Positions 1 through 64,000 of a stretch of DNA of 64,000 nucleotides are shown piece after piece. The notes beneath the pieces are model-generated. The model searched no databases and had not been told where the DNA came from. It worked only from the letters and a program-made list of their open reading frames with translations. The stretch is taken from assembly GCA_036501385.1 (NCBI GenBank), contig DASYAK010000009.1:37739-101738 (forward strand), read 5' to 3'. How positions within the stretch are numbered: position 1 is the stretch's first letter; each line of letters opens with the position of its first letter. This stretch comes from Gemmatimonadales bacterium. Its GTDB lineage: Bacteria; Gemmatimonadota; Gemmatimonadetes; Gemmatimonadales; GWC2-71-9. Made by a program: the position numbers and the translations under genes.

Positions 1-328
1 CGATCCGGCGCGCTTCATCTGGCCGCTCCTGGTGGTGAATACACTGATGGTCGCGATGGCGACGGCGATGGTGGGTGTGATTGCCTTCATCGGCCTGGTG
101 GTGCCGCATGTGCTTCGACTCCTCAAGTCCTCGGACTACACCTTCCTGATCCCGGGGTCGGCGCTCCTCGGCGCAATGCTGATGGAGATCATCGACGTGG
201 TGGCGCGGCTGGTGATCGCGCCGGCCGAACTGCCGATCGGCATCATCACCGCGGTCGTCGGTGCACCGGTCTTTCTCGGGATTCTGATCCGGCAGCAGCG
301 GCGCGGTGGCGGCGCATTCTATGGTTGA
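1..328 (+). CDS. FecCD-family ABC import permease, C-terminal fragment (gene begins upstream of the window)
   Basis: The frame of ORF 32..328 is open to the window edge. It has hydrophobic TM segments and an ELPIGIITAVVGAPVFLGILIRQ tail typical of FecCD/BtuC/HmuU permeases. Its stop overlaps the start of the cognate ATPase gene. Confidence 0.8.
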   Translation, partial: DPARFIWPLLVVNTLMVAMATAMVGVIAFIGLVVPHVLRLLKSSDYTFLIPGSALLGAMLMEIIDVVARLVIAPAELPIGIITAVVGAPVFLGILIRQQRRGGGAFYG

Positions 329-1106
329 ACTGCACGACGTCTCCTTCACCGCCGGCGCCACGCCGATCCTGCACCACGTCGACGCGCAATTCGCCCCGGG
401 TCGATTCAACGTGATTCTCGGCCCCAACGGTGCCGGAAAATCGACGCTCCTCAAGGTCGCGACCGGAACGCTCAAGCCGAGCACCGGCACGGTTCGCTAC
501 GACAACGCCGACGCCGCGTCCTGGCCTCCCGACGTGCTCGCTCGACGGCGCGCGGTCCTCTCGCAGCACATGGAGCTCCCTTTTCCGCTGGCGGTCGAAG
601 ACGTGGTGCTGATGGGGCGGTACCCGCACTACGCCAGGACGCCGGCGCGGCGCGACCGCGACATCGTGAACCAGGCGCTCGAACTGGTGGGGATGGCCGA
701 CCGCCGCCAGCAGATCTATTCGACGCTGTCGGGCGGGGAGCGACAGAAGACGCATCTCGCGCGGGTGCTGGCGCAGATCTGGGCGGGAGATGACGCATCC
801 GGTCCGCGGTATCTCTTTCTCGACGAGCCCACCGCCTCGCTCGACATTCACTATCAGATTCACCTGCTCGACGTCGCGCGCGGACTGCTCGCCGATGGAT
901 GCACCGTCGTCGCGGTCCTGCACGACCTCAACATCGCCCTCCGCTACGGCGACACCTTCGTCGTACTCAGCGGCGGCACGGTTGCCTGCGCCACCGACCG
1001 GCGCGACGCCGTGTCGCGCGAATTGCTGGAAGGGGTCTTCCGGGTGCGGGCGCACCAGATCGTCGACCCCATCGCCGGACGGACGCTGTGGGAGTTCTCG
1101 CTCTAG
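321..1106 (+). CDS. hmuV: ABC transporter ATP-binding protein, hemin/siderophore import type (HmuV-like)
   Basis: Walker A is GPNGAGKST, the signature is LSGGERQ, and Walker B is LFLDEPTASLD. An ARVLAQIW insert precedes Walker B, as in heme importer ATPases. The ATG at 321 overlaps the permease stop; an alternative GTG lies at 306. Confidence 0.8.
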   Translation: MVELHDVSFTAGATPILHHVDAQFAPGRFNVILGPNGAGKSTLLKVATGTLKPSTGTVRYDNADAASWPPDVLARRRAVLSQHMELPFPLAVEDVVLMGRYPHYARTPARRDRDIVNQALELVGMADRRQQIYSTLSGGERQKTHLARVLAQIWAGDDASGPRYLFLDEPTASLDIHYQIHLLDVARGLLADGCTVVAVLHDLNIALRYGDTFVVLSGGTVACATDRRDAVSRELLEGVFRVRAHQIVDPIAGRTLWEFSL

Positions 1107-1142
1107 ATTACCTTTGTCCCGACTTTGCCGGAGATTCCATCG

Positions 1143-1532
1143 ATGCGCCGCAGTCTGATGCCCCTCGTTCTCGCCGCGGCCCTGACCGTTGCGGGATGCC
1201 GTGACTACGATCGTTACGGGTACGTCTCCTCCGAGAAGGGGCTCATCTCCCCCGACGAATACGCCCGCTACGGTCCCGACCAGGCGATCGCCATGGCGAT
1301 CGGCCGCGAGTTCGGGAAGGCGTACGCGGGCCGGAGCGCGGCGGATTTCGGCAAGCAGGCGGACGCGGCGATTGCCTACTCCAAGAAGTACCCCCAGGTG
1401 GCGAATGTGGCATCCGATTCACTCGGCTACCGGCTCGTTGTCACCTTCGCCGACGGATGGGCAACTCAGGTGACGCCGATCACCGATGGCAAGAACGGCG
1501 ACCAGACGGCGAATCTGCCGAAGGGCAAATAG
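1143..1532 (+). CDS. Small lipoprotein of unknown function
   Basis: The signal peptide MRRSLMPLVLAAALTVAGC carries a lipobox. GGAG lies 9 nt upstream of the ATG at 1143, inside ORF 1125..1532. Confidence 0.7.
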   Translation: MRRSLMPLVLAAALTVAGCRDYDRYGYVSSEKGLISPDEYARYGPDQAIAMAIGREFGKAYAGRSAADFGKQADAAIAYSKKYPQVANVASDSLGYRLVVTFADGWATQVTPITDGKNGDQTANLPKGK

Positions 1533-1604
1533 CGCAACTGCACGAAGGACCGATCGACACTCACGCATTGCACGGCTGAAGCACCCAGCCGGAGGGACCG
1601 CGCC

Positions 1605-3035
1605 ATGACCACCAATACCTCCCCTCCGGACCTCACTCCCGAACTCCTCTATCTCCTGAGCGGCGACGCCGCCGATCTCGCCGAGGCGACCAGCGACCTC
1701 CGGGCCGCGGACATCGCCGAGGCGGTGAATCACCTCCCGGCCGAAGCGGCCGCCAAGGTGGTCGGCGCGCTCCCGTTCGCGCTCGCCGTGCAGATCTTCG
1801 ACGAGCCCGAACTCGAGCGGCGCGGCGAGATCTTCGAACAACTCCAGGTCCCCGTGGCGGGACCGCTGGTCGACGCCCTCTCCGCCGACCAGCAGGCCGA
1901 TCTTTACCGCGAGCTGACGCCGGAAGCGCGTTTGCGGCTGATGCCGTTCCTGCAGGCCGGGACGCGGGAAACGCTGCGCACGCTGATGAACTACCCGGCC
2001 ACGTCGGCGGGCGGGATCATGACGACCGAATTCGTCAGCGTGCCCTCGACGTGGACCGCCGACGAGGTCAAGCGCTACATCGCCGAGGTGGGCGAGGCGA
2101 AGGAAACGGTGTACGCGATCTACATCATCGATCCGGCGGAGAACACCCTGGCCCGGGTGATCTCGCTGCGCGAAGTGATGATGGTGCCGGGTGACACCAA
2201 TGTGCTCAAGATCGGCGACGACCGCCCGCCGATTTCGGTCGACCCGTTGATCGATCGTGAGGAGGCGGCGCGGCTCATCTCCAAGTACAACCTCCTCGCG
2301 CTACCGGTGGTCAACGATCACGACCGGATGCTCGGCATCGTCACGGTCGACGATATCATCGACGCGCTGGTGTCGGAGCAGACCGAGGACGTGCAGAAGC
2401 TCGGCGGCATGGAGGCGATCGACGAGCCGTACCTCCAGATCAGTTTCCTCGAAATGCTCAAGAAGCGCGCCGGGTGGCTGGCGATTCTCTTCGTGGGCGA
2501 GACGCTGACCGCGCAGGCGATGGGGCACTTCGAGGCGGAGATCGCGGCGGCGCCGGTGCTGGCACTCTTCATCCCGTTGATCATCTCGTCCGGCGGAAAT
2601 TCCGGATCGCAGTCGACGTCGCTGATCATCCGGGCGATGGCACTCAACGAGCTCACCTTGCGTGATTGGTGGCGGGCCCTGGTTCGCGACATTCCCACCG
2701 GATTCGCGCTGGGCGCGATGCTCGGCGCAATCGGCTTCTGCCGCATTCTCCTGTGGCAGTTTCTCTCGGCGCGCCATTATTCGCTGTTCGGGATGACGCT
2801 GGGACTCGATTACGGCAGGCATTACATGCTGGTGGCCGGCACCGTATTCTCGGCGCTGATCGGCGTGGTCCTCTTCGGGTCGGTGGCCGGGTCGATGCTC
2901 CCGTTCGTGCTGCGATGGTTCCGACTCGACCCCGCCAGCGCGTCGGCGCCGTTCGTGGCGACGCTGGTCGACGTGACCGGGCTGGTGATCTACTTCAGCG
3001 TGGCGTTCGCGATATTGCACGGGACACTGCTGTAG
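1605..3035 (+). CDS. mgtE: Magnesium transporter MgtE
   Basis: 476 aa with an N-terminal MgtE_N-like region, a CBS pair, and a C-terminal 5-TM channel domain carrying the PLIISSGGNSGSQS motif characteristic of MgtE. Confidence 0.9.
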   Translation: MTTNTSPPDLTPELLYLLSGDAADLAEATSDLRAADIAEAVNHLPAEAAAKVVGALPFALAVQIFDEPELERRGEIFEQLQVPVAGPLVDALSADQQADLYRELTPEARLRLMPFLQAGTRETLRTLMNYPATSAGGIMTTEFVSVPSTWTADEVKRYIAEVGEAKETVYAIYIIDPAENTLARVISLREVMMVPGDTNVLKIGDDRPPISVDPLIDREEAARLISKYNLLALPVVNDHDRMLGIVTVDDIIDALVSEQTEDVQKLGGMEAIDEPYLQISFLEMLKKRAGWLAILFVGETLTAQAMGHFEAEIAAAPVLALFIPLIISSGGNSGSQSTSLIIRAMALNELTLRDWWRALVRDIPTGFALGAMLGAIGFCRILLWQFLSARHYSLFGMTLGLDYGRHYMLVAGTVFSALIGVVLFGSVAGSMLPFVLRWFRLDPASASAPFVATLVDVTGLVIYFSVAFAILHGTLL

Positions 3036-3044
3036 CGCTTGCCT

Positions 3045-3113
3045 TCGCACCGCCGGCAGCCATTATAGTAATGATTACTATACCGTGAACGCAGATGGCT
3101 GGCGAAGGTGCGA
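3045..3113. terminator. Long imperfect hairpin in the convergent mgtE/kinase spacer, with a perfect AT-rich 19-bp palindrome (3064..3082) at its apex; probable bidirectional terminator
   Basis: TCGCACC (3045-3051) pairs with GGTGCGA (3107-3113). CAGCCAT (3057-3063) pairs with ATGGCTG (3095-3101). The inner element is TATAGTAAT-G-ATTACTATA. The structure lies between two converging stop codons (3035 and 3129). Confidence 0.5.
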
Positions 3114-3128
3114 GCCGCATTCCGGCCG

Positions 3129-5540
3129 CTAGCCGAGCCGCAGCTTCAGGCGCGCGGCACGGACGTCAAGCACTTCGCGAACTTTTCGGAGCAGCACCAT
3201 CGGCGTGTAGGGTTTCTGCAGAAAGATCGAATCGGCGCCGAGGATGCCGTGGTTGATCACCGCGTCACGAGCGTAACCCGACGCGAAGATGATCGCGATG
3301 TCAGGCCGGCTGGCGCGGAGACGGTCGGCCAGTTCAGGTCCCCCCACCAGCGGCATGATGACGTCGGTCACCAGCAGGTCGATACCATCCGCGTTGTTGG
3401 CAGCCAGTCGATATGCCTCCTCGCCGTTGGCCGCAACCAGCACCCGGTAGCCATGCCGCTCCAGCGCACCGGCGGCAAGCTGGCGGACCTCGGCCTCGTC
3501 TTCGACCACCAGAATCGTTTCGTGTCCGCCAGCCGCCGGCGTGGCGGATCGGTCGCCAGCATCGGGCTCAACCGGCTCACTTGTCACGGGGAAATAGAGC
3601 TTGAACGTCGTACCGGCGCCGGGTTCGCTGTAGACCCAGATGTGCCCGTTGCTCTGATTGACGATGCCATGGACCGCGGCGAGGCCCAGTCCGGTCCCCC
3701 GACCCACTTCCTTGGTTGTGAAGAACGGTTCGAAGATGCGTCGTTGAATCGCCTCGTTCATGCCGGTGCCAGTGTCCGTGATCGCGATCAGGACATACTC
3801 ACCGGGTTTCACCGCGGGTCGGCGCAGTGCGTAACTCGCATCAAGGTCGACATTGGCGGTCTCGATCGTGAGCGAACCGCCGCCCGGCATCGCGTCGCGC
3901 GCGTTGAGCGCCAGGTTGAGAATCACCTGCTCGAGCTGGCCTGGATCGACGTAGATGGGCCTGATGTCGCGTCCGAGCGACAAGGTGAGGCGGATATCCT
4001 CCCCGATCACGCGCCGTAGGAGCTTGCCGGTCCCTTCGACGACGCTGTTGGGATCGAGGACTCGAGGCTCCATCAGTTGCTGCCGACCGAAAGCCAGGAG
4101 TTGCCGCGTCAGCCGCGCCGCGCGCATCACGTTTCGGTCGATCTCCTCGAGCGACTCTGCGGCCGGGTGGTCGAGCGGAAGTACGGCCGACGCCGTTTCA
4201 GCGAAGCCGAGGATTGCTGTCAGGATGTTGTTGAAGTCGTGGGCGATCCCTCCGGCCAGGATGCCAATTGCTTCCATCTTCTGCGCTTGCTGGAACTGCT
4301 GCTCGAGATTTTTCCTCGACGTCACGTCGATCACGGCCGTGACGATCTCGACTGGACGGCCCGCGTAGTCGCGCACGACGGTGGGATGCGAGTTCATCCA
4401 GCGGTACGAACCATCGGCGTGACGTAGCCGGTATTCCAGCGAGACCGTCCGCCCCGAAAGGACATTCTCGAATTCATGCAGCGTGCGGTCCAGATCATCG
4501 GGGTGAATCTGCTTCTGCCACCAGCCGGGCCCCTGTACCTCTGCGACCGAGTAACCGAGCATTCGGGTGACGCCTTCGGTGACAAGGCTGAACACGGTCG
4601 GCGCCCGCGTCGGACTCTCGGGGGACAGTGGAACGGAAAGCAGCGTGGCCGCGCTCGATGCCAGGACATGCTCAAGTCTGGCGCGCGCCTCGTCGAGTTG
4701 CGTGTTCGATCGGCGCAGGTCGTCTTCGGCCTTCTTGCGGGCGCTGATGTCGACCACCGACGCAAGCACCAGCAGGCCGTCCGGCGTGGTGATCGGGTTC
4801 AGGCCGATTTCGACCGGCACCGCGCTCCCGTCCTTGTGCTCGCCAAAAAGGTCGCGCCCGACCCCCATGAACCGGCGGGCAGGGTGGGCGACAAATCCGG
4901 CTCGCAGGCCGGGATGGGCCGCGCGGCTCGGCGACGGAACCAGCCGTTCAACCGGCGAACCGATGAGTTCGTCGCGCGAATAGCCAAAGAGTCGCTCGAT
5001 CTCGCGGTTTACATACTGGATTCGTCCACCGGCATCCACGATCATCATCCCGTTTGGCGCCGCTTCGATCGCGAGCGTGAAGCGGGCCTCCAGCGACTTG
5101 CGACCGGTAATGTCGCGCGCGATTCCCGACGAACCGATCAATTCGCCGTCGTCAGAGCGGACCGGCGAAATCGTTAGCGACACGTCGATGTCGCGGCCAG
5201 CCTTGGTGCGCCGCACTGTTTCGACGCCGCTGACCGGAGCCCCCGCGCGCAATCGTTCGAGAATCTGCTGCAGTTCGGGGCGCTGTTGCTCCGGAACGAC
5301 CAATTCGATGTGACGGCCGATCGCTTCGACCGCGGTGTAGCCGTACATCCGTTCCGCGCCAGGATTCCAGGAGGTGATGATGCCGTCAAGAGTCTTGGTG
5401 TAGATCGCGTCGCTGGAAGACTCGATGATGGCGGAAAAGAGTCGCAGCCGCTCGGCGTCGCCGGATGGCGTCCGGCGCTCAGACATTCTCGTGACCAATG
5501 CTGGCGCACGAGGCCCGATGACGCCGCTCGCCGCCGACAA
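3129..5540 (-). CDS. Hybrid sensor histidine kinase (multiple PAS domains, HisKA, HATPase_c, C-terminal receiver)
   Basis: 803-aa ORF with repeated PAS-like segments. The H-box is GGIAHDFNNILTAI, and N/G boxes are present (DTGTGM, GTGLGL). The receiver is ILVVEDE...LLVTDVIMP. The start is uncertain: TTG at 5540 or ATG at 5486. Confidence 0.9.
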   Translation of the reverse strand: MSAASGVIGPRAPALVTRMSERRTPSGDAERLRLFSAIIESSSDAIYTKTLDGIITSWNPGAERMYGYTAVEAIGRHIELVVPEQQRPELQQILERLRAGAPVSGVETVRRTKAGRDIDVSLTISPVRSDDGELIGSSGIARDITGRKSLEARFTLAIEAAPNGMMIVDAGGRIQYVNREIERLFGYSRDELIGSPVERLVPSPSRAAHPGLRAGFVAHPARRFMGVGRDLFGEHKDGSAVPVEIGLNPITTPDGLLVLASVVDISARKKAEDDLRRSNTQLDEARARLEHVLASSAATLLSVPLSPESPTRAPTVFSLVTEGVTRMLGYSVAEVQGPGWWQKQIHPDDLDRTLHEFENVLSGRTVSLEYRLRHADGSYRWMNSHPTVVRDYAGRPVEIVTAVIDVTSRKNLEQQFQQAQKMEAIGILAGGIAHDFNNILTAILGFAETASAVLPLDHPAAESLEEIDRNVMRAARLTRQLLAFGRQQLMEPRVLDPNSVVEGTGKLLRRVIGEDIRLTLSLGRDIRPIYVDPGQLEQVILNLALNARDAMPGGGSLTIETANVDLDASYALRRPAVKPGEYVLIAITDTGTGMNEAIQRRIFEPFFTTKEVGRGTGLGLAAVHGIVNQSNGHIWVYSEPGAGTTFKLYFPVTSEPVEPDAGDRSATPAAGGHETILVVEDEAEVRQLAAGALERHGYRVLVAANGEEAYRLAANNADGIDLLVTDVIMPLVGGPELADRLRASRPDIAIIFASGYARDAVINHGILGADSIFLQKPYTPMVLLRKVREVLDVRAARLKLRLG

Positions 5541-5867
5541 ACGGGACGAGTTGGAATAACCCGATGCAAGTGCACCGGCAGTGAACCGTCAGGAGAATCG
5601 CCATAATCGACCGGGAAGGGCCGCCGACCGCGGCAGTGAAATTGTTTGCGGTATCCTATGGTACGGCGCGTGGCGCGAAACCGCAAATCATTGCGAATAT
5701 GACGATTGGATAACACATGCAAGCTGACCGCATTATGACATTACCATCATCAACGAGATGCAAGACTCAAGTTCGACAAGATTCCTTGATAAGTCCTGCA
5801 TCACAATTTCCGAACGGCACCGGCGGGGCTGAACAGGGCTGATGAGTCTTGCCACTAGATTTCCGGC

Positions 5868-6137
5868 ATGAAGCCCAAGCCGCTCATCACCGTCGCCGTG
5901 ATCCTGGCCTTCATCGCCTTCCTCGCCTGGTCCACCCTGTCGGCCCAGAAGGTGACCTGCAAGGTGTGCGTCGCCTACAACGGCAAAACCAACTGCGCCA
6001 CCGCATCACACGAGAACCAGGCCGAGGCCGCGAGGTCGGCCCAGACCACCGCGTGCGGGCCGGTTGCCCAGGGGATGAACGACGCCATCGCCTGCCAGCG
6101 CCGCGAGCCGGTTTCGCAGCAATGCCAGGCCACTTAG
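5868..6137 (+). CDS. Small membrane-anchored Cys-rich protein, unknown function
   Basis: 89 aa with an N-terminal TM/signal anchor (ITVAVILAFIAFLAW) and 6 Cys in the exported part. Third-position GC is high. No family recognised. Confidence 0.55.
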   Translation: MKPKPLITVAVILAFIAFLAWSTLSAQKVTCKVCVAYNGKTNCATASHENQAEAARSAQTTACGPVAQGMNDAIACQRREPVSQQCQAT

Positions 6138-6342
6138 CCGTAAGCCCTTGCAGGGTATTACTTTGGACGACCATTCCTGCACAGCGGCTCGGGCTCCACG
6201 ACTACCGGAACGCCACCGTCCCCACCATTGTTATATCGACTGCAAAGGGCCCGGAGTCCGGTCGGACCTCGAAGCGGCCGTGGCCCGGATCGTGAAGCAC
6301 GCGATCAGCGGCAGGAACCAGGGAAGGACAACCAGGAAGCTG

Positions 6343-7317
6343 ATGAGCCTGACAGACGCAGCACGACGGATGGCGCGGAAGGTCGAGGTCCTTCGCGACC
6401 TCGAAAACACCGTCCATGAGATGATGGTCGAACACGATCGCAAGCGCGAGCTCTGGTTTCCCAGCGAACTGCTGGCGCCGGCTCCCGGCGTCGACGCCGA
6501 CACGCATCTCAAGGCCTTGCGCGAACGCGTCGCCGGAATCCCCGATGCGTGCCGCGCGGCACTCGCCCTCAATACGCTGACCGAGGAAGGGCTGCCCCAT
6601 TTCCATCGCATCATCGCCGTGTATCTCGGCGAGGATTCGCACTGGCGCAACTGGAACAACCTCTGGACCGCCGAGGAAGACCGCCACGGGACCGTCCTGA
6701 GCGAATACATGCGCGACACCAATGTCGTCGATCAGCGCAAGATGGAGCAGCTCAAGTTCGAATACATCAAGGCGGGATTCAATCCGGAGTGGGACAAGGA
6801 TCCGTATCGCGTCTTCGTCTACACCACGCTGCAGGAGCGAGCCACCCAGTTCTCGCACGCCAACACCGGCCGCGTGATCGAAGAGTACGAGCCGCTCCTG
6901 GGCGGAATTCTCGCCAAGATCGCGATGGAAGAGGCGCGTCACTTCACCTTCTATCGCAAGGTCTTCACCGAGATCCTCAAGCGTGATCCGAGCGAAGCAC
7001 TCCGTTCGGCCGCGCAAGTCCTCCCGGCGATCGACATGCCCGGCGTCACGATCCCCGGGTTCAAGGAATTCGCCGACGTGATCCGGCGGTCGGGGATCTA
7101 CGGCCCCCGCGACTATCTGCGCATCGTGCAGGACCAGCTGGCGCACTGGAGAATCGAGGCGCTCGAAGGTCTCGACGAATGGGGCCGCAAGGCGCAGGAA
7201 CGGATGCTCGAAGTTCCCGAACGCCTCAAGCGGATCGCCGATCTCATGGAGACGCGTTCTCGCGCCAAGACTTTCGCGTTCGAGGTGGCATTCGCGCGCG
7301 AGTTCGTGATGGAGTAA
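6343..7317 (+). CDS. Soluble di-iron acyl-ACP desaturase family protein
   Basis: It carries the TAEEDRHG and MEEARHFTFY di-iron motifs and overall resembles plant/actinobacterial stearoyl-ACP (DesA-type) desaturases. The ATG at 6343, after a GGAAGG, was chosen over the upstream extension of ORF 6148..7317. Confidence 0.85.
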   Translation: MSLTDAARRMARKVEVLRDLENTVHEMMVEHDRKRELWFPSELLAPAPGVDADTHLKALRERVAGIPDACRAALALNTLTEEGLPHFHRIIAVYLGEDSHWRNWNNLWTAEEDRHGTVLSEYMRDTNVVDQRKMEQLKFEYIKAGFNPEWDKDPYRVFVYTTLQERATQFSHANTGRVIEEYEPLLGGILAKIAMEEARHFTFYRKVFTEILKRDPSEALRSAAQVLPAIDMPGVTIPGFKEFADVIRRSGIYGPRDYLRIVQDQLAHWRIEALEGLDEWGRKAQERMLEVPERLKRIADLMETRSRAKTFAFEVAFAREFVME

Positions 7318-7323
7318 GCGCGG

Positions 7324-7905
7324 TTGCCCGAAACATTGCTCGTCGATATCGTCGTGGGCGCCCGCATCGTTGTGGCGGGCGCCTTTGTGTTGTCCGCCAT
7401 CGTCGCCCTTACCCACTGGGCGGTGCGGCGCGGATCGGTCTCGGCTTTCGGTCGGTGGCCGCGCCTGGTCCGCCGGGCCAGTGATCCGGTCGTCGTTCCG
7501 CTCGAGCGCCGGCTGGTCCGCGCTGGCGCGAATCCGCAGGACGCGCCGATCTGGCTGGTCGGGGTCGTCGTCATTGCCGGGCTTGGCTTCATTGCGCTGG
7601 TCAACTGGCTCATCGGATTCCTGGTCACGGCGTACCAGAGCGTCGAGAGCGGTTTTCTCCTGGCGCTGCTGGTGCACTCGCTCTTCGAGATCCTGATGTT
7701 TGCGGTGATGATCCGGGTGATCGCGTCGTGGCTCGGCATCGGGCCGTACTCGAAGCCGATGCGGGTGGTCCACGCCCTCACGGACTGGCTGATCGACCCG
7801 CTGCAACGCGTCATTCCGCCGATCGGTATCTTCGATGTGACACCGATCGCCGCCTACTTTCTGCTATATTTGGCCGAGGGCGTGGTGATGCGAGGTCTCT
7901 TCTAG
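7324..7905 (+). CDS. YggT family membrane protein
   Basis: 193 aa with four to five TM segments. The C-terminal half, MIRVIASWL...DWLIDPLQRVIPPIGIFDVTPIAAY, matches the YGGT repeat. Start codon is TTG. Confidence 0.8.
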   Translation: MPETLLVDIVVGARIVVAGAFVLSAIVALTHWAVRRGSVSAFGRWPRLVRRASDPVVVPLERRLVRAGANPQDAPIWLVGVVVIAGLGFIALVNWLIGFLVTAYQSVESGFLLALLVHSLFEILMFAVMIRVIASWLGIGPYSKPMRVVHALTDWLIDPLQRVIPPIGIFDVTPIAAYFLLYLAEGVVMRGLF

Positions 7906-7967
7906 AGCCCGTGGCGATTTCCAGCGACTTGCGGCCACGAAAAACAATCCGCTAAGGCGATTCCAGC

Positions 7968-10900
7968 GTGATCGATCCCCGTCATCAGCGTACCGCGCGC
8001 CTCCGGCGATTGCCTTCCCTGCTGGCTGAACGCATCCTCCTCCTCGACGGCGCGATGGGGACGATGCTGCAGCGCGCCGGGCTGGTCGAGGCCGACTATC
8101 GCGGTGAGCGGTTCGCCGATTCCGCGCGCGACCTCAAGGGAAACCACGACCTTCTCTGCATCACCCGGCCGACGATCGTGGGCGATGTGCACGCCGCGTA
8201 TCTCCAGGCCGGCGCCGACATCATCGAAACCAACTCGTTCAACGCCACACGCATCTCGCAAGCCGAGTACGGGATGCAGGATGTGGTGCGCGACATCAAC
8301 GTTGCCGCAGCGCAGGTCGCGCGCGATGCCGCCGACGCATTCGAGACCGCGGATCGGCCGCGCTACGTCGCAGGCGTCCTCGGCCCGACGTCGGGAACGG
8401 CGTCGATTTCTCCTCGCGTCGACGATCCGGCGTTCCGCAACGTCTCCTTCGATCAACTCGCAGCGGCGTACCGGGAAGCCGCGCACGCGCTCGTCGACGG
8501 CGGTGCCGACATCCTCCTGATCGAGACGGTATTCGACACGCTCAATGCCAAGGCCGCGGTCTTCGGCGTCGAACAGCTCTTCGACGACCTGGGCTTTCGC
8601 GTTCCGGTGATGATTTCGGGGACAATCACCGATCGCAGCGGGCGGACGCTGTCGGGCCAGACCGCGGAAGCATTCTGGATTTCGCTGGCGCACGCGAAGC
8701 CGCTGTCGATCGGGCTCAACTGCGCGCTGGGGCCCGATCTTCTTCGCCAGTACGTGCAGGATCTGGCGCGCGTCGCCGATGTCGCGGTGAGTGCGCATCC
8801 CAACGCCGGCCTTCCCAACGCCCTCGGCGGATATGACCTCGATCCCGCCACGATGGCCGCGGAACTGGGCGAATGGGCGCGCTCGGAGCTGGTGAACATC
8901 GTGGGCGGCTGCTGCGGAACCACACCCGAGCACATCGCGGCGATTGCCGCAGCAGTGCGTGGTGTGAAGCCTCGCCATGTCGTCCTGAGCGACGCGAAGG
9001 GGCAGAGTGACGCGCGGCGCGGCTCCATCCCTTCGCCTGCGGCTCAGGGTGACACGTCGACCGCTCTCGCCGGCCTCGAACCGTTCCTCATCCGGCCCGA
9101 TTCGCTCTTCGTCAATGTCGGCGAGCGCACCAACGTGACCGGGTCGCGCCGCTTTGCGAAACTGATCCAGGAGCACCAGTACGAAGCCGGACTCGAGGTT
9201 GCACGGCAGCAGGTCGACGCCGGCGCACAGATGATCGACGTCAACTTCGACGAAGGGCTCCTCGACGGCGAAGCGGCGATGACGACCTTCCTTCGTCTCA
9301 TGGCATCGGACCCCGCGATCGCGCGCGTCCCGGTGATGGTCGATTCGTCGAAATGGAGCGTCCTCGAGGCCGGCCTCAAGTGTCTGCAGGGAAAAGGCGT
9401 GGTCAACTCGCTGTCGCTCAAGGAAGGCGAGGCGAAATTCCTGGAGCAGGCGCGCCTGGTGCGTCGGTACGGTGCCGCCGCGGTGGTGATGGCATTCGAC
9501 GAAAAGGGCCAGGCCGAAACCGTCGAGCAGCGCGTCAATATCATGGAGCGGGCGTACCGCCTCCTGGTCGACACGGTGGGATTCGCGCCCGGTGATGTGA
9601 TCCTCGACGCGAATGTTTTCGCGGTAGGAACCGGAATCGAAGCGCACGCCGAGTATGGCAACGCCTTCGTCGAGGCAGTGCGCCAGGCGAAGGTTCGCTG
9701 TCCCGGTGCGCTCACGAGCGGCGGAATCAGCAACGTGTCGTTTTCGTTCCGCGGCAACGACGCCGTGCGCGAGGCGATTCACGCGGTCTTCCTCGAACGC
9801 GCCATCGCCGCGGGACTCGACATGGGGATCGTCAACGCCGGACAGTTGCCGGTGATCGATGATCTCGATCCGGAACTCCGCGAACGGGTAGCCGATGTCC
9901 TCTGGAATCGTCGTCCCGACTCAACCGAACGCCTCCTCGAAGTGGCCGATCGCGCCAGGGGACTCGCGGCGGCCACGGCCGATCTTGCCTGGCGCAGTGG
10001 AACGGCGGAAGCGCGCCTTTCGCATGCGCTGGTGCACGGTATTGTCGAATTCATCGAGGCCGACACCGAGGAGGCGCGGCAGAACGCGGCGCGCCCGCTC
10101 GATGTGATCGAAGGGCCGCTGATGGCGGGCATGAACGTCGTGGGCGACCTGTTCGCGGCCGGGAAGATGTTTCTCCCGCAGGTGGTCAAGAGCGCTCGGG
10201 TGATGAAGCGAGCCGTCGCCTATCTGATCCCGTTCCTCGAGGCGCAGCGCGGCAGCGAACCCGTGCGCCGCAGCGGCCGGATCCTCATGGCGACCGTCAA
10301 GGGCGATGTCCACGACATCGGCAAGAACATCGTGGGCGTCGTGCTGCAGTGCAATGAATGGGAAGTGATTGATCTCGGCGTGATGGTACCGGCAGCCACG
10401 ATCATCGAAACCGCGCGCCGCGAGAAAGTTGACATGGTCGGACTATCCGGGCTGATCACGCCTTCCCTCGACGAGATGGCGTTCGTTGCATCGGAATTCG
10501 AGCGTGAACGGTTCGACCTCCCGATCCTGATCGGCGGGGCCACGACGTCGCGCACGCACACCGCGCTACGCATCGCGCCGGCGTACAGCGGCCCGGTGGT
10601 TCACGTGCTGGACGCGTCGCGCGCCGTTCCCGTGGCCAATTCGCTCCGGGACCCGGCGAAGCGACCAGCCTTCGCGTCGGCAGTGGCGGTGGAGTACGCC
10701 GGGATCCGCGCTGCGCGCGCCGGCGAGCACGAAGGCACGCTGATCACGATCGAGGCGGCGCGCGGCAATGCCTTCAAGATCGATCTCGCGCATGAACCTC
10801 CGGTGCCCGCGTTCACCGGAATACTCGACTTCGATCGCTGGCCGCTTGCCGACCTTCGGCGGCGCATTGACTGGACGCCATTTTTCCAGACGTGGGAGAT

Positions 10901-11726
10901 GCCGGGGACGTATCCGTCAATCCTCGAACACGCCGATCATGGTCGCGCCGCACGCGAGCTGTTTGCCGATGCCGAGCGACTCCTCGACGAGGTGGAGCGC
11001 ACCGGCGCGCTCGTCGCACGCGGAGTGGCCGGCTTCTGGCCGGCGAACGCCTGCGGTGACGATATCATCATCTATCGGGACGACAGTCGCGGCGCCGAAC
11101 TCACCCGGATCCACACGCTTCGCCAGCAAGCGCAGCGCAAGGACAACCGGCCATCGCTGGCGCTCGCCGATTTCATTGCACCGGTCGAAAGCGGCATCTC
11201 CGACTACATCGGAGCGTTCGCCGTCACGACTGGCCACGGGCTCACCGCGCTGATTGACGCCGCAAAGGCCGGACACGACGACTATCGCGCCATCATGCTC
11301 TCGGCCCTCGCCGATCGCCTGGCCGAGGCATTCGCCGAGCGGCTGCACGAGGAGGTGCGCCGGGTGCATTGGCCATATGCTCCGGATGAAGCATTGCCCA
11401 ACGACGATCTGATCCATGAGCGCTATCAGGGGATTCGTCCGGCGCCCGGATACCCGGCGTGTCCCGATCACACCGAGAAGAGCATCATCCGCGACCTTCT
11501 CGATCTCGAACGCACGACGGGGATCACGCTCACCGAGTCGTTCGCGATGTGGCCGGGTGCCTCGGTGAGCGGCTGGTATTTCTGGCGCCCCGACGCCCGA
11601 TATTTCGGAGTGGGCCGGATCGGCCGCGATCAGGTGAAGGACTACGCCCGCCGCAAGGGATGGGACGTGGCGACCGCGGAGCGTTGGCTCTCGCCGGTGC
11701 TGGGCTACGCCAGGACAGGTCGATGA
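7968..11726 (+). CDS. metH: Cobalamin-dependent methionine synthase MetH
   Basis: 1252 aa with the full five-module architecture: Hcy S-methyltransferase, pterin-binding, B12-binding cap plus the [10 protein letters not shown] (DxHxxG) motif, and an AdoMet activation domain. Confidence 0.95.
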
Positions 11727-13558
11727 CGACGCTTCGCGACCTGATCGCTGACGGCCGCATTCATCTCGTCGATGGTGCGATGGGCACCATGCTCTACGAC
11801 AAGGGCGTCTTTCTCAACACCTGCTTCGACGAACTCGTGGTGCGGGCGCCCGACGTGGTCGCCAGCGTCCACGCCGCGTATGCCGAGGCCGGCGCCGAGA
11901 TCATCGAAACCAATACCTTCGGCGCCAATCCGGCCAAGCTGGCGCAGTACGGGCTGGGCGCCGATGTCGAGTCGCTCAACGCAGCCGCCGTCCGTCTCGC
12001 ACGGGGCGCGGTGAGGCCCAGTTCCGTGGTCGTCGGTGCGATCGGTCCGCTCGGCGTACGGCTTGAGCCGTTTGGCGAACTCGGTCGCGACGAGGCGGCG
12101 GCGATGTTCGGCCGCCAGGTCGACGGGTTGCTCGCCGGCGGGGTCGATGGTTTCTGCCTCGAAACATTCTCGGACGTGGCTGAACTCGAAGTCGCGGTGA
12201 AAGCGGTGCGCGATCGCAGTGGCCTCGCCGTGATGGCTCAGGTGACCGTTGGGCCGGATGGCCGCACGGCGTATGGCACGGCACCGGAAGCGTTCGGGCC
12301 GGCGCTGGAAGCCGCCGGCGCCGACGTCATCGGAATCAACTGTTCCATCGGCCCGCAGGTTGTCCTCGAAGCGGTGGAGCGACTCGTCCGCGTGGTGCAC
12401 GTGCCGGTATCGGCGCAGCCGAACGCCGGACTCCCCCGCGATGTCGCCGATCGCAAGATCTACATGGCGTCGCCGGAGTACATGGCAGAATATGCCCGGC
12501 GCATGGTCGAAGCCGGAGTGCGCTTCGTGGGCGGATGTTGCGGGACAACGCCCTCGCATATCCGGGCAATTCGATCATTCGTGCGCAGCACGCAGCCGAG
12601 GACGCCGGCAGCCACGACGCCTATGACGGAGATCACCGGGAGCGCGCGTGGTGTCACCGAGGTTCCCCTGGCCGAGCGCTCGAGTTTCGGCGCCAAGCTC
12701 GCCGCCGGGGCATGGATCACGACGGTGGAGATCGTTCCGCCGCGCGGCGTCGATGCCGGCCCGATGCTGGCACAGGCGCGCGCGCTCAAGGCCGCCGGGA
12801 TCGACGCCGTCAACATCCCCGATGGTCCGCGGGCGCAGAGTCGTCAGGGCGCCCTCATCTCCGGACTCCTGATCGAGCGTGAAGTCGGTCTCGAGGCGGT
12901 GGTCCACTACGCCTGCCGTGATCGCAATCTCCTCGGCATGCTTTCCGATCTGCTGGGTGCCGCTGCGGCCGGGCTTCGCAATCTGCTGATCGTCACCGGC
13001 GACCCGCCCAAGATGGGCCCGTATCCCGACGCAACGGCGGTGTTCGACATCGACGCCATCGGGCTCACCAACCTCGTGGCGCGACTCAATCGCGGGCTCG
13101 ATCCCGGCGGCAACCCGATCGGGGCTCCCACTCGGTTCGTCCCGGGGGTTGGCGTCAATCCCGCCGCCACCGACCCCGATCGCGAGCTGCGACGCTTCGC
13201 GTGGAAAGCGGAAGCCGGGGCGCGATTCGCGATGACACAACCGGTCTTCGATCTGGTTCAGCTGGAAGTCTTCCTGGCGCGCGCCGCCGAATTCCGGGTT
13301 CCGATCATCGCCGGGATCTGGCCGCTGGTGTCATTGCGCAATGCCGAGTTCCTGGCCAACGAGGTTCCCGGCGTGACCGTCCCGACCAGCACGCTCCACC
13401 GGATGCGCGCCGCGAGCGACCGCGGGAAGGAGGCGGCGCTGGCCGAAGGGATCGCGATCGCGCGCGAGATGCTCGCGGCGGTGCGCGGAACTGTGGCCGG
13501 CGTGCAAGTCTCGGCGCCGCTGGGAAAGGTGGACGTGGCGCTGGAGGTGCTGGGGTAG
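11723..13558 (+). CDS. Bifunctional homocysteine S-methyltransferase / 5,10-methylenetetrahydrofolate reductase (YitJ-type fusion)
   Basis: The N-terminal domain is HMT-like ([14 protein letters not shown] ... [11 protein letters not shown]) and the C-terminal domain is MTHFR-like. The ATG at 11723 overlaps the metH stop (ATGA). The upstream part of ORF 11459..13558 lies inside metH. Confidence 0.88.
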
Positions 13559-13606
13559 ACGCTGTTCCCCCTTATCTTCTCGCGTCTCCCTCTTCTGAGT
13601 CGCTCG

Positions 13607-14767
13607 ATGACGCTCGCCACCGCCGCAGCCCCGCTCACTGTCCTCTCCGAGGAAGAGGAACTCTTCCGTCAGACGGTGCGTGAATTCGCCGAAACGGTGG
13701 TGGCGCCCCACGTCCACGAGATGGACGAGGCCTCCCAGATGCGCCCCGAGCTGATCGCCAGCTTCTTCGAGCTCGGGCTGATGGGGATCGAGATCCCTGA
13801 GCAATTCGGTGGCGCTGGCGGAACGATCTTCCTGGCGATGCTGGCGATCGAGGAGCTGGCCCGGGTCGACGCCTCGGCGGCGATCTACGTCGACGTGCAC
13901 AACACGCTTTTCAACAATGCCCTGATTCGCCGGGCCAATGACGAACAGAAGGCGCGCTACTTCCCGCGCCTCACGACCGACCTCCTCGGCGCGTTCGCGC
14001 TCTCGGAGCCTGCGTCGGGATCCGACGCATTCGCCCTTGAATGTCGCGCAACGCAGGACGGCGACGATTGGCTGCTCACCGGACGGAAATTCTGGATCAC
14101 CAGCGGGGCCGAGGCCGGAATCTTCATTGTCTTTGCGAACATCGATCCGTCGATGGGGTACAAGGGGATCACTGCGTTCCTCGTCGAGCGCGACTTTCCC
14201 GGCTTCAGCGTCGGAAAACGCGAGAAGAAACTCGGCATCCGCGCATCGAGTACCGTGGAACTGATCCTTGAGAAATGCCGGGTCCCGGCGGCCAACGTTC
14301 TCGGGCCGGTCGGCCAGGGGTACAAGATCTCCATCGAGACCCTCAATGAGGGGCGGATCGGGATCGGGGCTCAGATGGTGGGGATTGCCCAGGGGGCGCT
14401 CGACGCCGCCTCGCGCTATATCGGGGAGCGGAAGCAGTTCGGCAAGACACTTGCAGAGTTTCAGGGCGTTCAGTTCCAGGTTGCCCAGATGGCGACCGAT
14501 CTTGAAGCCGCCCGCCTGATGGTCTACAACGCCGCCAGGCTCAAGGACGCCGGGCTCCCCTTCACCCGCGAGGCGGCGATGGCGAAACTCTTCTCATCGG
14601 TCACCGCCAACCGGATCGCGGGGCAGGCCGTAGAGCTGTTCGGCGGATACGGTTACAGCCGGGAATACCCGGTCGAAAAGTTCTACCGCGACGCCAAGAT
14701 CGGCGTGATCTACGAGGGAACCAGCAACATGCAATTGCAGACGATCGCGAAGTTGCATTTGAAGTAA
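13607..14767 (+). CDS. Acyl-CoA dehydrogenase (short/branched-chain type)
   Basis: 386 aa that aligns by eye over its full length with ACAD family proteins (FALSEPASGSD, WITSG, YEGTSNMQ). Confidence 0.9.
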   Translation: MTLATAAAPLTVLSEEEELFRQTVREFAETVVAPHVHEMDEASQMRPELIASFFELGLMGIEIPEQFGGAGGTIFLAMLAIEELARVDASAAIYVDVHNTLFNNALIRRANDEQKARYFPRLTTDLLGAFALSEPASGSDAFALECRATQDGDDWLLTGRKFWITSGAEAGIFIVFANIDPSMGYKGITAFLVERDFPGFSVGKREKKLGIRASSTVELILEKCRVPAANVLGPVGQGYKISIETLNEGRIGIGAQMVGIAQGALDAASRYIGERKQFGKTLAEFQGVQFQVAQMATDLEAARLMVYNAARLKDAGLPFTREAAMAKLFSSVTANRIAGQAVELFGGYGYSREYPVEKFYRDAKIGVIYEGTSNMQLQTIAKLHLK

Positions 14768-14831
14768 GTCACGGAACCCCAGGCCGAATCGTCTTGTAAT
14801 AGTGCCATTGGACCACTCACCACGGATCACG

Positions 14832-16325
14832 ATGTCCCGTTTCGCCGTAGTCACCGCCCTCATTGTCGCAGTCCCTTTGGCGACCCGTGCCCCGCGCCTG
14901 AGCGCGCAGAGCGCGGCGGCGGTGACCCCGGTTCTCGACGCCTGGTGGAGCCGCACTTCGCACCGCTCGCCGGGAACCTGGGGCGTCGTTGTCGCCGACC
15001 AGAACGGCCATGTGCTCTGGCAGGTGAACGAAGACAATCCGATGATCCCCGCATCGACGGTCAAGGTTCTCACGACGGGTTTCACCCGGACTGCAGTGGG
15101 CGGCGACGCTCGGCGCGCGACCCGCGTGATCGGATCGGGACACATCGATTCGGCAACCGGAATGTGGGTGGGACGCTGGGCGCTCGAGATGAACGGCGAC
15201 CCGACGCTCGAACGCGCCGACCGGACCGGGCCCACGCTGGAACAACTCGCCCAGCAGCTCGCCGCGATCGGAATTCATCATCTGGTCGGGCCGCTCGACG
15301 TGACCACCAGTTCTGCCACGACCGTCGGTCAGCCACGCTCGATCTATCCGGCGGTCTGGTCGGATCGATTCCGCGGCCGGATCTACGCGCCGCCCATCGG
15401 CCCGATCACGCTCAACGAGAATGTCGTGTCGGTCACTGTTGGCCCCGGTGCCAGGATCGGCGCCCGCCCCGTCGTGATCGGTGATGCGCCGAGCGGAGTG
15501 GGCACGCTGGTCGACATGGCGGCCAAGACCGTCGCCGGCCGCGGAACAGGGCTCCATTTCTCGCCCGGCAAGGATGGACGTTGGGTGGTGAGCGGGAAGG
15601 TCGGCCTGCACGGTCGGCCCCGGCGCTTTGAAGCGGTGTCGTCGGATCCCACGGCAGTCCTCGAAGCCGCATGGCAGCACGCGACCGCCGCCGCGGGTAT
15701 CCAGTGGACCCGCGCTTCCGCAATGTCGGCGCCCGTGATGACCAATAAGCGCGTCCTCGCCGAAGTCGCCTCGGCGACGTTCGATTCGATCGCCCACGAG
15801 GTCAACACCCGGTCGCTCAACATCGGCGCCGAGATGATGCTGCTGTGGGGTGGGAGCGATCCGACCCCGGCCGACCAGCTCACCGATTTCGTTCGCAAGG
15901 TGACCGGGCTCAACGGCGTCCATCTCGTCGACGGGAGCGGGCTATCGGAAGAAGATCGCGTCTCGCCGATCGTCTTCACCACCTATCTGGCGAAGATTCC
16001 GCAGACGGCGGCCGGGAAGAATTTCCCGATGCTCTTCCCCGCCAACGGCTTCGGCACCTTGCGCCGTCTCGCGAGCGGGCTCCCCGAAGCAGGCGTGGTT
16101 CGCGCCAAGACCGGCACACTCACCAACGTCTCGACGCTGGTCGGTTATCTCGGCCGCGACGACGGGACGCTGATCATCGCCGCGATGTACAATGGCGGCG
16201 CCCAGTACGCCGCCAAGCAGGCGCAATGGGATCTCTTCCGCAAGCTCGGTGCGCACGGAGTTGTTGTTCCGGCAGATCTGGGCGAAGATGCCGCTCTTGG
16301 CGGACCGAGCGTCAACCAGAAGTAG
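14832..16325 (+). CDS. dacB: D-alanyl-D-alanine carboxypeptidase/endopeptidase, PBP4 (peptidase S13) family
   Basis: It has a signal peptide, an active-site ASTVK (SxxK) motif, and S13-like length and C-terminal KTGTL motif. The ATG at 14832 lies within ORF 14802..16325. Confidence 0.85.
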   Translation: MSRFAVVTALIVAVPLATRAPRLSAQSAAAVTPVLDAWWSRTSHRSPGTWGVVVADQNGHVLWQVNEDNPMIPASTVKVLTTGFTRTAVGGDARRATRVIGSGHIDSATGMWVGRWALEMNGDPTLERADRTGPTLEQLAQQLAAIGIHHLVGPLDVTTSSATTVGQPRSIYPAVWSDRFRGRIYAPPIGPITLNENVVSVTVGPGARIGARPVVIGDAPSGVGTLVDMAAKTVAGRGTGLHFSPGKDGRWVVSGKVGLHGRPRRFEAVSSDPTAVLEAAWQHATAAAGIQWTRASAMSAPVMTNKRVLAEVASATFDSIAHEVNTRSLNIGAEMMLLWGGSDPTPADQLTDFVRKVTGLNGVHLVDGSGLSEEDRVSPIVFTTYLAKIPQTAAGKNFPMLFPANGFGTLRRLASGLPEAGVVRAKTGTLTNVSTLVGYLGRDDGTLIIAAMYNGGAQYAAKQAQWDLFRKLGAHGVVVPADLGEDAALGGPSVNQK

Positions 16326-16350
16326 CGCGGCATCGTGGGTGGGGAAATGG

Positions 16351-16381
16351 AACAGCCGGTCGCAGTCAGCGGCCGGCTGTT
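16351..16381 (+). terminator. GC-rich hairpin downstream of dacB (intrinsic terminator candidate)
   Basis: AACAGCCGGTCGC-AGTCA-GCGGCCGGCTGTT forms a 13-bp stem with one mismatch, followed by GAGTTTC. It lies between convergent stops at 16325 and 16408. Confidence 0.6.
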
Positions 16382-16407
16382 GAGTTTCAGGCCTGTGTGT
16401 AGCTCGG

Positions 16408-17439
16408 TCAGCAGCTTATGGCGCCATTCGCGACGGTGGCGAACGGCGAGCTTGGATAGTTGTAATAGAGATGCACCGTGCCTGATGTGGATGCGGTGAA
16501 GAATGTGTCGGTGTACCCGATCGAATCACTGGTCGAGCCAGCAGCCGTGACGCCGGTGGTGTCAGATGACGGCGTCACATCGTAGACGAGATGCGGTGAG
16601 GCGTAGAGACTGCTGCGAATCCGGAACTTGTTTCCGCACACGTACGTGAGAGTGATCCACGACGTGTCGACTAACGTGTGCAGCATGTAATCCGTGTTGG
16701 CCCGCAGCATGAAGTACGCGGCGTCATTGATCACCGACCCGCCACCATACGTGCGGGCCGAGTCGAGAATGGCGGAGTAGCCCAATACCGAGATACTTGA
16801 CGCGTGCGAATAGCCTTTGAGGAAATTGCACCAAGAGGAAGCGGCTGTAATCCATCCGAGATTGCACGCGCCGGTGGTCACGACCCAGAGGTGATTGTAG
16901 ATGTTGAGCATCGTCCGGGACGTGGGGAAGGTATCCACGCCGACGGTTTGAATGATCTTGCTGAGGTCGGCGTACGGGTCGAGCGACGGAGCGTTAGCTA
17001 CGGCGACCGAATCGTCTTCGTCGACAACGGGCAAGCTGTCACCATGATACCACGCGGTCGCGATGCCCGGCAGGCCAATTGCCTTGAGAGTGAGTGTAGG
17101 AGTTGAATCTCCGGCACCGATCCCGGCGAGTGCCACCCACGACGCTCCAGTGATTCCGCTAAATAGCTTGCGAATGACCCACACCGAATCCGGGCTTGGA
17201 ACCACAATCATCGTCGGTGTCATCGTCAGCTTGATCTTGAACGACACCAACCGTTCGAGACTCCCCACATCGCTCAGAAGCGAATATGATACGATGGTCG
17301 TGTCCTGCGACATTGTGACGACACGAACTCGCGCGGTCGCGGTGAGGTTCGTGCCGGGGAGCGATTGCGCTTCGGCCCATTGTGTGTCGAAGCTAAGGAG
17401 GGCAATGATGCCTGCGAATAGCCGAGTCAAAGTTTGCAT
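16408..17439 (-). CDS. Secreted protein of unknown function (second gene of the low-GC cassette)
   Basis: 343 aa. The signal peptide MQTLTRLFAGIIALLSFDTQWAEAQ has an AEA-Q cleavage-like site. The ATG overlaps the upstream gene by 13 nt. G+C is about 50%. No family recognised. Confidence 0.8.
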   Translation of the reverse strand: MQTLTRLFAGIIALLSFDTQWAEAQSLPGTNLTATARVRVVTMSQDTTIVSYSLLSDVGSLERLVSFKIKLTMTPTMIVVPSPDSVWVIRKLFSGITGASWVALAGIGAGDSTPTLTLKAIGLPGIATAWYHGDSLPVVDEDDSVAVANAPSLDPYADLSKIIQTVGVDTFPTSRTMLNIYNHLWVVTTGACNLGWITAASSWCNFLKGYSHASSISVLGYSAILDSARTYGGGSVINDAAYFMLRANTDYMLHTLVDTSWITLTYVCGNKFRIRSSLYASPHLVYDVTPSSDTTGVTAAGSTSDSIGYTDTFFTASTSGTVHLYYNYPSSPFATVANGAISC

Positions 17440-19253
17440 GTTATCCCCAGTTCCTTACTCTGCTGAAGATGCCAATGCTCCTGGGGGGCGGGTTCAGGAT
17501 GGACACATCCGTGCAACGAATCATTCCAGAAGTCAAACACCCAGTTTTTTTCCATATAGGTGAGCGCACCAGGCGCGCCGGCTTTAGTCCTGATATCCGC
17601 GCTCCGTCCAGCGCGGTGCTCCACGTGCCCGCCGCTCCAGAGCTTCGCGGTATCGTAGTCGAAGCGCCCGCCCCAGGGGAGGCTCATATCGTTCAGAGGG
17701 AGCGGTTTGCCATGGTGTGCCGCCGCGAACGATGAAGCAAGCGTCGAAAGCATCGTTTCCATCGAGTCCGTGGCATAGTGACTGTCGGCTGTGGGGTGGG
17801 CGATCGTTGGACCAATCCACAATATCGTGCTCGACGAATCAACTCGGTGAAGGCCATCTACGCCCACTGCCAGCCTGGCCAGGGCGGTGTCAGCCGACAG
17901 ATACGTCGCGCGGATTGTCTCAGGGGCCGAATACTGAGAGGACCGATAGGTGAAGGTCCCAATGGAGTCGCCAGTGCTCACAGTAGCGGGCACTGTCCCC
18001 CGCGGCTTGGCTGGCCCGCCACTGACCCCAAAGTGATGATGACCATAGGAGCCGTCTGATCCGGAACCGCCGCTATCGACCGGAATTACAACCAGCCCAA
18101 TTGTGCGATTCGACAACGGGTGTCCCGCAGAGTCAATCCTGATCCTGAACTGCATTGAATCCGGCCACGCGGCGCCGGAGTATGTCGGCTTGATGTCAGC
18201 CCTGGCGAATTCCTTGGGGAGAAGGAGTGGAATGCCGTTGTTCATCGGTGTTGAGGCCGTATCGAACGAAATCACGATTCGCGGCTTCAGCGTGATCACG
18301 ACGTCGTACGCCACATAGTCGCTGTGAGCTGGGTTCAGGACAAGCATATTGATCGAACCGGAAAACGAAGCAGAATCGGGGTGATTGACTCCCGCCGAGT
18401 CGCTGTATGCAAAGTCCGAAAAGGCGAAGGCGCCGGACGAATCGTACGCGGTCGCGGTGTTGCCCACGAACGTCGGATCCTCTATCAGGATGTTCGCCGC
18501 TTGAATCGGCTTCGAAAAGGTGATGGCGATCAACCTCGAGGCACTGGTACCGCTATCACTCTGGAATTCTTCCGCGGACCAGGTACTTGGCGTGTAGAAC
18601 GGTGTGACCGCCCAGTCAACCGAGCCGCAAGTCCCGGTCGCGGCCGTGATCTCGCACACGGATGAATCGCCGCACGATCCACCTGAACAGAGTCGCGCGC
18701 GAGTCGCGAGAGCTGCCCGGTGCCAGGGTGTCGAGGCATGAGTCACCGAACCACCGGTGACCTGCTGAATCAGGCGGACATCGGCAGCCGGACGCCGGAG
18801 GGTGCCACGTCGTACGGAATACTTCACCCCGACCGATTGAGCGGTGGCAAATGAAAACACGTCGATGCTGGCAGGTAGCGTCTTGAGCGGGTACTCCTCG
18901 CTCGTGCCATCGACGTCGATCACGAGGGCGGCTGATGCGTCCGCTCCAGAAAGTTCGCCATTTGCGTTGATCGCGAGCGCGATCTGGTCGCCAGCGTGCC
19001 CGCTAACCTGAAACTCCGCAAGCCGGAGCAGTGCGCTGACGGAATCCTTGGCGCCGCCGGTTGCGGCGAGTGGAGTGGCGTTGTCGATGATCACACAGTC
19101 GGCGGAACAGAGGATGTTCCCGCCGGGAGTTGGAGCAGTGACTGGCCGATTGTTGACCAAGTCGGGGTCGGTCCAACACCCAACCACGCCGACAACTGCA
19201 CAAAGAACCACCCCGCACAGAAGCGCCGATCCGGCGCCGTTGCTCCATCGCAT
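17427..19253 (-). CDS. Lipoprotein with a C-terminal MepA/LAS-type zinc metallopeptidase signature (first gene of the low-GC cassette)
   Basis: 608 aa with a lipobox (VVGVVGC) and GGAGG 6 nt upstream of the ATG. The C-terminus reads LNDMSLPWGGRF...GGHVEHRAGRSADI...QEHWHL, which fits the H-x(6)-D plus H-x-H zinc ligand pattern of LAS peptidases. The N-terminal 500 aa are unrecognised. Confidence 0.85.
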   Translation of the reverse strand: MRWSNGAGSALLCGVVLCAVVGVVGCWTDPDLVNNRPVTAPTPGGNILCSADCVIIDNATPLAATGGAKDSVSALLRLAEFQVSGHAGDQIALAINANGELSGADASAALVIDVDGTSEEYPLKTLPASIDVFSFATAQSVGVKYSVRRGTLRRPAADVRLIQQVTGGSVTHASTPWHRAALATRARLCSGGSCGDSSVCEITAATGTCGSVDWAVTPFYTPSTWSAEEFQSDSGTSASRLIAITFSKPIQAANILIEDPTFVGNTATAYDSSGAFAFSDFAYSDSAGVNHPDSASFSGSINMLVLNPAHSDYVAYDVVITLKPRIVISFDTASTPMNNGIPLLLPKEFARADIKPTYSGAAWPDSMQFRIRIDSAGHPLSNRTIGLVVIPVDSGGSGSDGSYGHHHFGVSGGPAKPRGTVPATVSTGDSIGTFTYRSSQYSAPETIRATYLSADTALARLAVGVDGLHRVDSSSTILWIGPTIAHPTADSHYATDSMETMLSTLASSFAAAHHGKPLPLNDMSLPWGGRFDYDTAKLWSGGHVEHRAGRSADIRTKAGAPGALTYMEKNWVFDFWNDSLHGCVHPEPAPQEHWHLQQSKELGITCKL

Positions 19254-19362
19254 GCGCTACCTCCACATGTCGCGTGATTGCCGGGCAGCCCGTCTAACAC
19301 GGCGAGTGCCAGCGACCAAAGCTTCCGCCACGTGAACCCACCGCGCAATTGCTCAACCGGAC

Positions 19363-19382
19363 GATCACCCGATCGGGTGATC
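19363..19382. promoter_or_regulatory. Perfect 20-bp palindrome GATCACCCGATCGGGTGATC (three GATC sites); candidate operator or hairpin between the LuxR-type gene and the cassette
   Basis: It is exactly self-complementary and overlaps a second 12-bp palindrome, GGGTGATCACCC (19375..19386). It lies 8 nt after the LuxR-type stop and about 110 nt upstream of the lipoprotein ATG. No U-tract follows. Confidence 0.5.
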
Positions 19383-19389
19383 ACCCAAG

Positions 19390-19686
19390 TCAGTCAGGAT
19401 CACGTGTGCTCCAGAGGTTCCGCGCGATCTCCGAGAAGAGCACGCCCAGTTCGACGCGGCCGCCAAGCCCGACCCGTTTGTAGGTCTGATGGAGCAAGGA
19501 TCGAACGTTGTCGACAGAGCACCCCAGCTCGCGCGCGATTTCTGAGTTCTTGCAGCCCAGCGACACGTGTTCGGCGATCCGTCGCTTCTGCGGCGACGTC
19601 GCGAGCAATACGCGCAGACGACCAGCCTTTGCCTCATGAACTGCGGCACGATCGGCATCCAGAGGTACCACACGGGAGTGCGACAT
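19390..19686 (-). CDS. Minimal LuxR/GerE-family HTH transcriptional regulator (no receiver or ligand domain)
   Basis: The C-terminal 60 aa, [50 protein letters not shown], match the GerE HTH. The ATG at 19686 is preceded by AGGAG. A longer ATG-initiated frame (to 19863) runs through the pentanucleotide repeat. Confidence 0.8.
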
Positions 19687-19737
19687 CTTCGCTCCTGGCA
19701 GCGTGGCGGCCGGTGTACCAACTGATCCTCGTCGCGC

Positions 19738-19807
19738 GCGTGGCGTGGCGTGGCGTGGCGTGGCGTGGCGTGGCGTGGCGTGGCGTGGCGTGGCGTGGCG
19801 TGGCGTG
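19738..19807. repeat. Perfect pentanucleotide microsatellite (GCGTG)14
   Basis: 14 uninterrupted copies (70 bp), read directly from the sequence. It lies in the 252-bp divergent spacer between the LuxR-type gene (start 19686) and the Ser/Thr kinase gene (start 19939). Confidence 0.97.
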
Positions 19808-19938
19808 TGAGCATAGCCCACGGTTCGCGTTCCTGTCAACCGACGCTTCTGCCAGTAACTCATTCGTCACAACCAGCCCGGCGCCGTAGTCCCGTCCTCG
19901 ACCCGAGTCCCCCCACCCCATGCTATTCTATACGTCGC

Positions 19939-21858
19939 ATGAGCAACGCCGACCACCCCGACGACCTCTTCCTCGCCCTCCAGGAAGCGCTCGCCGGTCG
20001 CTACTCGCTCGAACGCGAGATCGGCCGCGGCGGAATGGGAATCGTCTATCTAGCCCGTGACGTCCGGCTCGACCGGCCCGTAGCGCTCAAGCTCCTCCCG
20101 CCCGAACGCGCCGCACGCCAGGATCTTCGCCAGCGCTTTCTCGATGAAGCCCGGATGGCCGCGCGACTGGCCCACCCCAACATCGTGCCGATTCACGCCG
20201 TCGAGGAAGCCGGGCCGTTCGTCTTCTACGCCATGCGCTATGTCGAGGGCGAAACGCTCGGCGAGCGGCTCCGGCGCGTGGGGAATCTCGGTCACCCCGC
20301 GACGATCCGGATCCTGCGCGACACCGCCTATGCGCTCGCGTACGCGCATGCGCAGCACGTGATTCACCGCGACATCAAGCCCGACAACATCCTCCTCGAA
20401 GCGGGTAGCGACCGCGCCGTGGTAACCGACTTCGGTATCGCCCGTCTGATGGGACAGGGCGACGATCTCCGTCACCCCGTGGTGGGAACGCCGGAATACG
20501 TGGCACCCGAACAGGCTGCGGGGCTCGAAGTCGACGGCCGCAGTGATCTCTACGCCCTCGGCGCCGTGGGATATCACTGCATCGTCGGCCGTCCGCCGTT
20601 CGAGGGCGACGTGCAGCAGTTGCTGGCGCAGCATCTCTCGCGCCGCGCCACGCCGTTGCTCGAGGCCGCGCCGGGCACGCCATCGATCTTCGCCACCGCC
20701 ATCGATCGCGCGCTGGAAAAGGATCCGCCGCTTCGCTTCGACACCGCCGAGGCGTTCGCCGAAGCGCTCGGCGCGTCGCTCAGCACCAGCGGCGATCTCC
20801 CGGTGCCGGTGCGCGTCTGGGTGGAGCGAGGGCGCGAACTCAAGGGGATCTACGTCATCTGGTCGTGCTTCTTCTACGGCATCGGTACGATGGCACTGGT
20901 TGGCGCGCTGCTCAACAGCAGCTGGCCGTGGCAGGCTGTGGTCTTCATGGGACTGTGCGCGGCATCGAGCGTCGCGCCCTGGATTGCGCATGGACTCTGG
21001 CGGCTGAGCGAAACGCGCAAGGCGATCGAGGCCGGGGCCACGCTCGACGATCTCCGCCACGGTGCGCTCGTGGCGCTCGAACGCCGCGAGGAAGAGCTGC
21101 GCTACGAGGCGTCGCGCGCGGTGCATCCGCTGGCGCGCCTGATCCGGATTCTGACCTACGGTGCCTTTGTCGCGGCGATCGGTGCGCTCATTGGCGGCGT
21201 GTTCATCAGCACGGGCGGCCGGATGTCACGGGAGTTCTTCGCGATCTTCGGCGCGTTCACGATGGCGACCGTTGGCGGCGCGCTCTTCGGGCTGGTCTTC
21301 CCGGGCCGGCGCGTCGGCATTCGCGATCATTTCGCGCGGCTGCGCCTCTGGTTCTGGAACTCGCCGCTGGGAGATCTTACCGGCCAGCTCGCGTCATTCG
21401 GCCTCAAACGCCAGGTCGTGCGGCGATGGACCGGATCGCGAAAGACCGAGACCGCGCTGGGCGACATCACGGCGACGCTCTTCGCCGCCCTTCCCCAGGC
21501 CGACCGCGCCACCCTGGCCGATCTTCCCGATGTTGTCGCGCGGCTCGAGGACGCCGCCGCTCGCGCCAGGAGTCACCTCGCCCACGGTGACGATCCGGCA
21601 TGGGCCGAGCGCTTGCAACGCGCCGTTGCGGCGATCGAGACGCTGCGCCTGGGCCTGCTGCGGATGACCACCGATCGCGCCGCGGCAACTTCGCTCAGCA
21701 CCGACCTCGACGCCGCGCGTGATCTCTCCGAACGGATCGGCTATCTGATCGAAGGAGCGGCGGAAGTCTCCGACTGGCTCGCCGGATCGGACGGTGGCGA
21801 CCAGAGGCGCACCCACGCGACACCAAGACAGAGGGCGGCGAGCACGTCACTCGGGTAG
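19939..21858 (+). CDS. Membrane Ser/Thr protein kinase (Hanks-type) with a 4-TM and helical C-terminal region
   Basis: Kinase motifs are GRGGMGIVYLA, VALK, HRDIKPDNILL, DFG and APE. They are followed by four hydrophobic helices and a roughly 180-aa Ala/Arg/Leu-rich tail. The ATG at 19939 was chosen; the upstream part of ORF 19750.. is repeat-derived. Confidence 0.9.
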   Translation: MSNADHPDDLFLALQEALAGRYSLEREIGRGGMGIVYLARDVRLDRPVALKLLPPERAARQDLRQRFLDEARMAARLAHPNIVPIHAVEEAGPFVFYAMRYVEGETLGERLRRVGNLGHPATIRILRDTAYALAYAHAQHVIHRDIKPDNILLEAGSDRAVVTDFGIARLMGQGDDLRHPVVGTPEYVAPEQAAGLEVDGRSDLYALGAVGYHCIVGRPPFEGDVQQLLAQHLSRRATPLLEAAPGTPSIFATAIDRALEKDPPLRFDTAEAFAEALGASLSTSGDLPVPVRVWVERGRELKGIYVIWSCFFYGIGTMALVGALLNSSWPWQAVVFMGLCAASSVAPWIAHGLWRLSETRKAIEAGATLDDLRHGALVALERREEELRYEASRAVHPLARLIRILTYGAFVAAIGALIGGVFISTGGRMSREFFAIFGAFTMATVGGALFGLVFPGRRVGIRDHFARLRLWFWNSPLGDLTGQLASFGLKRQVVRRWTGSRKTETALGDITATLFAALPQADRATLADLPDVVARLEDAAARARSHLAHGDDPAWAERLQRAVAAIETLRLGLLRMTTDRAAATSLSTDLDAARDLSERIGYLIEGAAEVSDWLAGSDGGDQRRTHATPRQRAASTSLG

Positions 21859-22388
21859 TGGACACCGAGGTAGACGCGTGACGTCGCGATGGCACACGGG
21901 AGAATTACCGCGAGAATCCAGAGGACGATCTTCGCCGCACGCACATCGACAACGGTGGCGAGCTGCGCCAGGCCGTATCCCCAGAGAATCACCGCCAGCA
22001 TCGCGTGCCCTGACGGATACGAATACCACCCAGCTTCGCTCAGGTGCGGAACGACAGTTGGCCGGGGGCGATGAAAGAGATACTTGCTCACCGCGTAGAG
22101 TGCTTCGCCCGAGACACCGATCGCGAGAAAGCGCCGCGCCGCACTCCCGTTCCCGCGAAGCCCGAGCGACACCGCAATTCCGGCCGCGAGCGGGATTTCC
22201 CATTGCCAGTTGCCGAGATCGGAGAGTCCGCGCATGATGCGGGTGAGCGTGGGGCCCCGCAGCGTCGCGAAGTCTTCCAGTCCGCGGACGTCCCAACCGA
22301 GCGTCGCACCCCGCACCACCAGGACCGAGATGACCGCAAAGAGCAGCAGAAACCCGAGTGAGTAGCGTGACAAATGCGGGCGTCGCAT
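21741..22388 (-). CDS. PAP2-family phosphatase (membrane)
   Basis: It carries the KxxxxxxRP (KYLFHRPRP), PSGH and SRVYLGVHYPSD motifs and several TM helices. The ATG at 22388 gives MRRPHLSRYSLGFLLLF. The remainder of ORF 21741..22781 is an upstream extension. Confidence 0.85.
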   Translation of the reverse strand: MRRPHLSRYSLGFLLLFAVISVLVVRGATLGWDVRGLEDFATLRGPTLTRIMRGLSDLGNWQWEIPLAAGIAVSLGLRGNGSAARRFLAIGVSGEALYAVSKYLFHRPRPTVVPHLSEAGWYSYPSGHAMLAVILWGYGLAQLATVVDVRAAKIVLWILAVILPCAIATSRVYLGVHYPSDVLAALCLGVAWVRLWSPPSDPASQSETSAAPSIR

Positions 22389-23265
22389 GCCGCGCAAGGT
22401 AATCTCGCTCCTTCCCGGTGCCACCGAGATGGTCGCGGCAATCGGCGGGCTCGAACTCCTTGCGGCGGTGTCGCACGAGTGCGATTGGCCCCCGGAGGTG
22501 GCACGCCTTCCACGCGTCACGGTGACGCCGATCGACCCGACGCTATCGTCGGGTGCGATCGACCGGGCCGTGCGCGACGCCGCGGCGGCCGGGAAAGCGG
22601 TCATCGGGATCGCGGCCGATCTGCTGGTGTCGCTGCGACCGGACCTCATCATCACCCAGCAGCTCTGCGACGTCTGCGCCGTCGCCGACGGCGAAGCAAT
22701 GCGCCTCGCACAAGTGATCGCCCCTCCACCGGAAGTCCTCGTGCTGTCGGGGACGACGCTGGACGGCGTGTGGGACGACATTCGTGCCGTTGGCCGCGCA
22801 ATCGGGCATGAGGCGGAAGCGGAGCGCGTCGCCCGGGAGCTCGCTCGAGCCGTTCGCGAACTCGCGGCAGAAGCACTGGAGCCGCGGCCCCGCGTCGTCG
22901 TGACCGAGTGGATCGATCCCGTCTTTCTCGCCGGTCACTGGGTTCCCGAGATGGTTGCTGCCGCCGGCGGATTGGACGTGGGCGCGCGCCCGGGAGATCA
23001 CTCGGCCGTACGTACCTGGGACGAGGTGATTGCGCTCGACCCCGATCTGGTGGTGATCGCTCTCTGCGGCTTCGATGAATCACGCGCGCGAAGAGAACTC
23101 GCAGAGCTTCCGGATCGGCGGGCAAAGAAGTGGCTCGGCACGCGGCGCGTGCTGGTGATCGACGGGAATGCGTACACCAGCCGTCCAGGACCGCGGCTGG
23201 TGGAGGGAATTGCGCAGATTGCGAAGGCGATTCGAGCTCTCGCCCCCCGCTTCCGCTCAGGATGA
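22387..23265 (+). CDS. Cobalamin/siderophore-type periplasmic-binding-protein family protein (BtuF-like, no obvious signal peptide)
   Basis: MPRKVISLLPGATEMVAAIGG...VSHECDWP is typical of the PBP type 2 / BtuF-like cobalamin-binding family. 292 aa. Confidence 0.8.
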   Translation: MPRKVISLLPGATEMVAAIGGLELLAAVSHECDWPPEVARLPRVTVTPIDPTLSSGAIDRAVRDAAAAGKAVIGIAADLLVSLRPDLIITQQLCDVCAVADGEAMRLAQVIAPPPEVLVLSGTTLDGVWDDIRAVGRAIGHEAEAERVARELARAVRELAAEALEPRPRVVVTEWIDPVFLAGHWVPEMVAAAGGLDVGARPGDHSAVRTWDEVIALDPDLVVIALCGFDESRARRELAELPDRRAKKWLGTRRVLVIDGNAYTSRPGPRLVEGIAQIAKAIRALAPRFRSG

Positions 23266-24294
23266 CGATCCCATCGCCTCGCGGATCGCCACGGCGAATT
23301 CGTCGACATCGTCTGCCGATGTCGCCCAGCTGGTCATCCAGCGCACTTCATCGAGCGCATCATTCCACATGTAGAAGTAGAACTCCTCCTGCAATCTCGC
23401 GGTGACCGCACGCGGCAGCACGGCAAAGACGGCGCTGGCTTCGACCCTTTGAGTGATTCGCAGGCCGGGAATGTCGCGCACCGCCGCCGCCAGTCGTTGC
23501 GCCATCGCATTGGCGTTCGTCGCGTTGGCGAGCCAGAGATCGTCCTCGGCGAGCGCCAGGAACTGTGCTGCGAGGTAGCGTCCTTTCGACGACAATTGCG
23601 CCGACTGTTTCCGCAGGAACTTGAGCTCACTCCCATCATGATTGAACATGACGACGGCCTCAGCGCCCATCGCCCCGTTCTTGGTGGCGCCGAAGGAGAG
23701 TGCGTCGACGCCGGCGTCGACCGTGAAGGCGCGAAGCGGCAGGTTGAGCGCCGCGGCGGCGCTGGCGATGCGGGCGCCATCCATGAAAACGCGGAGGCCG
23801 AGTTCGTGCGACACGGCGGCGATGGCAGCGACCTCGTCGCGAGTGTACACGGTGCCGTACTCGGTCGGCTGCGCCAGTGCCACCACGTGCGGCTGCGACG
23901 CGTGCTCGTCTCCCAGGCGCTGCACCGCCCGCGGGATCTGGTCGGCGGAGATCTTGGCGTCGACCGACGGAAGGCCGAGCATCTTGCATCCGGTCAGCAG
24001 CTCCGGCGCGCCACATTCGTCCACGTTGACATGCGCCTGCTCGGCACAGAGGACCGCGTGCCAGGGGCGGGTCATCGCGCGAAGCGCCACGACATTGGCG
24101 CCAGTACCGTTCCAGACGAGGAATGACGCGGTCTTCGGCCCGAACTGGGCGGCAAACCATCCCCGCACTTCGTCGCTGTATTTATCATCACCATAGGCTG
24201 GCGCCGGGGCCTCGTTCACCCGCGCCAGCCAGTCGAGCACTGCCGGATGCACCGGCGCGGTGTTGTCGCTGGCAAACCCTCTCGGCAGATTCAT
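23257..24294 (-). CDS. ltaE: Low-specificity L-threonine aldolase (beta-eliminating lyase family, PLP)
   Basis: 345 aa. FASDNTAPVHPAVL...YGDD at the N-terminus and SFGATKNG (the PLP lysine region) are typical of threonine aldolases. Confidence 0.85.
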   Translation of the reverse strand: MNLPRGFASDNTAPVHPAVLDWLARVNEAPAPAYGDDKYSDEVRGWFAAQFGPKTASFLVWNGTGANVVALRAMTRPWHAVLCAEQAHVNVDECGAPELLTGCKMLGLPSVDAKISADQIPRAVQRLGDEHASQPHVVALAQPTEYGTVYTRDEVAAIAAVSHELGLRVFMDGARIASAAAALNLPLRAFTVDAGVDALSFGATKNGAMGAEAVVMFNHDGSELKFLRKQSAQLSSKGRYLAAQFLALAEDDLWLANATNANAMAQRLAAAVRDIPGLRITQRVEASAVFAVLPRAVTARLQEEFYFYMWNDALDEVRWMTSWATSADDVDEFAVAIREAMGSSS

Positions 24295-24668
24295 CCGTGC
24301 TCCTCCGCCCCGGTCACGTTGTCCTCCCAGAGCGCCAGCACGTTGCCATCGGGGTCGGCGACCAGCGCCATGATCCCGAAATCCTGCTGGGTCGGCTCGG
24401 CGACGAATCGGACTCCGAGTTCGCCCAGGTGCGAGCAGAGATCGAGGAGGGCCGGAACTTCGAGTGTGATTCCGGTATGCCGTCCGACCATCGCACGGGC
24501 ATCGGGATGCGCGGCTGGGTGAACACCAAGATGCGGCGCCTCGTCGAAGAACTCGAAGCCGAACGACCCCGCGGTATGCACGGGGAGGCCGAGCTGGTCT
24601 TCATAAAAGGCACGGGCCCGTTCGAGATCGGCCACGAAGACGGCGACACTTCGCAGTGATGCGGTCAT
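24291..24668 (-). CDS. VOC/glyoxalase family protein
   Basis: 125 aa with a VAVFVADLERARAFYEDQLGL N-terminus and a DPDGNVLALWE C-terminus. A 4-nt overlap links it to the downstream gene. Confidence 0.8.
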   Translation of the reverse strand: MTASLRSVAVFVADLERARAFYEDQLGLPVHTAGSFGFEFFDEAPHLGVHPAAHPDARAMVGRHTGITLEVPALLDLCSHLGELGVRFVAEPTQQDFGIMALVADPDGNVLALWEDNVTGAEEHG

Positions 24669-25615
24669 GGGGTTGTCGGGTCGGCGAGTTGAGGGTGAAG
24701 TGCCCGCAGATTGCGCCGCATTCCGGCGAGTCCGGTGCGCATCAGCGGCGTGTCGGCGAAGGTCTTGTCGAATGCCGCTTGATCCATCTGTTCGAAGAGC
24801 GACGGGTCGCGACGATCGGGATCGCGACGTTGCCGGAATTCGTCAACCGTCGTGGGTGCGGCGAACTTTACATTCCAGGGACAGACATCATTGCAGATGT
24901 CGCACCCGAACGCCCACCCATCGGCGTGAGCCATCGTCTCCGCCGGCAGCTCTCCCTTGTATTCGATGGTGAGGTACGAGAGACAGCGCGTCGCGTCGAG
25001 GACTCGTTCGTCGACGAAGGCACCGGTGGGACAGGCGTCGATACAACGGGTACACGATCCGCAGAGGTCGGTATTGGCTGGCGCGTCGGGCGCGACATCG
25101 AGATCGGTGAACACCGACCCGATGAAGGTGTACGACCCGACTCGCGGATGGATCAGCATGGTGTTTTTCCCGATCCATCCCAGTCCGGCGCGTTCGGCGA
25201 GTTCGCGATCGGGAACCGGCCCGTCGTCGACCCAGCCATGCGCAACCCCGGCACCGCGGGCCTTGAGCCATTCGGTGAGAATATGGAGCCGGCCGAGGGT
25301 GACGATGTGATAGTCCATCCCGCGGGCGTACGCCGCGATCTTGAAGGTATCGCCCGCCGTCGGGCGTTCATCGGGCCGCGGCGCATAGTTGTCGAGAACC
25401 ATCACTGCCGTGTGCGCGCCCGGCGTAATCGTCGCCGGGTTCTTCCGCTTCTTCGCCTGGCGATGCAGGTATCGCATCGTTCCGCCATAGCCGCGCGCGA
25501 GCCAGCGATCGAGCTCGGCGCCATGGCGATTCGCGTCGAGCGCCGTGATACCGCACGCCACGAATCCGATCCGCGCAGCCTCGGCCTTGATCTCCGCCGC
25601 GGGCACCGCCGTCAC
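24665..25615 (-). CDS. queG: Epoxyqueuosine reductase QueG
   Basis: It has two 4Fe-4S Cys clusters (CGSCTRCIDACP, CDICNDVCPWN) and the KNTMLIHPRVGSYTFIG motif. The GTG at 25615 overlaps the ndh stop (GTGA). The long upstream part of ORF 24665..26545 overlaps ndh out of frame. Confidence 0.85.
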   Translation of the reverse strand: MTAVPAAEIKAEAARIGFVACGITALDANRHGAELDRWLARGYGGTMRYLHRQAKKRKNPATITPGAHTAVMVLDNYAPRPDERPTAGDTFKIAAYARGMDYHIVTLGRLHILTEWLKARGAGVAHGWVDDGPVPDRELAERAGLGWIGKNTMLIHPRVGSYTFIGSVFTDLDVAPDAPANTDLCGSCTRCIDACPTGAFVDERVLDATRCLSYLTIEYKGELPAETMAHADGWAFGCDICNDVCPWNVKFAAPTTVDEFRQRRDPDRRDPSLFEQMDQAAFDKTFADTPLMRTGLAGMRRNLRALHPQLADPTTP

Positions 25616-26895
25616 GAGGCCGCACCTGTCGTCGGCGCAGGTTGCGCGACGTCGCCGGTGATCAAGCGCGCGCCGCGCGCGTAGGTGACGTACGACCACG
25701 CCCACTCGATCAGCACGAGTATGCGGTTGCGGAAGCCGATGAGATACGCGATGTGGAGAAAGATCCAGATCAGCCACGCGAAAAAGCCGCCGAACCTGAG
25801 ACCTGGCAGGTTGGCCACGGCGTCGCCACGGCCGATCACCGCAAGTTCGCCCTTGTTGCGATAATGGAACGGCACGCGCGGCCGCCCGGAGATCGTGGCG
25901 CGAATCGCTCGCGCGGCGTAGTCGCCCATCTGGATCGCAGCGGGGCAGACCGCCGGCACCGGCGCGCCATCGCCACGATCGCGACACGCGGCGGCATCGC
26001 CGAGCACCAGCACCTCGGGGTGACCGGGGATCGAGCAATCGGGCTCGACGATCACTCGCCCTTGTTTGTCGAGTGGCACGTTGAGCGTCCGGAGCAGCGA
26101 ACTTGCCTGATTGCCAGCCGCCCAGACCACCGTCGTCGTGGGAATCCGCCATCCGGCAGCTTCGACGGCATCGGGATGAATCGCCGTGACGAAGGTATTC
26201 TCCCGTACTTCGACGCCGAGATGGCGAAGATCGTTCTTGGCGCGCTCGGAGAGCGAAGGGGGATACGCTGCGAGGATTCGCGGCCCACCTTCGAGGAGGA
26301 CGACCGTCGCTTCGCGCGAATCGATGTGCCTGAAGTCCCGTGCCAGCGCAAAGCGCCGGATCTCGGCCAGTGCACCGGCAACCTCGACACCAGTTGGCCC
26401 GCCGCCCACGACGACGAACGTGAGGAGATGATGGCGCTTCGCCGGATCGGGTTCGCGTTCGGCGCGCTCGAATGCCAGCAGAATCCGCCGGCGAATCTCG
26501 AGGGCGTCTTCGAGATTCTTGAGTCCGGGCGCGAGAGGGGCCCACTCGTCATGTCCGAAGTACGAGTGGCGTGCGCCGGTGGCCACCGCGCAATAGTCGT
26601 ACGTAATGTCGGCGCCGTCTGCGAGATGCACGCTCTTGTTCGCCACGTCGACGCGAACGGCCTCGCCGAGGAGTACCTCGACATTACGCTGGCGGCGGAG
26701 GATCGAGCGGATCGGCGAGGCGATGTCCGATGGGTTGAGCGCGGCAGTCGCGACCTGGTAGAGCATCGGCTGGAAGAGATGATGATTCCGCCGGTCGATC
26801 AGCGTGATCCGCACTGGCGCGCGCTTCAGCGCCTTCGCCATGTAGAGACCGGCGAAGCCGCCGCCGAGAATGATGACATGAGGCCGATCAGGCAC
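25612..26895 (-). CDS. ndh: Type II NADH dehydrogenase (NDH-2), FAD-dependent
   Basis: 427 aa. It has an HVIILGGGFAG dinucleotide fold, a second VVGGGPTGVE fold, and NDH-2-like length and C-terminal membrane-anchoring helix. Confidence 0.88.
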   Translation of the reverse strand: MPDRPHVIILGGGFAGLYMAKALKRAPVRITLIDRRNHHLFQPMLYQVATAALNPSDIASPIRSILRRQRNVEVLLGEAVRVDVANKSVHLADGADITYDYCAVATGARHSYFGHDEWAPLAPGLKNLEDALEIRRRILLAFERAEREPDPAKRHHLLTFVVVGGGPTGVEVAGALAEIRRFALARDFRHIDSREATVVLLEGGPRILAAYPPSLSERAKNDLRHLGVEVRENTFVTAIHPDAVEAAGWRIPTTTVVWAAGNQASSLLRTLNVPLDKQGRVIVEPDCSIPGHPEVLVLGDAAACRDRGDGAPVPAVCPAAIQMGDYAARAIRATISGRPRVPFHYRNKGELAVIGRGDAVANLPGLRFGGFFAWLIWIFLHIAYLIGFRNRILVLIEWAWSYVTYARGARLITGDVAQPAPTTGAAS

Positions 26896-27219
26896 CTAGA
26901 GCCCCAGCGTCGTTCGTCGCCACTGGGCGAATCGCACGACATCGGCTGCGGGAGGTACTGCGTTTTCGTCGCCGTACGCCGTGTACATCCGCCAGCGGAG
27001 ATAGGTCCGATCGGGGACCGGAAGAAAGGGAGCTTGACGCCACCATCCGGTGCGCCTGAAGGCCCACGCCGTGCGAATCAGGTCGACTGCGAGCCCGGGA
27101 GAAATGAGGGCATGCGCCGCGAGCGACGCGACCAGGGCCGGCCACGAGCCGGCGTACTCCGGGGTCGGCGCGGGATCGGAGGGAGCGGTCACGCGAAGGA
27201 ACGTAATGGGAGCGACCAT
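26896..27219 (-). CDS. Hypothetical 107-aa protein, first gene of the ndh-queG string
   Basis: Its stop abuts the ndh start with zero gap and third-position GC is high. It has Trp/Arg-rich motifs (WAFRRTGWWRQ, YLRWRMYTAYG). No family recognised. Confidence 0.55.
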   Translation of the reverse strand: MVAPITFLRVTAPSDPAPTPEYAGSWPALVASLAAHALISPGLAVDLIRTAWAFRRTGWWRQAPFLPVPDRTYLRWRMYTAYGDENAVPPAADVVRFAQWRRTTLGL

Positions 27220-27270
27220 CGAAGGAGGATCGCACGGGAGGGCGCCACCGAGGCATATATTCCACTCCCT

Positions 27271-28419
27271 ATGCCCGTCACAGCGTCACAATCGGTCGCG
27301 AATCCCCTGGCACACTGGCGCACCGAGTTCGCGGTGTTCGAGCGCGCCATCTACCTCAACACCTGTTCGCTTGGCCCGCTCGCCCGGCGCACCAGGGAGC
27401 GGATCACCACATTTCTCGATCAATGGGACGAACGCGGTGCCGCCAACTGGTATGACATCTGGTGGAGCGCCCTCGATGAACTGCGACTCCGTTACGGTGC
27501 GGTGGTCAATGCGCGGCCCGGCGAGATCGCGCTCCGCCCGTCGATCTCGAGCATCCTCGGCGTGATCGGCAGCGGGCTCGACACCACGCGACGCCGGCGG
27601 ATCGTCACCACCGCGATCGATTTCCCCACGTTGCCATATCAATGGTTGCCGCGGGACGCCGAGGTGGTTCTGCTCGAATCCCCCGACGGCGTGACTGTCC
27701 CGGTCGAGGCGTTCGACCGGGCCGTCAATCGCGACACTGCACTGGTCGCCACAAGCCACGTGTATTACGCCTCGGGGGCGATACAGGACGTCTGCGCGAT
27801 CGGACAGATCGCACGGCGCGCCGGCGCCCTCACGCTCATCGACGGCTATCAGGCGGCGGGACAGATTCCGGTCGACGTGCAGGCGCTCGACGTCGACTTC
27901 TATCTCGCCGGCGGACTCAAGTGGCTCCTCGGCGGGACGGGCATCACCTTTCTCTATGCCCGCTCCGACAGCACGGCGGATGTGATTCCGTGTGCCTCGG
28001 GATGGTTCGCCCATCGCGATCAGTTTGCCTTCGATCCGTCAACCTTCGTCCCGCATATTGACGCGCGCCGGTTCGAAACCGGGACACCGGCCCTCCCGTC
28101 GGTGCACGCGCAGCTGGGCGGCCTCGATGTCATCGAATCGGCCGGCGTCGGCGCGATTCGCGAGGTCACCAGCGCGCTGACGGAGGACCTGGTCATCGAA
28201 GCGCAGAGCCACGGACTCCGCCCGCGGATCGCCGCCACTGCCGCCGAACGGAGCGCCATCGTGATGCTCCCGCGACCTGATCCCCGCGCCGACGTGGCGC
28301 GGCTCGCGGCGGCCGGCTTTGTCGTCGATTCCCGGCCCGGGCACGTGCGCGTGTCACCCTGTTTCTACAACGTCGCGGATGATCACCGCGCTCTTCTCGA
28401 GGTACTGCTGGATGCGTGA
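27271..28419 (+). CDS. Class V aminotransferase-fold PLP enzyme (cysteine desulfurase/kynureninase-like)
   Basis: The ATG at 27271 starts the conserved part of ORF 25642..28419 (YLNTCSLGP, TSHVYYASG, GGLKWLLGG). The preceding 543 codons are antisense to ndh. Confidence 0.8.
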   Translation: MPVTASQSVANPLAHWRTEFAVFERAIYLNTCSLGPLARRTRERITTFLDQWDERGAANWYDIWWSALDELRLRYGAVVNARPGEIALRPSISSILGVIGSGLDTTRRRRIVTTAIDFPTLPYQWLPRDAEVVLLESPDGVTVPVEAFDRAVNRDTALVATSHVYYASGAIQDVCAIGQIARRAGALTLIDGYQAAGQIPVDVQALDVDFYLAGGLKWLLGGTGITFLYARSDSTADVIPCASGWFAHRDQFAFDPSTFVPHIDARRFETGTPALPSVHAQLGGLDVIESAGVGAIREVTSALTEDLVIEAQSHGLRPRIAATAAERSAIVMLPRPDPRADVARLAAAGFVVDSRPGHVRVSPCFYNVADDHRALLEVLLDA

Positions 28420-29173
28420 ACGCAAGACGAAGACCGCGCCGCCGCCCAAGACGATGCGCAAGTCGCGCCCCACCGAGGACGAGCAACTCCTCAACGTCCC
28501 GGTGGCCGAGGACGTGCTCCGGCTGCGCCGCACATCGGACTCATGGCGCGTGCTGAGCATCCAGGGTGAGTTTGTCTGGGGGTTCGACAACCTGCAGGAC
28601 GTGGCGGGTGGCGTCTCATTTTTCGGTTCGGCCCGCACCAAGCCCGGCGATCCGTTCTACAAGGCCGCCGAGCGGACGGCGCAGCTTTTCGCGAAGGCGG
28701 GAGTGCCGGTGATCACCGGCGGCGGCCCCGGCATCATGGAAGCGGCCAACAAGGGCGCCTACGAAGCCGGCGGACTCTCGATCGGATGCAACATCGAGTT
28801 GCCGCACGAACAGCGCCCCAATCAGTATCTCACCCGGTCGCTCGACTTCAAGTATTTCTTCGTGCGCAAGACGATGTTCGTCAAGTATGCCATTGGCTTC
28901 GCGGTCTTTCCCGGCGGGTATGGCACGCTCGACGAACTCTTCGAGGCGCTCACGCTGATGCAGACCGACAAACTCACCGACTTCCCGATTGTCCTCTTCG
29001 GCAAGAAATACTGGTCGGGAATGATCGCGTGGATCACGGACACGCTGGTGCACGAAGGGATGATCTCCCCCGGCGACGAGAAGCTGATCACCGTCACCGA
29101 CCGGCCCGAGACCGTCGTCAAGATCCTGATGGAGAGCCGCAAGCGCCTGGGCGTCGCCACGGTCGGGTTCTGA
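28412..29173 (+). CDS. LOG-family / TIGR00730 Rossmann-fold nucleotide-binding protein
   Basis: It carries the GGGPGIMEAANKGA and PGGYGTLDELFE motifs. The ATG at 28412 overlaps the upstream stop. Confidence 0.85.
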   Translation: MRERKTKTAPPPKTMRKSRPTEDEQLLNVPVAEDVLRLRRTSDSWRVLSIQGEFVWGFDNLQDVAGGVSFFGSARTKPGDPFYKAAERTAQLFAKAGVPVITGGGPGIMEAANKGAYEAGGLSIGCNIELPHEQRPNQYLTRSLDFKYFFVRKTMFVKYAIGFAVFPGGYGTLDELFEALTLMQTDKLTDFPIVLFGKKYWSGMIAWITDTLVHEGMISPGDEKLITVTDRPETVVKILMESRKRLGVATVGF

Positions 29174-29177
29174 AACG

Positions 29178-30743
29178 GTGGACGCCGCGATGGTGGCGAA
29201 GCGCCGGTGGCGTGCCAGCGGGGCGCTGGGCCTCCTCGCGTTCATCAACCTGCTCAACTATCTCGACCGCAACATCATCTTCGCGCTCTTCGAGCCGATC
29301 AAGCGCGAGCTTTCCCTCAACGACACCCAGCTTGGCTGGCTCGGTGCGGCCTACATACTCGTCTTCTCGGTCGCCGCGCTGCCGTTCGGCGTGATCGGCG
29401 ATCTCAAGAGCCGCAAGACGGTGATCGCCGCCGGGACCGCACTGTTCAGCGCGTTCACGTCGCTCGGCGGACTGGTGCGCGGCTTCACCGAACTCTTCGT
29501 CTGCCGCGCCCTGGTTGGCATCGGCGAGGCCGCCTATGCACCGGCATCGACGTCGATGGTGGCTGACTACTTCCCGGGCCGCAATCGCGCCTTCGCGATG
29601 GGCATCCTCAACGCCGGGATCCCGATCGGCGGCGTTCTGGGAATTCTCCTCGGCGGCTATCTCGAAAGTGTCTACGGGTGGCGAGTGGCGCTGATGGCAG
29701 TCGGCATTCCCGGATTCGCCTGCGCGGCGCTGGTGATGGGACTGGTCGATCCGGCGCGGAAGGAATCGCCACACCAGATCCGGAACCTCGCCCGCAAGCT
29801 CGGCCTCGGTACGCTCGGCCTCTTCCACCAGCTCCTGCCGCTGCTGGTGCTGACCGGGATCGGACTGGTGATGGCCGTCGCGCTCACCCACTGGTTCGGG
29901 ACCGAGTCGCCCAGTGACACGATCGTGCTGGCCGTGGCGATCGGGCTCGGCACAGTACTCACCATCTGGCGCTGGGTGCGGTTGCTGCGGCTCGATCGGC
30001 GCGACGAAACTCCATTCACTCCCGGGCTCGAGGACGCGGTCGACGAACTGGCGCGCGCGGGACGTCTCGTCCTTCGCACTCCGACGCTCATCTTCGTCTT
30101 CCTCTCCGGCGCGATGATATCGTTCGGTACCAATGGGCTCGTCGGTTGGGGGCCGTCGTTCATGACCCGGAAGTTCGGCCTTTCCAGCGCAGCCGCGGCC
30201 GAGCTGCTCGGCACCTGGGGACTCGTGGCCGGCGTGGTCGGCACACTCGCCGGCGGACTGATCGCCGACTGGCTGCGGCGGCGGACCGACAAGGGACGCG
30301 TGATTACCATCGCCGCGGGCTTCATCATCGGCGGCCCGCTCTCCATCTGGGTCCTCACCGTCCACGACCTGCGACTCTTCATTCCGGGATTCGTCGTCGC
30401 CTTCTTCTTCCTCTCGTGGTACAACGGCCCGATGTCGGCCGTGATTTTCGACGTGGTGCCGGCCACGATCGGCTCGACCGTGGTGGGCGCGTATCTCCTC
30501 TTCATCCATCTCGCCGGCGACGGCATTGCATTGCCGCTGATTGGTTCACTCTCGGATCGCTTCTCGCTGGCGCGCGCCGTGATTCTCCTCCCGGTCGTGG
30601 CACTCCTCGGCGGGATCGTGGTCCTGGGCGCCCTGCCGACAATTACCAGGGACATGGCGCGATTGACCCGTCGCGGGCCGATCGCCGGACTCCATGCCGA
30701 TCCCGCCGCCGGCGCTGGAACCGGGGCAGCCCCCCGACCGTAG
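29178..30743 (+). CDS. MFS transporter
   Basis: 521 aa with about 12 TM helices and an MFS loop motif, LPFGVIGDLKSRK. The start is GTG at 29178 or ATG at 29190. Confidence 0.85.
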   Translation: MDAAMVAKRRWRASGALGLLAFINLLNYLDRNIIFALFEPIKRELSLNDTQLGWLGAAYILVFSVAALPFGVIGDLKSRKTVIAAGTALFSAFTSLGGLVRGFTELFVCRALVGIGEAAYAPASTSMVADYFPGRNRAFAMGILNAGIPIGGVLGILLGGYLESVYGWRVALMAVGIPGFACAALVMGLVDPARKESPHQIRNLARKLGLGTLGLFHQLLPLLVLTGIGLVMAVALTHWFGTESPSDTIVLAVAIGLGTVLTIWRWVRLLRLDRRDETPFTPGLEDAVDELARAGRLVLRTPTLIFVFLSGAMISFGTNGLVGWGPSFMTRKFGLSSAAAAELLGTWGLVAGVVGTLAGGLIADWLRRRTDKGRVITIAAGFIIGGPLSIWVLTVHDLRLFIPGFVVAFFFLSWYNGPMSAVIFDVVPATIGSTVVGAYLLFIHLAGDGIALPLIGSLSDRFSLARAVILLPVVALLGGIVVLGALPTITRDMARLTRRGPIAGLHADPAAGAGTGAAPRP

Positions 30744-30767
30744 TCGAAGGCATCCAGCGGGGCACAC

Positions 30768-31568
30768 ATGAACGAAAGGATTCTCCGGATGTCGCGCTTC
30801 CGTCACGCCCTCTACCTGGCACTTCTCGTAGCACTCATTCCGGCGGCGCTTTCCGCGCAGAAGTCGGGCGCCGACGTCCTCAAACGGATGCACGACAAGT
30901 ACGCCGGCAAGTGGTACGGGACGTTGACATTCACGCAGAGGACGACGCGAGCCGGACGCAACGGCGGGCCGCCGGTGATTTCGACCTGGTACGAGGCGAT
31001 GTGGTTCACTTCTCCCGGCGGTGCCAAGCTGCGGATCGATACCGGCGACCCGTCGGCCGGAAATGGCGTGCTTTACACCGCCGACTCGAGCTGGTCGGTT
31101 CGCGGCGGCAATGCGCAGCCGGCGAATGGCAACGGAAACGCGTTCATTCCGTTGATCGAGAGCGTCTACCTGCAGCCGGCGGACGAAACGATCAAGCAAC
31201 TCGCGGAAGAACACATCGACTTTTCAAAGGTCGCCGATGTCACCTGGCAGGGGCGGCCCGCGTGGGCCGTGGGCGCGAACTCGCCTTCGGATACCACGTC
31301 GCCGCAGTTCTGGATCGACAAGGATCGCCTGGTGCTGGTCCGAATGTTCGTGGCATTCGCGGCGAACAACGCTCCGCTCGATGTGCACCTCGACAGTCTG
31401 GTGCAGACTGGCGGCGGCTGGCTCGCAACGAAGGTGACGATGCTGCGAAACGGGTCGCCGGTGCAGACCGAGGAGTATTCGGGGTGGAAGACCAAGATGG
31501 CGCTCGACCCGAAACTCTTCGACCCTGCGTCGTGGAGCACGGTGACCCACTGGACCAAGGCGCCCTAG
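30768..31568 (+). CDS. Secreted protein of unknown function (possibly LolA-like/outer-membrane lipoprotein-sorting fold)
   Basis: 266 aa with signal peptide ...LALLVALIPAALSAQ. No catalytic motif recognised; the fold assignment is a guess. Confidence 0.6.
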   Translation: MNERILRMSRFRHALYLALLVALIPAALSAQKSGADVLKRMHDKYAGKWYGTLTFTQRTTRAGRNGGPPVISTWYEAMWFTSPGGAKLRIDTGDPSAGNGVLYTADSSWSVRGGNAQPANGNGNAFIPLIESVYLQPADETIKQLAEEHIDFSKVADVTWQGRPAWAVGANSPSDTTSPQFWIDKDRLVLVRMFVAFAANNAPLDVHLDSLVQTGGGWLATKVTMLRNGSPVQTEEYSGWKTKMALDPKLFDPASWSTVTHWTKAP

Positions 31569-31569
31569 G

Positions 31570-31869
31570 CTATCGCCCCCAGAGGTCGATCAGTTCATCG
31601 ATCACACGCGCAGCTTCCGAAGGATCGCCTGACCGGATCGCCGTCGTGGTGCAGTGCGTCAGGTGATTGTGCAGGAGAACTCGTCCCACACCACGCAGGG
31701 CCTCCTGCGCCGAGCTGATCTGCACCAGGACATCAGCGCAGTAGCGTTCCTCGGCGACCATCTTCTGCAGGCCTCGAATCTGGCCCTCGATGCGCCGGAG
31801 TCGCTTGGCAAGCGAGGCCTTCGTCTCGGCGGGAAGCGCCACGGCATGAATCGGATGCGGGTCAGTCAT
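31570..31869 (-). CDS. csoR: Copper-sensing repressor CsoR (CsoR/RcnR family)
   Basis: 99 aa. It has [16 protein letters not shown], a C-H-C ligand set (YCADV ... HNHLTHC), and an ATGA overlap with the copA stop. Confidence 0.88.
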
Positions 31870-34217
31870 GGCGGGCTCGATGCGCGAATGGCACTGGATC
31901 TCAATCGCAGGGAATTGCCGACGACACTGACACTGCTCAGCGCCATTGCGGCACTCGCCAACACCGGGCTGAGCAGGAGTCCGGTCGCGGGGTAAAGCGC
32001 CCCGGCGGCGATCGGTACCGCAAGCAGATTGTACCCGAAGGCCCAGCCAAGATTCTGGCGGATGATCCGCATGGTGCGGCGCGACAGGATGATCGCGTCG
32101 GCGACCGCGTCGAGATCGTCCCGCATCAGCGCGAGGTCCGCGGCTTCGACGGCAACCGCGGTGCCGCCACCCATCGCGATCCCGACATCGGCTCGAGCCA
32201 GCGCAGGAGCATCGTTGACGCCGTCGCCGACCATCGCAACGACGTGGCCCTCGCGTTGCAGCCGTTCGATCGCGGCGACCTTTTCTGCCGGGAGAACATG
32301 GGCGATCACCTGATCGATCCCTGCCTCGCGCGCAATCGCGTCGGCAACTTCCTGCCGATCGCCGGTGAGGAGGAGCACGTCGAGGTGCGCCGCCTTGAGA
32401 CGGGCGATCGCCGCCGCAGCACCGGCGCGGATCGGATCGGCCACAACGATGACCCCCGCCGCCGTACCGCCAATCGACACCAGCACCGGCGTACGCCCGC
32501 TGGCCGCCGCACCGAGCACCGGATCGCGGAGCGATGACACGTCGATCGACAACTCGGCGTGATATGAATCGTTGCCGACCGTAACCACGCGTCCATCCAC
32601 GTTGCCGCGCGCGCCCATCCCGCCCTGCGATTGGAACGCCATCGGATGCACCGCGCGGAGCCCGCGGCGATCCCGTTCCGCCACGATTGCCGCCGCCAGC
32701 GGATGCTGCGACAACGATTCGACCGCGGCCGCAAAGACGAGCACGTCGTCGGAGGTGAAGTCGGTGCCCGCGGCGGCGATTACGTCGCTCACCGCGGGAC
32801 GCCCCTGCGTTACGGTGCCGGTCTTGTCGAGGACGACGGTGTCGACTTCACCGGCGCGCTGCAGTGCTTCTCCGCTCTTCACCAGCACGCCGAGCGACGC
32901 ACCCCGCCCGGTGGCAACCATGACGGCCGTCGGGACGGCGAGTCCCATGGCACAGGGACAGGCAATGATCAGTACGGCAACCGCCGCGGCAAAGCCACGG
33001 AGCGCGGGCGAGTGATCCGCCGTCGCCATCCAGATCGCGAAAGTCACCAGCGACAACGCCACGATCACCGGCACGAAGACGGCGCTGATCCGATCGGCGA
33101 GCACCTGGACCGGAGCGCGTGACGCCTGGGCGTCGCGCATCAGGCGCACGATCGCCGCCAGCGTTGACTCGGCGCCGACCCGCGTGGCCTGCACCAGCAA
33201 CGCACCGCTGCCGTTGATGCTTCCGCCGGTGACGCCGCCGCCCGCGACTTTGGCGACCGGGAGCGACTCGCCGGTGAGCATCGATTCGTCGACCGCGCTG
33301 TCGCCCTCGAGCACGGCGCCGTCGACCGGAATCCGTTCTCCCGGCCGGACCACGACCACATCGCCCGAGTGCACCGATTCGATCAGCACATCGCGATCGA
33401 TCCCGTCGTGGCGGACGCGCGCCGTCGCCGGCTGGAGCGCGGCCAGCGCACGGAGCGCAGCGGTCGTCTGGCGGCGCGCGCGCGCCTCGAGGGCGTTGCC
33501 CGCGAGAATGAAGGCGATGATGAGGATCACCGCTTCGTAGTAGACATCGGGCGCAATGCCGTGACGAATAAAGATCCCCGGCGCCACCGTGGCGATCGCC
33601 GAATAGATCAGCGCGGCGCCGGTGCCCAATGTGATCAGCGTGTACATGTCGGCGGTCTTGTGCCGCAGTGCCGACCATGCTCGCCGGTAGAAATCGCCGC
33701 CGGCCCACACCACCAGTGCCGCTGTCAGGACAAGGAGGCCCCAGGTGATCGCGTCGCGGGGAATGGCAAAGAGCCATGGCAGCACGCCCGAAAGCCACGA
33801 TGCGAGATGATCCATCACGCCACGCATCAACGGGTCAACCGAGTCGTGGCCTGACCCAGCCGATGTCATCAGCGGCACCGAGAAGAAGATCACGATCAGG
33901 CCACCGATCGACGCTGCAATCGCCTTGCGCCGGAGGGCGTGGTATTCCTCGAGCTGCGCCGCGCCGTGCATCAGCATGTGGTCGTGCCCCACCGGCCCGC
34001 TCGACGGGAGCTCCGCACCGTAACCCGTCGCGCGGACCGCCGCGACGAGCCGCTCCGGCGAGGTGCGCGCCGGATCGTACTCCACCGCGGCGCTCCCGAG
34101 TAACAGATTGACCGCCGCTCCCTCGACGCCCGGTTCTGCTTCCAGGGCGCGCTGAACGCGGGACTGGCATGCGGCGCAGGTCATTCCGGTCACCGGGAGC
34201 GTGGCATGTTCTGCCAT
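31866..34217 (-). CDS. copA: Copper-translocating P1B-type ATPase CopA
   Basis: 783 aa with an N-terminal GMTCAACQ metal-binding domain, CPC in TM6, the DKTGT phosphorylation site, and GDGVNDAP. Confidence 0.95.
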
Positions 34218-34223
34218 GGCCTG

Positions 34224-34436
34224 CTACGCCGCCGCCACAGCTGTGGCGTGATAGCCGGCTCGCTCGACGGCCGCGATCAGTTGATGCGTCACGTCGTCCG
34301 AGGGCACCTGCACCGTCGCCCGTCCCTGCTGTACCGCGATCACCCGCGCTCCGGCTACACTGTTCAACGCGCCGTTGACCGCATTGAGGCAATGCCCGCA
34401 GCTCATGCCATCGATATGCAACGTGATGTCAGTCAT
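34224..34436 (-). CDS. copZ: Copper chaperone CopZ (HMA domain)
   Basis: 70 aa with a GMSCGHC motif, immediately upstream of copA. Confidence 0.9.
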   Translation of the reverse strand: MTDITLHIDGMSCGHCLNAVNGALNSVAGARVIAVQQGRATVQVPSDDVTHQLIAAVERAGYHATAVAAA

Positions 34437-34460
34437 CGTCCCTCCATGGACAGTCCAATT

Positions 34461-34477
34461 ATACCACTAGGGGGTAT
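34461..34477. promoter_or_regulatory. CsoR-type operator candidate ATACC-N7-GGTAT (ATACCACTAGGGGGTAT)
   Basis: A GC-tract pseudo-palindrome about 25 nt upstream of the copZ ATG. It resembles described CsoR boxes (TACC...GGGGGTA type). It lies in the 109-bp divergent spacer. Confidence 0.6.
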
Positions 34478-34545
34478 AGGTATCAATCCTGCCAGTCCCG
34501 GGTGCCGATTGCCGTGGCACAGCCCGTGCGACCTGTTTCGTTCCC

Positions 34546-35559
34546 ATGGACGATGAAGCAGCCCCCAGCCCCGACGCTTTCGTCCCGGTCCTCGCCTGGC
34601 CGGGGCGTCGGCCGTCGCTCGGGGAGCTGAGCACCTGGCATGAGGCGCTGCGAGGCGCAGTAGGCAATCTGATGCCCGCCGATCTCCTTGCCTGCTGGCT
34701 GTACCCGTCACGAGGCGGCGCTGTCCTGGTCGGCCCTCCAGCGCTTGCGGCCGACCGTCTCGTCCCCCCGCCAGCCGAGCCGCTCGTCGCCCAGGAGGCG
34801 CTCTTCGCGCTCGAGGATCGCATCGCAGGGAGCGGCTATCGCTCGGTGATGGCCGTGCCGATCCGGTCCGAGGTCCAGGACGTCGGACTTCTCGTGGCAG
34901 GGAGTTTCGCTCCCGACTCCTACACCCTGTCGCATCAGCGCGCGTTGCACCGCGTGGCGGCTCAGATCTCGACCAGTTGCCGGCGTCTCGCGGCTCAGCC
35001 GTGGGTGATCCCCAACCCCGCTGGAGAGGATCGCAACGGCATCGTCGCGGGCGTGACCGAGGGGATTCTGGCGGCCATGGCCCGCGCTAAGGACGGAGCA
35101 GAGCTGGTGCAGCTCGTCTCGGACGCCCTTGCCAACCAGGCACCGCACGACGCGCTTGAACTCCTCGCCGTCGCCCCCGCCCCCGAATGCTGGGCGCTCC
35201 TCGGCCTCGACCGGACTGCGGCACCGCGATTCACCGTCGACGCCGATATCTCCGATGCGATCGACTCGCTGGCGCACCACTTCGGTGCCCGCGAGCTGGT
35301 CCGGATCGACGACCTCCACGCCATTGATCGCGCCTGGCCCGCGTCGACCAATCACCGCGGCGCGGAGCGAATCCGTTCAGTGCTCGCAGCGCGACTGGAG
35401 GTCGGCGGCGAATTTGTCGGCTGGCTCTGTCTGGCGAGTGAAACGGCTCGCTGGTTCCGCGAAGAAGACGAGATGGTGGCGCGCCTGGCGGCGGGGATCC
35501 TGGGACCGCGGGTCGCTGCGTGGGAAGCGCGGGCCGAGCTTGCGGGAGCCTGGAGCTAG
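34546..35559 (+). CDS. Hypothetical protein with two GAF-like halves
   Basis: 337 aa. Both halves end in motifs resembling GAF cores (SVMAVPIRSEVQDVGLLVAGS; VLAARLEVGGEFVGWLCLAS). The assignment was made by eye only. Confidence 0.6.
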   Translation: MDDEAAPSPDAFVPVLAWPGRRPSLGELSTWHEALRGAVGNLMPADLLACWLYPSRGGAVLVGPPALAADRLVPPPAEPLVAQEALFALEDRIAGSGYRSVMAVPIRSEVQDVGLLVAGSFAPDSYTLSHQRALHRVAAQISTSCRRLAAQPWVIPNPAGEDRNGIVAGVTEGILAAMARAKDGAELVQLVSDALANQAPHDALELLAVAPAPECWALLGLDRTAAPRFTVDADISDAIDSLAHHFGARELVRIDDLHAIDRAWPASTNHRGAERIRSVLAARLEVGGEFVGWLCLASETARWFREEDEMVARLAAGILGPRVAAWEARAELAGAWS

Positions 35560-37088
35560 GCTGCAGCGGCCGGGGTGCGATCCTTGGGCGGACCATCGAC
35601 CGGCACGATGAACCAGAAGGTGCTTCCCTTTCCGAAAATCGATTCCACGCCGATCTGTCCCCCGTGCATCTCGACGAAGCGTTTGCAGAGGGCGAGCCCC
35701 AGCCCGCTCCCTTGTGCCGCCCGCGACGAAGACGAATCGACCTGCGAGAATTCCTGGAAGAGACGCGGCATATCCTCGGTCTTGATACCGATCCCGGTGT
35801 CCGAGACCGACACCCACACCACATCTCGCGTCGACATCCTCGGTTGGCCGCTCCCGGGCCCCGGGACGGTGGTCGGCATTGGTGCCACCGTGCGCACCGC
35901 CGACACGGTAATCTTGCCGTCGTCGTTGCAGAACTTCGACGCGTTGGAAAGGAGGTTGAAGAGGACCTGGCGGATTCGCGTGCCATCAGCCAGCACTTCG
36001 AGTGAACCGGTGTCGCCCAGGTCGACAGCGCACTCCTGATGCTTGGCGGCGCGGAGCGACATGGTATCCGCCACGGCGCCGGTGATCGCTTCGCGGACGT
36101 CGCACGGGGTCAGCGACAGTACCATCCTGCCGGCTTCGATCTTCGACAGATCGAGCACCGCGTTGATCAGCGCGAGGAGATGCTGGCCATTGCGGAGGAT
36201 CGCTTCGAGGAATTCCCGCTGCTGGCCCTCGAGCGGGCCGAGGCCCTCGGTGAGGAGGAGATCCGAGAAGCCGATCACCGCGTTGAGCGGCGTGCGGAGC
36301 TCATGCGACATGTTCGCAAGGAATTCGCTCTTCAGTTGTGTGACGCGCTGCAGTTCCTTGTTCTTTGCGGCGAGCATCCGCTCGTTACGGCGCAGCTCCT
36401 CGAGCGCCGAGGTGCGGTCGAGGCCGAGCACCACCTGATCGCCAAGGGTCCGCAGCAACTGCCGGTCGTAATCGTTGAACGGCTGGCCATCCTTGCGATT
36501 GTAGGCGCACACGGCACCGACCACGAGCCCGGCCGAGCGCAGCGGGACCATCGCGGCGCTGGTGAGCCGGCCGGTGAGCTGCTCGTGCGGATGATTGCGC
36601 GAATCCCGCTCCACGTCATCGACGAGGACGGCATCGTCGGTCATGATGACGTGCCCGACCAGCGACTTGTCGACCGGCACCAGCGAACCCACGGCGGAGA
36701 GAAGCGGTCCCGACCCGGCCACAACGCGGACGAATCGCCCCTCCTCCACCATCAGCATGATGGCCCCGCCTTCGGCGCCGAGAAGATCGGCGGCGGCCTG
36801 GGCAATCTGCCGGTTGAGCGTCGCCAGATCATTACCACCAAGGAGAGCCGAGGAGAGATCGCGCAAGCGGTCGAGCTCGCGATTGCGGCGCGCCGACGCG
36901 ACCAGCGCGCTTTCGAGCGAGGCCTTCTGCCCCCGCGCCATCTCGCGACCGCGACGGAGAATGACCAGGGTGAGATAGCTGGATATCGCCGCTGCAGTGA
37001 GCCCGAGGTCGCGGTGCCCCGCAACGGCGAGGCCCACCGCGAGCCACGACATCACGAGCGTCAGGATGACCAGGGCTCCAGGTGTCAC
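35556..37088 (-). CDS. GAF-domain sensor histidine kinase (2 TM, GAF, HisKA, HATPase_c)
   Basis: The H-box is SHELRTPLNAVIGFSDLL, and N/G boxes are present. The GTG at 37088 is preceded by AGGAGG and overlaps the stop of the upstream small gene (GTGA). Confidence 0.88.
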   Translation of the reverse strand: MTPGALVILTLVMSWLAVGLAVAGHRDLGLTAAAISSYLTLVILRRGREMARGQKASLESALVASARRNRELDRLRDLSSALLGGNDLATLNRQIAQAAADLLGAEGGAIMLMVEEGRFVRVVAGSGPLLSAVGSLVPVDKSLVGHVIMTDDAVLVDDVERDSRNHPHEQLTGRLTSAAMVPLRSAGLVVGAVCAYNRKDGQPFNDYDRQLLRTLGDQVVLGLDRTSALEELRRNERMLAAKNKELQRVTQLKSEFLANMSHELRTPLNAVIGFSDLLLTEGLGPLEGQQREFLEAILRNGQHLLALINAVLDLSKIEAGRMVLSLTPCDVREAITGAVADTMSLRAAKHQECAVDLGDTGSLEVLADGTRIRQVLFNLLSNASKFCNDDGKITVSAVRTVAPMPTTVPGPGSGQPRMSTRDVVWVSVSDTGIGIKTEDMPRLFQEFSQVDSSSSRAAQGSGLGLALCKRFVEMHGGQIGVESIFGKGSTFWFIVPVDGPPKDRTPAAAA

Positions 37089-37297
37089 GCCGGACCTCCT
37101 GCATCGCCGGATGGCGGCAGAATTGCGTGGAACACAGTGGTACCATTGCGCAGCATTACCTGAAGATACGGCCGGCAGAGGCCGCACTGGGCGCCACACC
37201 CGGTGGCGGCCATCAGTTCTTCAAGATCCCACCCATGGTCCCGGACCGATGCCATGAGATCGGCGAAGAGTCTTTGCCGGCAGACGCAGCGATCGAT
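37085..37297 (-). CDS. BFD-like [2Fe-2S]-binding small protein (not in the supplied ORF track; no canonical start codon)
   Basis: The minus-strand frame reads (I)DRCVCRQRLFADLMASVRDHGWDLEELMAATGCGAQCGLCRPYLQVML..., which is the CxC...CxxC pattern and spacing of the BFD-like domain. Third-position GC is high. GGGGAGGA lies upstream. There is no ATG/GTG/TTG between the upstream in-frame stop and the CxC motif; ATC at 37297 is the best candidate. Confidence 0.65.
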   Translation of the reverse strand: MDRCVCRQRLFADLMASVRDHGWDLEELMAATGCGAQCGLCRPYLQVMLRNGTTVFHAILPPSGDAGGPA

Positions 37298-37319
37298 GGT
37301 GAGCGCCGGTCCTCCCCGA

Positions 37320-38072
37320 TCAGATCTTGTGGTGTGTCACGCGCGCGGCCTGTTCGCCATCATCCGCCGGGTAGAGCTCGAAATCGGCGAAGAAGCGCGG
37401 CGCTTCGGCACGCAGCACGGCGAGCACGCGCGCCGCCAATCGCCGGATTTCGCGCTCGGCACCTTCACCAAGCCGCAACTCGAGCATCGTGCGCCACGCC
37501 CTGATATTGCCGCTCACCACGATTTTCGTCTCGACCCCATTGGGAAGCACCGACCGCGCCGCTTCGCGGGCCATCTTGCGCCGGTGCATCTTGCTCTCGA
37601 CCCACTGATAGCGTTCCATCAGCCGCTCGACCGCCGCGACATAGCTCGCCTGGGCTCCTTCCATCTGCCGCAGCCATTCCGCCTCGGCCGCCTCGTCACC
37701 CTGGATCGCGGGCGGGACGACGAACGCGGCATCGGACTCGTCAACATACCGTTGCGACAGCTGGGAATAGCCGAATCCCGCGCGGTGCCGCACCAGTTCG
37801 TGCGTCAGTGACCGCGACACACCTTCGATCAACAGGACGAACACGGCGTGCTCGAAGACCGAGCCGTGGCCCTGCTTGAGAATGTTGGTCAGATAGTCGG
37901 CGGTGCTCCGGCTGGCCGGATTGCGCTGGCTCATGTAGCAGAGCCGCCCGGCGAACTCGGCCAGGCGCTCGCCGTCGGTCCCGGGCTCGACCCATTCCAC
38001 CGGGAGATGCGCGGGTTCGATGAACTGGGGGCGGCCGATCAGGGTGACCTGTGGCTCGCGATAGAGACGCAT
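37320..38072 (-). CDS. thyX: FAD-dependent thymidylate synthase ThyX
   Basis: 250 aa with the ThyX motif RHRxxxxSQxSQRY (ELVRHRAGFGYSQLSQRY). Confidence 0.93.
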   Translation of the reverse strand: MRLYREPQVTLIGRPQFIEPAHLPVEWVEPGTDGERLAEFAGRLCYMSQRNPASRSTADYLTNILKQGHGSVFEHAVFVLLIEGVSRSLTHELVRHRAGFGYSQLSQRYVDESDAAFVVPPAIQGDEAAEAEWLRQMEGAQASYVAAVERLMERYQWVESKMHRRKMAREAARSVLPNGVETKIVVSGNIRAWRTMLELRLGEGAEREIRRLAARVLAVLRAEAPRFFADFELYPADDGEQAARVTHHKI

Positions 38073-38081
38073 CGGCCAAAA

Positions 38082-39686
38082 CTAATGGGAGAGCCACCGG
38101 CTTTCTCCCCAGCGTGCCCCGCTCTCGATCGCGGTGAGATATTCGTCGACCTCGCCGGGAATCGCGACCGCATCCGCGCCGACCTTGAGCTGCGAGATCG
38201 GATCGCCGCCGCCGAGAATCACGCCCGGGTTGAAGCGCCCTTCGGGATCGAACGCCGCCTTGATGGCCCGGAAGCATTCGATCACCTCGGGACCATAAAG
38301 ATCTTCGAGAAGCCCGGCCCGCAAGCGGCCCACGCCGTGTTCACCCGAGGGTGTGCCACCCATCGCGATCACCGCGTCGCTCACCGCGTCGAAGATCCTC
38401 CGGACGCGGTCGGTCCAGCCGCGGCGCGACACGTCGGGAAGAAGATTGACGTGTACGTGCCCGTCGCCGGCGTGGCCGAACATCACGACGTCGACCTTTT
38501 CTTCAGCCGCGATCCGATCGATTGCCTCGAGATACTCGGCAAGACGGTTCACCGGAACGCAGCCGTCTTCGATCACCTGCAGCGACCGCCGGCCGTCCGA
38601 AAGCCCCGCGAGAATGGGAGAAGCAGCGTGCCGCAGCGCCCAGACAGCGTCGATCTCGCGCGGGTCGGTGGCGACATGGGCGTCGAGCACGGCTGCCGCA
38701 ACGGCCGCCTGCGCGCGCGCGGCGCGCTCCGCCACGTCCCCCGCATCGTCACCCTCGAAGTCGACGAGAAGGAGCCCGCCGGCCCGGCGGAGCAGCACGG
38801 AATCACCCGGCGCAAGCGACGCCGCATCGACGAAGCGAAGAAACGACTGGTCGAGAAACTCGAGCGTTGCCGGGTTCCAACCGCGAATCACCTCGATGAT
38901 CCGCGGCAGATCGGCGCGCGCACGCACGGCGACGCGGAGCGACGCCCGTTCCCGCGCCACTGCAGCGAGGCACACCTCGATGTCGGTGACGACGCCGAGG
39001 GTCCCTTCGGATCCCACCACGACGTCGAGGACGTCGCCCGTTTCACTATAGTAATTGATACCATAGCCTGCGCTGTTCTTCCGCACCGTGGGAAACCGCG
39101 CGCGGATCGCCGCCGCGTGACGGCGGATCACCGGCTCCGCGTCGTTGTGCCACCGCGCCATTACCGGGTGATGCGGGTCGGCGCCGGTGCCGCGAACGAG
39201 ATCGAGGGGACCGTCGCCGGTCTCGAGCGTGAGGCGATGCACCCAATCCCGGATCGACCCTGTGCGCAGGGTGTGCGGCCCCGCCGCGTTGGTCGAAACC
39301 ATCCCGCCAAGGGTCGCCCACGCACCGCTCGATGGATCGACCGGAAGGATGAGACCGTGGGACGCTGCGAGGAGATTGAGCCGGCCGAGGGAAACCGACG
39401 GCGAAAGCGTCGCACGCGATGCCGCGGGATCGATGACCCATCGGGCCGGCTCGAACGCCGTGAGATCGAGGACCAGCCCCGAGGTCACGTTGTTCCCCGG
39501 CATCGCGGAGCCCGCGCCGCGTGGCGTCACGGGAATGCCACGGTCGCGAGCCGTTGCAAGAACGGTCCGCAGGTCGGCGAGCGACACCGGGCGGGCCACG
39601 CCCCAGGGCACGATGCGATAGATCCCGGCGCCCTGGCAATAGCGGAGGCGAAGGTCGAGGTCGGTGCGGATCGCCGGTGCGGTCAT
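38082..39686 (-). CDS. FAD-linked oxidase (GlcD / D-lactate dehydrogenase-like)
   Basis: 534 aa with an FAD_binding_4-like N-terminal half (PRGAGSAMPGNNV) and an FAD-oxidase C-terminal half (GTPSGEHGVGRLR). Confidence 0.8.
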   Translation of the reverse strand: MTAPAIRTDLDLRLRYCQGAGIYRIVPWGVARPVSLADLRTVLATARDRGIPVTPRGAGSAMPGNNVTSGLVLDLTAFEPARWVIDPAASRATLSPSVSLGRLNLLAASHGLILPVDPSSGAWATLGGMVSTNAAGPHTLRTGSIRDWVHRLTLETGDGPLDLVRGTGADPHHPVMARWHNDAEPVIRRHAAAIRARFPTVRKNSAGYGINYYSETGDVLDVVVGSEGTLGVVTDIEVCLAAVARERASLRVAVRARADLPRIIEVIRGWNPATLEFLDQSFLRFVDAASLAPGDSVLLRRAGGLLLVDFEGDDAGDVAERAARAQAAVAAAVLDAHVATDPREIDAVWALRHAASPILAGLSDGRRSLQVIEDGCVPVNRLAEYLEAIDRIAAEEKVDVVMFGHAGDGHVHVNLLPDVSRRGWTDRVRRIFDAVSDAVIAMGGTPSGEHGVGRLRAGLLEDLYGPEVIECFRAIKAAFDPEGRFNPGVILGGGDPISQLKVGADAVAIPGEVDEYLTAIESGARWGESRWLSH

Positions 39687-39742
39687 GCGCGGAGCCGCCG
39701 GAAGCGGGGCGCCGACGACCGGGGAGGTAGATTCCCTCGGTC

Positions 39743-40534
39743 ATGACCGCGCCACGCACCGAACTGATTCATATCGACGTTGACCGCCGTCTCGGGCACG
39801 AATGGGATGAGTGGGATGGCCGCCCGCTACCGAACGCCGGCAATTTCGATGCGCCGCCCCGGGTATTCCTCACCTGGACCCTGGCGGCGATGGCGGCGGC
39901 TTTGGGCGCGGCGTCAATCCTGTTGTATCTCCTCGCTCCCCGTCTCGCCACGATCGGAACGGTCATCCCGCGCGCCGGCTGGGTCCTCCTCGCCGTCGGC
40001 GCCACGGCGTCGGCCGTCTGGTGGCTCCTTCTGGTCGCGAGCTTCGCCGGGCCGATCAACCTTCTCCCCGGAACCCTGGCCGAGAGCGGTGCGCTCCTCC
40101 CGCTGATGCGGCTCACGTCACGCATCGCCGCGCGCTTCAATCGGCGCGACCGGGTCGAGAACGCCGCGGTCAAGGTGTACAACGCGCTGGCGTTGCGGCG
40201 CGCGCAGCGCGTGAACACCGGCGAACTTCTCCTCCTTATTCCGCGCTGTCTGTCGCGCGCCACACTCGACGCCGTCCTCGCGCTCGCCGGACAGTACCGC
40301 GTTCCGGTGTTCGTCGCCACGCGCGGGCAGCTGGCGCGGCGCGTCATTCGCGAACGCCGGCCGCGGGCCGTAGTCGCGGTCGCATGCGAACGCGACATGG
40401 TGAGCGGCTTGCACGACGTCGCGGCGAAGGTCCCCGTCCTCGGCCTCACGATGACCCTTCCGGCTGGTCCGTGCAAGGACGCCGTCCTCGACCTCGCCAC
40501 TCTCGAACGCTACCTCCAGGCGTTCGTGAACTGA
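39743..40534 (+). CDS. DUF116-family membrane protein
   Basis: The N-terminus has TM helices. The C-terminus, LLLIPRCL...VPVFVATRG...VVAVACERDMVSGLHD, resembles DUF116. Confidence 0.7.
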   Translation: MTAPRTELIHIDVDRRLGHEWDEWDGRPLPNAGNFDAPPRVFLTWTLAAMAAALGAASILLYLLAPRLATIGTVIPRAGWVLLAVGATASAVWWLLLVASFAGPINLLPGTLAESGALLPLMRLTSRIAARFNRRDRVENAAVKVYNALALRRAQRVNTGELLLLIPRCLSRATLDAVLALAGQYRVPVFVATRGQLARRVIRERRPRAVVAVACERDMVSGLHDVAAKVPVLGLTMTLPAGPCKDAVLDLATLERYLQAFVN

Positions 40535-40548
40535 ACGCCGTTCCACAT

Positions 40549-41199
40549 TCATCGATTCAGGAACCGCACGGCAGTGGTGTCGCGTGATCCCTTGCGACCA
40601 CGCGGCACGGCGCTGTCGGGCCGGGTTGCCGTCGTGTCGCGCCCGGCGGTAGTGGTGTCGTGGATTCCCTTGCGAAGCCGCGGCGCAGTGGTGTCGGCAC
40701 GCGCAGCGGTCGTGTCGACCGGGTCACCGTACTGGCGCGCCAGCACGCCCACTGCGACGAGAACGCGCCCGGCAGCCTTGTTGGTCGCCGGGACCTGGCG
40801 CTCGAGTTCTCGCGGCGACCGCGACGGATCGGCGGTCGGGAGGTACACCGTCTCAGCGGTAATGTTGGAGTAGTTGGGGCGCGACGGATCAACCCAGATG
40901 CGGATCTTGACGACGTCGGGGCCGAGGTGGCGCCGCGTCGTTGGCCGCATCGTGGTGGCGTCGAGCCATTCCGATTCGAGCCAGCCGTCCTTGACCATCG
41001 TGCGACGAATCGGAATCGAATCCTGATCGAGGAGCAGCGCGATCGCCTGGGTCGCCTCCCGAACGTCGAGTTTGACTTCGGTGACCGGGGCGTTGGGAAG
41101 CGGCACGAACGCTGGGCGCGTCGTCGTGGGAAAGCACGCTGCCATCGCGACCGCGGCGAGCGGCCACATTCGAAACGGCGGTCGTACCACGTCGGTCAT
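40549..41199 (-). CDS. Lipoprotein-like protein with a repetitive C-terminal tail (RKGxxDTT repeats)
   Basis: The ATG at 41199 overlaps the upstream stop (ATGA). The signal-like segment is MWPLAAVAMAACFP. The C-terminal 60 aa contain repeated DTTA/RKG motifs, encoded by imperfect tandem DNA repeats at 40570..40740. Confidence 0.7.
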   Translation of the reverse strand: MTDVVRPPFRMWPLAAVAMAACFPTTTRPAFVPLPNAPVTEVKLDVREATQAIALLLDQDSIPIRRTMVKDGWLESEWLDATTMRPTTRRHLGPDVVKIRIWVDPSRPNYSNITAETVYLPTADPSRSPRELERQVPATNKAAGRVLVAVGVLARQYGDPVDTTAARADTTAPRLRKGIHDTTTAGRDTTATRPDSAVPRGRKGSRDTTAVRFLNR

Positions 41200-42098
41200 T
41201 TGTCGAGCGCCTTGCGGACTTCCTGGGTGATCTCCCGGACGACCTGTCCCACGCCACGCGCCAGTCCACCGGTGACAGCAGGCGGGGCCTGGCCTGGCAG
41301 CGCCGGGAGGCGCTCGATCTCGTCGAGGGCCCGCTCCAGGCCGAGGTGAGCACGTCCTGCCCGGGTACGAAACGAACGCGCTACGACCCACCCGGCCGCG
41401 GCGAGCGGAACCACCGGTATCGCGGCAAACCAGACCGGTGCGCCGAGGACCGCGATCACCGCGCCCATGGCAGCGCCGGTGAACGAAAGACCGGCGCCAC
41501 CAGCCACCAGGGCGGCGCGGGTGCGGCGGAGTGAGGCCGCGATCGTGACATGACAGAACCCGGGTTCGAGCGTCATGATCGCCACCGTGACCAGCTCCAC
41601 CTTGTCGAGATACGGCTTGCCGTGCTTTGGATCGAACATCGTCGCCACCCGCCGCATCGCGCCGGCGAAGCGATCCATTGGTTCGTACGTCAGGCGCTCG
41701 GGAGTGACGCGCTGGACGATGAAGTGTTCCTGGCGCTCCATCCAGCGTGTCAGCGCAGCGGCGATCGTGTCGGGAGATCCTTGTACCACGCGCTGGGAGA
41801 CGAGATCGGCAGCGCCAATCCAGTGGTCGAGCGTCGAATCGGGCTGGGCGACGACGATGCGGGTGCGTTCTTCCAGAAGGGCTTGCCGGAGGTGCTGGGG
41901 GGGAATGCCGACTTCGACGCCGAGAGCCAGCAGCTCGTCCTCGGTCAGCCCGTCACCAATGTCCTTCGAGGCTCCCTGCAGTTCTGCCGCGCGCTGCAGT
42001 ATCCGATCAAAGGTGGCGCGATCGATTCGGGCAGGGACGTTCGGTTCCATCGAGGAAATATGGCGATGCCGGAAGAACGTGGCGACGAAACCGCCCAA
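41196..42098 (-). CDS. Hypothetical membrane protein (soluble N-domain plus 2-3 TM helices)
   Basis: 300-aa ORF. The start is uncertain (TTG at 42098 or ATG at 42050). The TM segments are GGAGLSFTGAAMGAVIAVLGAPVWFAAIPVVPLAAAGWVV. Confidence 0.65.
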   Translation of the reverse strand: MGGFVATFFRHRHISSMEPNVPARIDRATFDRILQRAAELQGASKDIGDGLTEDELLALGVEVGIPPQHLRQALLEERTRIVVAQPDSTLDHWIGAADLVSQRVVQGSPDTIAAALTRWMERQEHFIVQRVTPERLTYEPMDRFAGAMRRVATMFDPKHGKPYLDKVELVTVAIMTLEPGFCHVTIAASLRRTRAALVAGGAGLSFTGAAMGAVIAVLGAPVWFAAIPVVPLAAAGWVVARSFRTRAGRAHLGLERALDEIERLPALPGQAPPAVTGGLARGVGQVVREITQEVRKALDK

Positions 42099-42110
42099 GT
42101 CACTGCTGAC

Positions 42111-42923
42111 TCAGCGCTCGCCCCCAAGCCGGACACCGCAATCGGGACAATGCTTCCAGCGCCGCTCCACCGGGGCGCCGCACGATGCACAGGCAGGCTG
42201 ACGCTGATCGGCACCGCAGAGCGGGCAGAACTTCGCGTCGCGTCCTGGGGGCAACGGCTCGTGGCAGCTCCAGCAGCTGTCTTCGGCGGCGAAAGCTGGC
42301 GTGGTCACGGAGGTCGGCTCCTCATCGGTCGGGGCTGGATACCGGTGGGGCGCCCAGGTTGAAGTACTCGGTGACCCGCTGCTGCGCGGTGACGGCTTGG
42401 GCTCGGGTTGCGGCGGCGGTTCGGCAACGACAGACGGGCGCGGCGAATCAGCATCGAGAACGGGCGCTTCGACCATCGGAACTACCGCCTCCACCACCTC
42501 GACCGTGAGTGGAGAAGTCGTCGCTGACGACGGGGGTTCGGGCGGTCGAAGCGCTGGCGATGCGTCCACCGGTTTGGCGGCAACGGCCGCAAGCGTCACG
42601 GCGGCTCGCGGCGTGATGGTCACGCTGGCTGCGCGGAGGAGCTGCAGCACGTCGAGATCAGGAAGTTTCGAGTTGATCGTCGCCTTGGCCATGTCGGCGG
42701 CGTCGACCGGCTCGGTGCGGACCAGGTCTCCTTCTTCGGCGATCAGGCGAAGCATCAGTGCCTCGTAATCTTCACTCGCCTCGATGCCGACGAGGCGCCG
42801 GGCTACCCGGTAGGGAAGAATCCGTTCGAGGATCTCACCCACCGCGATCGGGCCGCCGCCGCCACCGCCCTGCGATTGCCACTGCGCCAGCAGCGCCGCG
42901 GCGAAGCGTTCGAGCTCCGTCAC
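42111..42923 (-). CDS. Double zinc-ribbon protein with a Pro-rich linker
   Basis: The GTG at 42923 is preceded by GGAGGG and overlaps the rnhA-like stop (GTGA). The C-terminus, CWSCHEP...CPLCG...CASCG...CPDCG, contains four CxxC pairs. Confidence 0.75.
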   Translation of the reverse strand: MTELERFAAALLAQWQSQGGGGGGPIAVGEILERILPYRVARRLVGIEASEDYEALMLRLIAEEGDLVRTEPVDAADMAKATINSKLPDLDVLQLLRAASVTITPRAAVTLAAVAAKPVDASPALRPPEPPSSATTSPLTVEVVEAVVPMVEAPVLDADSPRPSVVAEPPPQPEPKPSPRSSGSPSTSTWAPHRYPAPTDEEPTSVTTPAFAAEDSCWSCHEPLPPGRDAKFCPLCGADQRQPACASCGAPVERRWKHCPDCGVRLGGER

Positions 42924-43525
42924 CGTCCCTCCGCGAGGCCGATCGTCTCTCCGGCCGCAATCCGCGCTTCCAGCGCCGTGAACGCGGCATCGGGATCGTA
43001 TCCCGGAAAATTGCCCCGCCCTTGCCGCTCCGCCAGCCACGCCGGAAATGTCGAGCGCACGATCCCGGCCGACGTCGTCTGGTCGGTCGCCGCGCGAACG
43101 GCAAGATCATTGGCGTATTCGTTCTTGGGATGCCCGGCGTGACCTCGCACCCAGGTGAACTGGGTCTCGTGGCGAGACACCGAATGCCAGAGTGTGCGCC
43201 ACAATTCGAGATTTTCGATCGGACCACTCTTCCGGGTCCAGTCCCGCGCCTGCCATGCCGGCGCCCATTCGCGAATTCCCTTGATCAGGTACTCCGAATC
43301 GGAGACGATCAGTACGCGAAGGCGATTTGCCTTCTGTGCCAGCAGTTGCAACACCGCGATCGCTCCACTCAATGCCATCCGGTTGTTGGTCGTCGCAGAT
43401 GAATGAAGGTAGACATCACGTCGCTCGACATTCCCGTTCGAGCGGATCTCGATCAAACCACCGGCTCCGCCGCGATTGTCGCCGGGTTTCCCGTTACCGA
43501 GACAACTCTCGTCGAGATGCACCAC
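42920..43525 (-). CDS. rnhA: RNase HI homolog with an Ala at the catalytic Glu position and a 55-aa C-terminal extension
   Basis: It aligns by eye with E. coli RNase HI: DESCLGN (D10), SDSEYLIKGI (D70), GHAGHPKNEYANDLA (H124, D134). However, TNNRMALSG replaces TNNRMELMA. The true start may lie upstream of the GTG at 43525. Confidence 0.8.
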   Translation of the reverse strand: MVHLDESCLGNGKPGDNRGGAGGLIEIRSNGNVERRDVYLHSSATTNNRMALSGAIAVLQLLAQKANRLRVLIVSDSEYLIKGIREWAPAWQARDWTRKSGPIENLELWRTLWHSVSRHETQFTWVRGHAGHPKNEYANDLAVRAATDQTTSAGIVRSTFPAWLAERQGRGNFPGYDPDAAFTALEARIAAGETIGLAEGR

Positions 43526-43548
43526 CGCGATGCGTCCGGAGGAGCGCG

Positions 43549-43776
43549 TCAGGAGTCGATCACTTGAAAATGATCCAGGTCGTCAAGCACGAACAGCAGT
43601 TCATCGCCGGTCATCGCCAGATGGCCAGCGAGGGCGTCGCGCCCGCGCGACTGCGTCAGCGCCGATGCCACAACGACGTAGTCGTTACCGCGCCGGCGGA
43701 GTGCCACCCGCCGGTGCTGGCGCACCGCGTGCTCAAGCTGTTCCATCCGCTCCGGCGTCCAGCGAAACATGCCCAT
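43549..43776 (-). CDS. Hypothetical 75-aa protein
   Basis: Codon bias is typical of the host. It sits 23 nt upstream of the RNase HI homolog on the same strand. No family recognised. Confidence 0.5.
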   Translation of the reverse strand: MGMFRWTPERMEQLEHAVRQHRRVALRRRGNDYVVVASALTQSRGRDALAGHLAMTGDELLFVLDDLDHFQVIDS

Positions 43777-43819
43777 TGCTGGAAAGTAGCAGCGTGATGA
43801 ACTCGATTCGCGTGATCGA

Positions 43820-45181
43820 TCAGCGCAGACCGACCCACGCGCCGCCGAGCATCACGCGCACCACCTTGCGCGTGTTGGCGATGTCGGCAAGCGGATCGCC
43901 GCCGAGCACGACCAGATCAGCGACGGCACCGGCGCGAAGGCGACCCAGCGAATCGGCGCCGAGGAGATCGGCCGACCAGGAGGTCGCGGAGCGGAGCGCA
44001 TCGAGCGGAGTGAGACCGGCGTGGACCAGGAGGGCCATCTCGCTGTGGAGCGCGCTCCCGGGCACCAGGAGCTGGTTCGAGGCGTCAGTGCCGGCCGCGA
44101 TTCGTCCACCCGCGGCGACGAACGTCCGCACCACCTGATCCTGGATCGGTCGCGCGGCGCGGAACGCCGTGTAGTCATCCGCGGTCCAGCCGGCACGGCG
44201 AATCATGCCGGGAACATTCCAGTTGCGACGCGCCGTGTCGGGAACCATCTCGATGCCGGGAGGATGATAGGTGGCGGAATCATCGAGATGCGCAAAGGTC
44301 TCGTGCAGCACCAGCGTGGGGACGAGGTAGACGCGCCGGGCGGCCAGCTCTTCGATCACCCGCGTGAGGGCGACGGTGTCGAGTCCGGCCCAGCTATGCT
44401 CGAACGCAGTCCAGCCGCGAAAGAACTTCTCGGTGTGGGCCGAATCGAGTGCCACCGAATCGCCGGCTGCCTCGGGAATCCCGCTGAGATGCTCGATCGA
44501 TGTCACGCCAAGGTTTGCCGCGGTCACCGCGTCCGTGAGCCCGAGGTGCACGGCGACTGGAAGATGCACCACTCGCGCGGCATTGATGATTGCGCCAAGG
44601 ACATCGGGAGTTGCGTGGGTATAAACCTTGATCCAGGTCGCGCCGAGCCGCTGCGCGCGGGCGACCGCGGCGGCGGCGGAATCGGGCGACGCAACCGGAA
44701 TGGCATCGGGATAGGTGGTCGGTGGAACATCAAGCATGGCGATGGCCATGAAGAGCCGCGGCGATGGTGACCGCGACGCGATGGCGCGCAAGGTATCGGC
44801 CAGCGGTTCACCATCGTGGAGATCACGAACCGTGGTGACTCCGTAATGCAACTCGAGCGGAATCGCCCACGGCTGGAGATGCACGTGCGCGTCGATCAGG
44901 CCGGGGATGATCCAGCGTCCGCTCAGATCGGTCACGCGCGCGCCGCGGGGGACCGCCACCTCTTCGCTGTCGCCCACGGCAACCACATGCCCGTCGCGCA
45001 CCAGGATCACTGCCGCGGGAAGCGAGCGCCCGGTCACGACGTCGATCACGGTCGCGCCAGTCAGCGCATCCAGTCCGGCACCGGGCGGCTGGCCGCACGC
45101 CGCCAGCAGGGCCAGACCCAAAACACACCGCGCCCCGGAGCGACCGGAGCGCGGTGTGATGCCGGAATCCCTCAGCTTCAC
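43820..45181 (-). CDS. Amidohydrolase-superfamily metallohydrolase (secreted or lipoprotein)
   Basis: 453 aa with signal/lipobox LLAACG and a PGLIDAHVHL metal-binding motif. The GTG start overlaps the upstream stop (GTGA). Confidence 0.8.
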   Translation of the reverse strand: MKLRDSGITPRSGRSGARCVLGLALLAACGQPPGAGLDALTGATVIDVVTGRSLPAAVILVRDGHVVAVGDSEEVAVPRGARVTDLSGRWIIPGLIDAHVHLQPWAIPLELHYGVTTVRDLHDGEPLADTLRAIASRSPSPRLFMAIAMLDVPPTTYPDAIPVASPDSAAAAVARAQRLGATWIKVYTHATPDVLGAIINAARVVHLPVAVHLGLTDAVTAANLGVTSIEHLSGIPEAAGDSVALDSAHTEKFFRGWTAFEHSWAGLDTVALTRVIEELAARRVYLVPTLVLHETFAHLDDSATYHPPGIEMVPDTARRNWNVPGMIRRAGWTADDYTAFRAARPIQDQVVRTFVAAGGRIAAGTDASNQLLVPGSALHSEMALLVHAGLTPLDALRSATSWSADLLGADSLGRLRAGAVADLVVLGGDPLADIANTRKVVRVMLGGAWVGLR

Positions 45182-45573
45182 CGCCGCTTCTTCCCCTTCT
45201 TGCCGCCACGTTTCGGCGCGCTCTTGCGTGCGGCCTTCCTGGCTGGCTTGCGCGCTGTCTTCTTGGCCACCTTGCGAGCACTCTTCTTGGCTCCCTTGGC
45301 GGCGCGCTTGCTGGCGGCCTTCTTCACGCTCTTGCTGGCGACCTTCTTGGCGGCCTTCTTAGCGCTCTTCTTCGCCACCTTCTTTGCAGCCGGGCGCTTC
45401 GGCGGTGCGGCCTTGGCCGCAGGCGCAGGCTTCGCCGCCTTCTTGCGTGGCTTCGAGGCGACCTTGCCCGGGGCGGGCTCGGGAATGTCGAACCGGGGCG
45501 ACGCCGCGGGCGTGGCAGCGGCCCCTTCGAGCGACCCGTACTGGAAGTCGAACGATCCTTCGCTCATCACCAT
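45178..45573 (-). CDS. Histone H1-like Lys/Ala-repeat (KKAAKK) DNA-binding-type protein
   Basis: 131 aa. The C-terminal 100 aa are almost entirely K/A/P/R/S repeats (AKKVAKKSAKKAAKKVASKSVKKAASKRAAKGAKKSARK). AGGAGAG lies upstream of the ATG. Confidence 0.75.
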   Translation of the reverse strand: MVMSEGSFDFQYGSLEGAAATPAASPRFDIPEPAPGKVASKPRKKAAKPAPAAKAAPPKRPAAKKVAKKSAKKAAKKVASKSVKKAASKRAAKGAKKSARKVAKKTARKPARKAARKSAPKRGGKKGKKRR

Positions 45574-45705
45574 CGGTGCTCTCCTGCTCTGCGGCAGAAA
45601 ATGGGGTTAGGAACGGACTGCGGGGAACGGCACCGTGTCGAGCGGTGCGAATCGCTATTATATGTCGCGTCACTCTCCCGCTTCTGCAAGGTGTCGCCCG
45701 GTCGA

Positions 45706-46746
45706 ATGCGCGCGCTCTGCCTCACCGCCGTCGGCGGACCCGACGCTCTCGCCGTGCTGAACCTCCCGGCCCCGGTGCTCCAGCGCCCCGGAGATGTGAG
45801 GATCGGCATACGGGCTGCCGCACTGAATCACCTCGATTTGTGGATGGCCAAGGGGACGCCGGGCGTTACCGCACCATCCTTTCCGCATGTCGTTGGTACC
45901 GACGGCGCGGGCGTCGTGCTGGAGACCGGCAGTGCCGTGACCCACGTCGAGCCGGGCGACCGGGTGTTGATCAATCCTGGCGTCGCCTGCGGCGAATGCG
46001 ATGTGTGCGCCGCCGGCGATGACGTCTTCTGCCGGCAGTTCGGCGTCCTCGGCGAGCATCGACCGGGTCTCGCCGCCGAGGAGGTTGTCGTCCCGGGCCG
46101 CAACGTCCTGCCGATCCGGGGCGACTGGAATTGGCCTGCGGCTGCGGCGTTCACCCTGTCGACGCTCACCGCCTGGCGGATGCTCACGACCCGTGCCCGG
46201 CTCACTGCCGGCGAAACGGTACTGATCTGGGGGATCGGCGGCGGCGTGGCGATCGCCGCACTTCAGATCGCCAGGTACCTCGGCGCCCGGGTCGCCGTGA
46301 CATCGTCCTCGCCCGAGAAGCTGGCCCGAGCCCGCGAACTCGGCGCCGAACTCGGCCTCGATCACGCGGCGGAAAGGGATGTCCCGCGCGCCGTCAAGGA
46401 TCATTTCGGCGGTGGGGTGTCGGTTGCGGTCGACACCGTGGGTGCGCCCACCTGGGCGCGGTCGTTGCGCGCGCTCCGTCCGGGTGGCCGGCTGGTCACC
46501 TGCGGTGCGACGGGCGGACCAATGGTCGACCTCGACCTGCGCCGCCTCTTCTGGTTTCAGTGGTCACTCCTCGGATCCACCATGGGCACCGCCCGCGAAT
46601 TCGCCGAAATCACGGCGCTGGGCGATGCCGGATGGTTCCGGCCCCGCATCGATGGTGTCTTTCCGATCACCTCTGCCGCCGATGCCTACCGTCGCATGGC
46701 GCATGGCGAACAATTCGGCAAACTCGTACTCGAGGTTTCTCCGTGA
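45706..46746 (+). CDS. Zinc-type alcohol dehydrogenase / quinone oxidoreductase (MDR superfamily)
   Basis: The ATG at 45706 gives MRALCLTAVGGPDAL.... It has the GxGxxG-like WGIGGGVAIAALQIA and GECDVC motifs. Confidence 0.85.
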   Translation: MRALCLTAVGGPDALAVLNLPAPVLQRPGDVRIGIRAAALNHLDLWMAKGTPGVTAPSFPHVVGTDGAGVVLETGSAVTHVEPGDRVLINPGVACGECDVCAAGDDVFCRQFGVLGEHRPGLAAEEVVVPGRNVLPIRGDWNWPAAAAFTLSTLTAWRMLTTRARLTAGETVLIWGIGGGVAIAALQIARYLGARVAVTSSSPEKLARARELGAELGLDHAAERDVPRAVKDHFGGGVSVAVDTVGAPTWARSLRALRPGGRLVTCGATGGPMVDLDLRRLFWFQWSLLGSTMGTAREFAEITALGDAGWFRPRIDGVFPITSAADAYRRMAHGEQFGKLVLEVSP

Positions 46747-47447
46747 ACGAACTCGCTGACCGGCTGCGCGCAGGAGCGCAGCAATTGTGGGCCGTGCTCC
46801 CGGCGCTGATCGTCGCCGCGCTGATCTTCCTGGTGGGCTATCTCGTTGCCAAGCAGCTGGAGAAGTGGACCGATCGACTTCTCAAGCGGCTCGACTTCAA
46901 CAAGGTCGCCGAGGCGGGTGGATTGCGCGAAGCGGTCGACCGGACATCGAGTGGACTCGACCCGGTCCACGCAGTCGGAAAGTTGATCTTCTGGCTGGTG
47001 ATGCTCGTCGTGATCCTGCTCGCGTCGGCGGCGTTGGGCCTCGACAGCATCAACCGGATGTTCGGCATCATGCTGGGATTCATTCCGACCCTGATAGCCG
47101 CGATCGTGATCGTGATTCTCGGCATCGTGGTGGGAGAATTCGTCCGCGGCCTGATCATGGCGTCGGCCGGCGGGGTCGAAGGCGTTCCGATTCTTGCCAA
47201 CGTCGCCAAGGGATCGGTCGTGGTGATCGCCGTGTTCATGGCGCTGCAGCAACTCGGTGTCGCCGAGGAGTTGATCACTGCGGCGTTCACGCTGGTCCTG
47301 GGCGCGGTGGCGCTCGGCGTGGGTCTCGCCTTCGGACTGGGAAACACGACGCTTGCCGGCGAGGTCACGCGGCGGTGGTATCAGACCTACCGGGAACGGC
47401 GTCTCAAGGCGGAAGCGGCGCGCCGCGCTGCGGACGAAATCGAGTAA
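46743..47447 (+). CDS. Multi-TM membrane protein (conserved TM-helix repeat, mechanosensitive-channel-associated type)
   Basis: The GTG at 46743 overlaps the upstream stop (GTGA). It has five hydrophobic helices and a charged C-terminal tail. The functional label is tentative. Confidence 0.65.
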   Translation: MNELADRLRAGAQQLWAVLPALIVAALIFLVGYLVAKQLEKWTDRLLKRLDFNKVAEAGGLREAVDRTSSGLDPVHAVGKLIFWLVMLVVILLASAALGLDSINRMFGIMLGFIPTLIAAIVIVILGIVVGEFVRGLIMASAGGVEGVPILANVAKGSVVVIAVFMALQQLGVAEELITAAFTLVLGAVALGVGLAFGLGNTTLAGEVTRRWYQTYRERRLKAEAARRAADEIE

Positions 47448-47453
47448 ATCCGG

Positions 47454-48515
47454 CTACTGCTGCCCCTTGGCCTCGGCAGGAACCGGATATCGCAGCAGAC
47501 GGATTCCGCCGGGAAACTCCTCGCCCATGAGGATGTAGTTCCCGTCGACGCCGAGCGCGAAGCCGCGACTCGGGACCGTCACGACGTCGAGAACCCCGGA
47601 ACTATCGACCACCTGGAAGTGCCGGACCGGGGAGAGCGCGGTGTCGCTCTTGGCGAGCCACATCCGGTGATCGGGGGTCACGAAGACGTGTTCGAATGGC
47701 GGCTTGGTCGCCACATTGGGCAATAGCCGCGCATCGGCGCGCTGGTCCTCCGGGAAGTGGCGCGCCCACAGTTCGCGATCCATCGGTGTGACCGTGAGGA
47801 CCGGATCGGGGAGCATCGGAGAGCGAAGAACCTTTTTCGCCCCGGGATGGTGCCACTCGATCTGATTCTGGAAGACCCGCGCGACCCAGAGCGTTCCGTT
47901 GGGAAGAACGCCCCAGGCGTCATCGCCACCAAGCACGCGGCGCTGCCAGTGTTCACCGTCGACCCCGGCGACTTGCACCAGTTCCGGCGGGGAGAGACGG
48001 GTCAGGGTATCGAATTTCGTGAGCTGTGGATCGCCGCGCACCACGACGCTGCTGTCGAGCAGTCCACTCCCGTCAATCTTCGCATCAGGCGAGAGCTGGA
48101 AATACCACTGGCCGGCCGCGTCGCGCGCACGCGGTAGCGCGCCGTGAAGTGCATCCGGCGCCGGCCACGCGGCAAGTCGCTGGCCACTGGCCCAGGCGGT
48201 GAATCGGCGCAATCCCCAATCGCCCACGATGATCGTATCGCCACTTCCGATCAGCGTGATCGGGTGCGGCACATCCGCGCTGGTGATTCCAGGAACGCGC
48301 GTGACCGACTTGGCGTCGAAGTCGACGACGAAGAGTTGATTGTCGATCGGCGCGAGGAGAACCCACCGTCCCGCGGATTGCGGTACGGCCGTGGCGACAC
48401 CGACCGCGGGGACTACCAGCGTATCCACCGTGGCGGCGACGGCGATGGATGGCGGTGGTTTCGGCGGCGAGCAAGCGGCCGCTACGGCGAGGACCAGCGG
48501 AAGGCTGCGTCGCAT
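47454..48515 (-). CDS. Lipoprotein of unknown function
   Basis: 353 aa with lipobox LAVAAACS and beta-rich composition. No motif recognised. Confidence 0.7.
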   Translation of the reverse strand: MRRSLPLVLAVAAACSPPKPPPSIAVAATVDTLVVPAVGVATAVPQSAGRWVLLAPIDNQLFVVDFDAKSVTRVPGITSADVPHPITLIGSGDTIIVGDWGLRRFTAWASGQRLAAWPAPDALHGALPRARDAAGQWYFQLSPDAKIDGSGLLDSSVVVRGDPQLTKFDTLTRLSPPELVQVAGVDGEHWQRRVLGGDDAWGVLPNGTLWVARVFQNQIEWHHPGAKKVLRSPMLPDPVLTVTPMDRELWARHFPEDQRADARLLPNVATKPPFEHVFVTPDHRMWLAKSDTALSPVRHFQVVDSSGVLDVVTVPSRGFALGVDGNYILMGEEFPGGIRLLRYPVPAEAKGQQ

Positions 48516-48610
48516 GCCCGGAAGATACGGCTGTCCGGTTACAAAATGCGATCGAATCTATGGCGAGATCGGATTGGCCCGATCACGATCCGGTCGGGGA
48601 ATGTCGCGAG

Positions 48611-48681
<71 letters not shown>

Positions 48682-48719
48682 GCAATCGCCGGGAAGCTAT
48701 TGGGTCCGGAGCGGAGCGG

Positions 48720-50348
48720 CTAGGGTCGCGGAAGCGGGAGGATGCCGAGATTCGCGGAGTCCGGGCGTGCGATCAGATGCCATCCCTCTGCCTGCATTTC
48801 GGGCGAGACGTTGTTGGCCAGGAGCGCCCGCACTCCGATCCGCGAGAGCCGCTCGGTGATCGCCAATCGGCTTGCCGGCGTCGCGTCCCAGAAACCGGTC
48901 GAGTCAAGAACCTGCGCGACGATCGGCGTGCCTCCCGCGAAGGCGGCGTATTGCTCGAAAGCATCGCCTATCGCCGCGACCGGCGCACCGGCGCCAACGC
49001 CGAGGCGGTGTAGCGTGTCGGCTTCGGCGAGATAACCCGGCCGGTAGGTAAGCGCGAAGCCACCGCTGTTCCGGTACAGATTCACGGTCACCGAAATCGT
49101 CAGCATCCCCAGCGCGGCAGCCAAGGCCCACCTGGTTCCGCGGCGCCCCCGGCGTGACATCATCTTCGCCCAGTACGATGCCACGAGCGTCAGGATGAAG
49201 CCGGCGAGATAGCGCGATTCGACGTGCACCAGCGCGTAGACAAGCGCTGCTCCGACCGCCCAGACCGCGAGGACCACCGGCATTCGGGATCGAGCGCTCC
49301 GCCCGCGATCGCGCACCGTAGCATACCAGATCAGGATCATCGCCAGGATCGTCGCCCATTGTCCGAGGATGACCAGCACCAGATCGGCGGCTCCCTGCCG
49401 GAGGGCGCTCCATTGGCCAGCGAAGTCGAATCGTGGCCGCACTCCGGCGTACCAGTACGAAGGGTCGTACCAGAGTGGATACGTCCCGCTGACTGGCGTC
49501 GCGAACTCGATGGTTCGCGGGTGCGGCCAGAGGGTGCGTGGCGGGTGGCTCGGCACGCCGAACCGCGGGGCCGAATCGCCTTGCCATCCGATGAAGGGCA
49601 TGACGCCGTCGACCGCCCAGGCGTAGTTGAGGCGGCCCACATCGCCCACCGTGACTCGTCCCAGTCTGCCGCTGACGTTTGCGATCAATGGCGCACAGAC
49701 CAGCGCAAATACGACCCCGGCAACACCCAGCTTCATGCGCGCACGTTCAACGCGCGGTGGCATCAGGATCAGTAACGCAAGAAGGAGAACGTCGAGCGGA
49801 AGGAGGATTCCCTTGATCCAGTAACCCGCGCCGAGAATCGCTCCGAAGGCAATGAACGGCATCATCGCCGAGCCGCTCTCGTCGAGGGTTATGGCACACT
49901 CCGCCGTGGCCACCACCATCAGCATGACGGCGATGTCGGGGGTCAGCAGGCCGAATCCGATTGACTCGATCGCCACAGCGGTGCCACAGGCAATCCCGGC
50001 GGCCGTAGCGTAGCGCCCGACCGGGTTGTCGTCGTCCTGCCATGGTCGGGCGAGCCTCTGCAGCACCGCGACGTAAAGCACGACGGCAAGACTGCAGAGG
50101 ACCACATTGACCGCATGCAGCAGCGGAATCAGCACCGACCATCCGCTCCGCACCAGCGCGACGACGGGTGCGATGAGGAGCGGATACCCCGGACTCCAAT
50201 AGCCGTTCACCGCGGCATGCGGGCCGCCCGTGGCGACGGCGCGAGCCAGTTCGATGTAGCTGATGCCGTCGGGGTTGAGATCGTACCGATTCCCCCAGGC
50301 ATCGATGAGCGCCATCGCCACTGCCACGACGGCACACCACCAGGCCAA
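48720..50348 (-). CDS. Polytopic membrane protein, putative GT-C-fold glycosyltransferase (ArnT/PMT-like)
   Basis: It has more than 10 TM helices. An early loop, DLNPDGISYIELA, and the overall topology are reminiscent of the GT39/GT83 families. The start is uncertain (TTG at 50348 or ATG at 50315). The upstream part of ORF 48720..50822 is unlikely to be translated. Confidence 0.55.
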   Translation of the reverse strand: MAWWCAVVAVAMALIDAWGNRYDLNPDGISYIELARAVATGGPHAAVNGYWSPGYPLLIAPVVALVRSGWSVLIPLLHAVNVVLCSLAVVLYVAVLQRLARPWQDDDNPVGRYATAAGIACGTAVAIESIGFGLLTPDIAVMLMVVATAECAITLDESGSAMMPFIAFGAILGAGYWIKGILLPLDVLLLALLILMPPRVERARMKLGVAGVVFALVCAPLIANVSGRLGRVTVGDVGRLNYAWAVDGVMPFIGWQGDSAPRFGVPSHPPRTLWPHPRTIEFATPVSGTYPLWYDPSYWYAGVRPRFDFAGQWSALRQGAADLVLVILGQWATILAMILIWYATVRDRGRSARSRMPVVLAVWAVGAALVYALVHVESRYLAGFILTLVASYWAKMMSRRGRRGTRWALAAALGMLTISVTVNLYRNSGGFALTYRPGYLAEADTLHRLGVGAGAPVAAIGDAFEQYAAFAGGTPIVAQVLDSTGFWDATPASRLAITERLSRIGVRALLANNVSPEMQAEGWHLIARPDSANLGILPLPRP

Positions 50349-50573
50349 CCGCCTGTCGGTTCGGGAGCAATGGAGCGGAGCCGCCGGTGAACGTGCACTG
50401 GCCGCATGCCCGCGATCAGAGTCGCTGCGAGGCAGAGATTGCTCCTGGAGATTCGATCGGCGTCGAGCAACGACAATACTACATGCCGCTCTCGACGGAA
50501 AACTGTCGACCGGTGCATCTTCCGGGTACCCTGAATGAACGGAGCGGATTCTCGTGGCGCAACTGGAGGCATC

Positions 50574-51074
50574 GTGAAGAATCAGACGCACCAGGATCGG
50601 GAATCCGCGGCCACCGAGCGGAACTCGATCCTGACGCTGATTGCGATCTTCAAGTTCGCCAAGGCGCTCACGCTCATTGCGCTCGGGCTCGGCGCATTGC
50701 AATTGATTCGTGCCGACGTGCGCGAACAGGCAGCGTCGGTCTTCGAGGCGCTCGGATCGTCTGTTGATGTCGTACCGGTGCTGCGGCTCCTCCGGGGCAT
50801 CGGCGCGCTCGCACCGGGTCAATTGCGGCTGGTGGGAATGGGGGCCTTTGTTTACGCGGCGCTCTTCCTGACCGAGGGGATCGGGCTCTGGCGGCAGCGG
50901 CGGTGGGCCGAATATCTCACGCTGATCGCCACGGCCTCATTCATCCCATTTGAGATCTTCGAGGCTGCGCAACGGCTCACAATTCCCCGCGTAAGCGCGT
51001 TGGTGATCAACATTGGCGTGCTGCTCTACCTCGTCCTGTTGCTGCGGAGACCCCCGCGCTGGGGACTATCGTAG
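50574..51074 (+). CDS. DUF2127-like membrane protein
   Basis: The GTG at 50574 follows GGAGG. It has four TM helices and a LIAIFKFAKALTLIALG opening typical of DUF2127. Confidence 0.65.
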   Translation: MKNQTHQDRESAATERNSILTLIAIFKFAKALTLIALGLGALQLIRADVREQAASVFEALGSSVDVVPVLRLLRGIGALAPGQLRLVGMGAFVYAALFLTEGIGLWRQRRWAEYLTLIATASFIPFEIFEAAQRLTIPRVSALVINIGVLLYLVLLLRRPPRWGLS

Positions 51075-51794
51075 CAGCACGCGGATCTTGTCGCGGTAGG
51101 TCCGCCCAGTCACGATTTTGCTGCCATCTTCGAGCAGGAGGACCGATTCGCCCTGGAACCACGGCTGGACTTCCCGGACCCGCGCAACGTTGACGATGTG
51201 CGAGCGATGGACCCTGAGGAAACTCAGCTGTGGCAGCCGCTGCTCTACGCTGGTCAGGCTTTCGCGCGCGAGAAGGATCGTGCCACCCCGCAGATGGAAG
51301 TGCGATACGTCGCGATCGGCCTCGACCCGTTCGATGTCGTCGAGACGCACGCGGACGATCCGGCCATCGGCACGCACCGCTATCCGCCCGCCCGGGGCCC
51401 GTGACCCGGCCGGTGACGCCAGGCGCGAACGCAGCGCCTGCTTCGCGCGGCCCACCGCGCTGTAGAGCCGATCGCGCTCGAACGGCTTCACCAGGTAGTC
51501 GATGGCGCGAACGTCGAATGCCTTGACCGCGTGCTCGTCGAACGCCGTCACGAAGATCACCAGCGGATAGGTCTGGCCGGCAATCCGCTCCAGAACGCCG
51601 AAGCCGTCGAGATCCGGAAGGCGCACGTCGAGGAAGACGAGATCGGGGGCGTCGCGTTGCAACGCCGCCACGGCGTCCTCGCCGAAAGCGCACTCGCCGA
51701 CGATTTCCAGGTCGTCGTCGCCACTCAGCAGCTCGCGAATCCGCTGGCGCGCCAGCGCTTCGTCGTCGACGATCAGCGTGCGGATCCGGTTCAT
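51066..51794 (-). CDS. LytR/AlgR-family response regulator (receiver plus LytTR DNA-binding domain)
   Basis: The receiver is LIVDDE...VFLDVRLPDLDG. The LytTR C-terminus is SFLRVHRSHIVNVARV. Confidence 0.9.
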   Translation of the reverse strand: MNRIRTLIVDDEALARQRIRELLSGDDDLEIVGECAFGEDAVAALQRDAPDLVFLDVRLPDLDGFGVLERIAGQTYPLVIFVTAFDEHAVKAFDVRAIDYLVKPFERDRLYSAVGRAKQALRSRLASPAGSRAPGGRIAVRADGRIVRVRLDDIERVEADRDVSHFHLRGGTILLARESLTSVEQRLPQLSFLRVHRSHIVNVARVREVQPWFQGESVLLLEDGSKIVTGRTYRDKIRVLLR

Positions 51795-52972
51795 GCGAAT
51801 GCGACCTGCGCCTGCGCCACCGGCTCGGCGGCTCGCGCTAGACGGAGCGGGAGAATCACTTCCGCCAGCGCGCCACCGGTGCTCCGATTGCGAACCGTGA
51901 AGGAGAAGCCGGTGCCGTAGAGATGCTCGAGGCGGGCTCGCGTCGTCTTGAGCCCGATCGCTTCCTGCCGGCCCTCCATCGCGCCCGGCTGCAATCCGGG
52001 GCCGTCGTCGCGCACCTCGATCACCACCGACCCCTTGTCCCGCCTGGCGATGAGCTCAAGCGTACGGGGTTCGCGCGACAGCGCGACGGCGTGGTGCACC
52101 GCATTTTCGACCAGCGGCTGCAACAGGAAGTTCGGCACCAGCACGTCACGCAATTCCGGATCGACGTGAATCGAGACGTGCAGCCGGTCCTGGAAACGAA
52201 TTCGTTCCACGTCGAGATAGGCGCGGGCGAACTCGACCTCCTTCGACAGCGCGACCTCCGCGATTCCCTCGGTCTGCAGCGCGAATCGCAGCAGCTGGCT
52301 GAGCCGGGTGATCATCAGCTCGGCGCGTTCGGGGTCGGACAGAATCAGCCCGCACGCGGAATTGAGGGTGTTGAACAAGAAGTGCGGACAGAGCTGCGCC
52401 CGGAGAGCGGTCAATTCGGCCGTAACCACCTGGGCCTTGAGTTGCGCCGATTGCACTTGCGACTCGTGGAACGCCCGGCTGTAATGAGCGAGATATGCCA
52501 GCCCAACCAGGACGCCGTAGATCATCAGGCCGCCCGCCACCTGCCCGAGACTGGGCGGTCCAAGCCCTGGGGGGAACCCCAGCGGAACCGGTCCCGGCGC
52601 GATCTGGAGGGCGGTGAGAATGGTGCGGCTGAGGAAGAGATGAATCCCGGTCAATGCCAACCCGAGCGTCACATTGATCCCAAGCAGACGCACCAGTCCA
52701 GGGCAGACAGGCCAGCGATCGGGAATGTACAGAATGATCGGAACGAAGAGGACCCAGATATACCACGGCACCGCCTGGGTCGCGAACGCCGCGCCGAACG
52801 ACACCGGCCGCCCCGCCGCGAGCATCACCGCCTGATATTCCACGGCGAACACTCCCCCGATCGCCGTGGCGAGGAGAGCGGCAAGACTGCTGATCTGCAG
52901 GCGGCGTGACACCGTGGCGAACCTCAGGCTCCGGACCGGGTCAAGTGTGTCGCAGCGCCCCGTCCGGAGCAA
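51791..52972 (-). CDS. LytS/YehU-type sensor histidine kinase
   Basis: It has N-terminal TM helices, the PHFLFNTLNS His_kinase motif, and an HATPase_c C-terminus. A 4-nt overlap links it to the regulator gene. Confidence 0.85.
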   Translation of the reverse strand: MLRTGRCDTLDPVRSLRFATVSRRLQISSLAALLATAIGGVFAVEYQAVMLAAGRPVSFGAAFATQAVPWYIWVLFVPIILYIPDRWPVCPGLVRLLGINVTLGLALTGIHLFLSRTILTALQIAPGPVPLGFPPGLGPPSLGQVAGGLMIYGVLVGLAYLAHYSRAFHESQVQSAQLKAQVVTAELTALRAQLCPHFLFNTLNSACGLILSDPERAELMITRLSQLLRFALQTEGIAEVALSKEVEFARAYLDVERIRFQDRLHVSIHVDPELRDVLVPNFLLQPLVENAVHHAVALSREPRTLELIARRDKGSVVIEVRDDGPGLQPGAMEGRQEAIGLKTTRARLEHLYGTGFSFTVRNRSTGGALAEVILPLRLARAAEPVAQAQVAFA

Positions 52973-52993
52973 GAGGCCGACACCTGGAGGACC

Positions 52994-53437
52994 TCAAGGC
53001 ACTCGGCGGCCGTAAGGGTCGCCCGGCGGGGGCGGGGGCGGAGCGGGCGGGGGCGTCACGCTGTTGCTGCCGACCACTACCGTCCCGGTCATGAAGGTGT
53101 GGACCGAGCAGTGATAGGTGTAGGTGCCAGCCGTCGTGAAGGTGCGCGACACACTCACGTTCGCGTCGGGCGAATTGACGGTGGCGATGTTGTCGGGCGC
53201 GCCGTTGACCGCGTCGAACGTCACGGTATGACCTACGCTTCCGAACACGAACGTCACCGACTGGTTCGGCTGGATCGTGATCACGCTCGGCGAGAACGCA
53301 AGGCTCGCCAGCGCTTGCACGTTGTTGCCATTGCCGCCCGAGGAGCTCGGCGCCGTCGGCGTACTCCCGCCACAAGCACCAATCGCGCCGCCAACCGCTA
53401 GCATTGTCAGGATTCGCTGCCATCTGTTGCCAATCAT
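52994..53437 (-). CDS. Cupredoxin (plastocyanin/amicyanin-like type-1 copper) lipoprotein
   Basis: The ATG at 53437 gives a signal plus lipobox (AIGACGG). The ligand set is GHTVTF ... YHCSVHTFM (H, C, H, M). It has a Pro-rich C-terminal tail. Confidence 0.8.
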   Translation of the reverse strand: MIGNRWQRILTMLAVGGAIGACGGSTPTAPSSSGGNGNNVQALASLAFSPSVITIQPNQSVTFVFGSVGHTVTFDAVNGAPDNIATVNSPDANVSVSRTFTTAGTYTYHCSVHTFMTGTVVVGSNSVTPPPAPPPPPPGDPYGRRVP

Positions 53438-53708
53438 AGGATCCCCATGGTCCAAAGAGCGCGCAGTCCCTGGAAGGCAAGAGGACTGCGCGAGTGCACA
53501 AGAATCGCTTGGGGATCGAGGCAGGCATACGATCCGGCGACGAATCGACGAATGGCCGGGACCGACGGCCGCCGGAACCATACGAACTCGTCATCCCGGA
53601 CGGCCCGCGAGTTCGTTCCCCCGTTCCGTAGTGCTCCGGATGCGGGAGAGCGGGAGCAGCATATCAATTCCGGATGCCGGGCGCCGATCGAGCTGCGACG
53701 CCCGACCG

Positions 53709-54851
53709 TCAATTCCCGAGGAGGACGCCAAGCGGCTCCAAGGGTCGCACCCGATCGGCGATGACCTTGACCAGTACGGTGAGCGGTACCGCCAGCACCG
53801 CTCCGGTGATTCCCCAGATCCATCCCCAGAAGAGGAGTCCGAGAAAAATCGCCACTGCGTTGAGCGGCAAGCGATGACCGAGGAGAAGCGGCGTGATCAC
53901 GTTCCCTTCGAGCACCGAAATGACGAGAAACGAGCCAACGGCAAGCAACACCCGACGCGTGTCGTCGAACGTCGCCAGCGACATGACGCCAATCACCGCC
54001 AGCATCGCCAGCGATCCGAGATACGGAATGAAGTTGAGGATCGCCGCGAGCGCTCCCCACAGCGCCGGGTTCGGCAGCCCGATCAACTTGAGCGATGCCC
54101 ACGTCGCTGTGCCGAGACTTACGTGGATCAGGACGCTGGTGGAGAGATAGCGCGACATCTGCGTCTGCAGATCGCGCAGACCGTCGACCATTTCGCGGCG
54201 ATATCGCTCCGGCATGATGTCGCCGAGCTTTTGCCGAAAGCGCTCGCCGGCGGCGAGAAGAAAGAAGGTGAGAAAGATCACTGACGACGCCGCGCCGGCC
54301 ACGCCGATGGTAGTTCCCGGAATGGTCGACAGCACGCCCGGCGGCGCGACCTCGACCTTGGCGCGCACATCACCCGGCGTGGTGGGGCTGCTGGTCACCT
54401 CCTGCATCTTCGCGGCGGTGCGCTGGAGATTGTGCAGCGGCACGGCGATCTGCTGCACGCGTCGCTGAACCTGTTCGAGCGTTTCGGGCGCCCGTGACAG
54501 CCACGACGCGGCGGGCCGCGCCAGCGAAACGATCGCAGCGATCGCGACGATCACCACCGCAACCACCACGAGCCCGGCTGCAACACCGGCCGGCACACGT
54601 CGTTCGATCAGCCAGCGAACCGGTGGTGCGAGGAGGAGCGCCAGCAGCGCGGATGCGAAGACCGGGAGGAAGAAGGCGCTCGCGAGCCGGAGCACTGCCA
54701 TCACGAGGATCAGGAAGATCCCGCCGAGCATCCAGCGAACCGGATCGCGCAGGAGGCGTTCACGAACATGACGCCGGGCGGCACGATGCGTCACGACGGA
54801 CATCCGATCAGCTCCCGGCGGCGAGGGACGGATCGCGCATCGCGCGGTCAC
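53709..54851 (-). CDS. AI-2E family transporter (PerM/UPF0118)
   Basis: It has about 8 TM helices and motifs typical of the family (ILNFIPYLGS, ILAVPLT). The start may be the ATG at 54803. Confidence 0.85.
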   Translation of the reverse strand: MTARCAIRPSPPGADRMSVVTHRAARRHVRERLLRDPVRWMLGGIFLILVMAVLRLASAFFLPVFASALLALLLAPPVRWLIERRVPAGVAAGLVVVAVVIVAIAAIVSLARPAASWLSRAPETLEQVQRRVQQIAVPLHNLQRTAAKMQEVTSSPTTPGDVRAKVEVAPPGVLSTIPGTTIGVAGAASSVIFLTFFLLAAGERFRQKLGDIMPERYRREMVDGLRDLQTQMSRYLSTSVLIHVSLGTATWASLKLIGLPNPALWGALAAILNFIPYLGSLAMLAVIGVMSLATFDDTRRVLLAVGSFLVISVLEGNVITPLLLGHRLPLNAVAIFLGLLFWGWIWGITGAVLAVPLTVLVKVIADRVRPLEPLGVLLGN

Positions 54852-54871
54852 ATCAGATAGGACGTCTCATC

Positions 54872-55282
54872 CTATTCCGGCGCCACGGCCTCCGGATCGG
54901 CAATCTCGATGGTCAGCGTCAGCGCCCGACGGCAGCTGTCGCACATGCGTTCGCGAGGATCCGTCGAGCGATAGCCAAGACCACCACCGACCCGGTTGCG
55001 CTCACCGCACTTGGGGCAGGCGATTCGCAGCGGCTTGAGCCGGCCCACCATCGATAATTGCCGGATGGCGGCCACAACACCGATGATCAGCGCCAGCGGA
55101 ATGCCCAGGAGATGAATGATCGGAATGGGGATCAGCGATGCAGCCACGCCGAGCCCCACCAGCATCACGACACCCGCGCGGCGGATCCGGTGCCCGACAC
55201 TGAATTCCTGGAAGATTCCCTTGGCGCGGACCGGATCGACGCCAGGTGCGCTGAGGGTCACCACGACGTTGCGGTCAGGCAT
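54872..55282 (-). CDS. Membrane protein with a C-terminal zinc ribbon, unknown function
   Basis: The ATG at 55282 gives MPDRNVV.... It has two TM helices, then CPKCG...CDSC. It overlaps the ctaG-like stop by 8 nt. Confidence 0.65.
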   Translation of the reverse strand: MPDRNVVVTLSAPGVDPVRAKGIFQEFSVGHRIRRAGVVMLVGLGVAASLIPIPIIHLLGIPLALIIGVVAAIRQLSMVGRLKPLRIACPKCGERNRVGGGLGYRSTDPRERMCDSCRRALTLTIEIADPEAVAPE

Positions 55283-56069
55283 CCACCAGTTCTCCTTGCG
55301 CGGATGTCCCCCGGAAAAAGACCACGATCGCCGCCGCCCAAAGTGGCAGGTCACCGATGAGCTTCATGCAGAGCCCCGCCAGCTTGATGTCGTCGTTGGC
55401 GCTGAAATGCGCGGCGACGCGTGGCGCCAGTTCATACAGGCGGTAGAGCGGCCAGTCGGAAAAGACCATCATCATCGCCGGTATCGTGGGTCCGATCGTG
55501 GCACCGAAGAGGAAAGCTATCTTGCCGAACACACCCAGACTGATGAACTCCGGTGGCGCGAGGATCGGCCACCAGAGCGAAAGTCCGGCGATGAGCCAGG
55601 CGAGATCGAGACCGAACGACCCGAGTTGCGTGCGCATCGCGGTGTCAACGATTCCCGGGAAGTGGGACGAGAGGACGAAGACGTTGTAGCACAGCAAGCC
55701 GGGAAGCGCTCGACCCATGAACCGAAGCGCCCGCCAGGTCCGCGATCCTGGCGGCGCGAGGCGAAGCCATCCTTCGCGGGGAACGCTCCTGATCAAGAGC
55801 GGAGCAACGGCGAGGGTCATCAGCAGGAATTGCCCGGTGTGCACGCTCGCGAGATATCCGGCACCGAGCTTGCCGATCGGCCAATCGAGCGTGGCGAGCA
55901 GGGTGAGCCACGCCGGCACGAACCACCGCCACGGACGAAACGGCCACCGGTGCGCTCGGCCGAGCGCCCACCATCCCGCCGCGACGGCGATCAGCATCAA
56001 GTCCACGCCTGGATACCATTGCCAGGTCCAGCTCCACGGCATGTCAGTGGCCGAGCACCACCATTGCAT
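55275..56069 (-). CDS. ctaG: Cytochrome c oxidase assembly factor CtaG (caa3-type, membrane)
   Basis: 264 aa, multi-TM and Trp-rich. It resembles the Bacillus-type Caa3_CtaG family (ASVHTGQFLLMTLAVAPLL). Confidence 0.75.
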   Translation of the reverse strand: MQWWCSATDMPWSWTWQWYPGVDLMLIAVAAGWWALGRAHRWPFRPWRWFVPAWLTLLATLDWPIGKLGAGYLASVHTGQFLLMTLAVAPLLIRSVPREGWLRLAPPGSRTWRALRFMGRALPGLLCYNVFVLSSHFPGIVDTAMRTQLGSFGLDLAWLIAGLSLWWPILAPPEFISLGVFGKIAFLFGATIGPTIPAMMMVFSDWPLYRLYELAPRVAAHFSANDDIKLAGLCMKLIGDLPLWAAAIVVFFRGTSAQGELVDA

Positions 56070-56114
56070 CAGGCGGTCGCGGAAGAGCCGCCGGCGCCCC
56101 TCCGTCCTCCCTGA

Positions 56115-56723
56115 CTACTTGCCATAGTTCACCAGCAACGGCAGGTCGTGCGCCCAATCGCGCTCCCTCGTGCCGAACGGATACTCCACCCGTCCGAGGC
56201 CGTCACGGGTATAGGCAATCACCGCCGTGGAATGCCCGACCGGATACTTGCCCTTGGCGTCGGGCGTCCCTGGTTCGGCCAGCGGCAGCCGGACCATTCG
56301 CTGCGCTGCTTCAATCACGGAATCCGCCGCTGTAAGCCCGACGAACTGGGGGTCGAAGCCGTGGACCCACGCATCGAGGACCGGCAGCGAATCGCGCCGG
56401 GGGTCTGTAGTAATGAATACTACAGTTACCTGGCGCTGAATCTCGTCGGGCATCTTGTCGAGGACGGCGGCGAGATTATTGAGATGAACGGGACAGACAT
56501 CGGGACAGCTGGTGTAGCCGAACATCAGGAGGGTGACGCGGCCGGCGGTCGCCGAGTCGAAGTCGAACGCTCGGCCGCGGGAATCGGTGAACCGGAAATC
56601 AGGCTTCGGTACCGGAACAGCGAGTTCCGTTCCGGCGAATCCGTGCGGTGACCGCGGCGGATCCCCGCCGCCGCCGCACGCAAGCATCAGTGCGGTGGCG
56701 AGCGGGACCGCGTGCCGGATCAC
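56115..56723 (-). CDS. SCO1/SenC copper chaperone (thioredoxin fold)
   Basis: It has a lipobox (MLACGG), a CPDVCP (CxxxC) motif and a downstream His. Confidence 0.88.
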   Translation of the reverse strand: MIRHAVPLATALMLACGGGGDPPRSPHGFAGTELAVPVPKPDFRFTDSRGRAFDFDSATAGRVTLLMFGYTSCPDVCPVHLNNLAAVLDKMPDEIQRQVTVVFITTDPRRDSLPVLDAWVHGFDPQFVGLTAADSVIEAAQRMVRLPLAEPGTPDAKGKYPVGHSTAVIAYTRDGLGRVEYPFGTRERDWAHDLPLLVNYGK

Positions 56724-57067
56724 TGTCCCGCGGCGACGGCGAACCCGAAGACGTTGCGCGCTACGTGCCCGTCGTCAGCAGCCGTCTTCCACCGCACCAC
56801 GTATTCCCCCGGCGCCAGATGCTTGATTACCGCACCCTCGACCGTCGCCGGATCGCTGGTTCCCTTGACGACCAGCTTCTCGACCAATGCCGAATCGCTG
56901 GTGAGCACCGAAATCGACGACTGCGCCAGGATCACCTTCTCGGTAAATGTGAGCGAGATCCTGGTGGGAGCATGGACCACCGACCCCTTGGCGGGAATGG
57001 ACGACTTGAGGGCGGTATGGAAGAACGCTCCGGCAGCCAGCGCCAGGGTGAGGAGGGAATTCACCAC
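56720..57067 (-). CDS. CopC-domain periplasmic copper-binding protein
   Basis: The GTG at 57067/57064 follows GGAG. A signal peptide is followed by mature N-terminal His (FF-HTALKSSIPAKGS). The WKTAADDGH motif is typical of CopC/YobA. Confidence 0.8.
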   Translation of the reverse strand: MVNSLLTLALAAGAFFHTALKSSIPAKGSVVHAPTRISLTFTEKVILAQSSISVLTSDSALVEKLVVKGTSDPATVEGAVIKHLAPGEYVVRWKTAADDGHVARNVFGFAVAAGQ

Positions 57068-57160
57068 AGCTCCACGGTTCGAGTCACCCGGTGTCGTTCT
57101 CGAGCGCGACGCAATGATCGGCACAGCGAGCCAGACGCCAGAATCGCAAGATAATGCAGT

Positions 57161-58794
57161 TCATCGCGACGTTCCCCGCGGCCCGGTCGAGAAGACGAAT
57201 CCTTTTCCAACTGCGACGACCCACCCTCCGGGCATGCCGGGGCGGGCCGCTCGCCACGCGAGATCGATCCGGTTGGATTCGAGGTCGGGTGCGCGCGAGG
57301 CACCGAGCCGAAGCCCGACGCCGTAATCCCAGCCGGTTCGCTGGGACTCGTCCGACCACCACGCGCCACCATAATCGGCGAACGCCGCCACGCCGACGCC
57401 GATCACCTTGAGCAGTTCGGGCGAGATCGTGTAGCGATACTCCGCTGTCGCGAAGAATTCCCGGTCGCCGGTGAACGAATGCTGAGTGAAGGCCCGCGGT
57501 CCGGCGCCGAGACCCAGGTCGAACTCGGTTCCGGGGAGCGGATCGCGGAGCGCGGCGATCTCACCGTGCGCCACGAATTCGTGCCGCGCCGATGGAAGAA
57601 GAGCCAACGTGCCACCCAGCGACACCTGCCCCGAATCGAGTCCGCGAGCCGTGTACAATCCGTCGGCAACGCCGTCGGCCCACGCAAGCCCGCCACCGAA
57701 GCGCGCCCCGACGTGAGCGGCGATCCCCGGAGCCAGTCCGCCTGCGTCGTACCCGAGAAACGAGGGCGCGGCGAAAAGCGACAACCGGATCACGGTACTC
57801 AAGTCGACGTCCTCGGCGCGGCCGAACGATTGAAAACCGCGAACCTTGGGGATGTTGACGTGCCGGGCCTCGAGGTAAACGCCGACGGCGCCAGTGACCG
57901 ACTTGGTAGTGATCCCCGACTGATCGTACACCTGCTCCGGCTCGTAGTCGTCGCGGCGGACCTGGGCCGCGAAGCCGATGCGCAGATAATCTCGTGACGT
58001 CGCATGCAACGCCCAGCCAGCGTCGGCGCGCACCAGCAGGTAGCGGTTCTGTGTCGTGTCGGAGGCAACCGCCTCGCCGTCGCGATACTGCAGAATCCGG
58101 TCACGTCGATCGTCCAGGAAGATCGAGGCCCCGTCCGGTGACGCATTCGCGAAATAGGGCAGGGCGAGTTCCGCCGAAAAGAGTTCGCCGTCGGAGCGAT
58201 TGGCGAACTGCGCGGCGCCCAGCACCTTGCCGGCGATGAGCCGGTTGCGATGGAATCCGAGAACCGTGGTGGTGCGGTCGGGGTCCTTCTGGTAGAGCAA
58301 TTCGGTGGAAGTGACCGTGCCGAGGAGATTGTCCTCGATCAGCGCAGCCGTGTAGGCAACCGATCCGCCGGTAGAATGAAAGCGGAAATCCGGCCGGGTG
58401 GTCCAACCGTCGCGGGTGACAACCTGCAGCGCGACGCCTGAATCCGAAGGGACGGAATCAATAGCGACGTCGCGAAAGACGCCGAGGGCTCGCAGGTTGC
58501 GCTCGGTCTCGGCGACCGCTGCCGAATCGTACCGTTCTCCCTGGTGGAACAGGAATTCCTGGCGGATGATCCCGGCGCGCGTGGTGTAGTGCAACGAATT
58601 GGCGAAGCGCGCCAGCCAGCTCGAATCGGTACGGTCGAAGATGCTGAATCGGTCGACCGAGATGGCAGTGATCCGCGGCAGCGAATCGCCCGTTGCCCTC
58701 TGGGCGCTCGCGCGGCCGATTGCAACAAGGAGGAGGAGCCAGGTAAATCGCAGACGGAGAGGCGGACCAGCGTCGAGGGTGTTCCTGGAGATCA
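57161..58794 (-). CDS. BamA/TamA-family (Omp85, surface antigen D15) outer-membrane protein
   Basis: It has POTRA-like N-terminal segments and a C-terminal beta-barrel ending ...GWVVAVGKGFVF. The 5' boundary is approximate. There is no ATG/GTG/TTG between the upstream gene stop (58792) and the signal peptide RFTWLLLLVAIGRASA, so a CTG near 58752 or an overlapping upstream ATG (58873) is needed. Confidence 0.75.
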
Positions 58795-59055
58795 GCTCAG
58801 ACTCTCCAGCAATCTCCACAGTTCGAGCGGCGAGAATTCCGCGAACCTGGCCTTGACGTCGGGAACGGTCCATTCGCGAAAGATCCATGCGGACGAACGC
58901 CGCACTTCTCCGGCCACGAAGTGAACCCGGCCCGCAGTGACTGGACCGTCCTGACGGGTCTCGAGATGGACCGACCACGTCGTGCCCCCACGGGCGAGGT
59001 CGCCCATGTGGTCGGCGCTGGAGAGGTCGATGGTATCTGGTGACGGAGTGGTCAT
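58792..59055 (-). CDS. Hypothetical 87-aa protein
   Basis: The ATG at 59055 lies inside ORF 58792..59481. Composition is balanced and third-position GC is high, unlike the Arg-rich upstream extension. Confidence 0.5.
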   Translation of the reverse strand: MTTPSPDTIDLSSADHMGDLARGGTTWSVHLETRQDGPVTAGRVHFVAGEVRRSSAWIFREWTVPDVKARFAEFSPLELWRLLESLS

Positions 59056-59165
59056 CAGTCTGCCCAAGAGGTTTCTCAAGGGTAGCCGAAGCTCGCGGCC
59101 CGCGCCAGCAGGACCACTATATTGGGCGGCGTCCGTCGCACGGGCGGACCCGATCTGGAGTGCAG

Positions 59166-59999
59166 GTGACATCGACCCCGACGACATGTTCCCGCTGCGG
59201 CAGTGCGGCGAGCGGCAATTTCTGCGCGGCCTGTGGCGCGCCGCTGGGTTCGCCCGCGTGTTCCGCTTGCGGTACGACCCTTTCGCCCAACGCCGGTTTC
59301 TGTCACAAGTGCGGCGCGCCGGCTGGAAGCGCGGGTCGCGCCGACCGCGGCGCTTCGTGGCCAGGGGGAGGAGCGCGCGGCGGGCTCGCAGGCCGGGATC
59401 GCGCCCCGTGGTTGATCGCGGCTGTCCTTGTCGCGATCGTGATCGTCGGCGTCGTGCTCGCGGCCACGCGTCGCGGCGCACCGGTGGTGCCGACGATGGC
59501 CAATGCAGGCAACGCAGTGCAGGGGGTGGCCGACGACCCGTCGACGGCCGCCGCGGGCCGCGCGCCCGACATCTCGAATCTCACCCCGAAAGAGCAGTAC
59601 GTCCGTCTGGTTGCGCGCATCTCGCAGGCGATGGACAAGGGCGACACCGCGACGGTGATCACCTTCACTCCGATGGCGCTGGGAGCCTACGCCAACCTTC
59701 CGCCGGCCGACCGCGACATCGACGCCCGATTCCATGCCGCGATCCTCCAGGCGGAGGTCGGGATGTTCGACAACGCCCGGGCGCTCGCCGACACGATCAT
59801 GCAGCTCGCGCCTGACAACCTCTTTGGCTATTACATCCGCGCGACCGTTGCCGGATTCGCCGGCGATTCTGCCACCGCGAAGACGGCCCGGGCCGGGTTT
59901 CGCGGCCAGTACGACGCCGAAATCAAGAAACAGCGCCCCGAATACACCGAACATCAGGCGCTGCTCCAGCAATACCGCCAGGGTGACGGAGCGCATTGA
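59166..59999 (+). CDS. Double zinc-ribbon, single-TM protein with a helical-repeat C-domain
   Basis: The GTG at 59166 follows GGAG. The N-terminus is CSRCG...CAACG...CSACG...CHKCG, followed by a TM helix (WLIAAVLVAIVIVGVVLA) and then a TPR-like helical region. Confidence 0.7.
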   Translation: MTSTPTTCSRCGSAASGNFCAACGAPLGSPACSACGTTLSPNAGFCHKCGAPAGSAGRADRGASWPGGGARGGLAGRDRAPWLIAAVLVAIVIVGVVLAATRRGAPVVPTMANAGNAVQGVADDPSTAAAGRAPDISNLTPKEQYVRLVARISQAMDKGDTATVITFTPMALGAYANLPPADRDIDARFHAAILQAEVGMFDNARALADTIMQLAPDNLFGYYIRATVAGFAGDSATAKTARAGFRGQYDAEIKKQRPEYTEHQALLQQYRQGDGAH

Positions 60000-60844
60000 T
60001 GCCGCGTACCATTCGCGTAGCCCACAGCCCCGACTCCGACGACGCGTTCATGTTCTACGCACTCGCCGCCGGAAAGATCGACACCGGCGACCTTCGCTAC
60101 GAGCATGAACTCGCCGACATTGAGTCGCTCAATCAGCGGGCGCGACGCAAGGAACTTGATGTGTCGGCGGTTTCGATTCACGCCTACGCCTATCTCGCTG
60201 GCGACTACGCGCTGCTCAACAGCGGCTCGTCGATGGGAGACGGTTACGGACCCCGCATCGTGGGGCTGAGCGCACTGGCCGGCGACGCACGCGGTCAGGT
60301 GAAGGGCCGGCGGATCGCAGTCCCCGGGCTGCTCACCACGGCGTATCTCGCGCTGCGGTTGTATCAACCCGACTTCGAGGCCGTCGTGGTTCCGTTCGAC
60401 GAGATCGAGGGCGCCGTGCATCGGGGCGATGTTGATCTTGGCCTGCTGATCCACGAGGGGCAACTCACCTACGCCGACGACGGACTCCATCTCTGGGCCG
60501 ATCTTGGCGAGTGGTGGCTTCGCGACACCGGCTTCCCTCTCCCGCTTGGCGGCAATGCCGTTCGGCGCGATCTCGGTCCGATCGTCATCGGTCAGGTGGC
60601 GCGTGATCTGCGCGCCAGCATTGTCTACGGCCTGGAGCATCGGCAGCGCGCGCTCGACCACGCCCGCCAGTTCAATCGCGGCATTTCCGACGAGCGGACC
60701 GACACATTTGTGGGGATGTATGTCAACCAGTGGACGGTCGACTACGGCGAACGTGGTCGCGCGGCCGTGCAGCTGCTCCTCGATCGCGCGGCCGAGGCCT
60801 CAGTCATTCCGGAACGGGTCGTAGTCGACTTCGCGGGCGACTAG
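59996..60844 (+). CDS. MqnA/MqnD-family protein (futalosine-pathway menaquinone biosynthesis; likely 1,4-dihydroxy-6-naphthoate synthase-like)
   Basis: The IRVAHSPDSDDAFMFYAL N-terminus and overall length match the PBP-fold family that includes MqnA and MqnD. The exact member cannot be assigned by eye. Confidence 0.75.
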   Translation: MMPRTIRVAHSPDSDDAFMFYALAAGKIDTGDLRYEHELADIESLNQRARRKELDVSAVSIHAYAYLAGDYALLNSGSSMGDGYGPRIVGLSALAGDARGQVKGRRIAVPGLLTTAYLALRLYQPDFEAVVVPFDEIEGAVHRGDVDLGLLIHEGQLTYADDGLHLWADLGEWWLRDTGFPLPLGGNAVRRDLGPIVIGQVARDLRASIVYGLEHRQRALDHARQFNRGISDERTDTFVGMYVNQWTVDYGERGRAAVQLLLDRAAEASVIPERVVVDFAGD

Positions 60845-60869
60845 CGCGGCGCGGCGGGGGAGCGCCGCG
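60845..60869 (+). terminator. GC hairpin immediately after the MqnA/D-family stop
   Basis: CGCGGCGC-GGCGGGGGA-GCGCCGCG forms an 8-bp stem. No clear U-tract follows. Confidence 0.4.
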
Positions 60870-61110
60870 ATTCCCTCGCGATTCGCCTTGCAGTCGCATC
60901 CTCCCATTCCGGGCCCTTCGCGCCGATACCCATAGATCGTTACCGGACGCCCGCCATGGCCCCGTCGCAGGGGCGATGGACCAACAGTGGTCCGCTCAAC
61001 GGCGGTAGGAACGCCTCTTGCTAGTTGACCGGGCCAGGGTTGGCGTGCGATGCCCGTGCCGGTCTCCTCTGCCGCTACCGCAGGGTCGCGACGCCGCTCT
61101 TCGGAGGAAT

Positions 61111-62205
61111 ATGTACACGCCATCAACATCGACCACACCAGGCGATGCGTCGCTGGTGACGACCCTTGTGGTCGACGACGAAGAGCCGGTGCGGGGCACG
61201 CTGCAGCGATTCCTCACCAGCATTGGTCACGAGGTCGTTGCGTCGGACACCGCCGCTGGCGCACTGGCCGAGGTGGCGCGGCGCAAGGTCTCCTGCATTC
61301 TCCTCGACGTACGCCTTCCCGATGGATCCGGGCTCGATCTTGTCCCGACGCTGATCGCGAAGGAACCGCACGTCGCCATCCTGATGCTGACCGCGGTCAA
61401 CGACGCCCACTCGGCGGCGCTCTGCATGCAACGCGGCGCGATGGACTACCTCGTCAAGCCGGTCGACCTCTCCGAACTCGAGCGTGCGATCGCCCGTGCC
61501 CTCGCTCGACGGCGCGACCTGATCGAGCAGGCGGAAACTCAGGCGTGGCTTCAGCGCGAGATCGTCCAGCGCGGTGCCGAACTCCGGCGCGAGCGCGGCA
61601 ATCTCGAGCGGATTTCGGTGGCGACACTCGAAGCGCTGGTGAATGCGCTTGAAGCCAAGGATCCGTATCTCCGCGGTCATTCGGCGCGCGTCGCCGATCT
61701 GTCGGCGATGATCGCGGCCGAACTTGGGCTCAACGACGAGCAGGTCGAAGTGGTGCGCACCGCCGGCCGGCTGCACGACATCGGCAAGATCGGGATCCGC
61801 GAATCGGTCCTTGGCAAGCGCGGTCCCCTCAGCGAAGAGGAGTTCGAGCACGTCCGGTCTCACGTCACGATCGGCGCGCAAATCCTGGCGCCGCTGACGC
61901 ATCTCCGAGACGTGATCGGCTACGTTCGCTCGCACCACGAGCGCGCCGACGGAACCGGATACCCCGACGGGCTGAGCGCGGATGCCATTCCGATCGGCGC
62001 CCGGATTCTCGGCGCGGCCGAGGTGTACGATGCTCTCACCACCGCGCGGCCGTATCAGGAGAAGATGTCGCCGGAAGAAGCCGTGGGACGGATGCGCGAC
62101 CTCACCGGGACCGTTATCGATGGTGACGTACACCGTGCACTCGCCGCCGTGGTGGCGCGCCGCAAGACGCTGGTCTTCCTCGACGAGCGAGAGACGCTGC
62201 AGTAG
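61111..62205 (+). CDS. Response regulator with an HD-GYP phosphodiesterase output domain
   Basis: The ATG at 61111 follows GGAGG. The receiver is LVVDDEEP...ILLDVRLPDGSG. The HD-GYP motifs are HDIGKIG and HHERADGTGYP. Confidence 0.9.
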   Translation: MYTPSTSTTPGDASLVTTLVVDDEEPVRGTLQRFLTSIGHEVVASDTAAGALAEVARRKVSCILLDVRLPDGSGLDLVPTLIAKEPHVAILMLTAVNDAHSAALCMQRGAMDYLVKPVDLSELERAIARALARRRDLIEQAETQAWLQREIVQRGAELRRERGNLERISVATLEALVNALEAKDPYLRGHSARVADLSAMIAAELGLNDEQVEVVRTAGRLHDIGKIGIRESVLGKRGPLSEEEFEHVRSHVTIGAQILAPLTHLRDVIGYVRSHHERADGTGYPDGLSADAIPIGARILGAAEVYDALTTARPYQEKMSPEEAVGRMRDLTGTVIDGDVHRALAAVVARRKTLVFLDERETLQ

Positions 62206-62275
62206 GCGTGAATTGCGCCCGCAATTGCGGTTTCCGGTCCCTCCGATCGCGCCTCCATCCGGCATCATTGCCGCC

Positions 62276-62701
62276 ATGCGATACGGAACGACCCTGATCG
62301 AACTCCTCCTCGCCGTCGTAATCCTGGCAATCATCGCCGGATTCGGCATCCCACGGCTGTCGGCGATCGGCGACGCCGCTACGGTCAACGGAGAAATTCA
62401 GCGTCTCGTTACCGCGCTCGATGCCGCGCGAGGTGCGGCGATCCGGCTCGACGGCGTGGCAATCCTCAGTGTATCGGACACGGCGTACGTCGTGCGCGTC
62501 GTGAGCGGAACGGATACCGTCGTCGCATGGCAGCAGTCGGGTGCGTCGCGCAACGGTTCGTCGCTGCGCGGCGCGGGGGCGCCGGTGCGATTCGGACCGT
62601 CGGGCGTTGCGGTGGGTGCGGCGAACCGCACGCTCATTGTGGCAAAGGGATCGGCACAGCGGACGGTGGTGGTTTCCCGGCTCGGTCGACTCTCCTACTA
62701 G
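62276..62701 (+). CDS. Prepilin-type N-terminal cleavage/methylation domain protein (GspH/FimT-like pseudopilin)
   Basis: MRYG-TTLIELLLAVVILAIIAGFG has Glu at +5. It is 141 aa. No other pilus or T2SS genes are present in the window. Confidence 0.8.
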   Translation: MRYGTTLIELLLAVVILAIIAGFGIPRLSAIGDAATVNGEIQRLVTALDAARGAAIRLDGVAILSVSDTAYVVRVVSGTDTVVAWQQSGASRNGSSLRGAGAPVRFGPSGVAVGAANRTLIVAKGSAQRTVVVSRLGRLSY

Positions 62702-63030
62702 CTGCCCGCCGTGAGATGATAGCGGCGGATCTTGGTCAGCAGCGTCGACCGCGCAATCCCGAGAAGCAACGCCGCCTGGCGCTTGTTGCCTTGCGTGAAA
62801 TGCAGCGTGGCGGCGATGTGGCGTGCCTCCGCCGAATCGAGGCGTTCGGGACTTGGCCGGGCCGCAGCATCAACAACGATGAAATCCGGTGCGGCCGCGA
62901 CTCCGGCCGGGAGATTGTCAACTTGCTCGTCGACCACGACGTGTCCGGCGGAACGGAGGGCATCACGCAGCGTGGCGACATCGTCGCGGGCCGGGTCGGC
63001 AACAAGGAGGAGAACGTGGAGCGGACGCAT
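62698..63030 (-). CDS. Small Fis-type (HTH_8) DNA-binding protein with a truncated receiver-like N-terminus
   Basis: The C-terminal GNKRQAALLLGIARSTLLTKIRRY is the Fis/NtrC-type HTH. The N-terminus, HVLLLVAD...DFIVVD, resembles beta1-beta3 of a receiver only. Confidence 0.7.
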   Translation of the reverse strand: MRPLHVLLLVADPARDDVATLRDALRSAGHVVVDEQVDNLPAGVAAAPDFIVVDAAARPSPERLDSAEARHIAATLHFTQGNKRQAALLLGIARSTLLTKIRRYHLTAGS

Positions 63031-63144
63031 CTCGGGAAACTACCGCCTGCCGGCCGCTATCGTCAGGGATCTGCGGCGCATTCGCGGCGCGCCAGGGGGC
63101 CAGGTTGCTCCGGGTTACTTTGAGTGTGTCATGCCTCGATCACG

Positions 63145-64000
63145 ATGAATACAATCCTCGATATCCCGGCGCTCGTCGCCGGCGTGGAGATTCACCACGC
63201 CTTTCTCGTGCTGGATGTCGTGGTCAAAGGCGGCGACCATCCTCGGACCACCGTCGTCTTCGGCAACCAGTCGGGGAGGATCGAGTCGGCGCCGTTCTGG
63301 GCCGGGCGCGACGAGACAATTCGCGGAGTGATCAAGGGCGCGATCGTCCAGGTCGTCGGCAAGATCACCGCCTATCGCGACGCGGTGCAGCTGGAGGCAG
63401 TCTCGGTGCGCCTGCTTCCCAAGGGTGCGGTGCCGCTTGCCGAACTCGTGCCCAGTGCTGGTCCGGTCGGCCGCTACTGGCAGTTCATCGACGACGCCCG
63501 CGAAAAGCTCGCCGCCCCCCGGCTCAAGGCGGTGCTCGATCTCTTCTATCAGGACGATCTCTTTCGCGCTCGATATGGCGAATGCCCGGGTGCGCCCGGG
63601 ACTGGACACCACGCCCGCCTGGGCGGACTGCTGCAACACACCTGCGAAGTCCTGGCCATTGCGACCCAGATCGCTCGCGTGGCCAAGGCCGACGTCGAGG
63701 TCGTTGTGGCCGGCGTGTTGCTCCACGACATCGGCAAGCTCGAGGCGTATCGCTGGGAAGGCGGAATCTTCGACATCACCGAACGCGGGCGTCTGGTGGG
63801 CCACGTCGTCCAGGGGGCGATGATCTTGCGCGACGCGCTCAAGGAGGTCGATCCGCAGCCGTGCAGCGCCGACGAAGCGATGATCCTCGAACATCTCATC
63901 CTCTCGCATCATGGACGACTCGAGTTCGGATCGCCGGTCGTACCGGCGACACTCGAAGCGGAGATTCTGCATTTCGCCGACGACGCCAGCGCCAAGACGG
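63145..64000 (+). CDS. OB-fold plus HD-domain protein (YhaM-like 3'-5' exoribonuclease family), 3' end beyond the window
   Basis: This frame is not in the ORF track because it has no stop inside the window. It reads MNTILDIPALVAGVEIHHAFLVLD... (OB fold), then HHARLGGLLQHT...LLHDIGK...LSHHG (HD domain). Confidence 0.8.
   Translation, partial: MNTILDIPALVAGVEIHHAFLVLDVVVKGGDHPRTTVVFGNQSGRIESAPFWAGRDETIRGVIKGAIVQVVGKITAYRDAVQLEAVSVRLLPKGAVPLAELVPSAGPVGRYWQFIDDAREKLAAPRLKAVLDLFYQDDLFRARYGECPGAPGTGHHARLGGLLQHTCEVLAIATQIARVAKADVEVVVAGVLLHDIGKLEAYRWEGGIFDITERGRLVGHVVQGAMILRDALKEVDPQPCSADEAMILEHLILSHHGRLEFGSPVVPATLEAEILHFADDASAKT

Follow-up and report, generated by a model that had tools for sequence, protein, structure and literature searches.

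A lineage-specific two-gene envelope module with a MepA-like peptidase domain and a dedicated exported partner in a soil Gemmatimonadales genome

Main finding

The 64,000-nt window (the whole stretch of DNA that was analysed) of a soil Gemmatimonadales genome (GCA_036501385.1, contig DASYAK010000009.1) carries a lineage-specific inserted segment of 3.6 kb, located on the downstream side of dacB at a junction that is plastic. The conserved core of this segment is a translationally coupled two-gene envelope module, in which the first gene is predicted to encode a lipoprotein of a family that combines one common beta-rich carrier at the N-terminus with interchangeable cell-wall peptidase domains at the C-terminus, and the second a Sec-exported protein that would be the cognate partner of exactly the Ig-like plus MepA-type C-terminus. 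The family of the pair is large, unnamed and of a mix-and-match kind, and looks like a bacterial toxin-and-antidote system.

The explanation that we prefer, and to which we assign about an even chance, is that the lipoprotein is an effector of polymorphic type acting as a peptidoglycan endopeptidase, and the exported protein its cognate, immunity-like partner. The MepA-type LAS zinc endopeptidase would be expected to cut the peptide cross-links of peptidoglycan, and the lipoprotein would serve as an antibacterial effector against competing neighbouring cells, with outer-membrane vesicles, outer-membrane exchange or surface exposure as candidate routes of delivery. The partner would bind and neutralise the peptidase in the producer's periplasm, as an immunity protein does. 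The features of the locus are collected in Table 1.

Table 1. Features of the inserted segment, in window coordinates
Feature	Position	Strand	Basis
Lineage-specific segment, dacB stop codon to Ser/Thr kinase start codon	16326..19938	.	Comparison with L016 and L021
G+C-rich hairpin between convergent dacB (+) and orf343 (-)	16344..16388	.	Inverted repeat, RNA fold
orf343, 343 aa	16408..17439	-	ORF list
orf608, 608 aa lipoprotein	17427..19253	-	ORF list
orf608 MepA-type LAS zinc-peptidase domain, residues 471-608 (predicted)	17430..17843	-	Pfam, PDB, hhalign
orf608 Ig-like middle domain, residues 326-470 (predicted)	17844..18278	-	Invariant columns, weak Pfam matches
orf608 N-half, residues 27-325, beta-rich carrier module (predicted)	18279..19175	-	Relatives, tail clusters
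orf608 lipoprotein signal peptide, residues 1-26, lipobox VVGC	19176..19253	-	Read from sequence
Perfect palindrome GATCACCCGATCGGGTGATC, 20 bp	19363..19382	.	Repeat search, shuffles, fold
luxR-type gene, 98 aa	19390..19686	-	ORF list
Perfect (GCGTG)14 microsatellite	19738..19807	.	TRF score 140
Promoter-like site TTGACA-18-TATGCT, directly upstream of the repeat	19810..19839	-	10/12 matches

Locus, synteny and base composition

The three minus-strand genes of the preliminary description were recovered as ORFs in the same direction, with orf343 and orf608 overlapping by the 13 nt that it gave (17427-17439). Its names for the two neighbours, dacB and a Ser/Thr kinase gene, are upheld by matches to Peptidase_S13/PBP4 (E 2.4e-48) and Pkinase (E 1.7e-42), and the hairpin on the dacB side lies where it was placed; with a stem of 13 bp, -41.9 kcal/mol and z -3.83 by RNA folding, this hairpin is terminator-like for both strands.

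The metH-acd-dacB backbone is kept in 13 related Gemmatimonadales genomes, and the block was found at this locus in none of the 13 (0/13) that share the flanks. In L016 and L021 dacB is joined directly to the kinase gene by spacers of 80 nt and 15 nt, respectively, and similarity to these two genomes picks up again only at the kinase ATG, 19939, while in L017 and L019 the same junction holds other cargo, namely AbiEii and an S8 subtilase. The view of the block as acquired is therefore borne out, being lineage-specific and without a copy in the 13 relatives, with homologous pairs occurring in unrelated contexts elsewhere. The reported absence of mobility markers at its edges likewise stands: the sole tRNA of the window lies far off at 48610, no flanking direct repeats were found, and the block holds no integrase gene and is too small to accommodate one.

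The G+C content of the window is 0.657, and sliding windows of 1 kb and 2.8 kb place the minimum of the whole window at 16601 (0.567) and 16251, respectively. Among the 44 ORF-genes of at least 200 aa in the window, the two large genes of the block are the lowest in total G+C (0.575 and 0.602; mean 0.660, sd 0.023) and the second and fourth lowest in GC3 (0.680 and 0.710; mean 0.775, sd 0.049). Their G+C at codon position 1 is 0.50 and 0.58 against 0.63-0.77 in the neighbours, so that much of the deficit reflects amino-acid composition besides codon choice. The low-G+C anomaly noted earlier is thus real but milder than the 52% implied by the hand-picked samples (hand counts of 31, 29, 32 and 43 are right, the fifth being 40 and not 41), and the enrichment of A/T at third positions holds as a low GC3, yet one that is only second and fourth lowest and is accompanied by a large contribution from codon position 1.

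Homologous pairs lie below their flanks in G+C in most of the contexts checked, clearly in L003, L005 and L006, and the low G+C is probably a family trait; it can accordingly no longer be taken as the mark of a recent import from a low-GC donor. Toxin-antitoxin genes occur among the neighbours of homologous pairs, and together with the low G+C relative to flanks in most contexts they point to the accessory character of the pair.

An inserted block of atypical composition could also be a remnant lysis cassette of a phage or mobile element, with an endolysin-like LAS peptidase and an accessory protein, LAS and M15 peptidases being common among phage endolysins. This explanation is disfavoured and appears highly improbable: neither large protein has a PHROG match, no gene called or identified beside the pair in the contexts examined is recognisable as one of a phage, an integrase or a transposase, and lipoprotein/Sec signals with a conserved N-terminal carrier are ill-suited to an endolysin architecture.

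Modular architecture of orf608

The ATG of orf608 is preceded by GGAGG at 7 nt, and the Cys that follows its hydrophobic stretch aligns in the orf608 homologues and in every N-half protein examined; this lipobox Cys, the signal peptides of the partners and conserved Cys pairs argue for an envelope location. The N-half (~300 aa; motifs FQSxxGTGAS..ITITFS, DPTxxGN, PGxNxPDT and DYVAY) matched no family in Pfam, NCBIfam or PHROG. A profile search returned 2783 relatives at E <= 1e-3, all without a family name, and the earlier label of "orphan" for the two large proteins has therefore to be dropped.

Among the best 150 of these 2783 relatives, the N-half alone is shared by 73, the C-half alone by 60 and both halves by 17, and fusions join the N-half to at least 11 mutually unrelated C-terminal tail clusters, which establishes the modular architecture of the family. 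The tails that could be named are M23 (E 1.4e-18), M15_3 (E 1.5e-11), C39_2 (E 9.6e-9) and MepA-like; all are peptidases, the M23, M15_3 and MepA-like tails coming from known cell-wall-cutting families and the fourth being C39-like. At pLDDT 43.6 and 59.5, the AF2 models of orf608 and orf343 are poor, and fold searches returned nothing specific, the matches of the orf343 model being generic beta-sandwiches only.

The putative middle domain carries an invariant G-H-x-H motif (GHHH, residues 404-407) and gives weak matches among 41 relatives, to Big_1 in 6/41 and to Invasin_D3 in 3/41. In the C-terminal domain, the candidate active-site residues H543, H546, D553, H593 and H595 are all invariant in 30 diverse domains (H-x2-H-x2-G-x3-D ... 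H-x-H), with a spacing equal to that of MepA H110, H113, D120, H209 and H211. Peptidase_M74 of Pfam matches 10/41 relatives (best E 8.8e-5) at scores under the gathering cut-off, the top PDB match of the profile is E. coli MepA (1tzp, E 0.02), and hhalign aligns the domain with E. coli MepA at a probability of 89% (E 2.2e-6), the similarity being limited to ~57 columns around the metal site. For MepA, an enzyme that cleaves D-Ala-meso-DAP bonds, the stated signature is H-x(3-6)-D together with H-x-H (PMC3927764). The peptidase signature that had been read in this C-terminus is hence that of a predicted cell-wall metallopeptidase domain by Pfam, PDB profile, hhalign and residue spacing; the motif itself is evident in the residues, and enzymatic activity would be expected from it.

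orf343 and its pairing with the peptidase tail

orf343 is predicted to be exported by a Sec signal peptide that ends in AEA and is followed by QS. It matched nothing in Pfam, NCBIfam or PHROG, and nine homologues of it were recovered. Its Cys pairs are conserved, and no His or Glu of catalytic type is. In homologous pairs the two genes either overlap or lie side by side with 2-5 nt between them, and the contexts are unrelated, namely L001, L003/L004, L005, L006-L011, L042 and L046. Wherever the sequence downstream of a MepA-like C-half gene is available, the next gene is orf343-like, also in L003, which is without the N-half; an orf343-like gene follows none (0) of the N-half genes with other tails, each of which is succeeded by a different small signal-peptide ORF. 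Tail type and partner type are thus strictly paired one-to-one over five types, and a pair of tails at 45% identity has partners at 40% identity. The earlier guess of a hydrolase with a partner or immunity-like protein fits this pattern of co-occurrence, in which orf343 appears as the dedicated partner of the C-terminal domain.

Such strict co-occurrence is equally compatible with an obligate activator or localisation factor, and 343 aa is large for an immunity protein. In a comparison of seven modules, the identity of the partners correlates more closely with that of the N-half (r 0.93) than with that of the C-half (r 0.46), which is not what a simple immunity-binds-peptidase model predicts, although the flat identities of the LAS domain (0.29-0.37) leave little signal in the C-half correlation.

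These observations bear on a different explanation, which we regard as rather unlikely, that the two genes encode an autolysin of the producer itself together with its regulator: a lipoprotein endopeptidase that would remodel the producer's own sacculus in growth, budding, division or stress response, targeting no other cell, with a partner that is an activator, adaptor or localisation factor, like EnvC/NlpD for amidases or NlpI for MepS, and not an inhibitor. The large, multi-domain partner, whose divergence tracks the non-catalytic N-half, agrees with such a role, as do the predicted retention of both proteins in the producer's envelope, the insertion beside dacB (PBP4), another DD-peptidase gene, and the fact that no system for export or delivery came to light in a screen that covered part of the window. 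It is opposed by the absence of the pair at the locus in 13/13 related genomes with a patchy presence in unrelated contexts, by the atypical composition in most contexts checked, and by an N-half found on at least 11 unrelated tails, each with a private partner, a cassette-like swapping that is unusual for housekeeping hydrolases.

The luxR-type gene, palindrome and microsatellite

The luxR-type gene, with AGGAG 5 nt ahead of its ATG, encodes a protein with a single HTH domain of GerE/LuxR or sigma-70 region-4 type (Sigma70_r4_2 E 2.3e-6, GerE E 2.6e-5, each match being just above its curated cut-off). No such gene stands beside the homologous pairs of L001, L002, L003, L005 and L006, whose upstream ORFs were compared, and none was found in the loci of the related Gemmatimonadales genomes. 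With a 136-nt spacer bearing a strong hairpin between it and orf608, the "LuxR-headed cassette" of the preliminary description does not hold as a conserved unit, and the gene appears, from these comparisons, to be local to this genome and outside the conserved module.

The 20-bp perfect palindrome of the preliminary description is present, and in this spacer; it lies 8 nt past the luxR stop, and its last base lies 110 nt before the orf608 ATG. GATCACCCGATCGGGTGATC is unique, with 0 matches in shuffles even at 3 mismatches, and may be either an operator or a terminator hairpin without a U tract. An HTH gene upstream of the pair is peculiar to this genome; the palindrome is a plausible operator, and the HTH protein may control the pair.

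The (GCGTG)14 array, confirmed as perfect, lies upstream of both luxR and the kinase gene, at 52 nt from the start codon of the former and 131 nt from that of the latter, and is the sole perfect short repeat of more than 5 copies in ~455 kb (window and fetched loci). L013 spans the array with 14 copies as well, its identity over the compared region indicating that it is probably not independent of this assembly; the contig of a third assembly, L014, ends inside the array. Promoter-like sites number 2 in the region against 1.2 expected, and TTGACA-18-TATGCT is not significant alone; if this promoter is real, the array falls in the luxR 5' leader.

An array so exceptional, with a promoter-like site on one side and the ribosome-binding site of luxR on the other, raises the possibility of a phase-variable unit of three genes, where slippage would toggle luxR or alter its leader and the regulator would switch the pair via the palindrome, whose size is typical of LuxR-type operators and which lies between luxR and the pair. 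Repeats in 5' UTRs can drive phase variation in Haemophilus (PMC12721329). We nevertheless deem this improbable: the array is invariant at 14 copies in both spanning assemblies (which are probably not independent), it lies outside the luxR coding region as set by the Shine-Dalgarno-bearing start codon and outside the -35/-10 spacer should the predicted promoter be genuine, the match to a promoter is itself not significant, luxR is not conserved beside the pair elsewhere, and the palindrome folds as a strong hairpin that may just terminate luxR transcription.

Comparison with known systems

E. coli MepA (Peptidase_M74, LAS; PDB 1tzp, 1u10) shares with orf608 the block ND-x-SL-x2-GG-x-FD ... H-x2-H-x2-G-x3-D ... 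H-x-H, and both are envelope proteins. MepA is, however, a soluble single-domain housekeeping enzyme without a dedicated partner gene, whereas in orf608 the peptidase domain makes up the final 140 residues of a lipoprotein of 608 aa, behind an Ig-like domain with an invariant GHxH motif and a 300-aa carrier module.

Periplasmic peptidoglycan-hydrolase effectors with periplasmic immunity are known from the Tae/Tai and Tge/Tgi pairs of the T6SS, and Bdellovibrio pairs its DD-endopeptidases with the self-protection protein Bd3460. Common to these and to the effector and partner proposed here are a cell-wall hydrolase beside a specific small exported protein, tight gene coupling and envelope products. 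Unlike the T6SS pairs, orf608 has its own lipoprotein export signal and neither an adaptor of the T6SS nor a link to PAAR/VgrG/Hcp, no copy of the pair was seen to adjoin T6SS genes, and the orf343 family is unrelated to known Pfam immunity families.

The polymorphic bacteriocins of the ColM family (PMC5821083) are likewise wall-attacking toxins that come with immunity genes and whose N-terminal parts, serving as carriers or in uptake, are modular. They differ in degrading lipid II and not cross-links, in being soluble secreted proteins and not lipoproteins, and in having no sequence similarity to orf608.

The cytoplasm is the site of action of most SitA toxins and the location of their SitI immunity proteins, whereas in the orf608 family the nameable tails are all peptidases, three of them cell-wall-cutting, and every partner has a signal peptide. 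The likeness to SitA/SitI of myxobacteria, a system of polymorphic lipoprotein toxins (PMC5562445, PMC8546572), is one of architecture, the N-half of orf608 matching nothing in Pfam or NCBIfam: both systems consist of lipoproteins whose N-terminal region is conserved and whose toxic, or putatively toxic, C-terminal domains can be exchanged, set next to a cognate immunity or immunity-like gene and carried on accessory DNA.

Modular organisation of the orf608 lipoprotein family

The 608-aa lipoprotein encoded by orf608, which lies between dacB and a Ser/Thr kinase gene, is a member of a modular family of lipoproteins whose peptidase tails can be exchanged. Both this protein and its exported partner, the 343-aa product of orf343, had been regarded as orphans in the preliminary description, and a word-indexed search returned just 3 and 9 matches. 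That search overlooked homologues already known from neighbouring contigs; the orphan reading was abandoned once 1.84 billion representative proteins had been searched exhaustively with a profile, which recovered 2783 relatives at E <= 1e-3. Of these, 1289 reach E <= 1e-10 and 150 reach E <= 1e-30. All relatives open to look-up are unnamed metagenomic sequence.

When each half of orf608 was given its own HMM, the top 150 relatives were sorted into proteins with the N-half only (73), the C-half only (60) and both (17). The N-half (residues about 27-325) is preceded by a lipoprotein signal, with the lipobox VVGC in the window and a Cys after a hydrophobic stretch in all N-half members examined, and it carries the conserved motifs FQSxxGTGAS..ITITFS, DPTxxGN, PGxNxPDT and DYVAY; no family in Pfam, NCBIfam or PHROG matched it. 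The sequences behind the N-half, here termed tails, fell into 11 mutually unrelated clusters in 81 proteins, and the family thereby combines one N-terminal region with many unrelated C-termini, as polymorphic toxins do. Four clusters could be named, namely the MepA-like C-half of orf608 (18 proteins), Peptidase_M23 (E 1.4e-18), Peptidase_M15_3 (E 1.5e-11) and Peptidase_C39_2 (E 9.6e-9). All four are peptidases, with M23, M15_3 and the MepA-like tail drawn from known cell-wall-cutting families and the fourth being C39-like, while the other seven tail types showed no recognisable family.

In another assembly (L013, 7529-9196) the large protein is annotated by JGI as 555 aa, a form that lacks the lipoprotein signal. 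The start codon giving 608 aa is preceded by GGAGG at 7 nt, and the lipobox of this longer form lines up with the lipoboxes of the homologues. Structure prediction with AF2 from shallow alignments gave poor models of orf608 (pLDDT 43.6) and orf343 (pLDDT 59.5), and Foldseek against the PDB returned only generic beta-sandwich/jelly-roll matches with TM <= 0.5.

MepA-type signature in the C-terminal half

The C-half of orf608 begins with an Ig-like domain (residues 326-470), for which weak Big_1 and Invasin_D3 matches were seen in relatives and which contains an invariant G-H-x-H motif, here GHHH at residues 404-407. Within residues 471-608 lies the block ND-x-SL-x2-GG-x-FD ... H543-x2-H546-x2-G-x3-D553 ... 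H593-x-H595, whose residues H543, H546, D553, H593 and H595 are all invariant across 30 diverse domains. MepA and other LAS peptidases are characterised by H-x(3-6)-D plus H-x-H, and MepA cuts D-Ala-meso-DAP bonds (PMC3927764). The first motif is found in orf608 as H546-RAGRSA-D553 and the second as H593-W-H595, with both His invariant in alignment A10; one close homologue, L003, has K-L-H in place of H-x-H.

Profile comparisons pointed to the same family. Peptidase_M74 was the sole enzyme-family match, reaching 10 of 41 relatives (best E 8.8e-5), and scored 13.3 bits (E 0.06) against the window protein, below its cut-off of 25. Small profiles found no match among PDB sequences, and a 41-sequence profile was needed to bring E. 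coli MepA (1tzp) to the top of 177,635 PDB sequences, at E 0.02 and aligned on the metal-site block. With hhalign, the 30-domain profile matched E. coli MepA with a probability of 89% (E 2.2e-6) over 57 columns. The metal-site spacing is identical to that of MepA H110, H113, D120, H209 and H211; the ligand roles in MepA are those reportedly described by Marcyjaniak et al. 2004. The AF2 model of the LAS region has a pLDDT of 30-44.

The C-terminus of orf608 thus carries a MepA-type metal-site signature, and on these motif, profile and spacing grounds residues 471-608 are designated a putative divergent MepA-type LAS peptidase, short of formal Pfam M74 membership and with predicted activity. The C-terminal peptidase signature noticed earlier is borne out by the metal-site block, whereas the Peptidase_M74 score of the window protein itself stays below cut-off.

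Pairing of tails with exported partners

The product of orf343 has a Sec signal peptide ending AEA|QS and conserved Cys pairs; neither conserved catalytic-type residues nor a family match were found in it. Two GDS motifs had suggested a GDSL/SGNH hydrolase, a candidate rejected because neither a His nor a catalytic block is conserved in the orf343 family.

The distribution of partners, the small exported ORFs 3' of tail-bearing genes, was determined by an HMM scan of all fetched loci. An orf343-like gene lies 3' of every C-half gene with downstream sequence (the window, L001, L003/L004, L005, L006-L011, L042 and L046), and L003 has one though it lacks the N-half. None stands behind an N-half with another tail (L029-L041, L043, L044 and L047); wherever such genes have a readable downstream ORF, it is in each case a different small signal-peptide ORF. 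Tail types correspond one-to-one with partner types over five types, and in one pair of tails at 45% identity the partners are still 40% identical. Tail type and partner type are strictly paired, and the downstream gene changes together with the C-terminal domain in all five types, as in polymorphic toxins; by analogy, the tail/partner layout is that of polymorphic toxin-immunity cassettes. Across seven modules, the identity between partners correlates more closely with that between N-halves (r 0.93) than with that between C-halves (r 0.46), a weak test of co-divergence since LAS-domain identities are flat at 0.29-0.37.

A hydrolase with a partner or immunity-like protein had been guessed at the outset, and the peptidase signature together with the strictly paired exported partner fits it; we infer that orf608 acts as a peptidoglycan endopeptidase and that orf343 inhibits the peptidase. 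Whether such a pair is turned against competitors we regard as an evenly balanced question. The main rival explanation, an endogenous autolysin with its regulator, is unlikely in our estimation. As regards a delivery route, only the lipoprotein signal was seen, with no recognisable secretion-system genes among those called beside the pair in the contexts examined.

Conservation of the gene pair

Homologues of orf608 and orf343 adjoin each other, with a gap of 2-5 nt or an overlap, in unrelated neighbourhoods: L001 (598 and 353 aa), L005 (584 and 338 aa), L006-L011 (640 and 324 aa), L003/L004 (373 and 355 aa), and also L042 and L046. The LuxR-type protein encoded upstream of orf608 in the window had no resemblance among the upstream ORFs compared at these pairs. 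The conserved core is accordingly a two-gene envelope module and not the LuxR-headed trio that had been proposed as the unit.

The pair has toxin-antitoxin genes as neighbours in L002 (VapC/HTH_17) and in L006 (HigB/HTH_3); in L003 a Muramidase + PG_binding_1 gene (6677-7456) precedes it by 1.4 kb.

The G+C of the pair falls below that of its flanks in most contexts checked (0.577 against 0.652 in L003, 0.58 against 0.633 in L005 and 0.584 against 0.62 in L006); the difference is slight in L042 and L046, and the short L001 contig shows none. Because this recurs across contexts, the composition seems characteristic of the family as an accessory module and is no proof of a recent low-GC donor.

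Composition of the block and its insertion at the dacB junction

The block of 16326-19938 between dacB and the kinase gene (Table) is anatomically as previously described: three minus-strand ORFs at the positions claimed, the two large ones overlapping by 13 nt, together with the palindrome, the (GCGTG)14 array and the dacB-side hairpin, between a dacB gene (Peptidase_S13/PBP4) and a Ser/Thr kinase gene. The earlier hand-counted G+C samples were correct to within one base on recount, and neither tRNA nor flanking direct repeats, nor any Rfam family, were detected at the block, in line with the edges reported. By an exact protein match, the window belongs to a metagenome-assembled Gemmatimonadales genome.

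Table. Features of the block and further features of the window.
Feature	Position	Strand	Description
orf343	16408-17439	-	343 aa, exported partner protein
orf608	17427-19253	-	608 aa, lipoprotein
luxR-type HTH gene	19390-19686	-	98 aa
Palindrome	19363-19382		20 bp, perfect, unique
(GCGTG)14 array	19738-19807		perfect
Hairpin			13 bp, G+C-rich, z -3.83; between convergent dacB and orf343
Hybrid histidine kinase gene	3129-5540	-	PAS-rich
Acyl-ACP-desaturase-type gene	6148-7317	+	
404-aa ORF	24470-25681	+	GC3 0.649, lowest in window; total G+C normal (0.654); no Pfam match
Tandem repeat	40569-40717		78 nt, 1.9 copies
Nested repeats	45247-45391		12, 24 and 36 nt; apparently within coding region

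Against a G+C of 0.657 for the entire window, both the 1-kb minimum (0.567 at 16601) and the 2.8-kb minimum (0.591 at 16251) fall within the block. Total G+C of the two large genes (0.575 and 0.602) is the lowest of the 44 ORF-genes of at least 200 aa (mean 0.660, sd 0.023), but their GC3 values (0.680 and 0.710) are only second and fourth lowest (mean 0.775, sd 0.049), and the low-GC block of the preliminary description holds for total composition and less so for third positions. Codon position 1 carries a large share of the deficit, so amino-acid composition contributes to it. The anomaly of the two genes is real but moderate. A second, shallower dip (0.60-0.61) at 5001-6500 covers the 5' end of the hybrid histidine kinase gene and an intergenic stretch, and reaches the start of the desaturase-type gene.

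A DacB scan yielded 13 related Gemmatimonadales/Gemmatimonadota genomes with DacB identities of 53-79%. The order metH-acd-dacB is kept in all 13, and orf343, orf608 and the luxR-type gene occur in none of them within the fetched stretch. Among the closer relatives L015-L021, the gene order after dacB was compared, and the kinase gene is present only in L016 and L021 besides the window. In these two it is directly 3' of dacB, with spacers of 80 and 15 nt, and is followed by PAP2, a periplasmic binding protein (L021 only) and a beta-eliminating lyase, matching the window order. PAP2 is directly 3' of dacB in L015 and L018, where the kinase gene is absent. In L017 the junction holds 6.4 kb of inserted DNA, with an AbiEii toxin gene among its content, and in L019 an insert of 3 kb encodes an S8 subtilase. 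Given this variable content, the junction is a plasticity spot. The segment 16326-19938 is specific to this lineage, similarity to relatives restarting only at the kinase start codon, and the block is an insertion at this plastic junction. The acquired module suggested earlier is supported by its position, but not by its low G+C.

L013, the one other assembly spanning the locus, matches the window without a difference wherever the two were compared, and the contig of a third, L014, stops inside (GCGTG)14. Inverted arrays of heptamers (GAGAGAC / TCTCGTC), hairpin-like in form, occur between Gemmatimonadales genes, at about 11450-11520 in L016 (the dacB-kinase spacer), 324-351 in L007 and 1-28 in L008, one of them upstream of a homologue of orf608; possibly they represent an intergenic repeat element specific to the lineage.

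The regulator, the palindrome and the repeat

The 98-aa protein consists of one HTH domain, with no second (receiver or autoinducer-binding) domain. Its identification as a LuxR/GerE HTH stands in so far as GerE scores above its cut-off (24.2 bits, cut-off 23.5), but Sigma70_r4_2 scores slightly higher (27.6 bits, cut-off 25.7), so that the protein can be placed only loosely within the HTH clan. The start codon, ATG at 19686, is preceded by AGGAG at 5 nt. A longer ORF running through the repeat (19390-19863) was rejected as the real gene, since it lacks a ribosome-binding site and encloses the only promoter-like site. All three frames are open across (GCGTG)14, producing long spurious N-terminal extensions of both the kinase (19750-21858) and luxR (19390-19863) ORFs that automatic gene callers could adopt.

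The palindrome lies 8 nt beyond the luxR-type stop codon, with 110 nt from its last base to the start of orf608. Its length is that of a LuxR-type operator, and its folding also produces a strong hairpin, one with no U-tract; it is a candidate for either an operator or a terminator. The HTH protein might control the pair through putative binding of the palindrome.

The array (GCGTG)14 is the only perfect short repeat of more than 5 copies in about 455 kb (window and fetched loci). It lies 131 nt upstream of the kinase start codon, outside the luxR ORF as defined by its Shine-Dalgarno start codon and downstream of the only promoter-like site, itself non-significant; between that site and the ribosome-binding site it would fall in the 5' leader. 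L013 also has 14 copies and, being identical over the compared region, is probably not independent of the window. Phase variation via 5'-UTR repeats occurs in Haemophilus (PMC12721329), and by analogy it may be hypothesised at this locus; we consider any switching by the repeat distinctly improbable.

Implications

Gemmatimonadota are abundant in soil, and to our knowledge almost nothing is known of how they compete. The family counts thousands of metagenomic members, the few placeable ones being Gemmatimonadota. We tentatively propose, as a rather doubtful reading, that the N-module marks an undescribed, widespread family of lipoprotein-anchored polymorphic effectors, bearing interchangeable peptidoglycan-degrading domains, each accompanied by a private exported immunity protein, which would be delivered between diderm soil bacteria without a dedicated secretion apparatus, for instance by vesicles or outer-membrane exchange, and which here would also be under a repeat-gated regulator. 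If so, a carrier domain with no library family marks thousands of effector-like lipoproteins, and a new immunity-like partner family and a divergent MepA-type peptidase accompany it, all three now sitting in databases as "hypothetical protein". The shared N-module could then serve as a search handle to catalogue cell-wall toxins and their antidotes in uncultured bacteria, and the seven tail types of no recognisable family may hold new enzyme activities. Were the pair an autolysin and its regulator, interest would be lower, and the modular family would still be new.

Overall, the finding is more interesting than a plain island and less exotic than two orphans under a switch. Relative to known systems, the locus would be of the polymorphic effector-immunity kind, combining a divergent LAS peptidase with a carrier domain and a partner family that had no match in the libraries searched.

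Follow-up and report, generated by a model that had tools for sequence, protein, structure and literature searches.

In a Gemmatimonadales MAG from soil, a perfect tandem array of 14 pentanucleotides lies at the predicted 5' end of the mRNA for a small regulator. We consider the chances to be about even that it is a hypermutable leader repeat, which tunes the expression of this regulator and belongs to a recurrent class of such elements in the Gemmatimonadales. The array resembles the mutational dials of gene expression that pathogens are known to have. In the mechanism that we propose, transcription would begin at a consensus sigma-70-type promoter, as suggested by the consensus itself and by its recurrence at other loci, and the mRNA would carry (CACGC)14 as its 5' end, followed by an operon in the order small LuxR/GerE-type regulator, lipoprotein and secreted protein. 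Replication slippage would add or remove units of 5 nt, a behavior that sister loci and plasmids with the CACGC unit do show. The length of the tract could then set the amount of the regulator and, via the regulator, that of the adjacent surface and secreted proteins, in analogy to hmw and uspA2. This change in expression would come in gradual steps, not as an on/off switch, and it would act after initiation. The same succession of promoter, C-rich pentamer array, leader and HTH regulator would characterize the recurrent class as a whole.

The array and its predicted promoter

The window, which is the whole 64-kb stretch of DNA that was analyzed, contains on its forward strand (GCGTG)14 at positions 19738-19807. 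Tandem Repeats Finder and direct reading agree on 14.0 copies with 100% matches, 0 indels and a score of 140. Read in the direction of the HTH gene, which is encoded on the minus strand, the array is (CACGC)14, and it is predicted to make up the initial ~70 nt of the mRNA. The initial annotation had described a perfect 14-copy repeat of period 5 that runs uninterrupted over 70 nt, without anything comparable elsewhere in the 64 kb, and both statements were borne out. (GCGTG)14 is the sole long simple repeat of the window, no other array with a unit of up to 10 nt and at least 5 copies was detected in it, and the nearest other candidate is an impure GGCGGG repeat of 4.7 copies at 53025. A perfect pentamer array of 70 nt cannot be a product of chance, and with its 14 perfect units it has the form of a pure repeat tract of hypermutable length.

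A sigma-70-type promoter-like site is located at 19810..19839 on the minus strand, composed of TTGACA (19839-19834), an 18-nt spacer and TATGCT (19815-19810). It matches the consensus at 10 of 12 positions, where shuffled sequences are expected to give 0.2 sites, and it ends 2 nt ahead of the array, so that the predicted start site falls into the first repeat unit, at about 19806-19803. As this promoter lies upstream of the array, the latter is predicted to be transcribed leader and not promoter spacer. The assignment is a prediction from the consensus and from the recurrence of the arrangement, with the promoter positioned accordingly at 8-9 loci. Between array and start codon, a non-repeat leader of 51 nt follows (19687..19737, minus strand), which carries the Shine-Dalgarno sequence AGGAG at 19696-19692, 5 nt before the ATG, and in which no promoter-like site was found. 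The distances given earlier are correct, with 51 nt between the array and the ATG at 19686, which has AGGAG in front of it, and 131 nt between the array and the kinase ATG at 19939.

Repeats that act as promoter spacers are known from the TA repeats of H. influenzae hif and from N. meningitidis porA/nadA. In such switches the repeat separates the -35 from the -10 hexamer, or the core promoter from the binding site of an activator or repressor, whereas here, judged by consensus matches, both hexamers are upstream of the array. The proposal that each gain or loss of a unit re-spaces -35 or activator sites is therefore not supported: the only promoter-like site of the HTH gene is located between the kinase gene and the array and stops 2 nt short of the latter, and the order promoter, array and gene is also found at about seven other loci.

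The regulator and the downstream cassette

The gene behind the array (19390..19686, minus strand) encodes a LuxR/GerE-type regulator of 98 aa, which consists of the HTH alone. In Pfam it matches Sigma70_r4_2 with 27.6 bits (cut-off 25.7) and GerE with 24.2 bits (cut-off 23.5); it thus possesses a GerE-type HTH domain with a marginal score, and its homologue P0005 matches GerE at E=8e-8. It lacks the autoinducer-binding or receiver domain of the classical LuxR or NarL types, and it is a "solo" HTH protein rather than a quorum-sensing LuxR. Homologues are P0015 with 51% identity and P0005 and P0006 with 35-37%. A profile search returned 9635 GerE-type representatives, and only 2 cluster representatives among 1.84 billion were found at E<=1e-30.

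Downstream on the same strand follow the genes of a predicted lipoprotein of 608 aa (17427..19253), with the N-terminus MRWSNGAGSALLCGVVLCAVVGVVGC and a GGAGG located 7 nt before its ATG, and of a predicted secreted protein of 343 aa (16408..17439), with a signal peptide ending in ..QWAEA/QS. The two genes overlap by 13 nt, and neither product has a match in Pfam. The view that these genes form a low-GC cassette of secreted proteins is confirmed by a GC content of 0.59-0.61 at 16-19 kb versus 0.64-0.69 around it. The pairing of HTH and lipoprotein genes is kept in the closest homologous cassette, L138, with 51% identity of the HTH protein and 42% of the lipoprotein. The lipoprotein has only two distant homologues, one on a contig without array (L004) and one on a contig whose 26 nt of upstream sequence are too short for a judgement (L005). 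A terminator-like match at 19225-19209 is situated within the coding sequence of the lipoprotein signal peptide and was taken as a false positive.

Related arrays in Gemmatimonadales

Among the matches listed, 9 (CACGC)n arrays including that of the window belong to Gemmatimonadales/Gemmatimonadaceae, distributed over five genomes. All 9 of these listed arrays carry CACGC on the sense strand of the gene that follows them, and in 8 of the 9 that gene encodes an HTH regulator. Small GerE-type proteins are found at the window, L128 and L130, a receiver-plus-HTH protein at L082, and an HTH family with the motif MTVCCLLPG at L032, L096, L099 and L108, which are paralogues or orthologues and do not count as four independent observations. 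The genes behind arrays also include some for lipoproteins or secreted proteins. One chromosome of 3.33 Mb (OY970263.1) carries at least 4 arrays and CAVWJI010000006.1 carries 2. Relatives thus have multiple loci per genome at surface or secreted functions, and the 64-kb window itself contains one array. The arrangement had been called typical of contingency loci, which is supported insofar as the array belongs to a multi-locus set located before regulator, lipoprotein and secreted-protein genes in this lineage.

Most of the 9 Gemmatimonad arrays begin 2-8 nt past a -10-like hexamer. The promoter-then-array order is clear at L032, L096, L099, L108 and L140, and it is weaker at L128, L130 and L082. 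A strictly defined promoter pattern, with its end 0-12 nt ahead of the array, was present at 4 of 7 Gemmatimonad scan loci and, by a separate scan, in the window. It was present at 0.9% of 4800 random positions, and at 2 of the 109 non-Gemmatimonad arrays listed, in the same sense. At L140, the small HTH gene, encoding P0022, is homologous to that of the window and is preceded by TTGACA, an 18-nt spacer, TAACAT, 4 nt and (TCGCC)10. This array corresponds to the CACGC arrays in position and composition, with a unit that differs by one base.

The idea that (GCGTG)n arrays accompany LuxR genes throughout the bacteria was considered and rejected, since Pfam analysis of 48 and 51 flanking ORFs from all taxa gave heterogeneous families; the link between array and regulator is specific to the Gemmatimonad loci. 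An array deep inside a coding-like ORF was found at none of the 80 evaluable high-GC loci among the matches listed.

Copy-number variation

The assignment to a slippage-prone class of simple sequence repeats is well founded, as whole-unit differences occur between orthologous loci of two Gemmatimonadales species. With conserved flanks, L128 has 6.4 and L130 has 8.4 copies, and L108 has 9.0 and L099 has 13.6 copies. The arrays are still pure in these orthologues despite a flank divergence of about 10-14%. Enterobacter IncF plasmids with identical flanks contain 11.6, 18.6, 19.6, 20.6, 21.6, 22.2 or 32.2 copies of the CACGC unit, including the steps from 18.6 to 21.6 in near-identical plasmids. 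For the window locus, the copy number is 14 in both full assemblies, which possibly represent one sample. A second strain of this locus was sought by an exact scan of metagenome contigs with the left flank, which gave 0 matches, and by a protein-guided scan with the HTH alignment, in which none of 62 pattern matches could be confirmed; word-indexed homologue searches with the HTH protein returned only itself and two relatives.

Candidate length sensors in the leader RNA

On the strand of the HTH gene, the array forms the most C-rich and G-poor 78-nt stretch of the window (C/G 2.9 over 78 nt, >99.9th percentile). In the mechanism that we prefer, these C-rich repeats would pair with the more G-rich leader downstream and thereby alter processing or ribosome access, comparable to the hmw hairpin. 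The predicted pairing between array and leader indeed grows with copy number, and the predicted probability that the region from Shine-Dalgarno sequence to AUG is unpaired drops from 0.60 to 0.46 as copies are added. About 21 bp are predicted for the window and about 32 bp for L140, and the leader contains 37% G in the window versus 43-50% in the sister loci. At the window locus the predicted RNA effects are modest and the predicted pairing within the array is negligible. A strong RNA switch was considered and rejected for this locus, as the predicted accessibility of the ribosome site is barely altered by copy number. A search of Rfam with positions 19200-20100 at a permissive threshold gave zero matches.

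The second candidate, to which we give less weight, is that the unstructured, C-rich, G-poor and untranslated 70 nt may serve as a length-dependent site of Rho loading. Judged by composition alone, the array resembles a rut site, i.e. an untranslated, unstructured, C-rich and G-poor segment of at least 60-80 nt. With the rut sites of 5' leaders the array has in common a length of about 70 nt, a high content of C and a low one of G, the absence of translation and a predicted lack of structure. Unlike the array, natural rut sites are not perfect tandem repeats.

Alternative explanations

It is conceivable, albeit unlikely, that the array is a neutral microsatellite, in which a CACGC-like seed close to the start site expanded by slippage in a leader that tolerates insertions, and whose length would vary without regulatory consequence. 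Numerous high-GC taxa contain (GCGTG)n arrays with at least 6 copies, at no fewer than 120 sites and adjoining functionally unrelated genes. Since CACGC/GCGTG arrays are found beside unrelated genes in over 100 other species, no special role is required for tracts of this type to exist. In the L138 cassette, the 239 nt upstream contain no array but just one CACGC at the equivalent site, which shows that the array is dispensable for the cassette, and three more small-HTH homologues (L139, L141 and L142) also have no arrays. The small predicted effect on ribosome-site accessibility and the lack of an Rfam family match likewise agree with neutrality. However, a neutral origin does not readily account for the position relative to the -10 hexamer, which is repeated in at least 5 non-orthologous loci compared to 0.9% by chance. 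Neither does it explain the shared sense orientation of 9 out of 9 listed arrays, the HTH regulators that follow the array in 5 out of 6 independent groups of loci, or the purity that the arrays have kept while their flanks diverged by about 10-14%. The different C-rich unit at the equivalent place in L140 also speaks against neutrality. No homology was found between the downstream cargo genes of the window and those of the L128 and L130 loci.

We think it improbable that the array serves as an operator, in which tandem pentamers bind the encoded HTH protein or another factor and the copy number determines how many sites there are, so that a roadblock to RNA polymerase extends from +1 to +70. 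The association of arrays with genes for DNA-binding proteins would fit such an operator and the +1 to +70 position such a roadblock, and two units make up 10 bp, which corresponds to two units per helical turn. On the other hand, the CACGC unit stands in front of three different HTH families, a close family member has the TCGCC unit instead, and the L103 array is located in the signal-peptide coding region of a lipoprotein. Palindromes are the typical binding sites of GerE-type proteins, and a better candidate is found further downstream, between the HTH and lipoprotein genes (19363..19386, minus strand). There, the perfect 12-bp palindrome GGGTGATCACCC at 19386-19375 is followed by the direct half-copy GGGTGATC at 19370-19363, and both together may represent a putative operator.

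It is very improbable that the array re-spaces divergent promoters or toggles a long isoform of the HTH protein that starts from an ATG at 19863. The array does lie in a divergent intergenic region, and the initial annotation was literally right that the ORF 19863..19390 (minus strand) passes through it in frame with the HTH gene and that the kinase frame is open back through the repeat, where the ORF 19750..21858 (plus strand) opens within the array. Moreover, the relative L103 does contain its array, (CACGC)9.2, in frame inside an ORF. Yet the core promoter of the HTH gene is upstream of the array while the leader has none, and the ATG at 19863 is upstream even of the -35 hexamer. In the annotations of both gene callers the HTH gene starts at 19686, behind a Shine-Dalgarno sequence and 51 nt past the array, and an in-ORF frameshift of the opa type is therefore not found in the window. 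All three frames from array to start are stop-free, so that an open frame through the array is uninformative. A long isoform translated across the array was accordingly rejected: the HATPR peptide appears in every frame, and short GC-rich leaders are stop-free throughout.

The divergent gene (19939..21858, plus strand) encodes a Ser/Thr protein kinase of 639 aa (Pfam Pkinase, E=1.7e-42) and is a neighbor outside the recurrent architecture. It has TATTCT at 19924-19929 and no Shine-Dalgarno sequence, which suggests that its leader is very short or absent, and this likely -10 hexamer is more than 110 nt away from the array. None of the related array loci has a divergent kinase, and the sister loci have no divergent partner gene at all; their upstream neighbors are the co-directional RNR, comM or rsmA. 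An involvement of the kinase is hence not supported; the kinase appears to be incidental, as does the long N-terminal isoform.

We give scarcely any credence to the idea that it is the structure of the DNA and not its length variation that matters, with the G-rich template strand (GGCGT)n folding into two-tetrad G-quadruplexes as obstacles to transcription or replication. This strand does contain GG runs with 3-nt loops and the G-rich strand is consistently the template, but two-tetrad quadruplexes are weak, and the G-rich strand of L140 has the unit GGCGA, again with GG runs only.

That the array is an artefact of assembly is hardly credible: short-read k-mer assemblers handle repeats poorly and the Logan contig breaks inside the array, but 14 identical copies are present in two different assemblies, the 70-nt array is shorter than the largest k-mers commonly used by such assemblers, and arrays of like kind occur in long-read MAGs. 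The independent JGI assembly 3300036780 contains the identical (GCGTG)14 array with 14 copies on an 11.7-kb contig, which means that the array is not an artefact of a single assembler. The Logan k=31 contig of the window locus stops 30 nt inside the array, and in all three Logan contigs (L002, L129 and L131) terminate within arrays. It is possible that the window, JGI and Logan assemblies all go back to one common source sample. As a practical warning, pentamer tracts of this type break k-mer assemblies.

Broader reading and significance

The hypermutable leader repeat that we favor for the window locus may be part of a wider phenomenon, although we consider this extension rather speculative and on the whole doubtful. 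Gemmatimonadales, and perhaps other soil lineages, would possess genome-wide stochastic dials, made of CACGC or TCGCC tracts at the transcription starts of HTH-regulator genes and occasionally in lipoprotein signal peptides. These tracts would act as length-dependent post-initiation elements, either by Rho loading or as the arm of a processed hairpin, and their slippage during replication would continuously diversify regulatory states along with surface or secreted proteins in a free-living soil population, which would amount to a phasevarion-like bet-hedging outside of host-adapted pathogens.

Contingency loci driven by repeats are considered a distinctive trait of pathogens adapted to a host, among them Haemophilus, Neisseria, Campylobacter and Moraxella. 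Here, several genomes of uncultured soil Gemmatimonadales have one specific C-rich pentamer where the transcription of regulator genes is predicted to begin. If these tracts modulate expression, mutational bet-hedging would reach a major and poorly understood soil phylum, and its direct target would be regulators instead of surface genes. The tracts would then also provide a natural series of leader lengths for effects at the mRNA 5' end, via Rho loading or RNA processing.

Comparison with known systems

Contingency loci had been thought to be undescribed for high-GC environmental lineages. This statement is correct only in part, as variation of simple sequence repeats has been documented in the high-GC species Burkholderia mallei (PMC1574311) and intergenic heptamers are known from Beggiatoaceae and Cyanobacteria (PMC4679880). 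For Gemmatimonadota, a literature search on phase variation or on the repeat sequence itself found nothing. The heptamers are TAACTGA direct repeats, which are abundant in environmental Beggiatoaceae and Cyanobacteria, also occur in Bacteroidetes, and are suspected to have a post-transcriptional role (PMC4679880). They share with the CACGC arrays the occurrence in environmental non-pathogen lineages, at many loci per genome and with one short unit just upstream of genes. However, the TAACTGA sets mostly comprise 2-6 copies, are at most a few nucleotides away from the start codon and precede all gene classes, whereas the CACGC arrays have 6-14 copies, extend from the predicted transcription start and mostly precede regulators.

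The Neisseria opa genes have a pentanucleotide unit as the window does, (CTCTT)n, located in the signal-peptide coding region (PMC13183285). The L103 array, (CACGC)9.2 in frame within the signal-peptide coding region of a lipoprotein, reproduces the opa arrangement, in which length changes other than multiples of 3 nt would shift the frame. The window array lies outside the called ORF, and a frameshift on/off switch is thus not expected there. With the phasevarions of mod methyltransferases (PMC2667262, PMC1976455), the window shares a repeat tract at a regulator, so that several genes could be switched by a single tract. The phasevarion repeat, though, is part of the mod ORF, with a DNA methyltransferase as the regulator, while the window repeat is in the predicted leader of an HTH transcription factor.

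By analogy, the closest known systems are Moraxella catarrhalis uspA2 and Haemophilus influenzae hmw. In uspA2, an (AGAT)n tract upstream of the ORF tunes the mRNA according to its length and results in graded expression, and the poly-G tract of uspA1 is likewise upstream (PMC7302503). The window array is also upstream of the ORF, and its 14 copies are similar to the 13-18 of uspA2; it differs from uspA2 and uspA1 in unit, organism and gene class, and on our side the comparison is drawn from sequence. In hmw1A/hmw2A, the 5' UTR of the transcript contains the 7-bp repeat (ATCTTTC)n, which pairs with a G-rich arm, and expression is graded with repeat number (PMC12721329). In rheostats of the hmw type, the two arms form a long hairpin that RNase III processes. 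The hmw unit is AT-rich with 7 nt and the gene encodes an adhesin, whereas the window unit is C-rich with 5 nt, begins at about the predicted +1, precedes a regulator gene in a soil Gemmatimonadales MAG, and forms a weak predicted hairpin. In common with hmw, the window has a simple repeat between promoter and start codon that is predicted to be part of the leader, and a predicted pairing that grows with copy number.

The repeat tract and its neighbouring genes

Direct reading of the sequence gives 14 GCGTG units without interruption at 19738-19807, and Tandem Repeats Finder (TRF) scores this array at 140, with 100% matches, 14.0 copies and a period of 5. No other short unit reaches five copies in the 64-kb window, the nearest being an impure GGCGGG x4.7, and the perfect (GCGTG)14 without match elsewhere that the initial annotation described is thereby confirmed. 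The locus is also present, with identical 14 units, in a separate JGI assembly (3300036780, 11.7 kb), and a Logan k=31 contig ends 30 nt inside the array. Given the matching JGI assembly the tract is real; all assemblies may share one sample, and they are uninformative on length variation.

A minus-strand gene (19686..19390, AGGAG 5 nt 5' of the ATG) starts 51 nt from the array and encodes a 98-aa protein with a marginal GerE/Sigma70_r4_2 helix-turn-helix (HTH) match and no second domain in Pfam. 3' of this HTH gene, the same strand carries the genes of a 608-aa lipoprotein (ATG at 19253 preceded by GGAGG; N-terminus MRWSNGAGSALLCGVVLCAVVGVVGC) and of a 343-aa secreted protein. Neither of these two proteins has a Pfam match, and GC is 59-61% across 16-19 kb, where they are encoded, versus 64-69% in the surroundings. 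A candidate operator to which the HTH protein might bind occupies 19363-19386, directly past the stop codon of the HTH gene and some 120 nt 5' of the lipoprotein gene; it consists of the perfect palindrome GGGTGATCACCC (12 bp), then GATC, then GGGTGATC as a direct half-copy.

A Ser/Thr kinase gene (19939..21858, plus strand) starts 131 nt from the other side of the array. It has a TATTCT hexamer 9 nt 5' of its ATG and no Shine-Dalgarno sequence, so its mRNA may be leaderless; its 5' region (19895-19981) includes the most C-rich, G-poor 78-nt stretch of the plus strand (C/G 3.2). Further repeats in the window, at 40569-40717 and 45247-45391, are a tandem duplication of 78 nt (1.9 copies with 76% matches) and a 12/24/36-nt repeat block (unit TGGCGACCTTCT and related ones); the block is probably minus-strand coding sequence for a repeat protein rich in Lys and Ala.

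Position of the array relative to the predicted promoter

A consensus scan of 19200-20100 found a single promoter-like site, on the minus strand, with 10/12 matches where 0.2 sites are expected: TTGACA (19839-19834), an 18-nt spacer and TATGCT (19815-19810), stopping 2 nt 5' of the array. The 51 nt between array and HTH ATG contain no promoter-like site by the same scan. Since the upstream neighbour is divergent, the HTH gene requires its own promoter within the intergenic interval, and the prediction that follows is that the array is transcribed, making up the initial 70 nt of the mRNA as (CACGC)14, and does not act as a spacer of promoter elements. With the predicted promoter preceding the array, the re-phasing of promoter elements by unit gain or loss proposed earlier is not borne out. 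The same applies to the proposed long N-terminal isoform from an ATG at 19863: the pentamer array encodes HATPR in every frame and the leader is stop-free in every frame, so an open frame through the array is uninformative.

The GCGTG unit across bacteria

An exact scan for (GCGTG)6 in one genome per species (GTDB) gave at least 120 places. The listed matches, with 6-30 copies, come mainly from high-GC Actinomycetes, Burkholderiales, Myxococcota, Alphaproteobacteria and Planctomycetes. Among them, none of 80 evaluable high-GC loci has the array deep within a coding-like ORF, and the flanking ORFs in both senses belong to unrelated families across taxa. As a bare sequence, the GCGTG repeat is a sporadic intergenic microsatellite in GC-rich genomes, and the main rival explanation, which we regard as rather unlikely, is that the window array is likewise a microsatellite without function. 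Nine loci (L033, L034, L041, L054, L055, L063, L069, L074, L123) come from the MAG CBDHHR01, labelled Metamycoplasmataceae; its many contigs with 42-52% GC and (GCGTG)n of up to about 109 copies are unlike a mycoplasma genome and suggest a bin contaminated by host or eukaryotic DNA.

Recurrence in Gemmatimonadales

Within the Gemmatimonadales the arrays are not sporadic. Eight of the at least 120 matches listed lie in four Gemmatimonadales/Gemmatimonadaceae MAGs, and a ninth place, under the scan threshold, was reached via a protein homologue. By genome record, the loci are L128 (6.4 copies), L108 (9.0), L096 (13.8) and L032 (9.8) in OY970263.1 (3.33 Mb), L130 (8.4) and L099 (13.6) in CAVWJI010000006.1, L082 (14.0) in CAWCMH010000001.1 and L103 (9.2) in JBGTOG010000159.1. 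As L032 is syntenic with 1269-8542 of the window at 72-78% identity, the array-bearing MAGs are related to the organism of the window.

In the sense of the downstream gene all nine arrays, the window's included, read CACGC. The downstream genes of L130 and L128 encode small GerE-type HTH proteins (P0005 and P0006; 93 aa, 35-37% identity to the window protein), that of L082 a receiver-plus-HTH protein, and those of L108, L099, L096 and L032 a family of about 225 aa with the N-terminus MTVCCLLPG or MKVFCLMPG and a C-terminal HTH. Upstream of the arrays, these sister loci have ribonucleotide reductase, comM-like or rsmA-like genes that run in the same direction, and no sister array locus has a divergent kinase; the window kinase thus appears incidental, and the involvement of the kinase suggested in the initial annotation is not supported.

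The common feature of the Gemmatimonad array loci, as judged from sequence patterns, appears to be promoter adjacency. In the sense of the downstream gene, TTGACA-17-TAGCGT (L096), TTGACA-17-TACCGT (L099, L108) and TTGACG-17-TACCAT (L032) stand 3 nt before the array, TTGCGC-17-TACGTT (L130) 7 nt and TTCCGC-17-TACGTT (L128) 6 nt before it, and L082 has TTGACA with a poorly matched -10. Among the matches listed, a strict pattern (TTGACA at least 4/6 and TAnnnT, spaced by 16-19 nt, with its end 0-12 nt 5' of the array) occurs at 4 of 7 Gemmatimonad loci and at 2 of 109 non-Gemmatimonad arrays in C-rich sense; at random positions of the loci it occurs in 0.9% of 4800. The window promoter, seen in the separate consensus scan, also fits the pattern and is additional to the 4 of 7.

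Several of these loci have features of their own. L096 (2350-2470) and L108 (4550-4640), 168 kb apart on the OY970263.1 chromosome, each contain a comM/yifB-like gene 3' end (..GPQHVGEAIQYRVLDRG), as is also listed for L099 (2150-2220), followed by promoter, array, HTH gene and a gene for a secreted Cys-rich protein of about 100 aa. The comM-like part of L096 is apparently truncated, and the L096 and L108 places may represent elements whose integration duplicated the 3' end of comM. In L099 (2446-3118, long-read MAG) the MTVCCLLPG-family gene is broken across two frames, either as a pseudogene or by a homopolymer sequencing error. Both L128 and L130 carry at 7700-7770, 5' of the array and 3' of the ribonucleotide-reductase genes, a block of about 70 nt conserved at 100% across the two species, with a palindrome TTGGACCACTGTCCAA and a GC-rich hairpin (GAAGGGGG..CCCCCTTC), which may be a terminator plus operator.

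In L103 (3390-3435, Gemmatimonadaceae) (CACGC)9.2 runs in frame within a 533-aa ORF, reading ..RPERQC(HATPR)3SILTATLLSIALAAC.., which places the array in the signal-peptide n-region of a lipoprotein. It sits between the sole available start codons and the signal peptide, and the stretch from array to lipobox contains no start codon. Neisseria opa genes have classic pentanucleotide tracts in their coding sequence; the in-frame signal-peptide array of L103 has this arrangement and is a candidate opa-like frameshift switch.

The small HTH family

Of 1.84 billion cluster representatives searched in full with a HMMER profile, only two, the family itself, reached E<=1e-30, and the remainder were generic GerE domains. 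Five more small solo homologues were examined (P0015, P0018, P0022, P0038, P0109). Downstream of P0015 (51% identical) lies a gene whose product is homologous to the 608-aa lipoprotein at 42% identity, which makes its locus L138 the same cassette as in the window; the 239 nt upstream contain no array, but a single CACGC 2 nt past a TTGACC-17-AACTGT site. Upstream of P0022 (L140:1316-1503, JGI 3300037258, a 139.6-kb contig), TTGACA-18-TAACAT-catt is followed by a perfect (TCGCC)10 and a 99-nt G-rich leader, which is the window's architecture with another C-rich pentamer, TCGCC being one base off the ACGCC rotation. P0018, P0038 and P0109 have no array upstream. At their predicted start sites, four of the eight family members thus have an array of a C-rich pentamer that is pure, one with a differing unit, which speaks against chance as well as against a protein site with sequence specificity; the array-free members mean that the array is dispensable. 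Another Gemmatimonadales genome (GCA_050732975.1, L004) has three 9-nt repeat arrays with related units GAGAGCGAG and CGCTCTCCT (261-303, 589-673, 3336-3397) within or beside an ECF-sigma-like gene, on a contig that also carries a partial homologue of the 608-aa lipoprotein.

Copy-number change

L128 and L130 are orthologous, with shared neighbours, flanks 91% identical by column and arrays of 6.4 versus 8.4 units at the corresponding place. L108 and L099 are also orthologous and share the same promoter sequence; L108 has 9.0 pure units (10.0 at 97% by TRF) versus 13.6 in L099. The arrays remain pure despite diverged flanks, the outcome expected of continuing slippage and turnover. The mutability of the unit was tested directly on near-identical Enterobacter IncFIB/IncFII plasmids, whose leading region contains a (GCGTG)n tract, using records with identical flanks. 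Here the length changes in 5-bp steps (examples are 11.6, 18.6, 19.6, 20.6, 21.6, 22.2 and 32.2 units), and a single unit separates two records that both bear the label isolate 732. These plasmid loci (L073, L111, L119, L132-L137) adjoin antirestriction and DUF1380 genes; the tract lies 3 nt past a TTGTGA-17-TACGGT site and is overlapped by annotated small 'hypothetical protein' ORFs, whose length varies with it. The contingency locus proposed earlier is supported as far as a recurrent and evolutionarily dynamic class goes; the proposed mechanics are not.

Possible sensing of array length

No Rfam match was found at the window locus, and the array RNA alone is predicted to be nearly unstructured. 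Length could be sensed by pairing of the array with the downstream leader: the predicted pairing rises with copy number to about 21 bp in the window, with a plateau at 12 units or more, and reaches about 32 bp in L140. The leader G content is 43-50% in the sister loci versus 37% in the window, where the predicted unpaired probability of the Shine-Dalgarno-to-AUG stretch drops only from 0.60 to 0.46. Rho loading sites are C-rich and G-poor, and no other 78-nt stretch of the same strand in the 64 kb is as C-rich and G-poor as the window array (C/G 2.9, >99.9th percentile); from its composition, the array might alternatively serve as such a site.

Comparison with known systems

The best-supported reading, to which we give an even chance, is that a hypermutable, transcribed leader repeat tunes a small regulator together with its lipoprotein and secreted-protein cargo. 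No report on a GCGTG/CACGC repeat or on SSR-mediated variation in Gemmatimonadota was found in the literature. SSR changes are documented in the high-GC Burkholderia mallei (PMC1574311), and the environmental Beggiatoaceae and Cyanobacteria have abundant intergenic TAACTGA repeats (PMC4679880). Regulators under repeat control are known as phasevarions (PMC2667262), and the (AGAT)n tract 5' of the uspA2 ORF of M. catarrhalis leads to graded expression (PMC7302503). The closest documented mechanism to the window array is that of H. influenzae hmw, where the repeat lies within the transcribed 5' UTR, pairs with a G-rich arm and is processed by RNase III, and where more repeats go with lower expression (PMC12721329).
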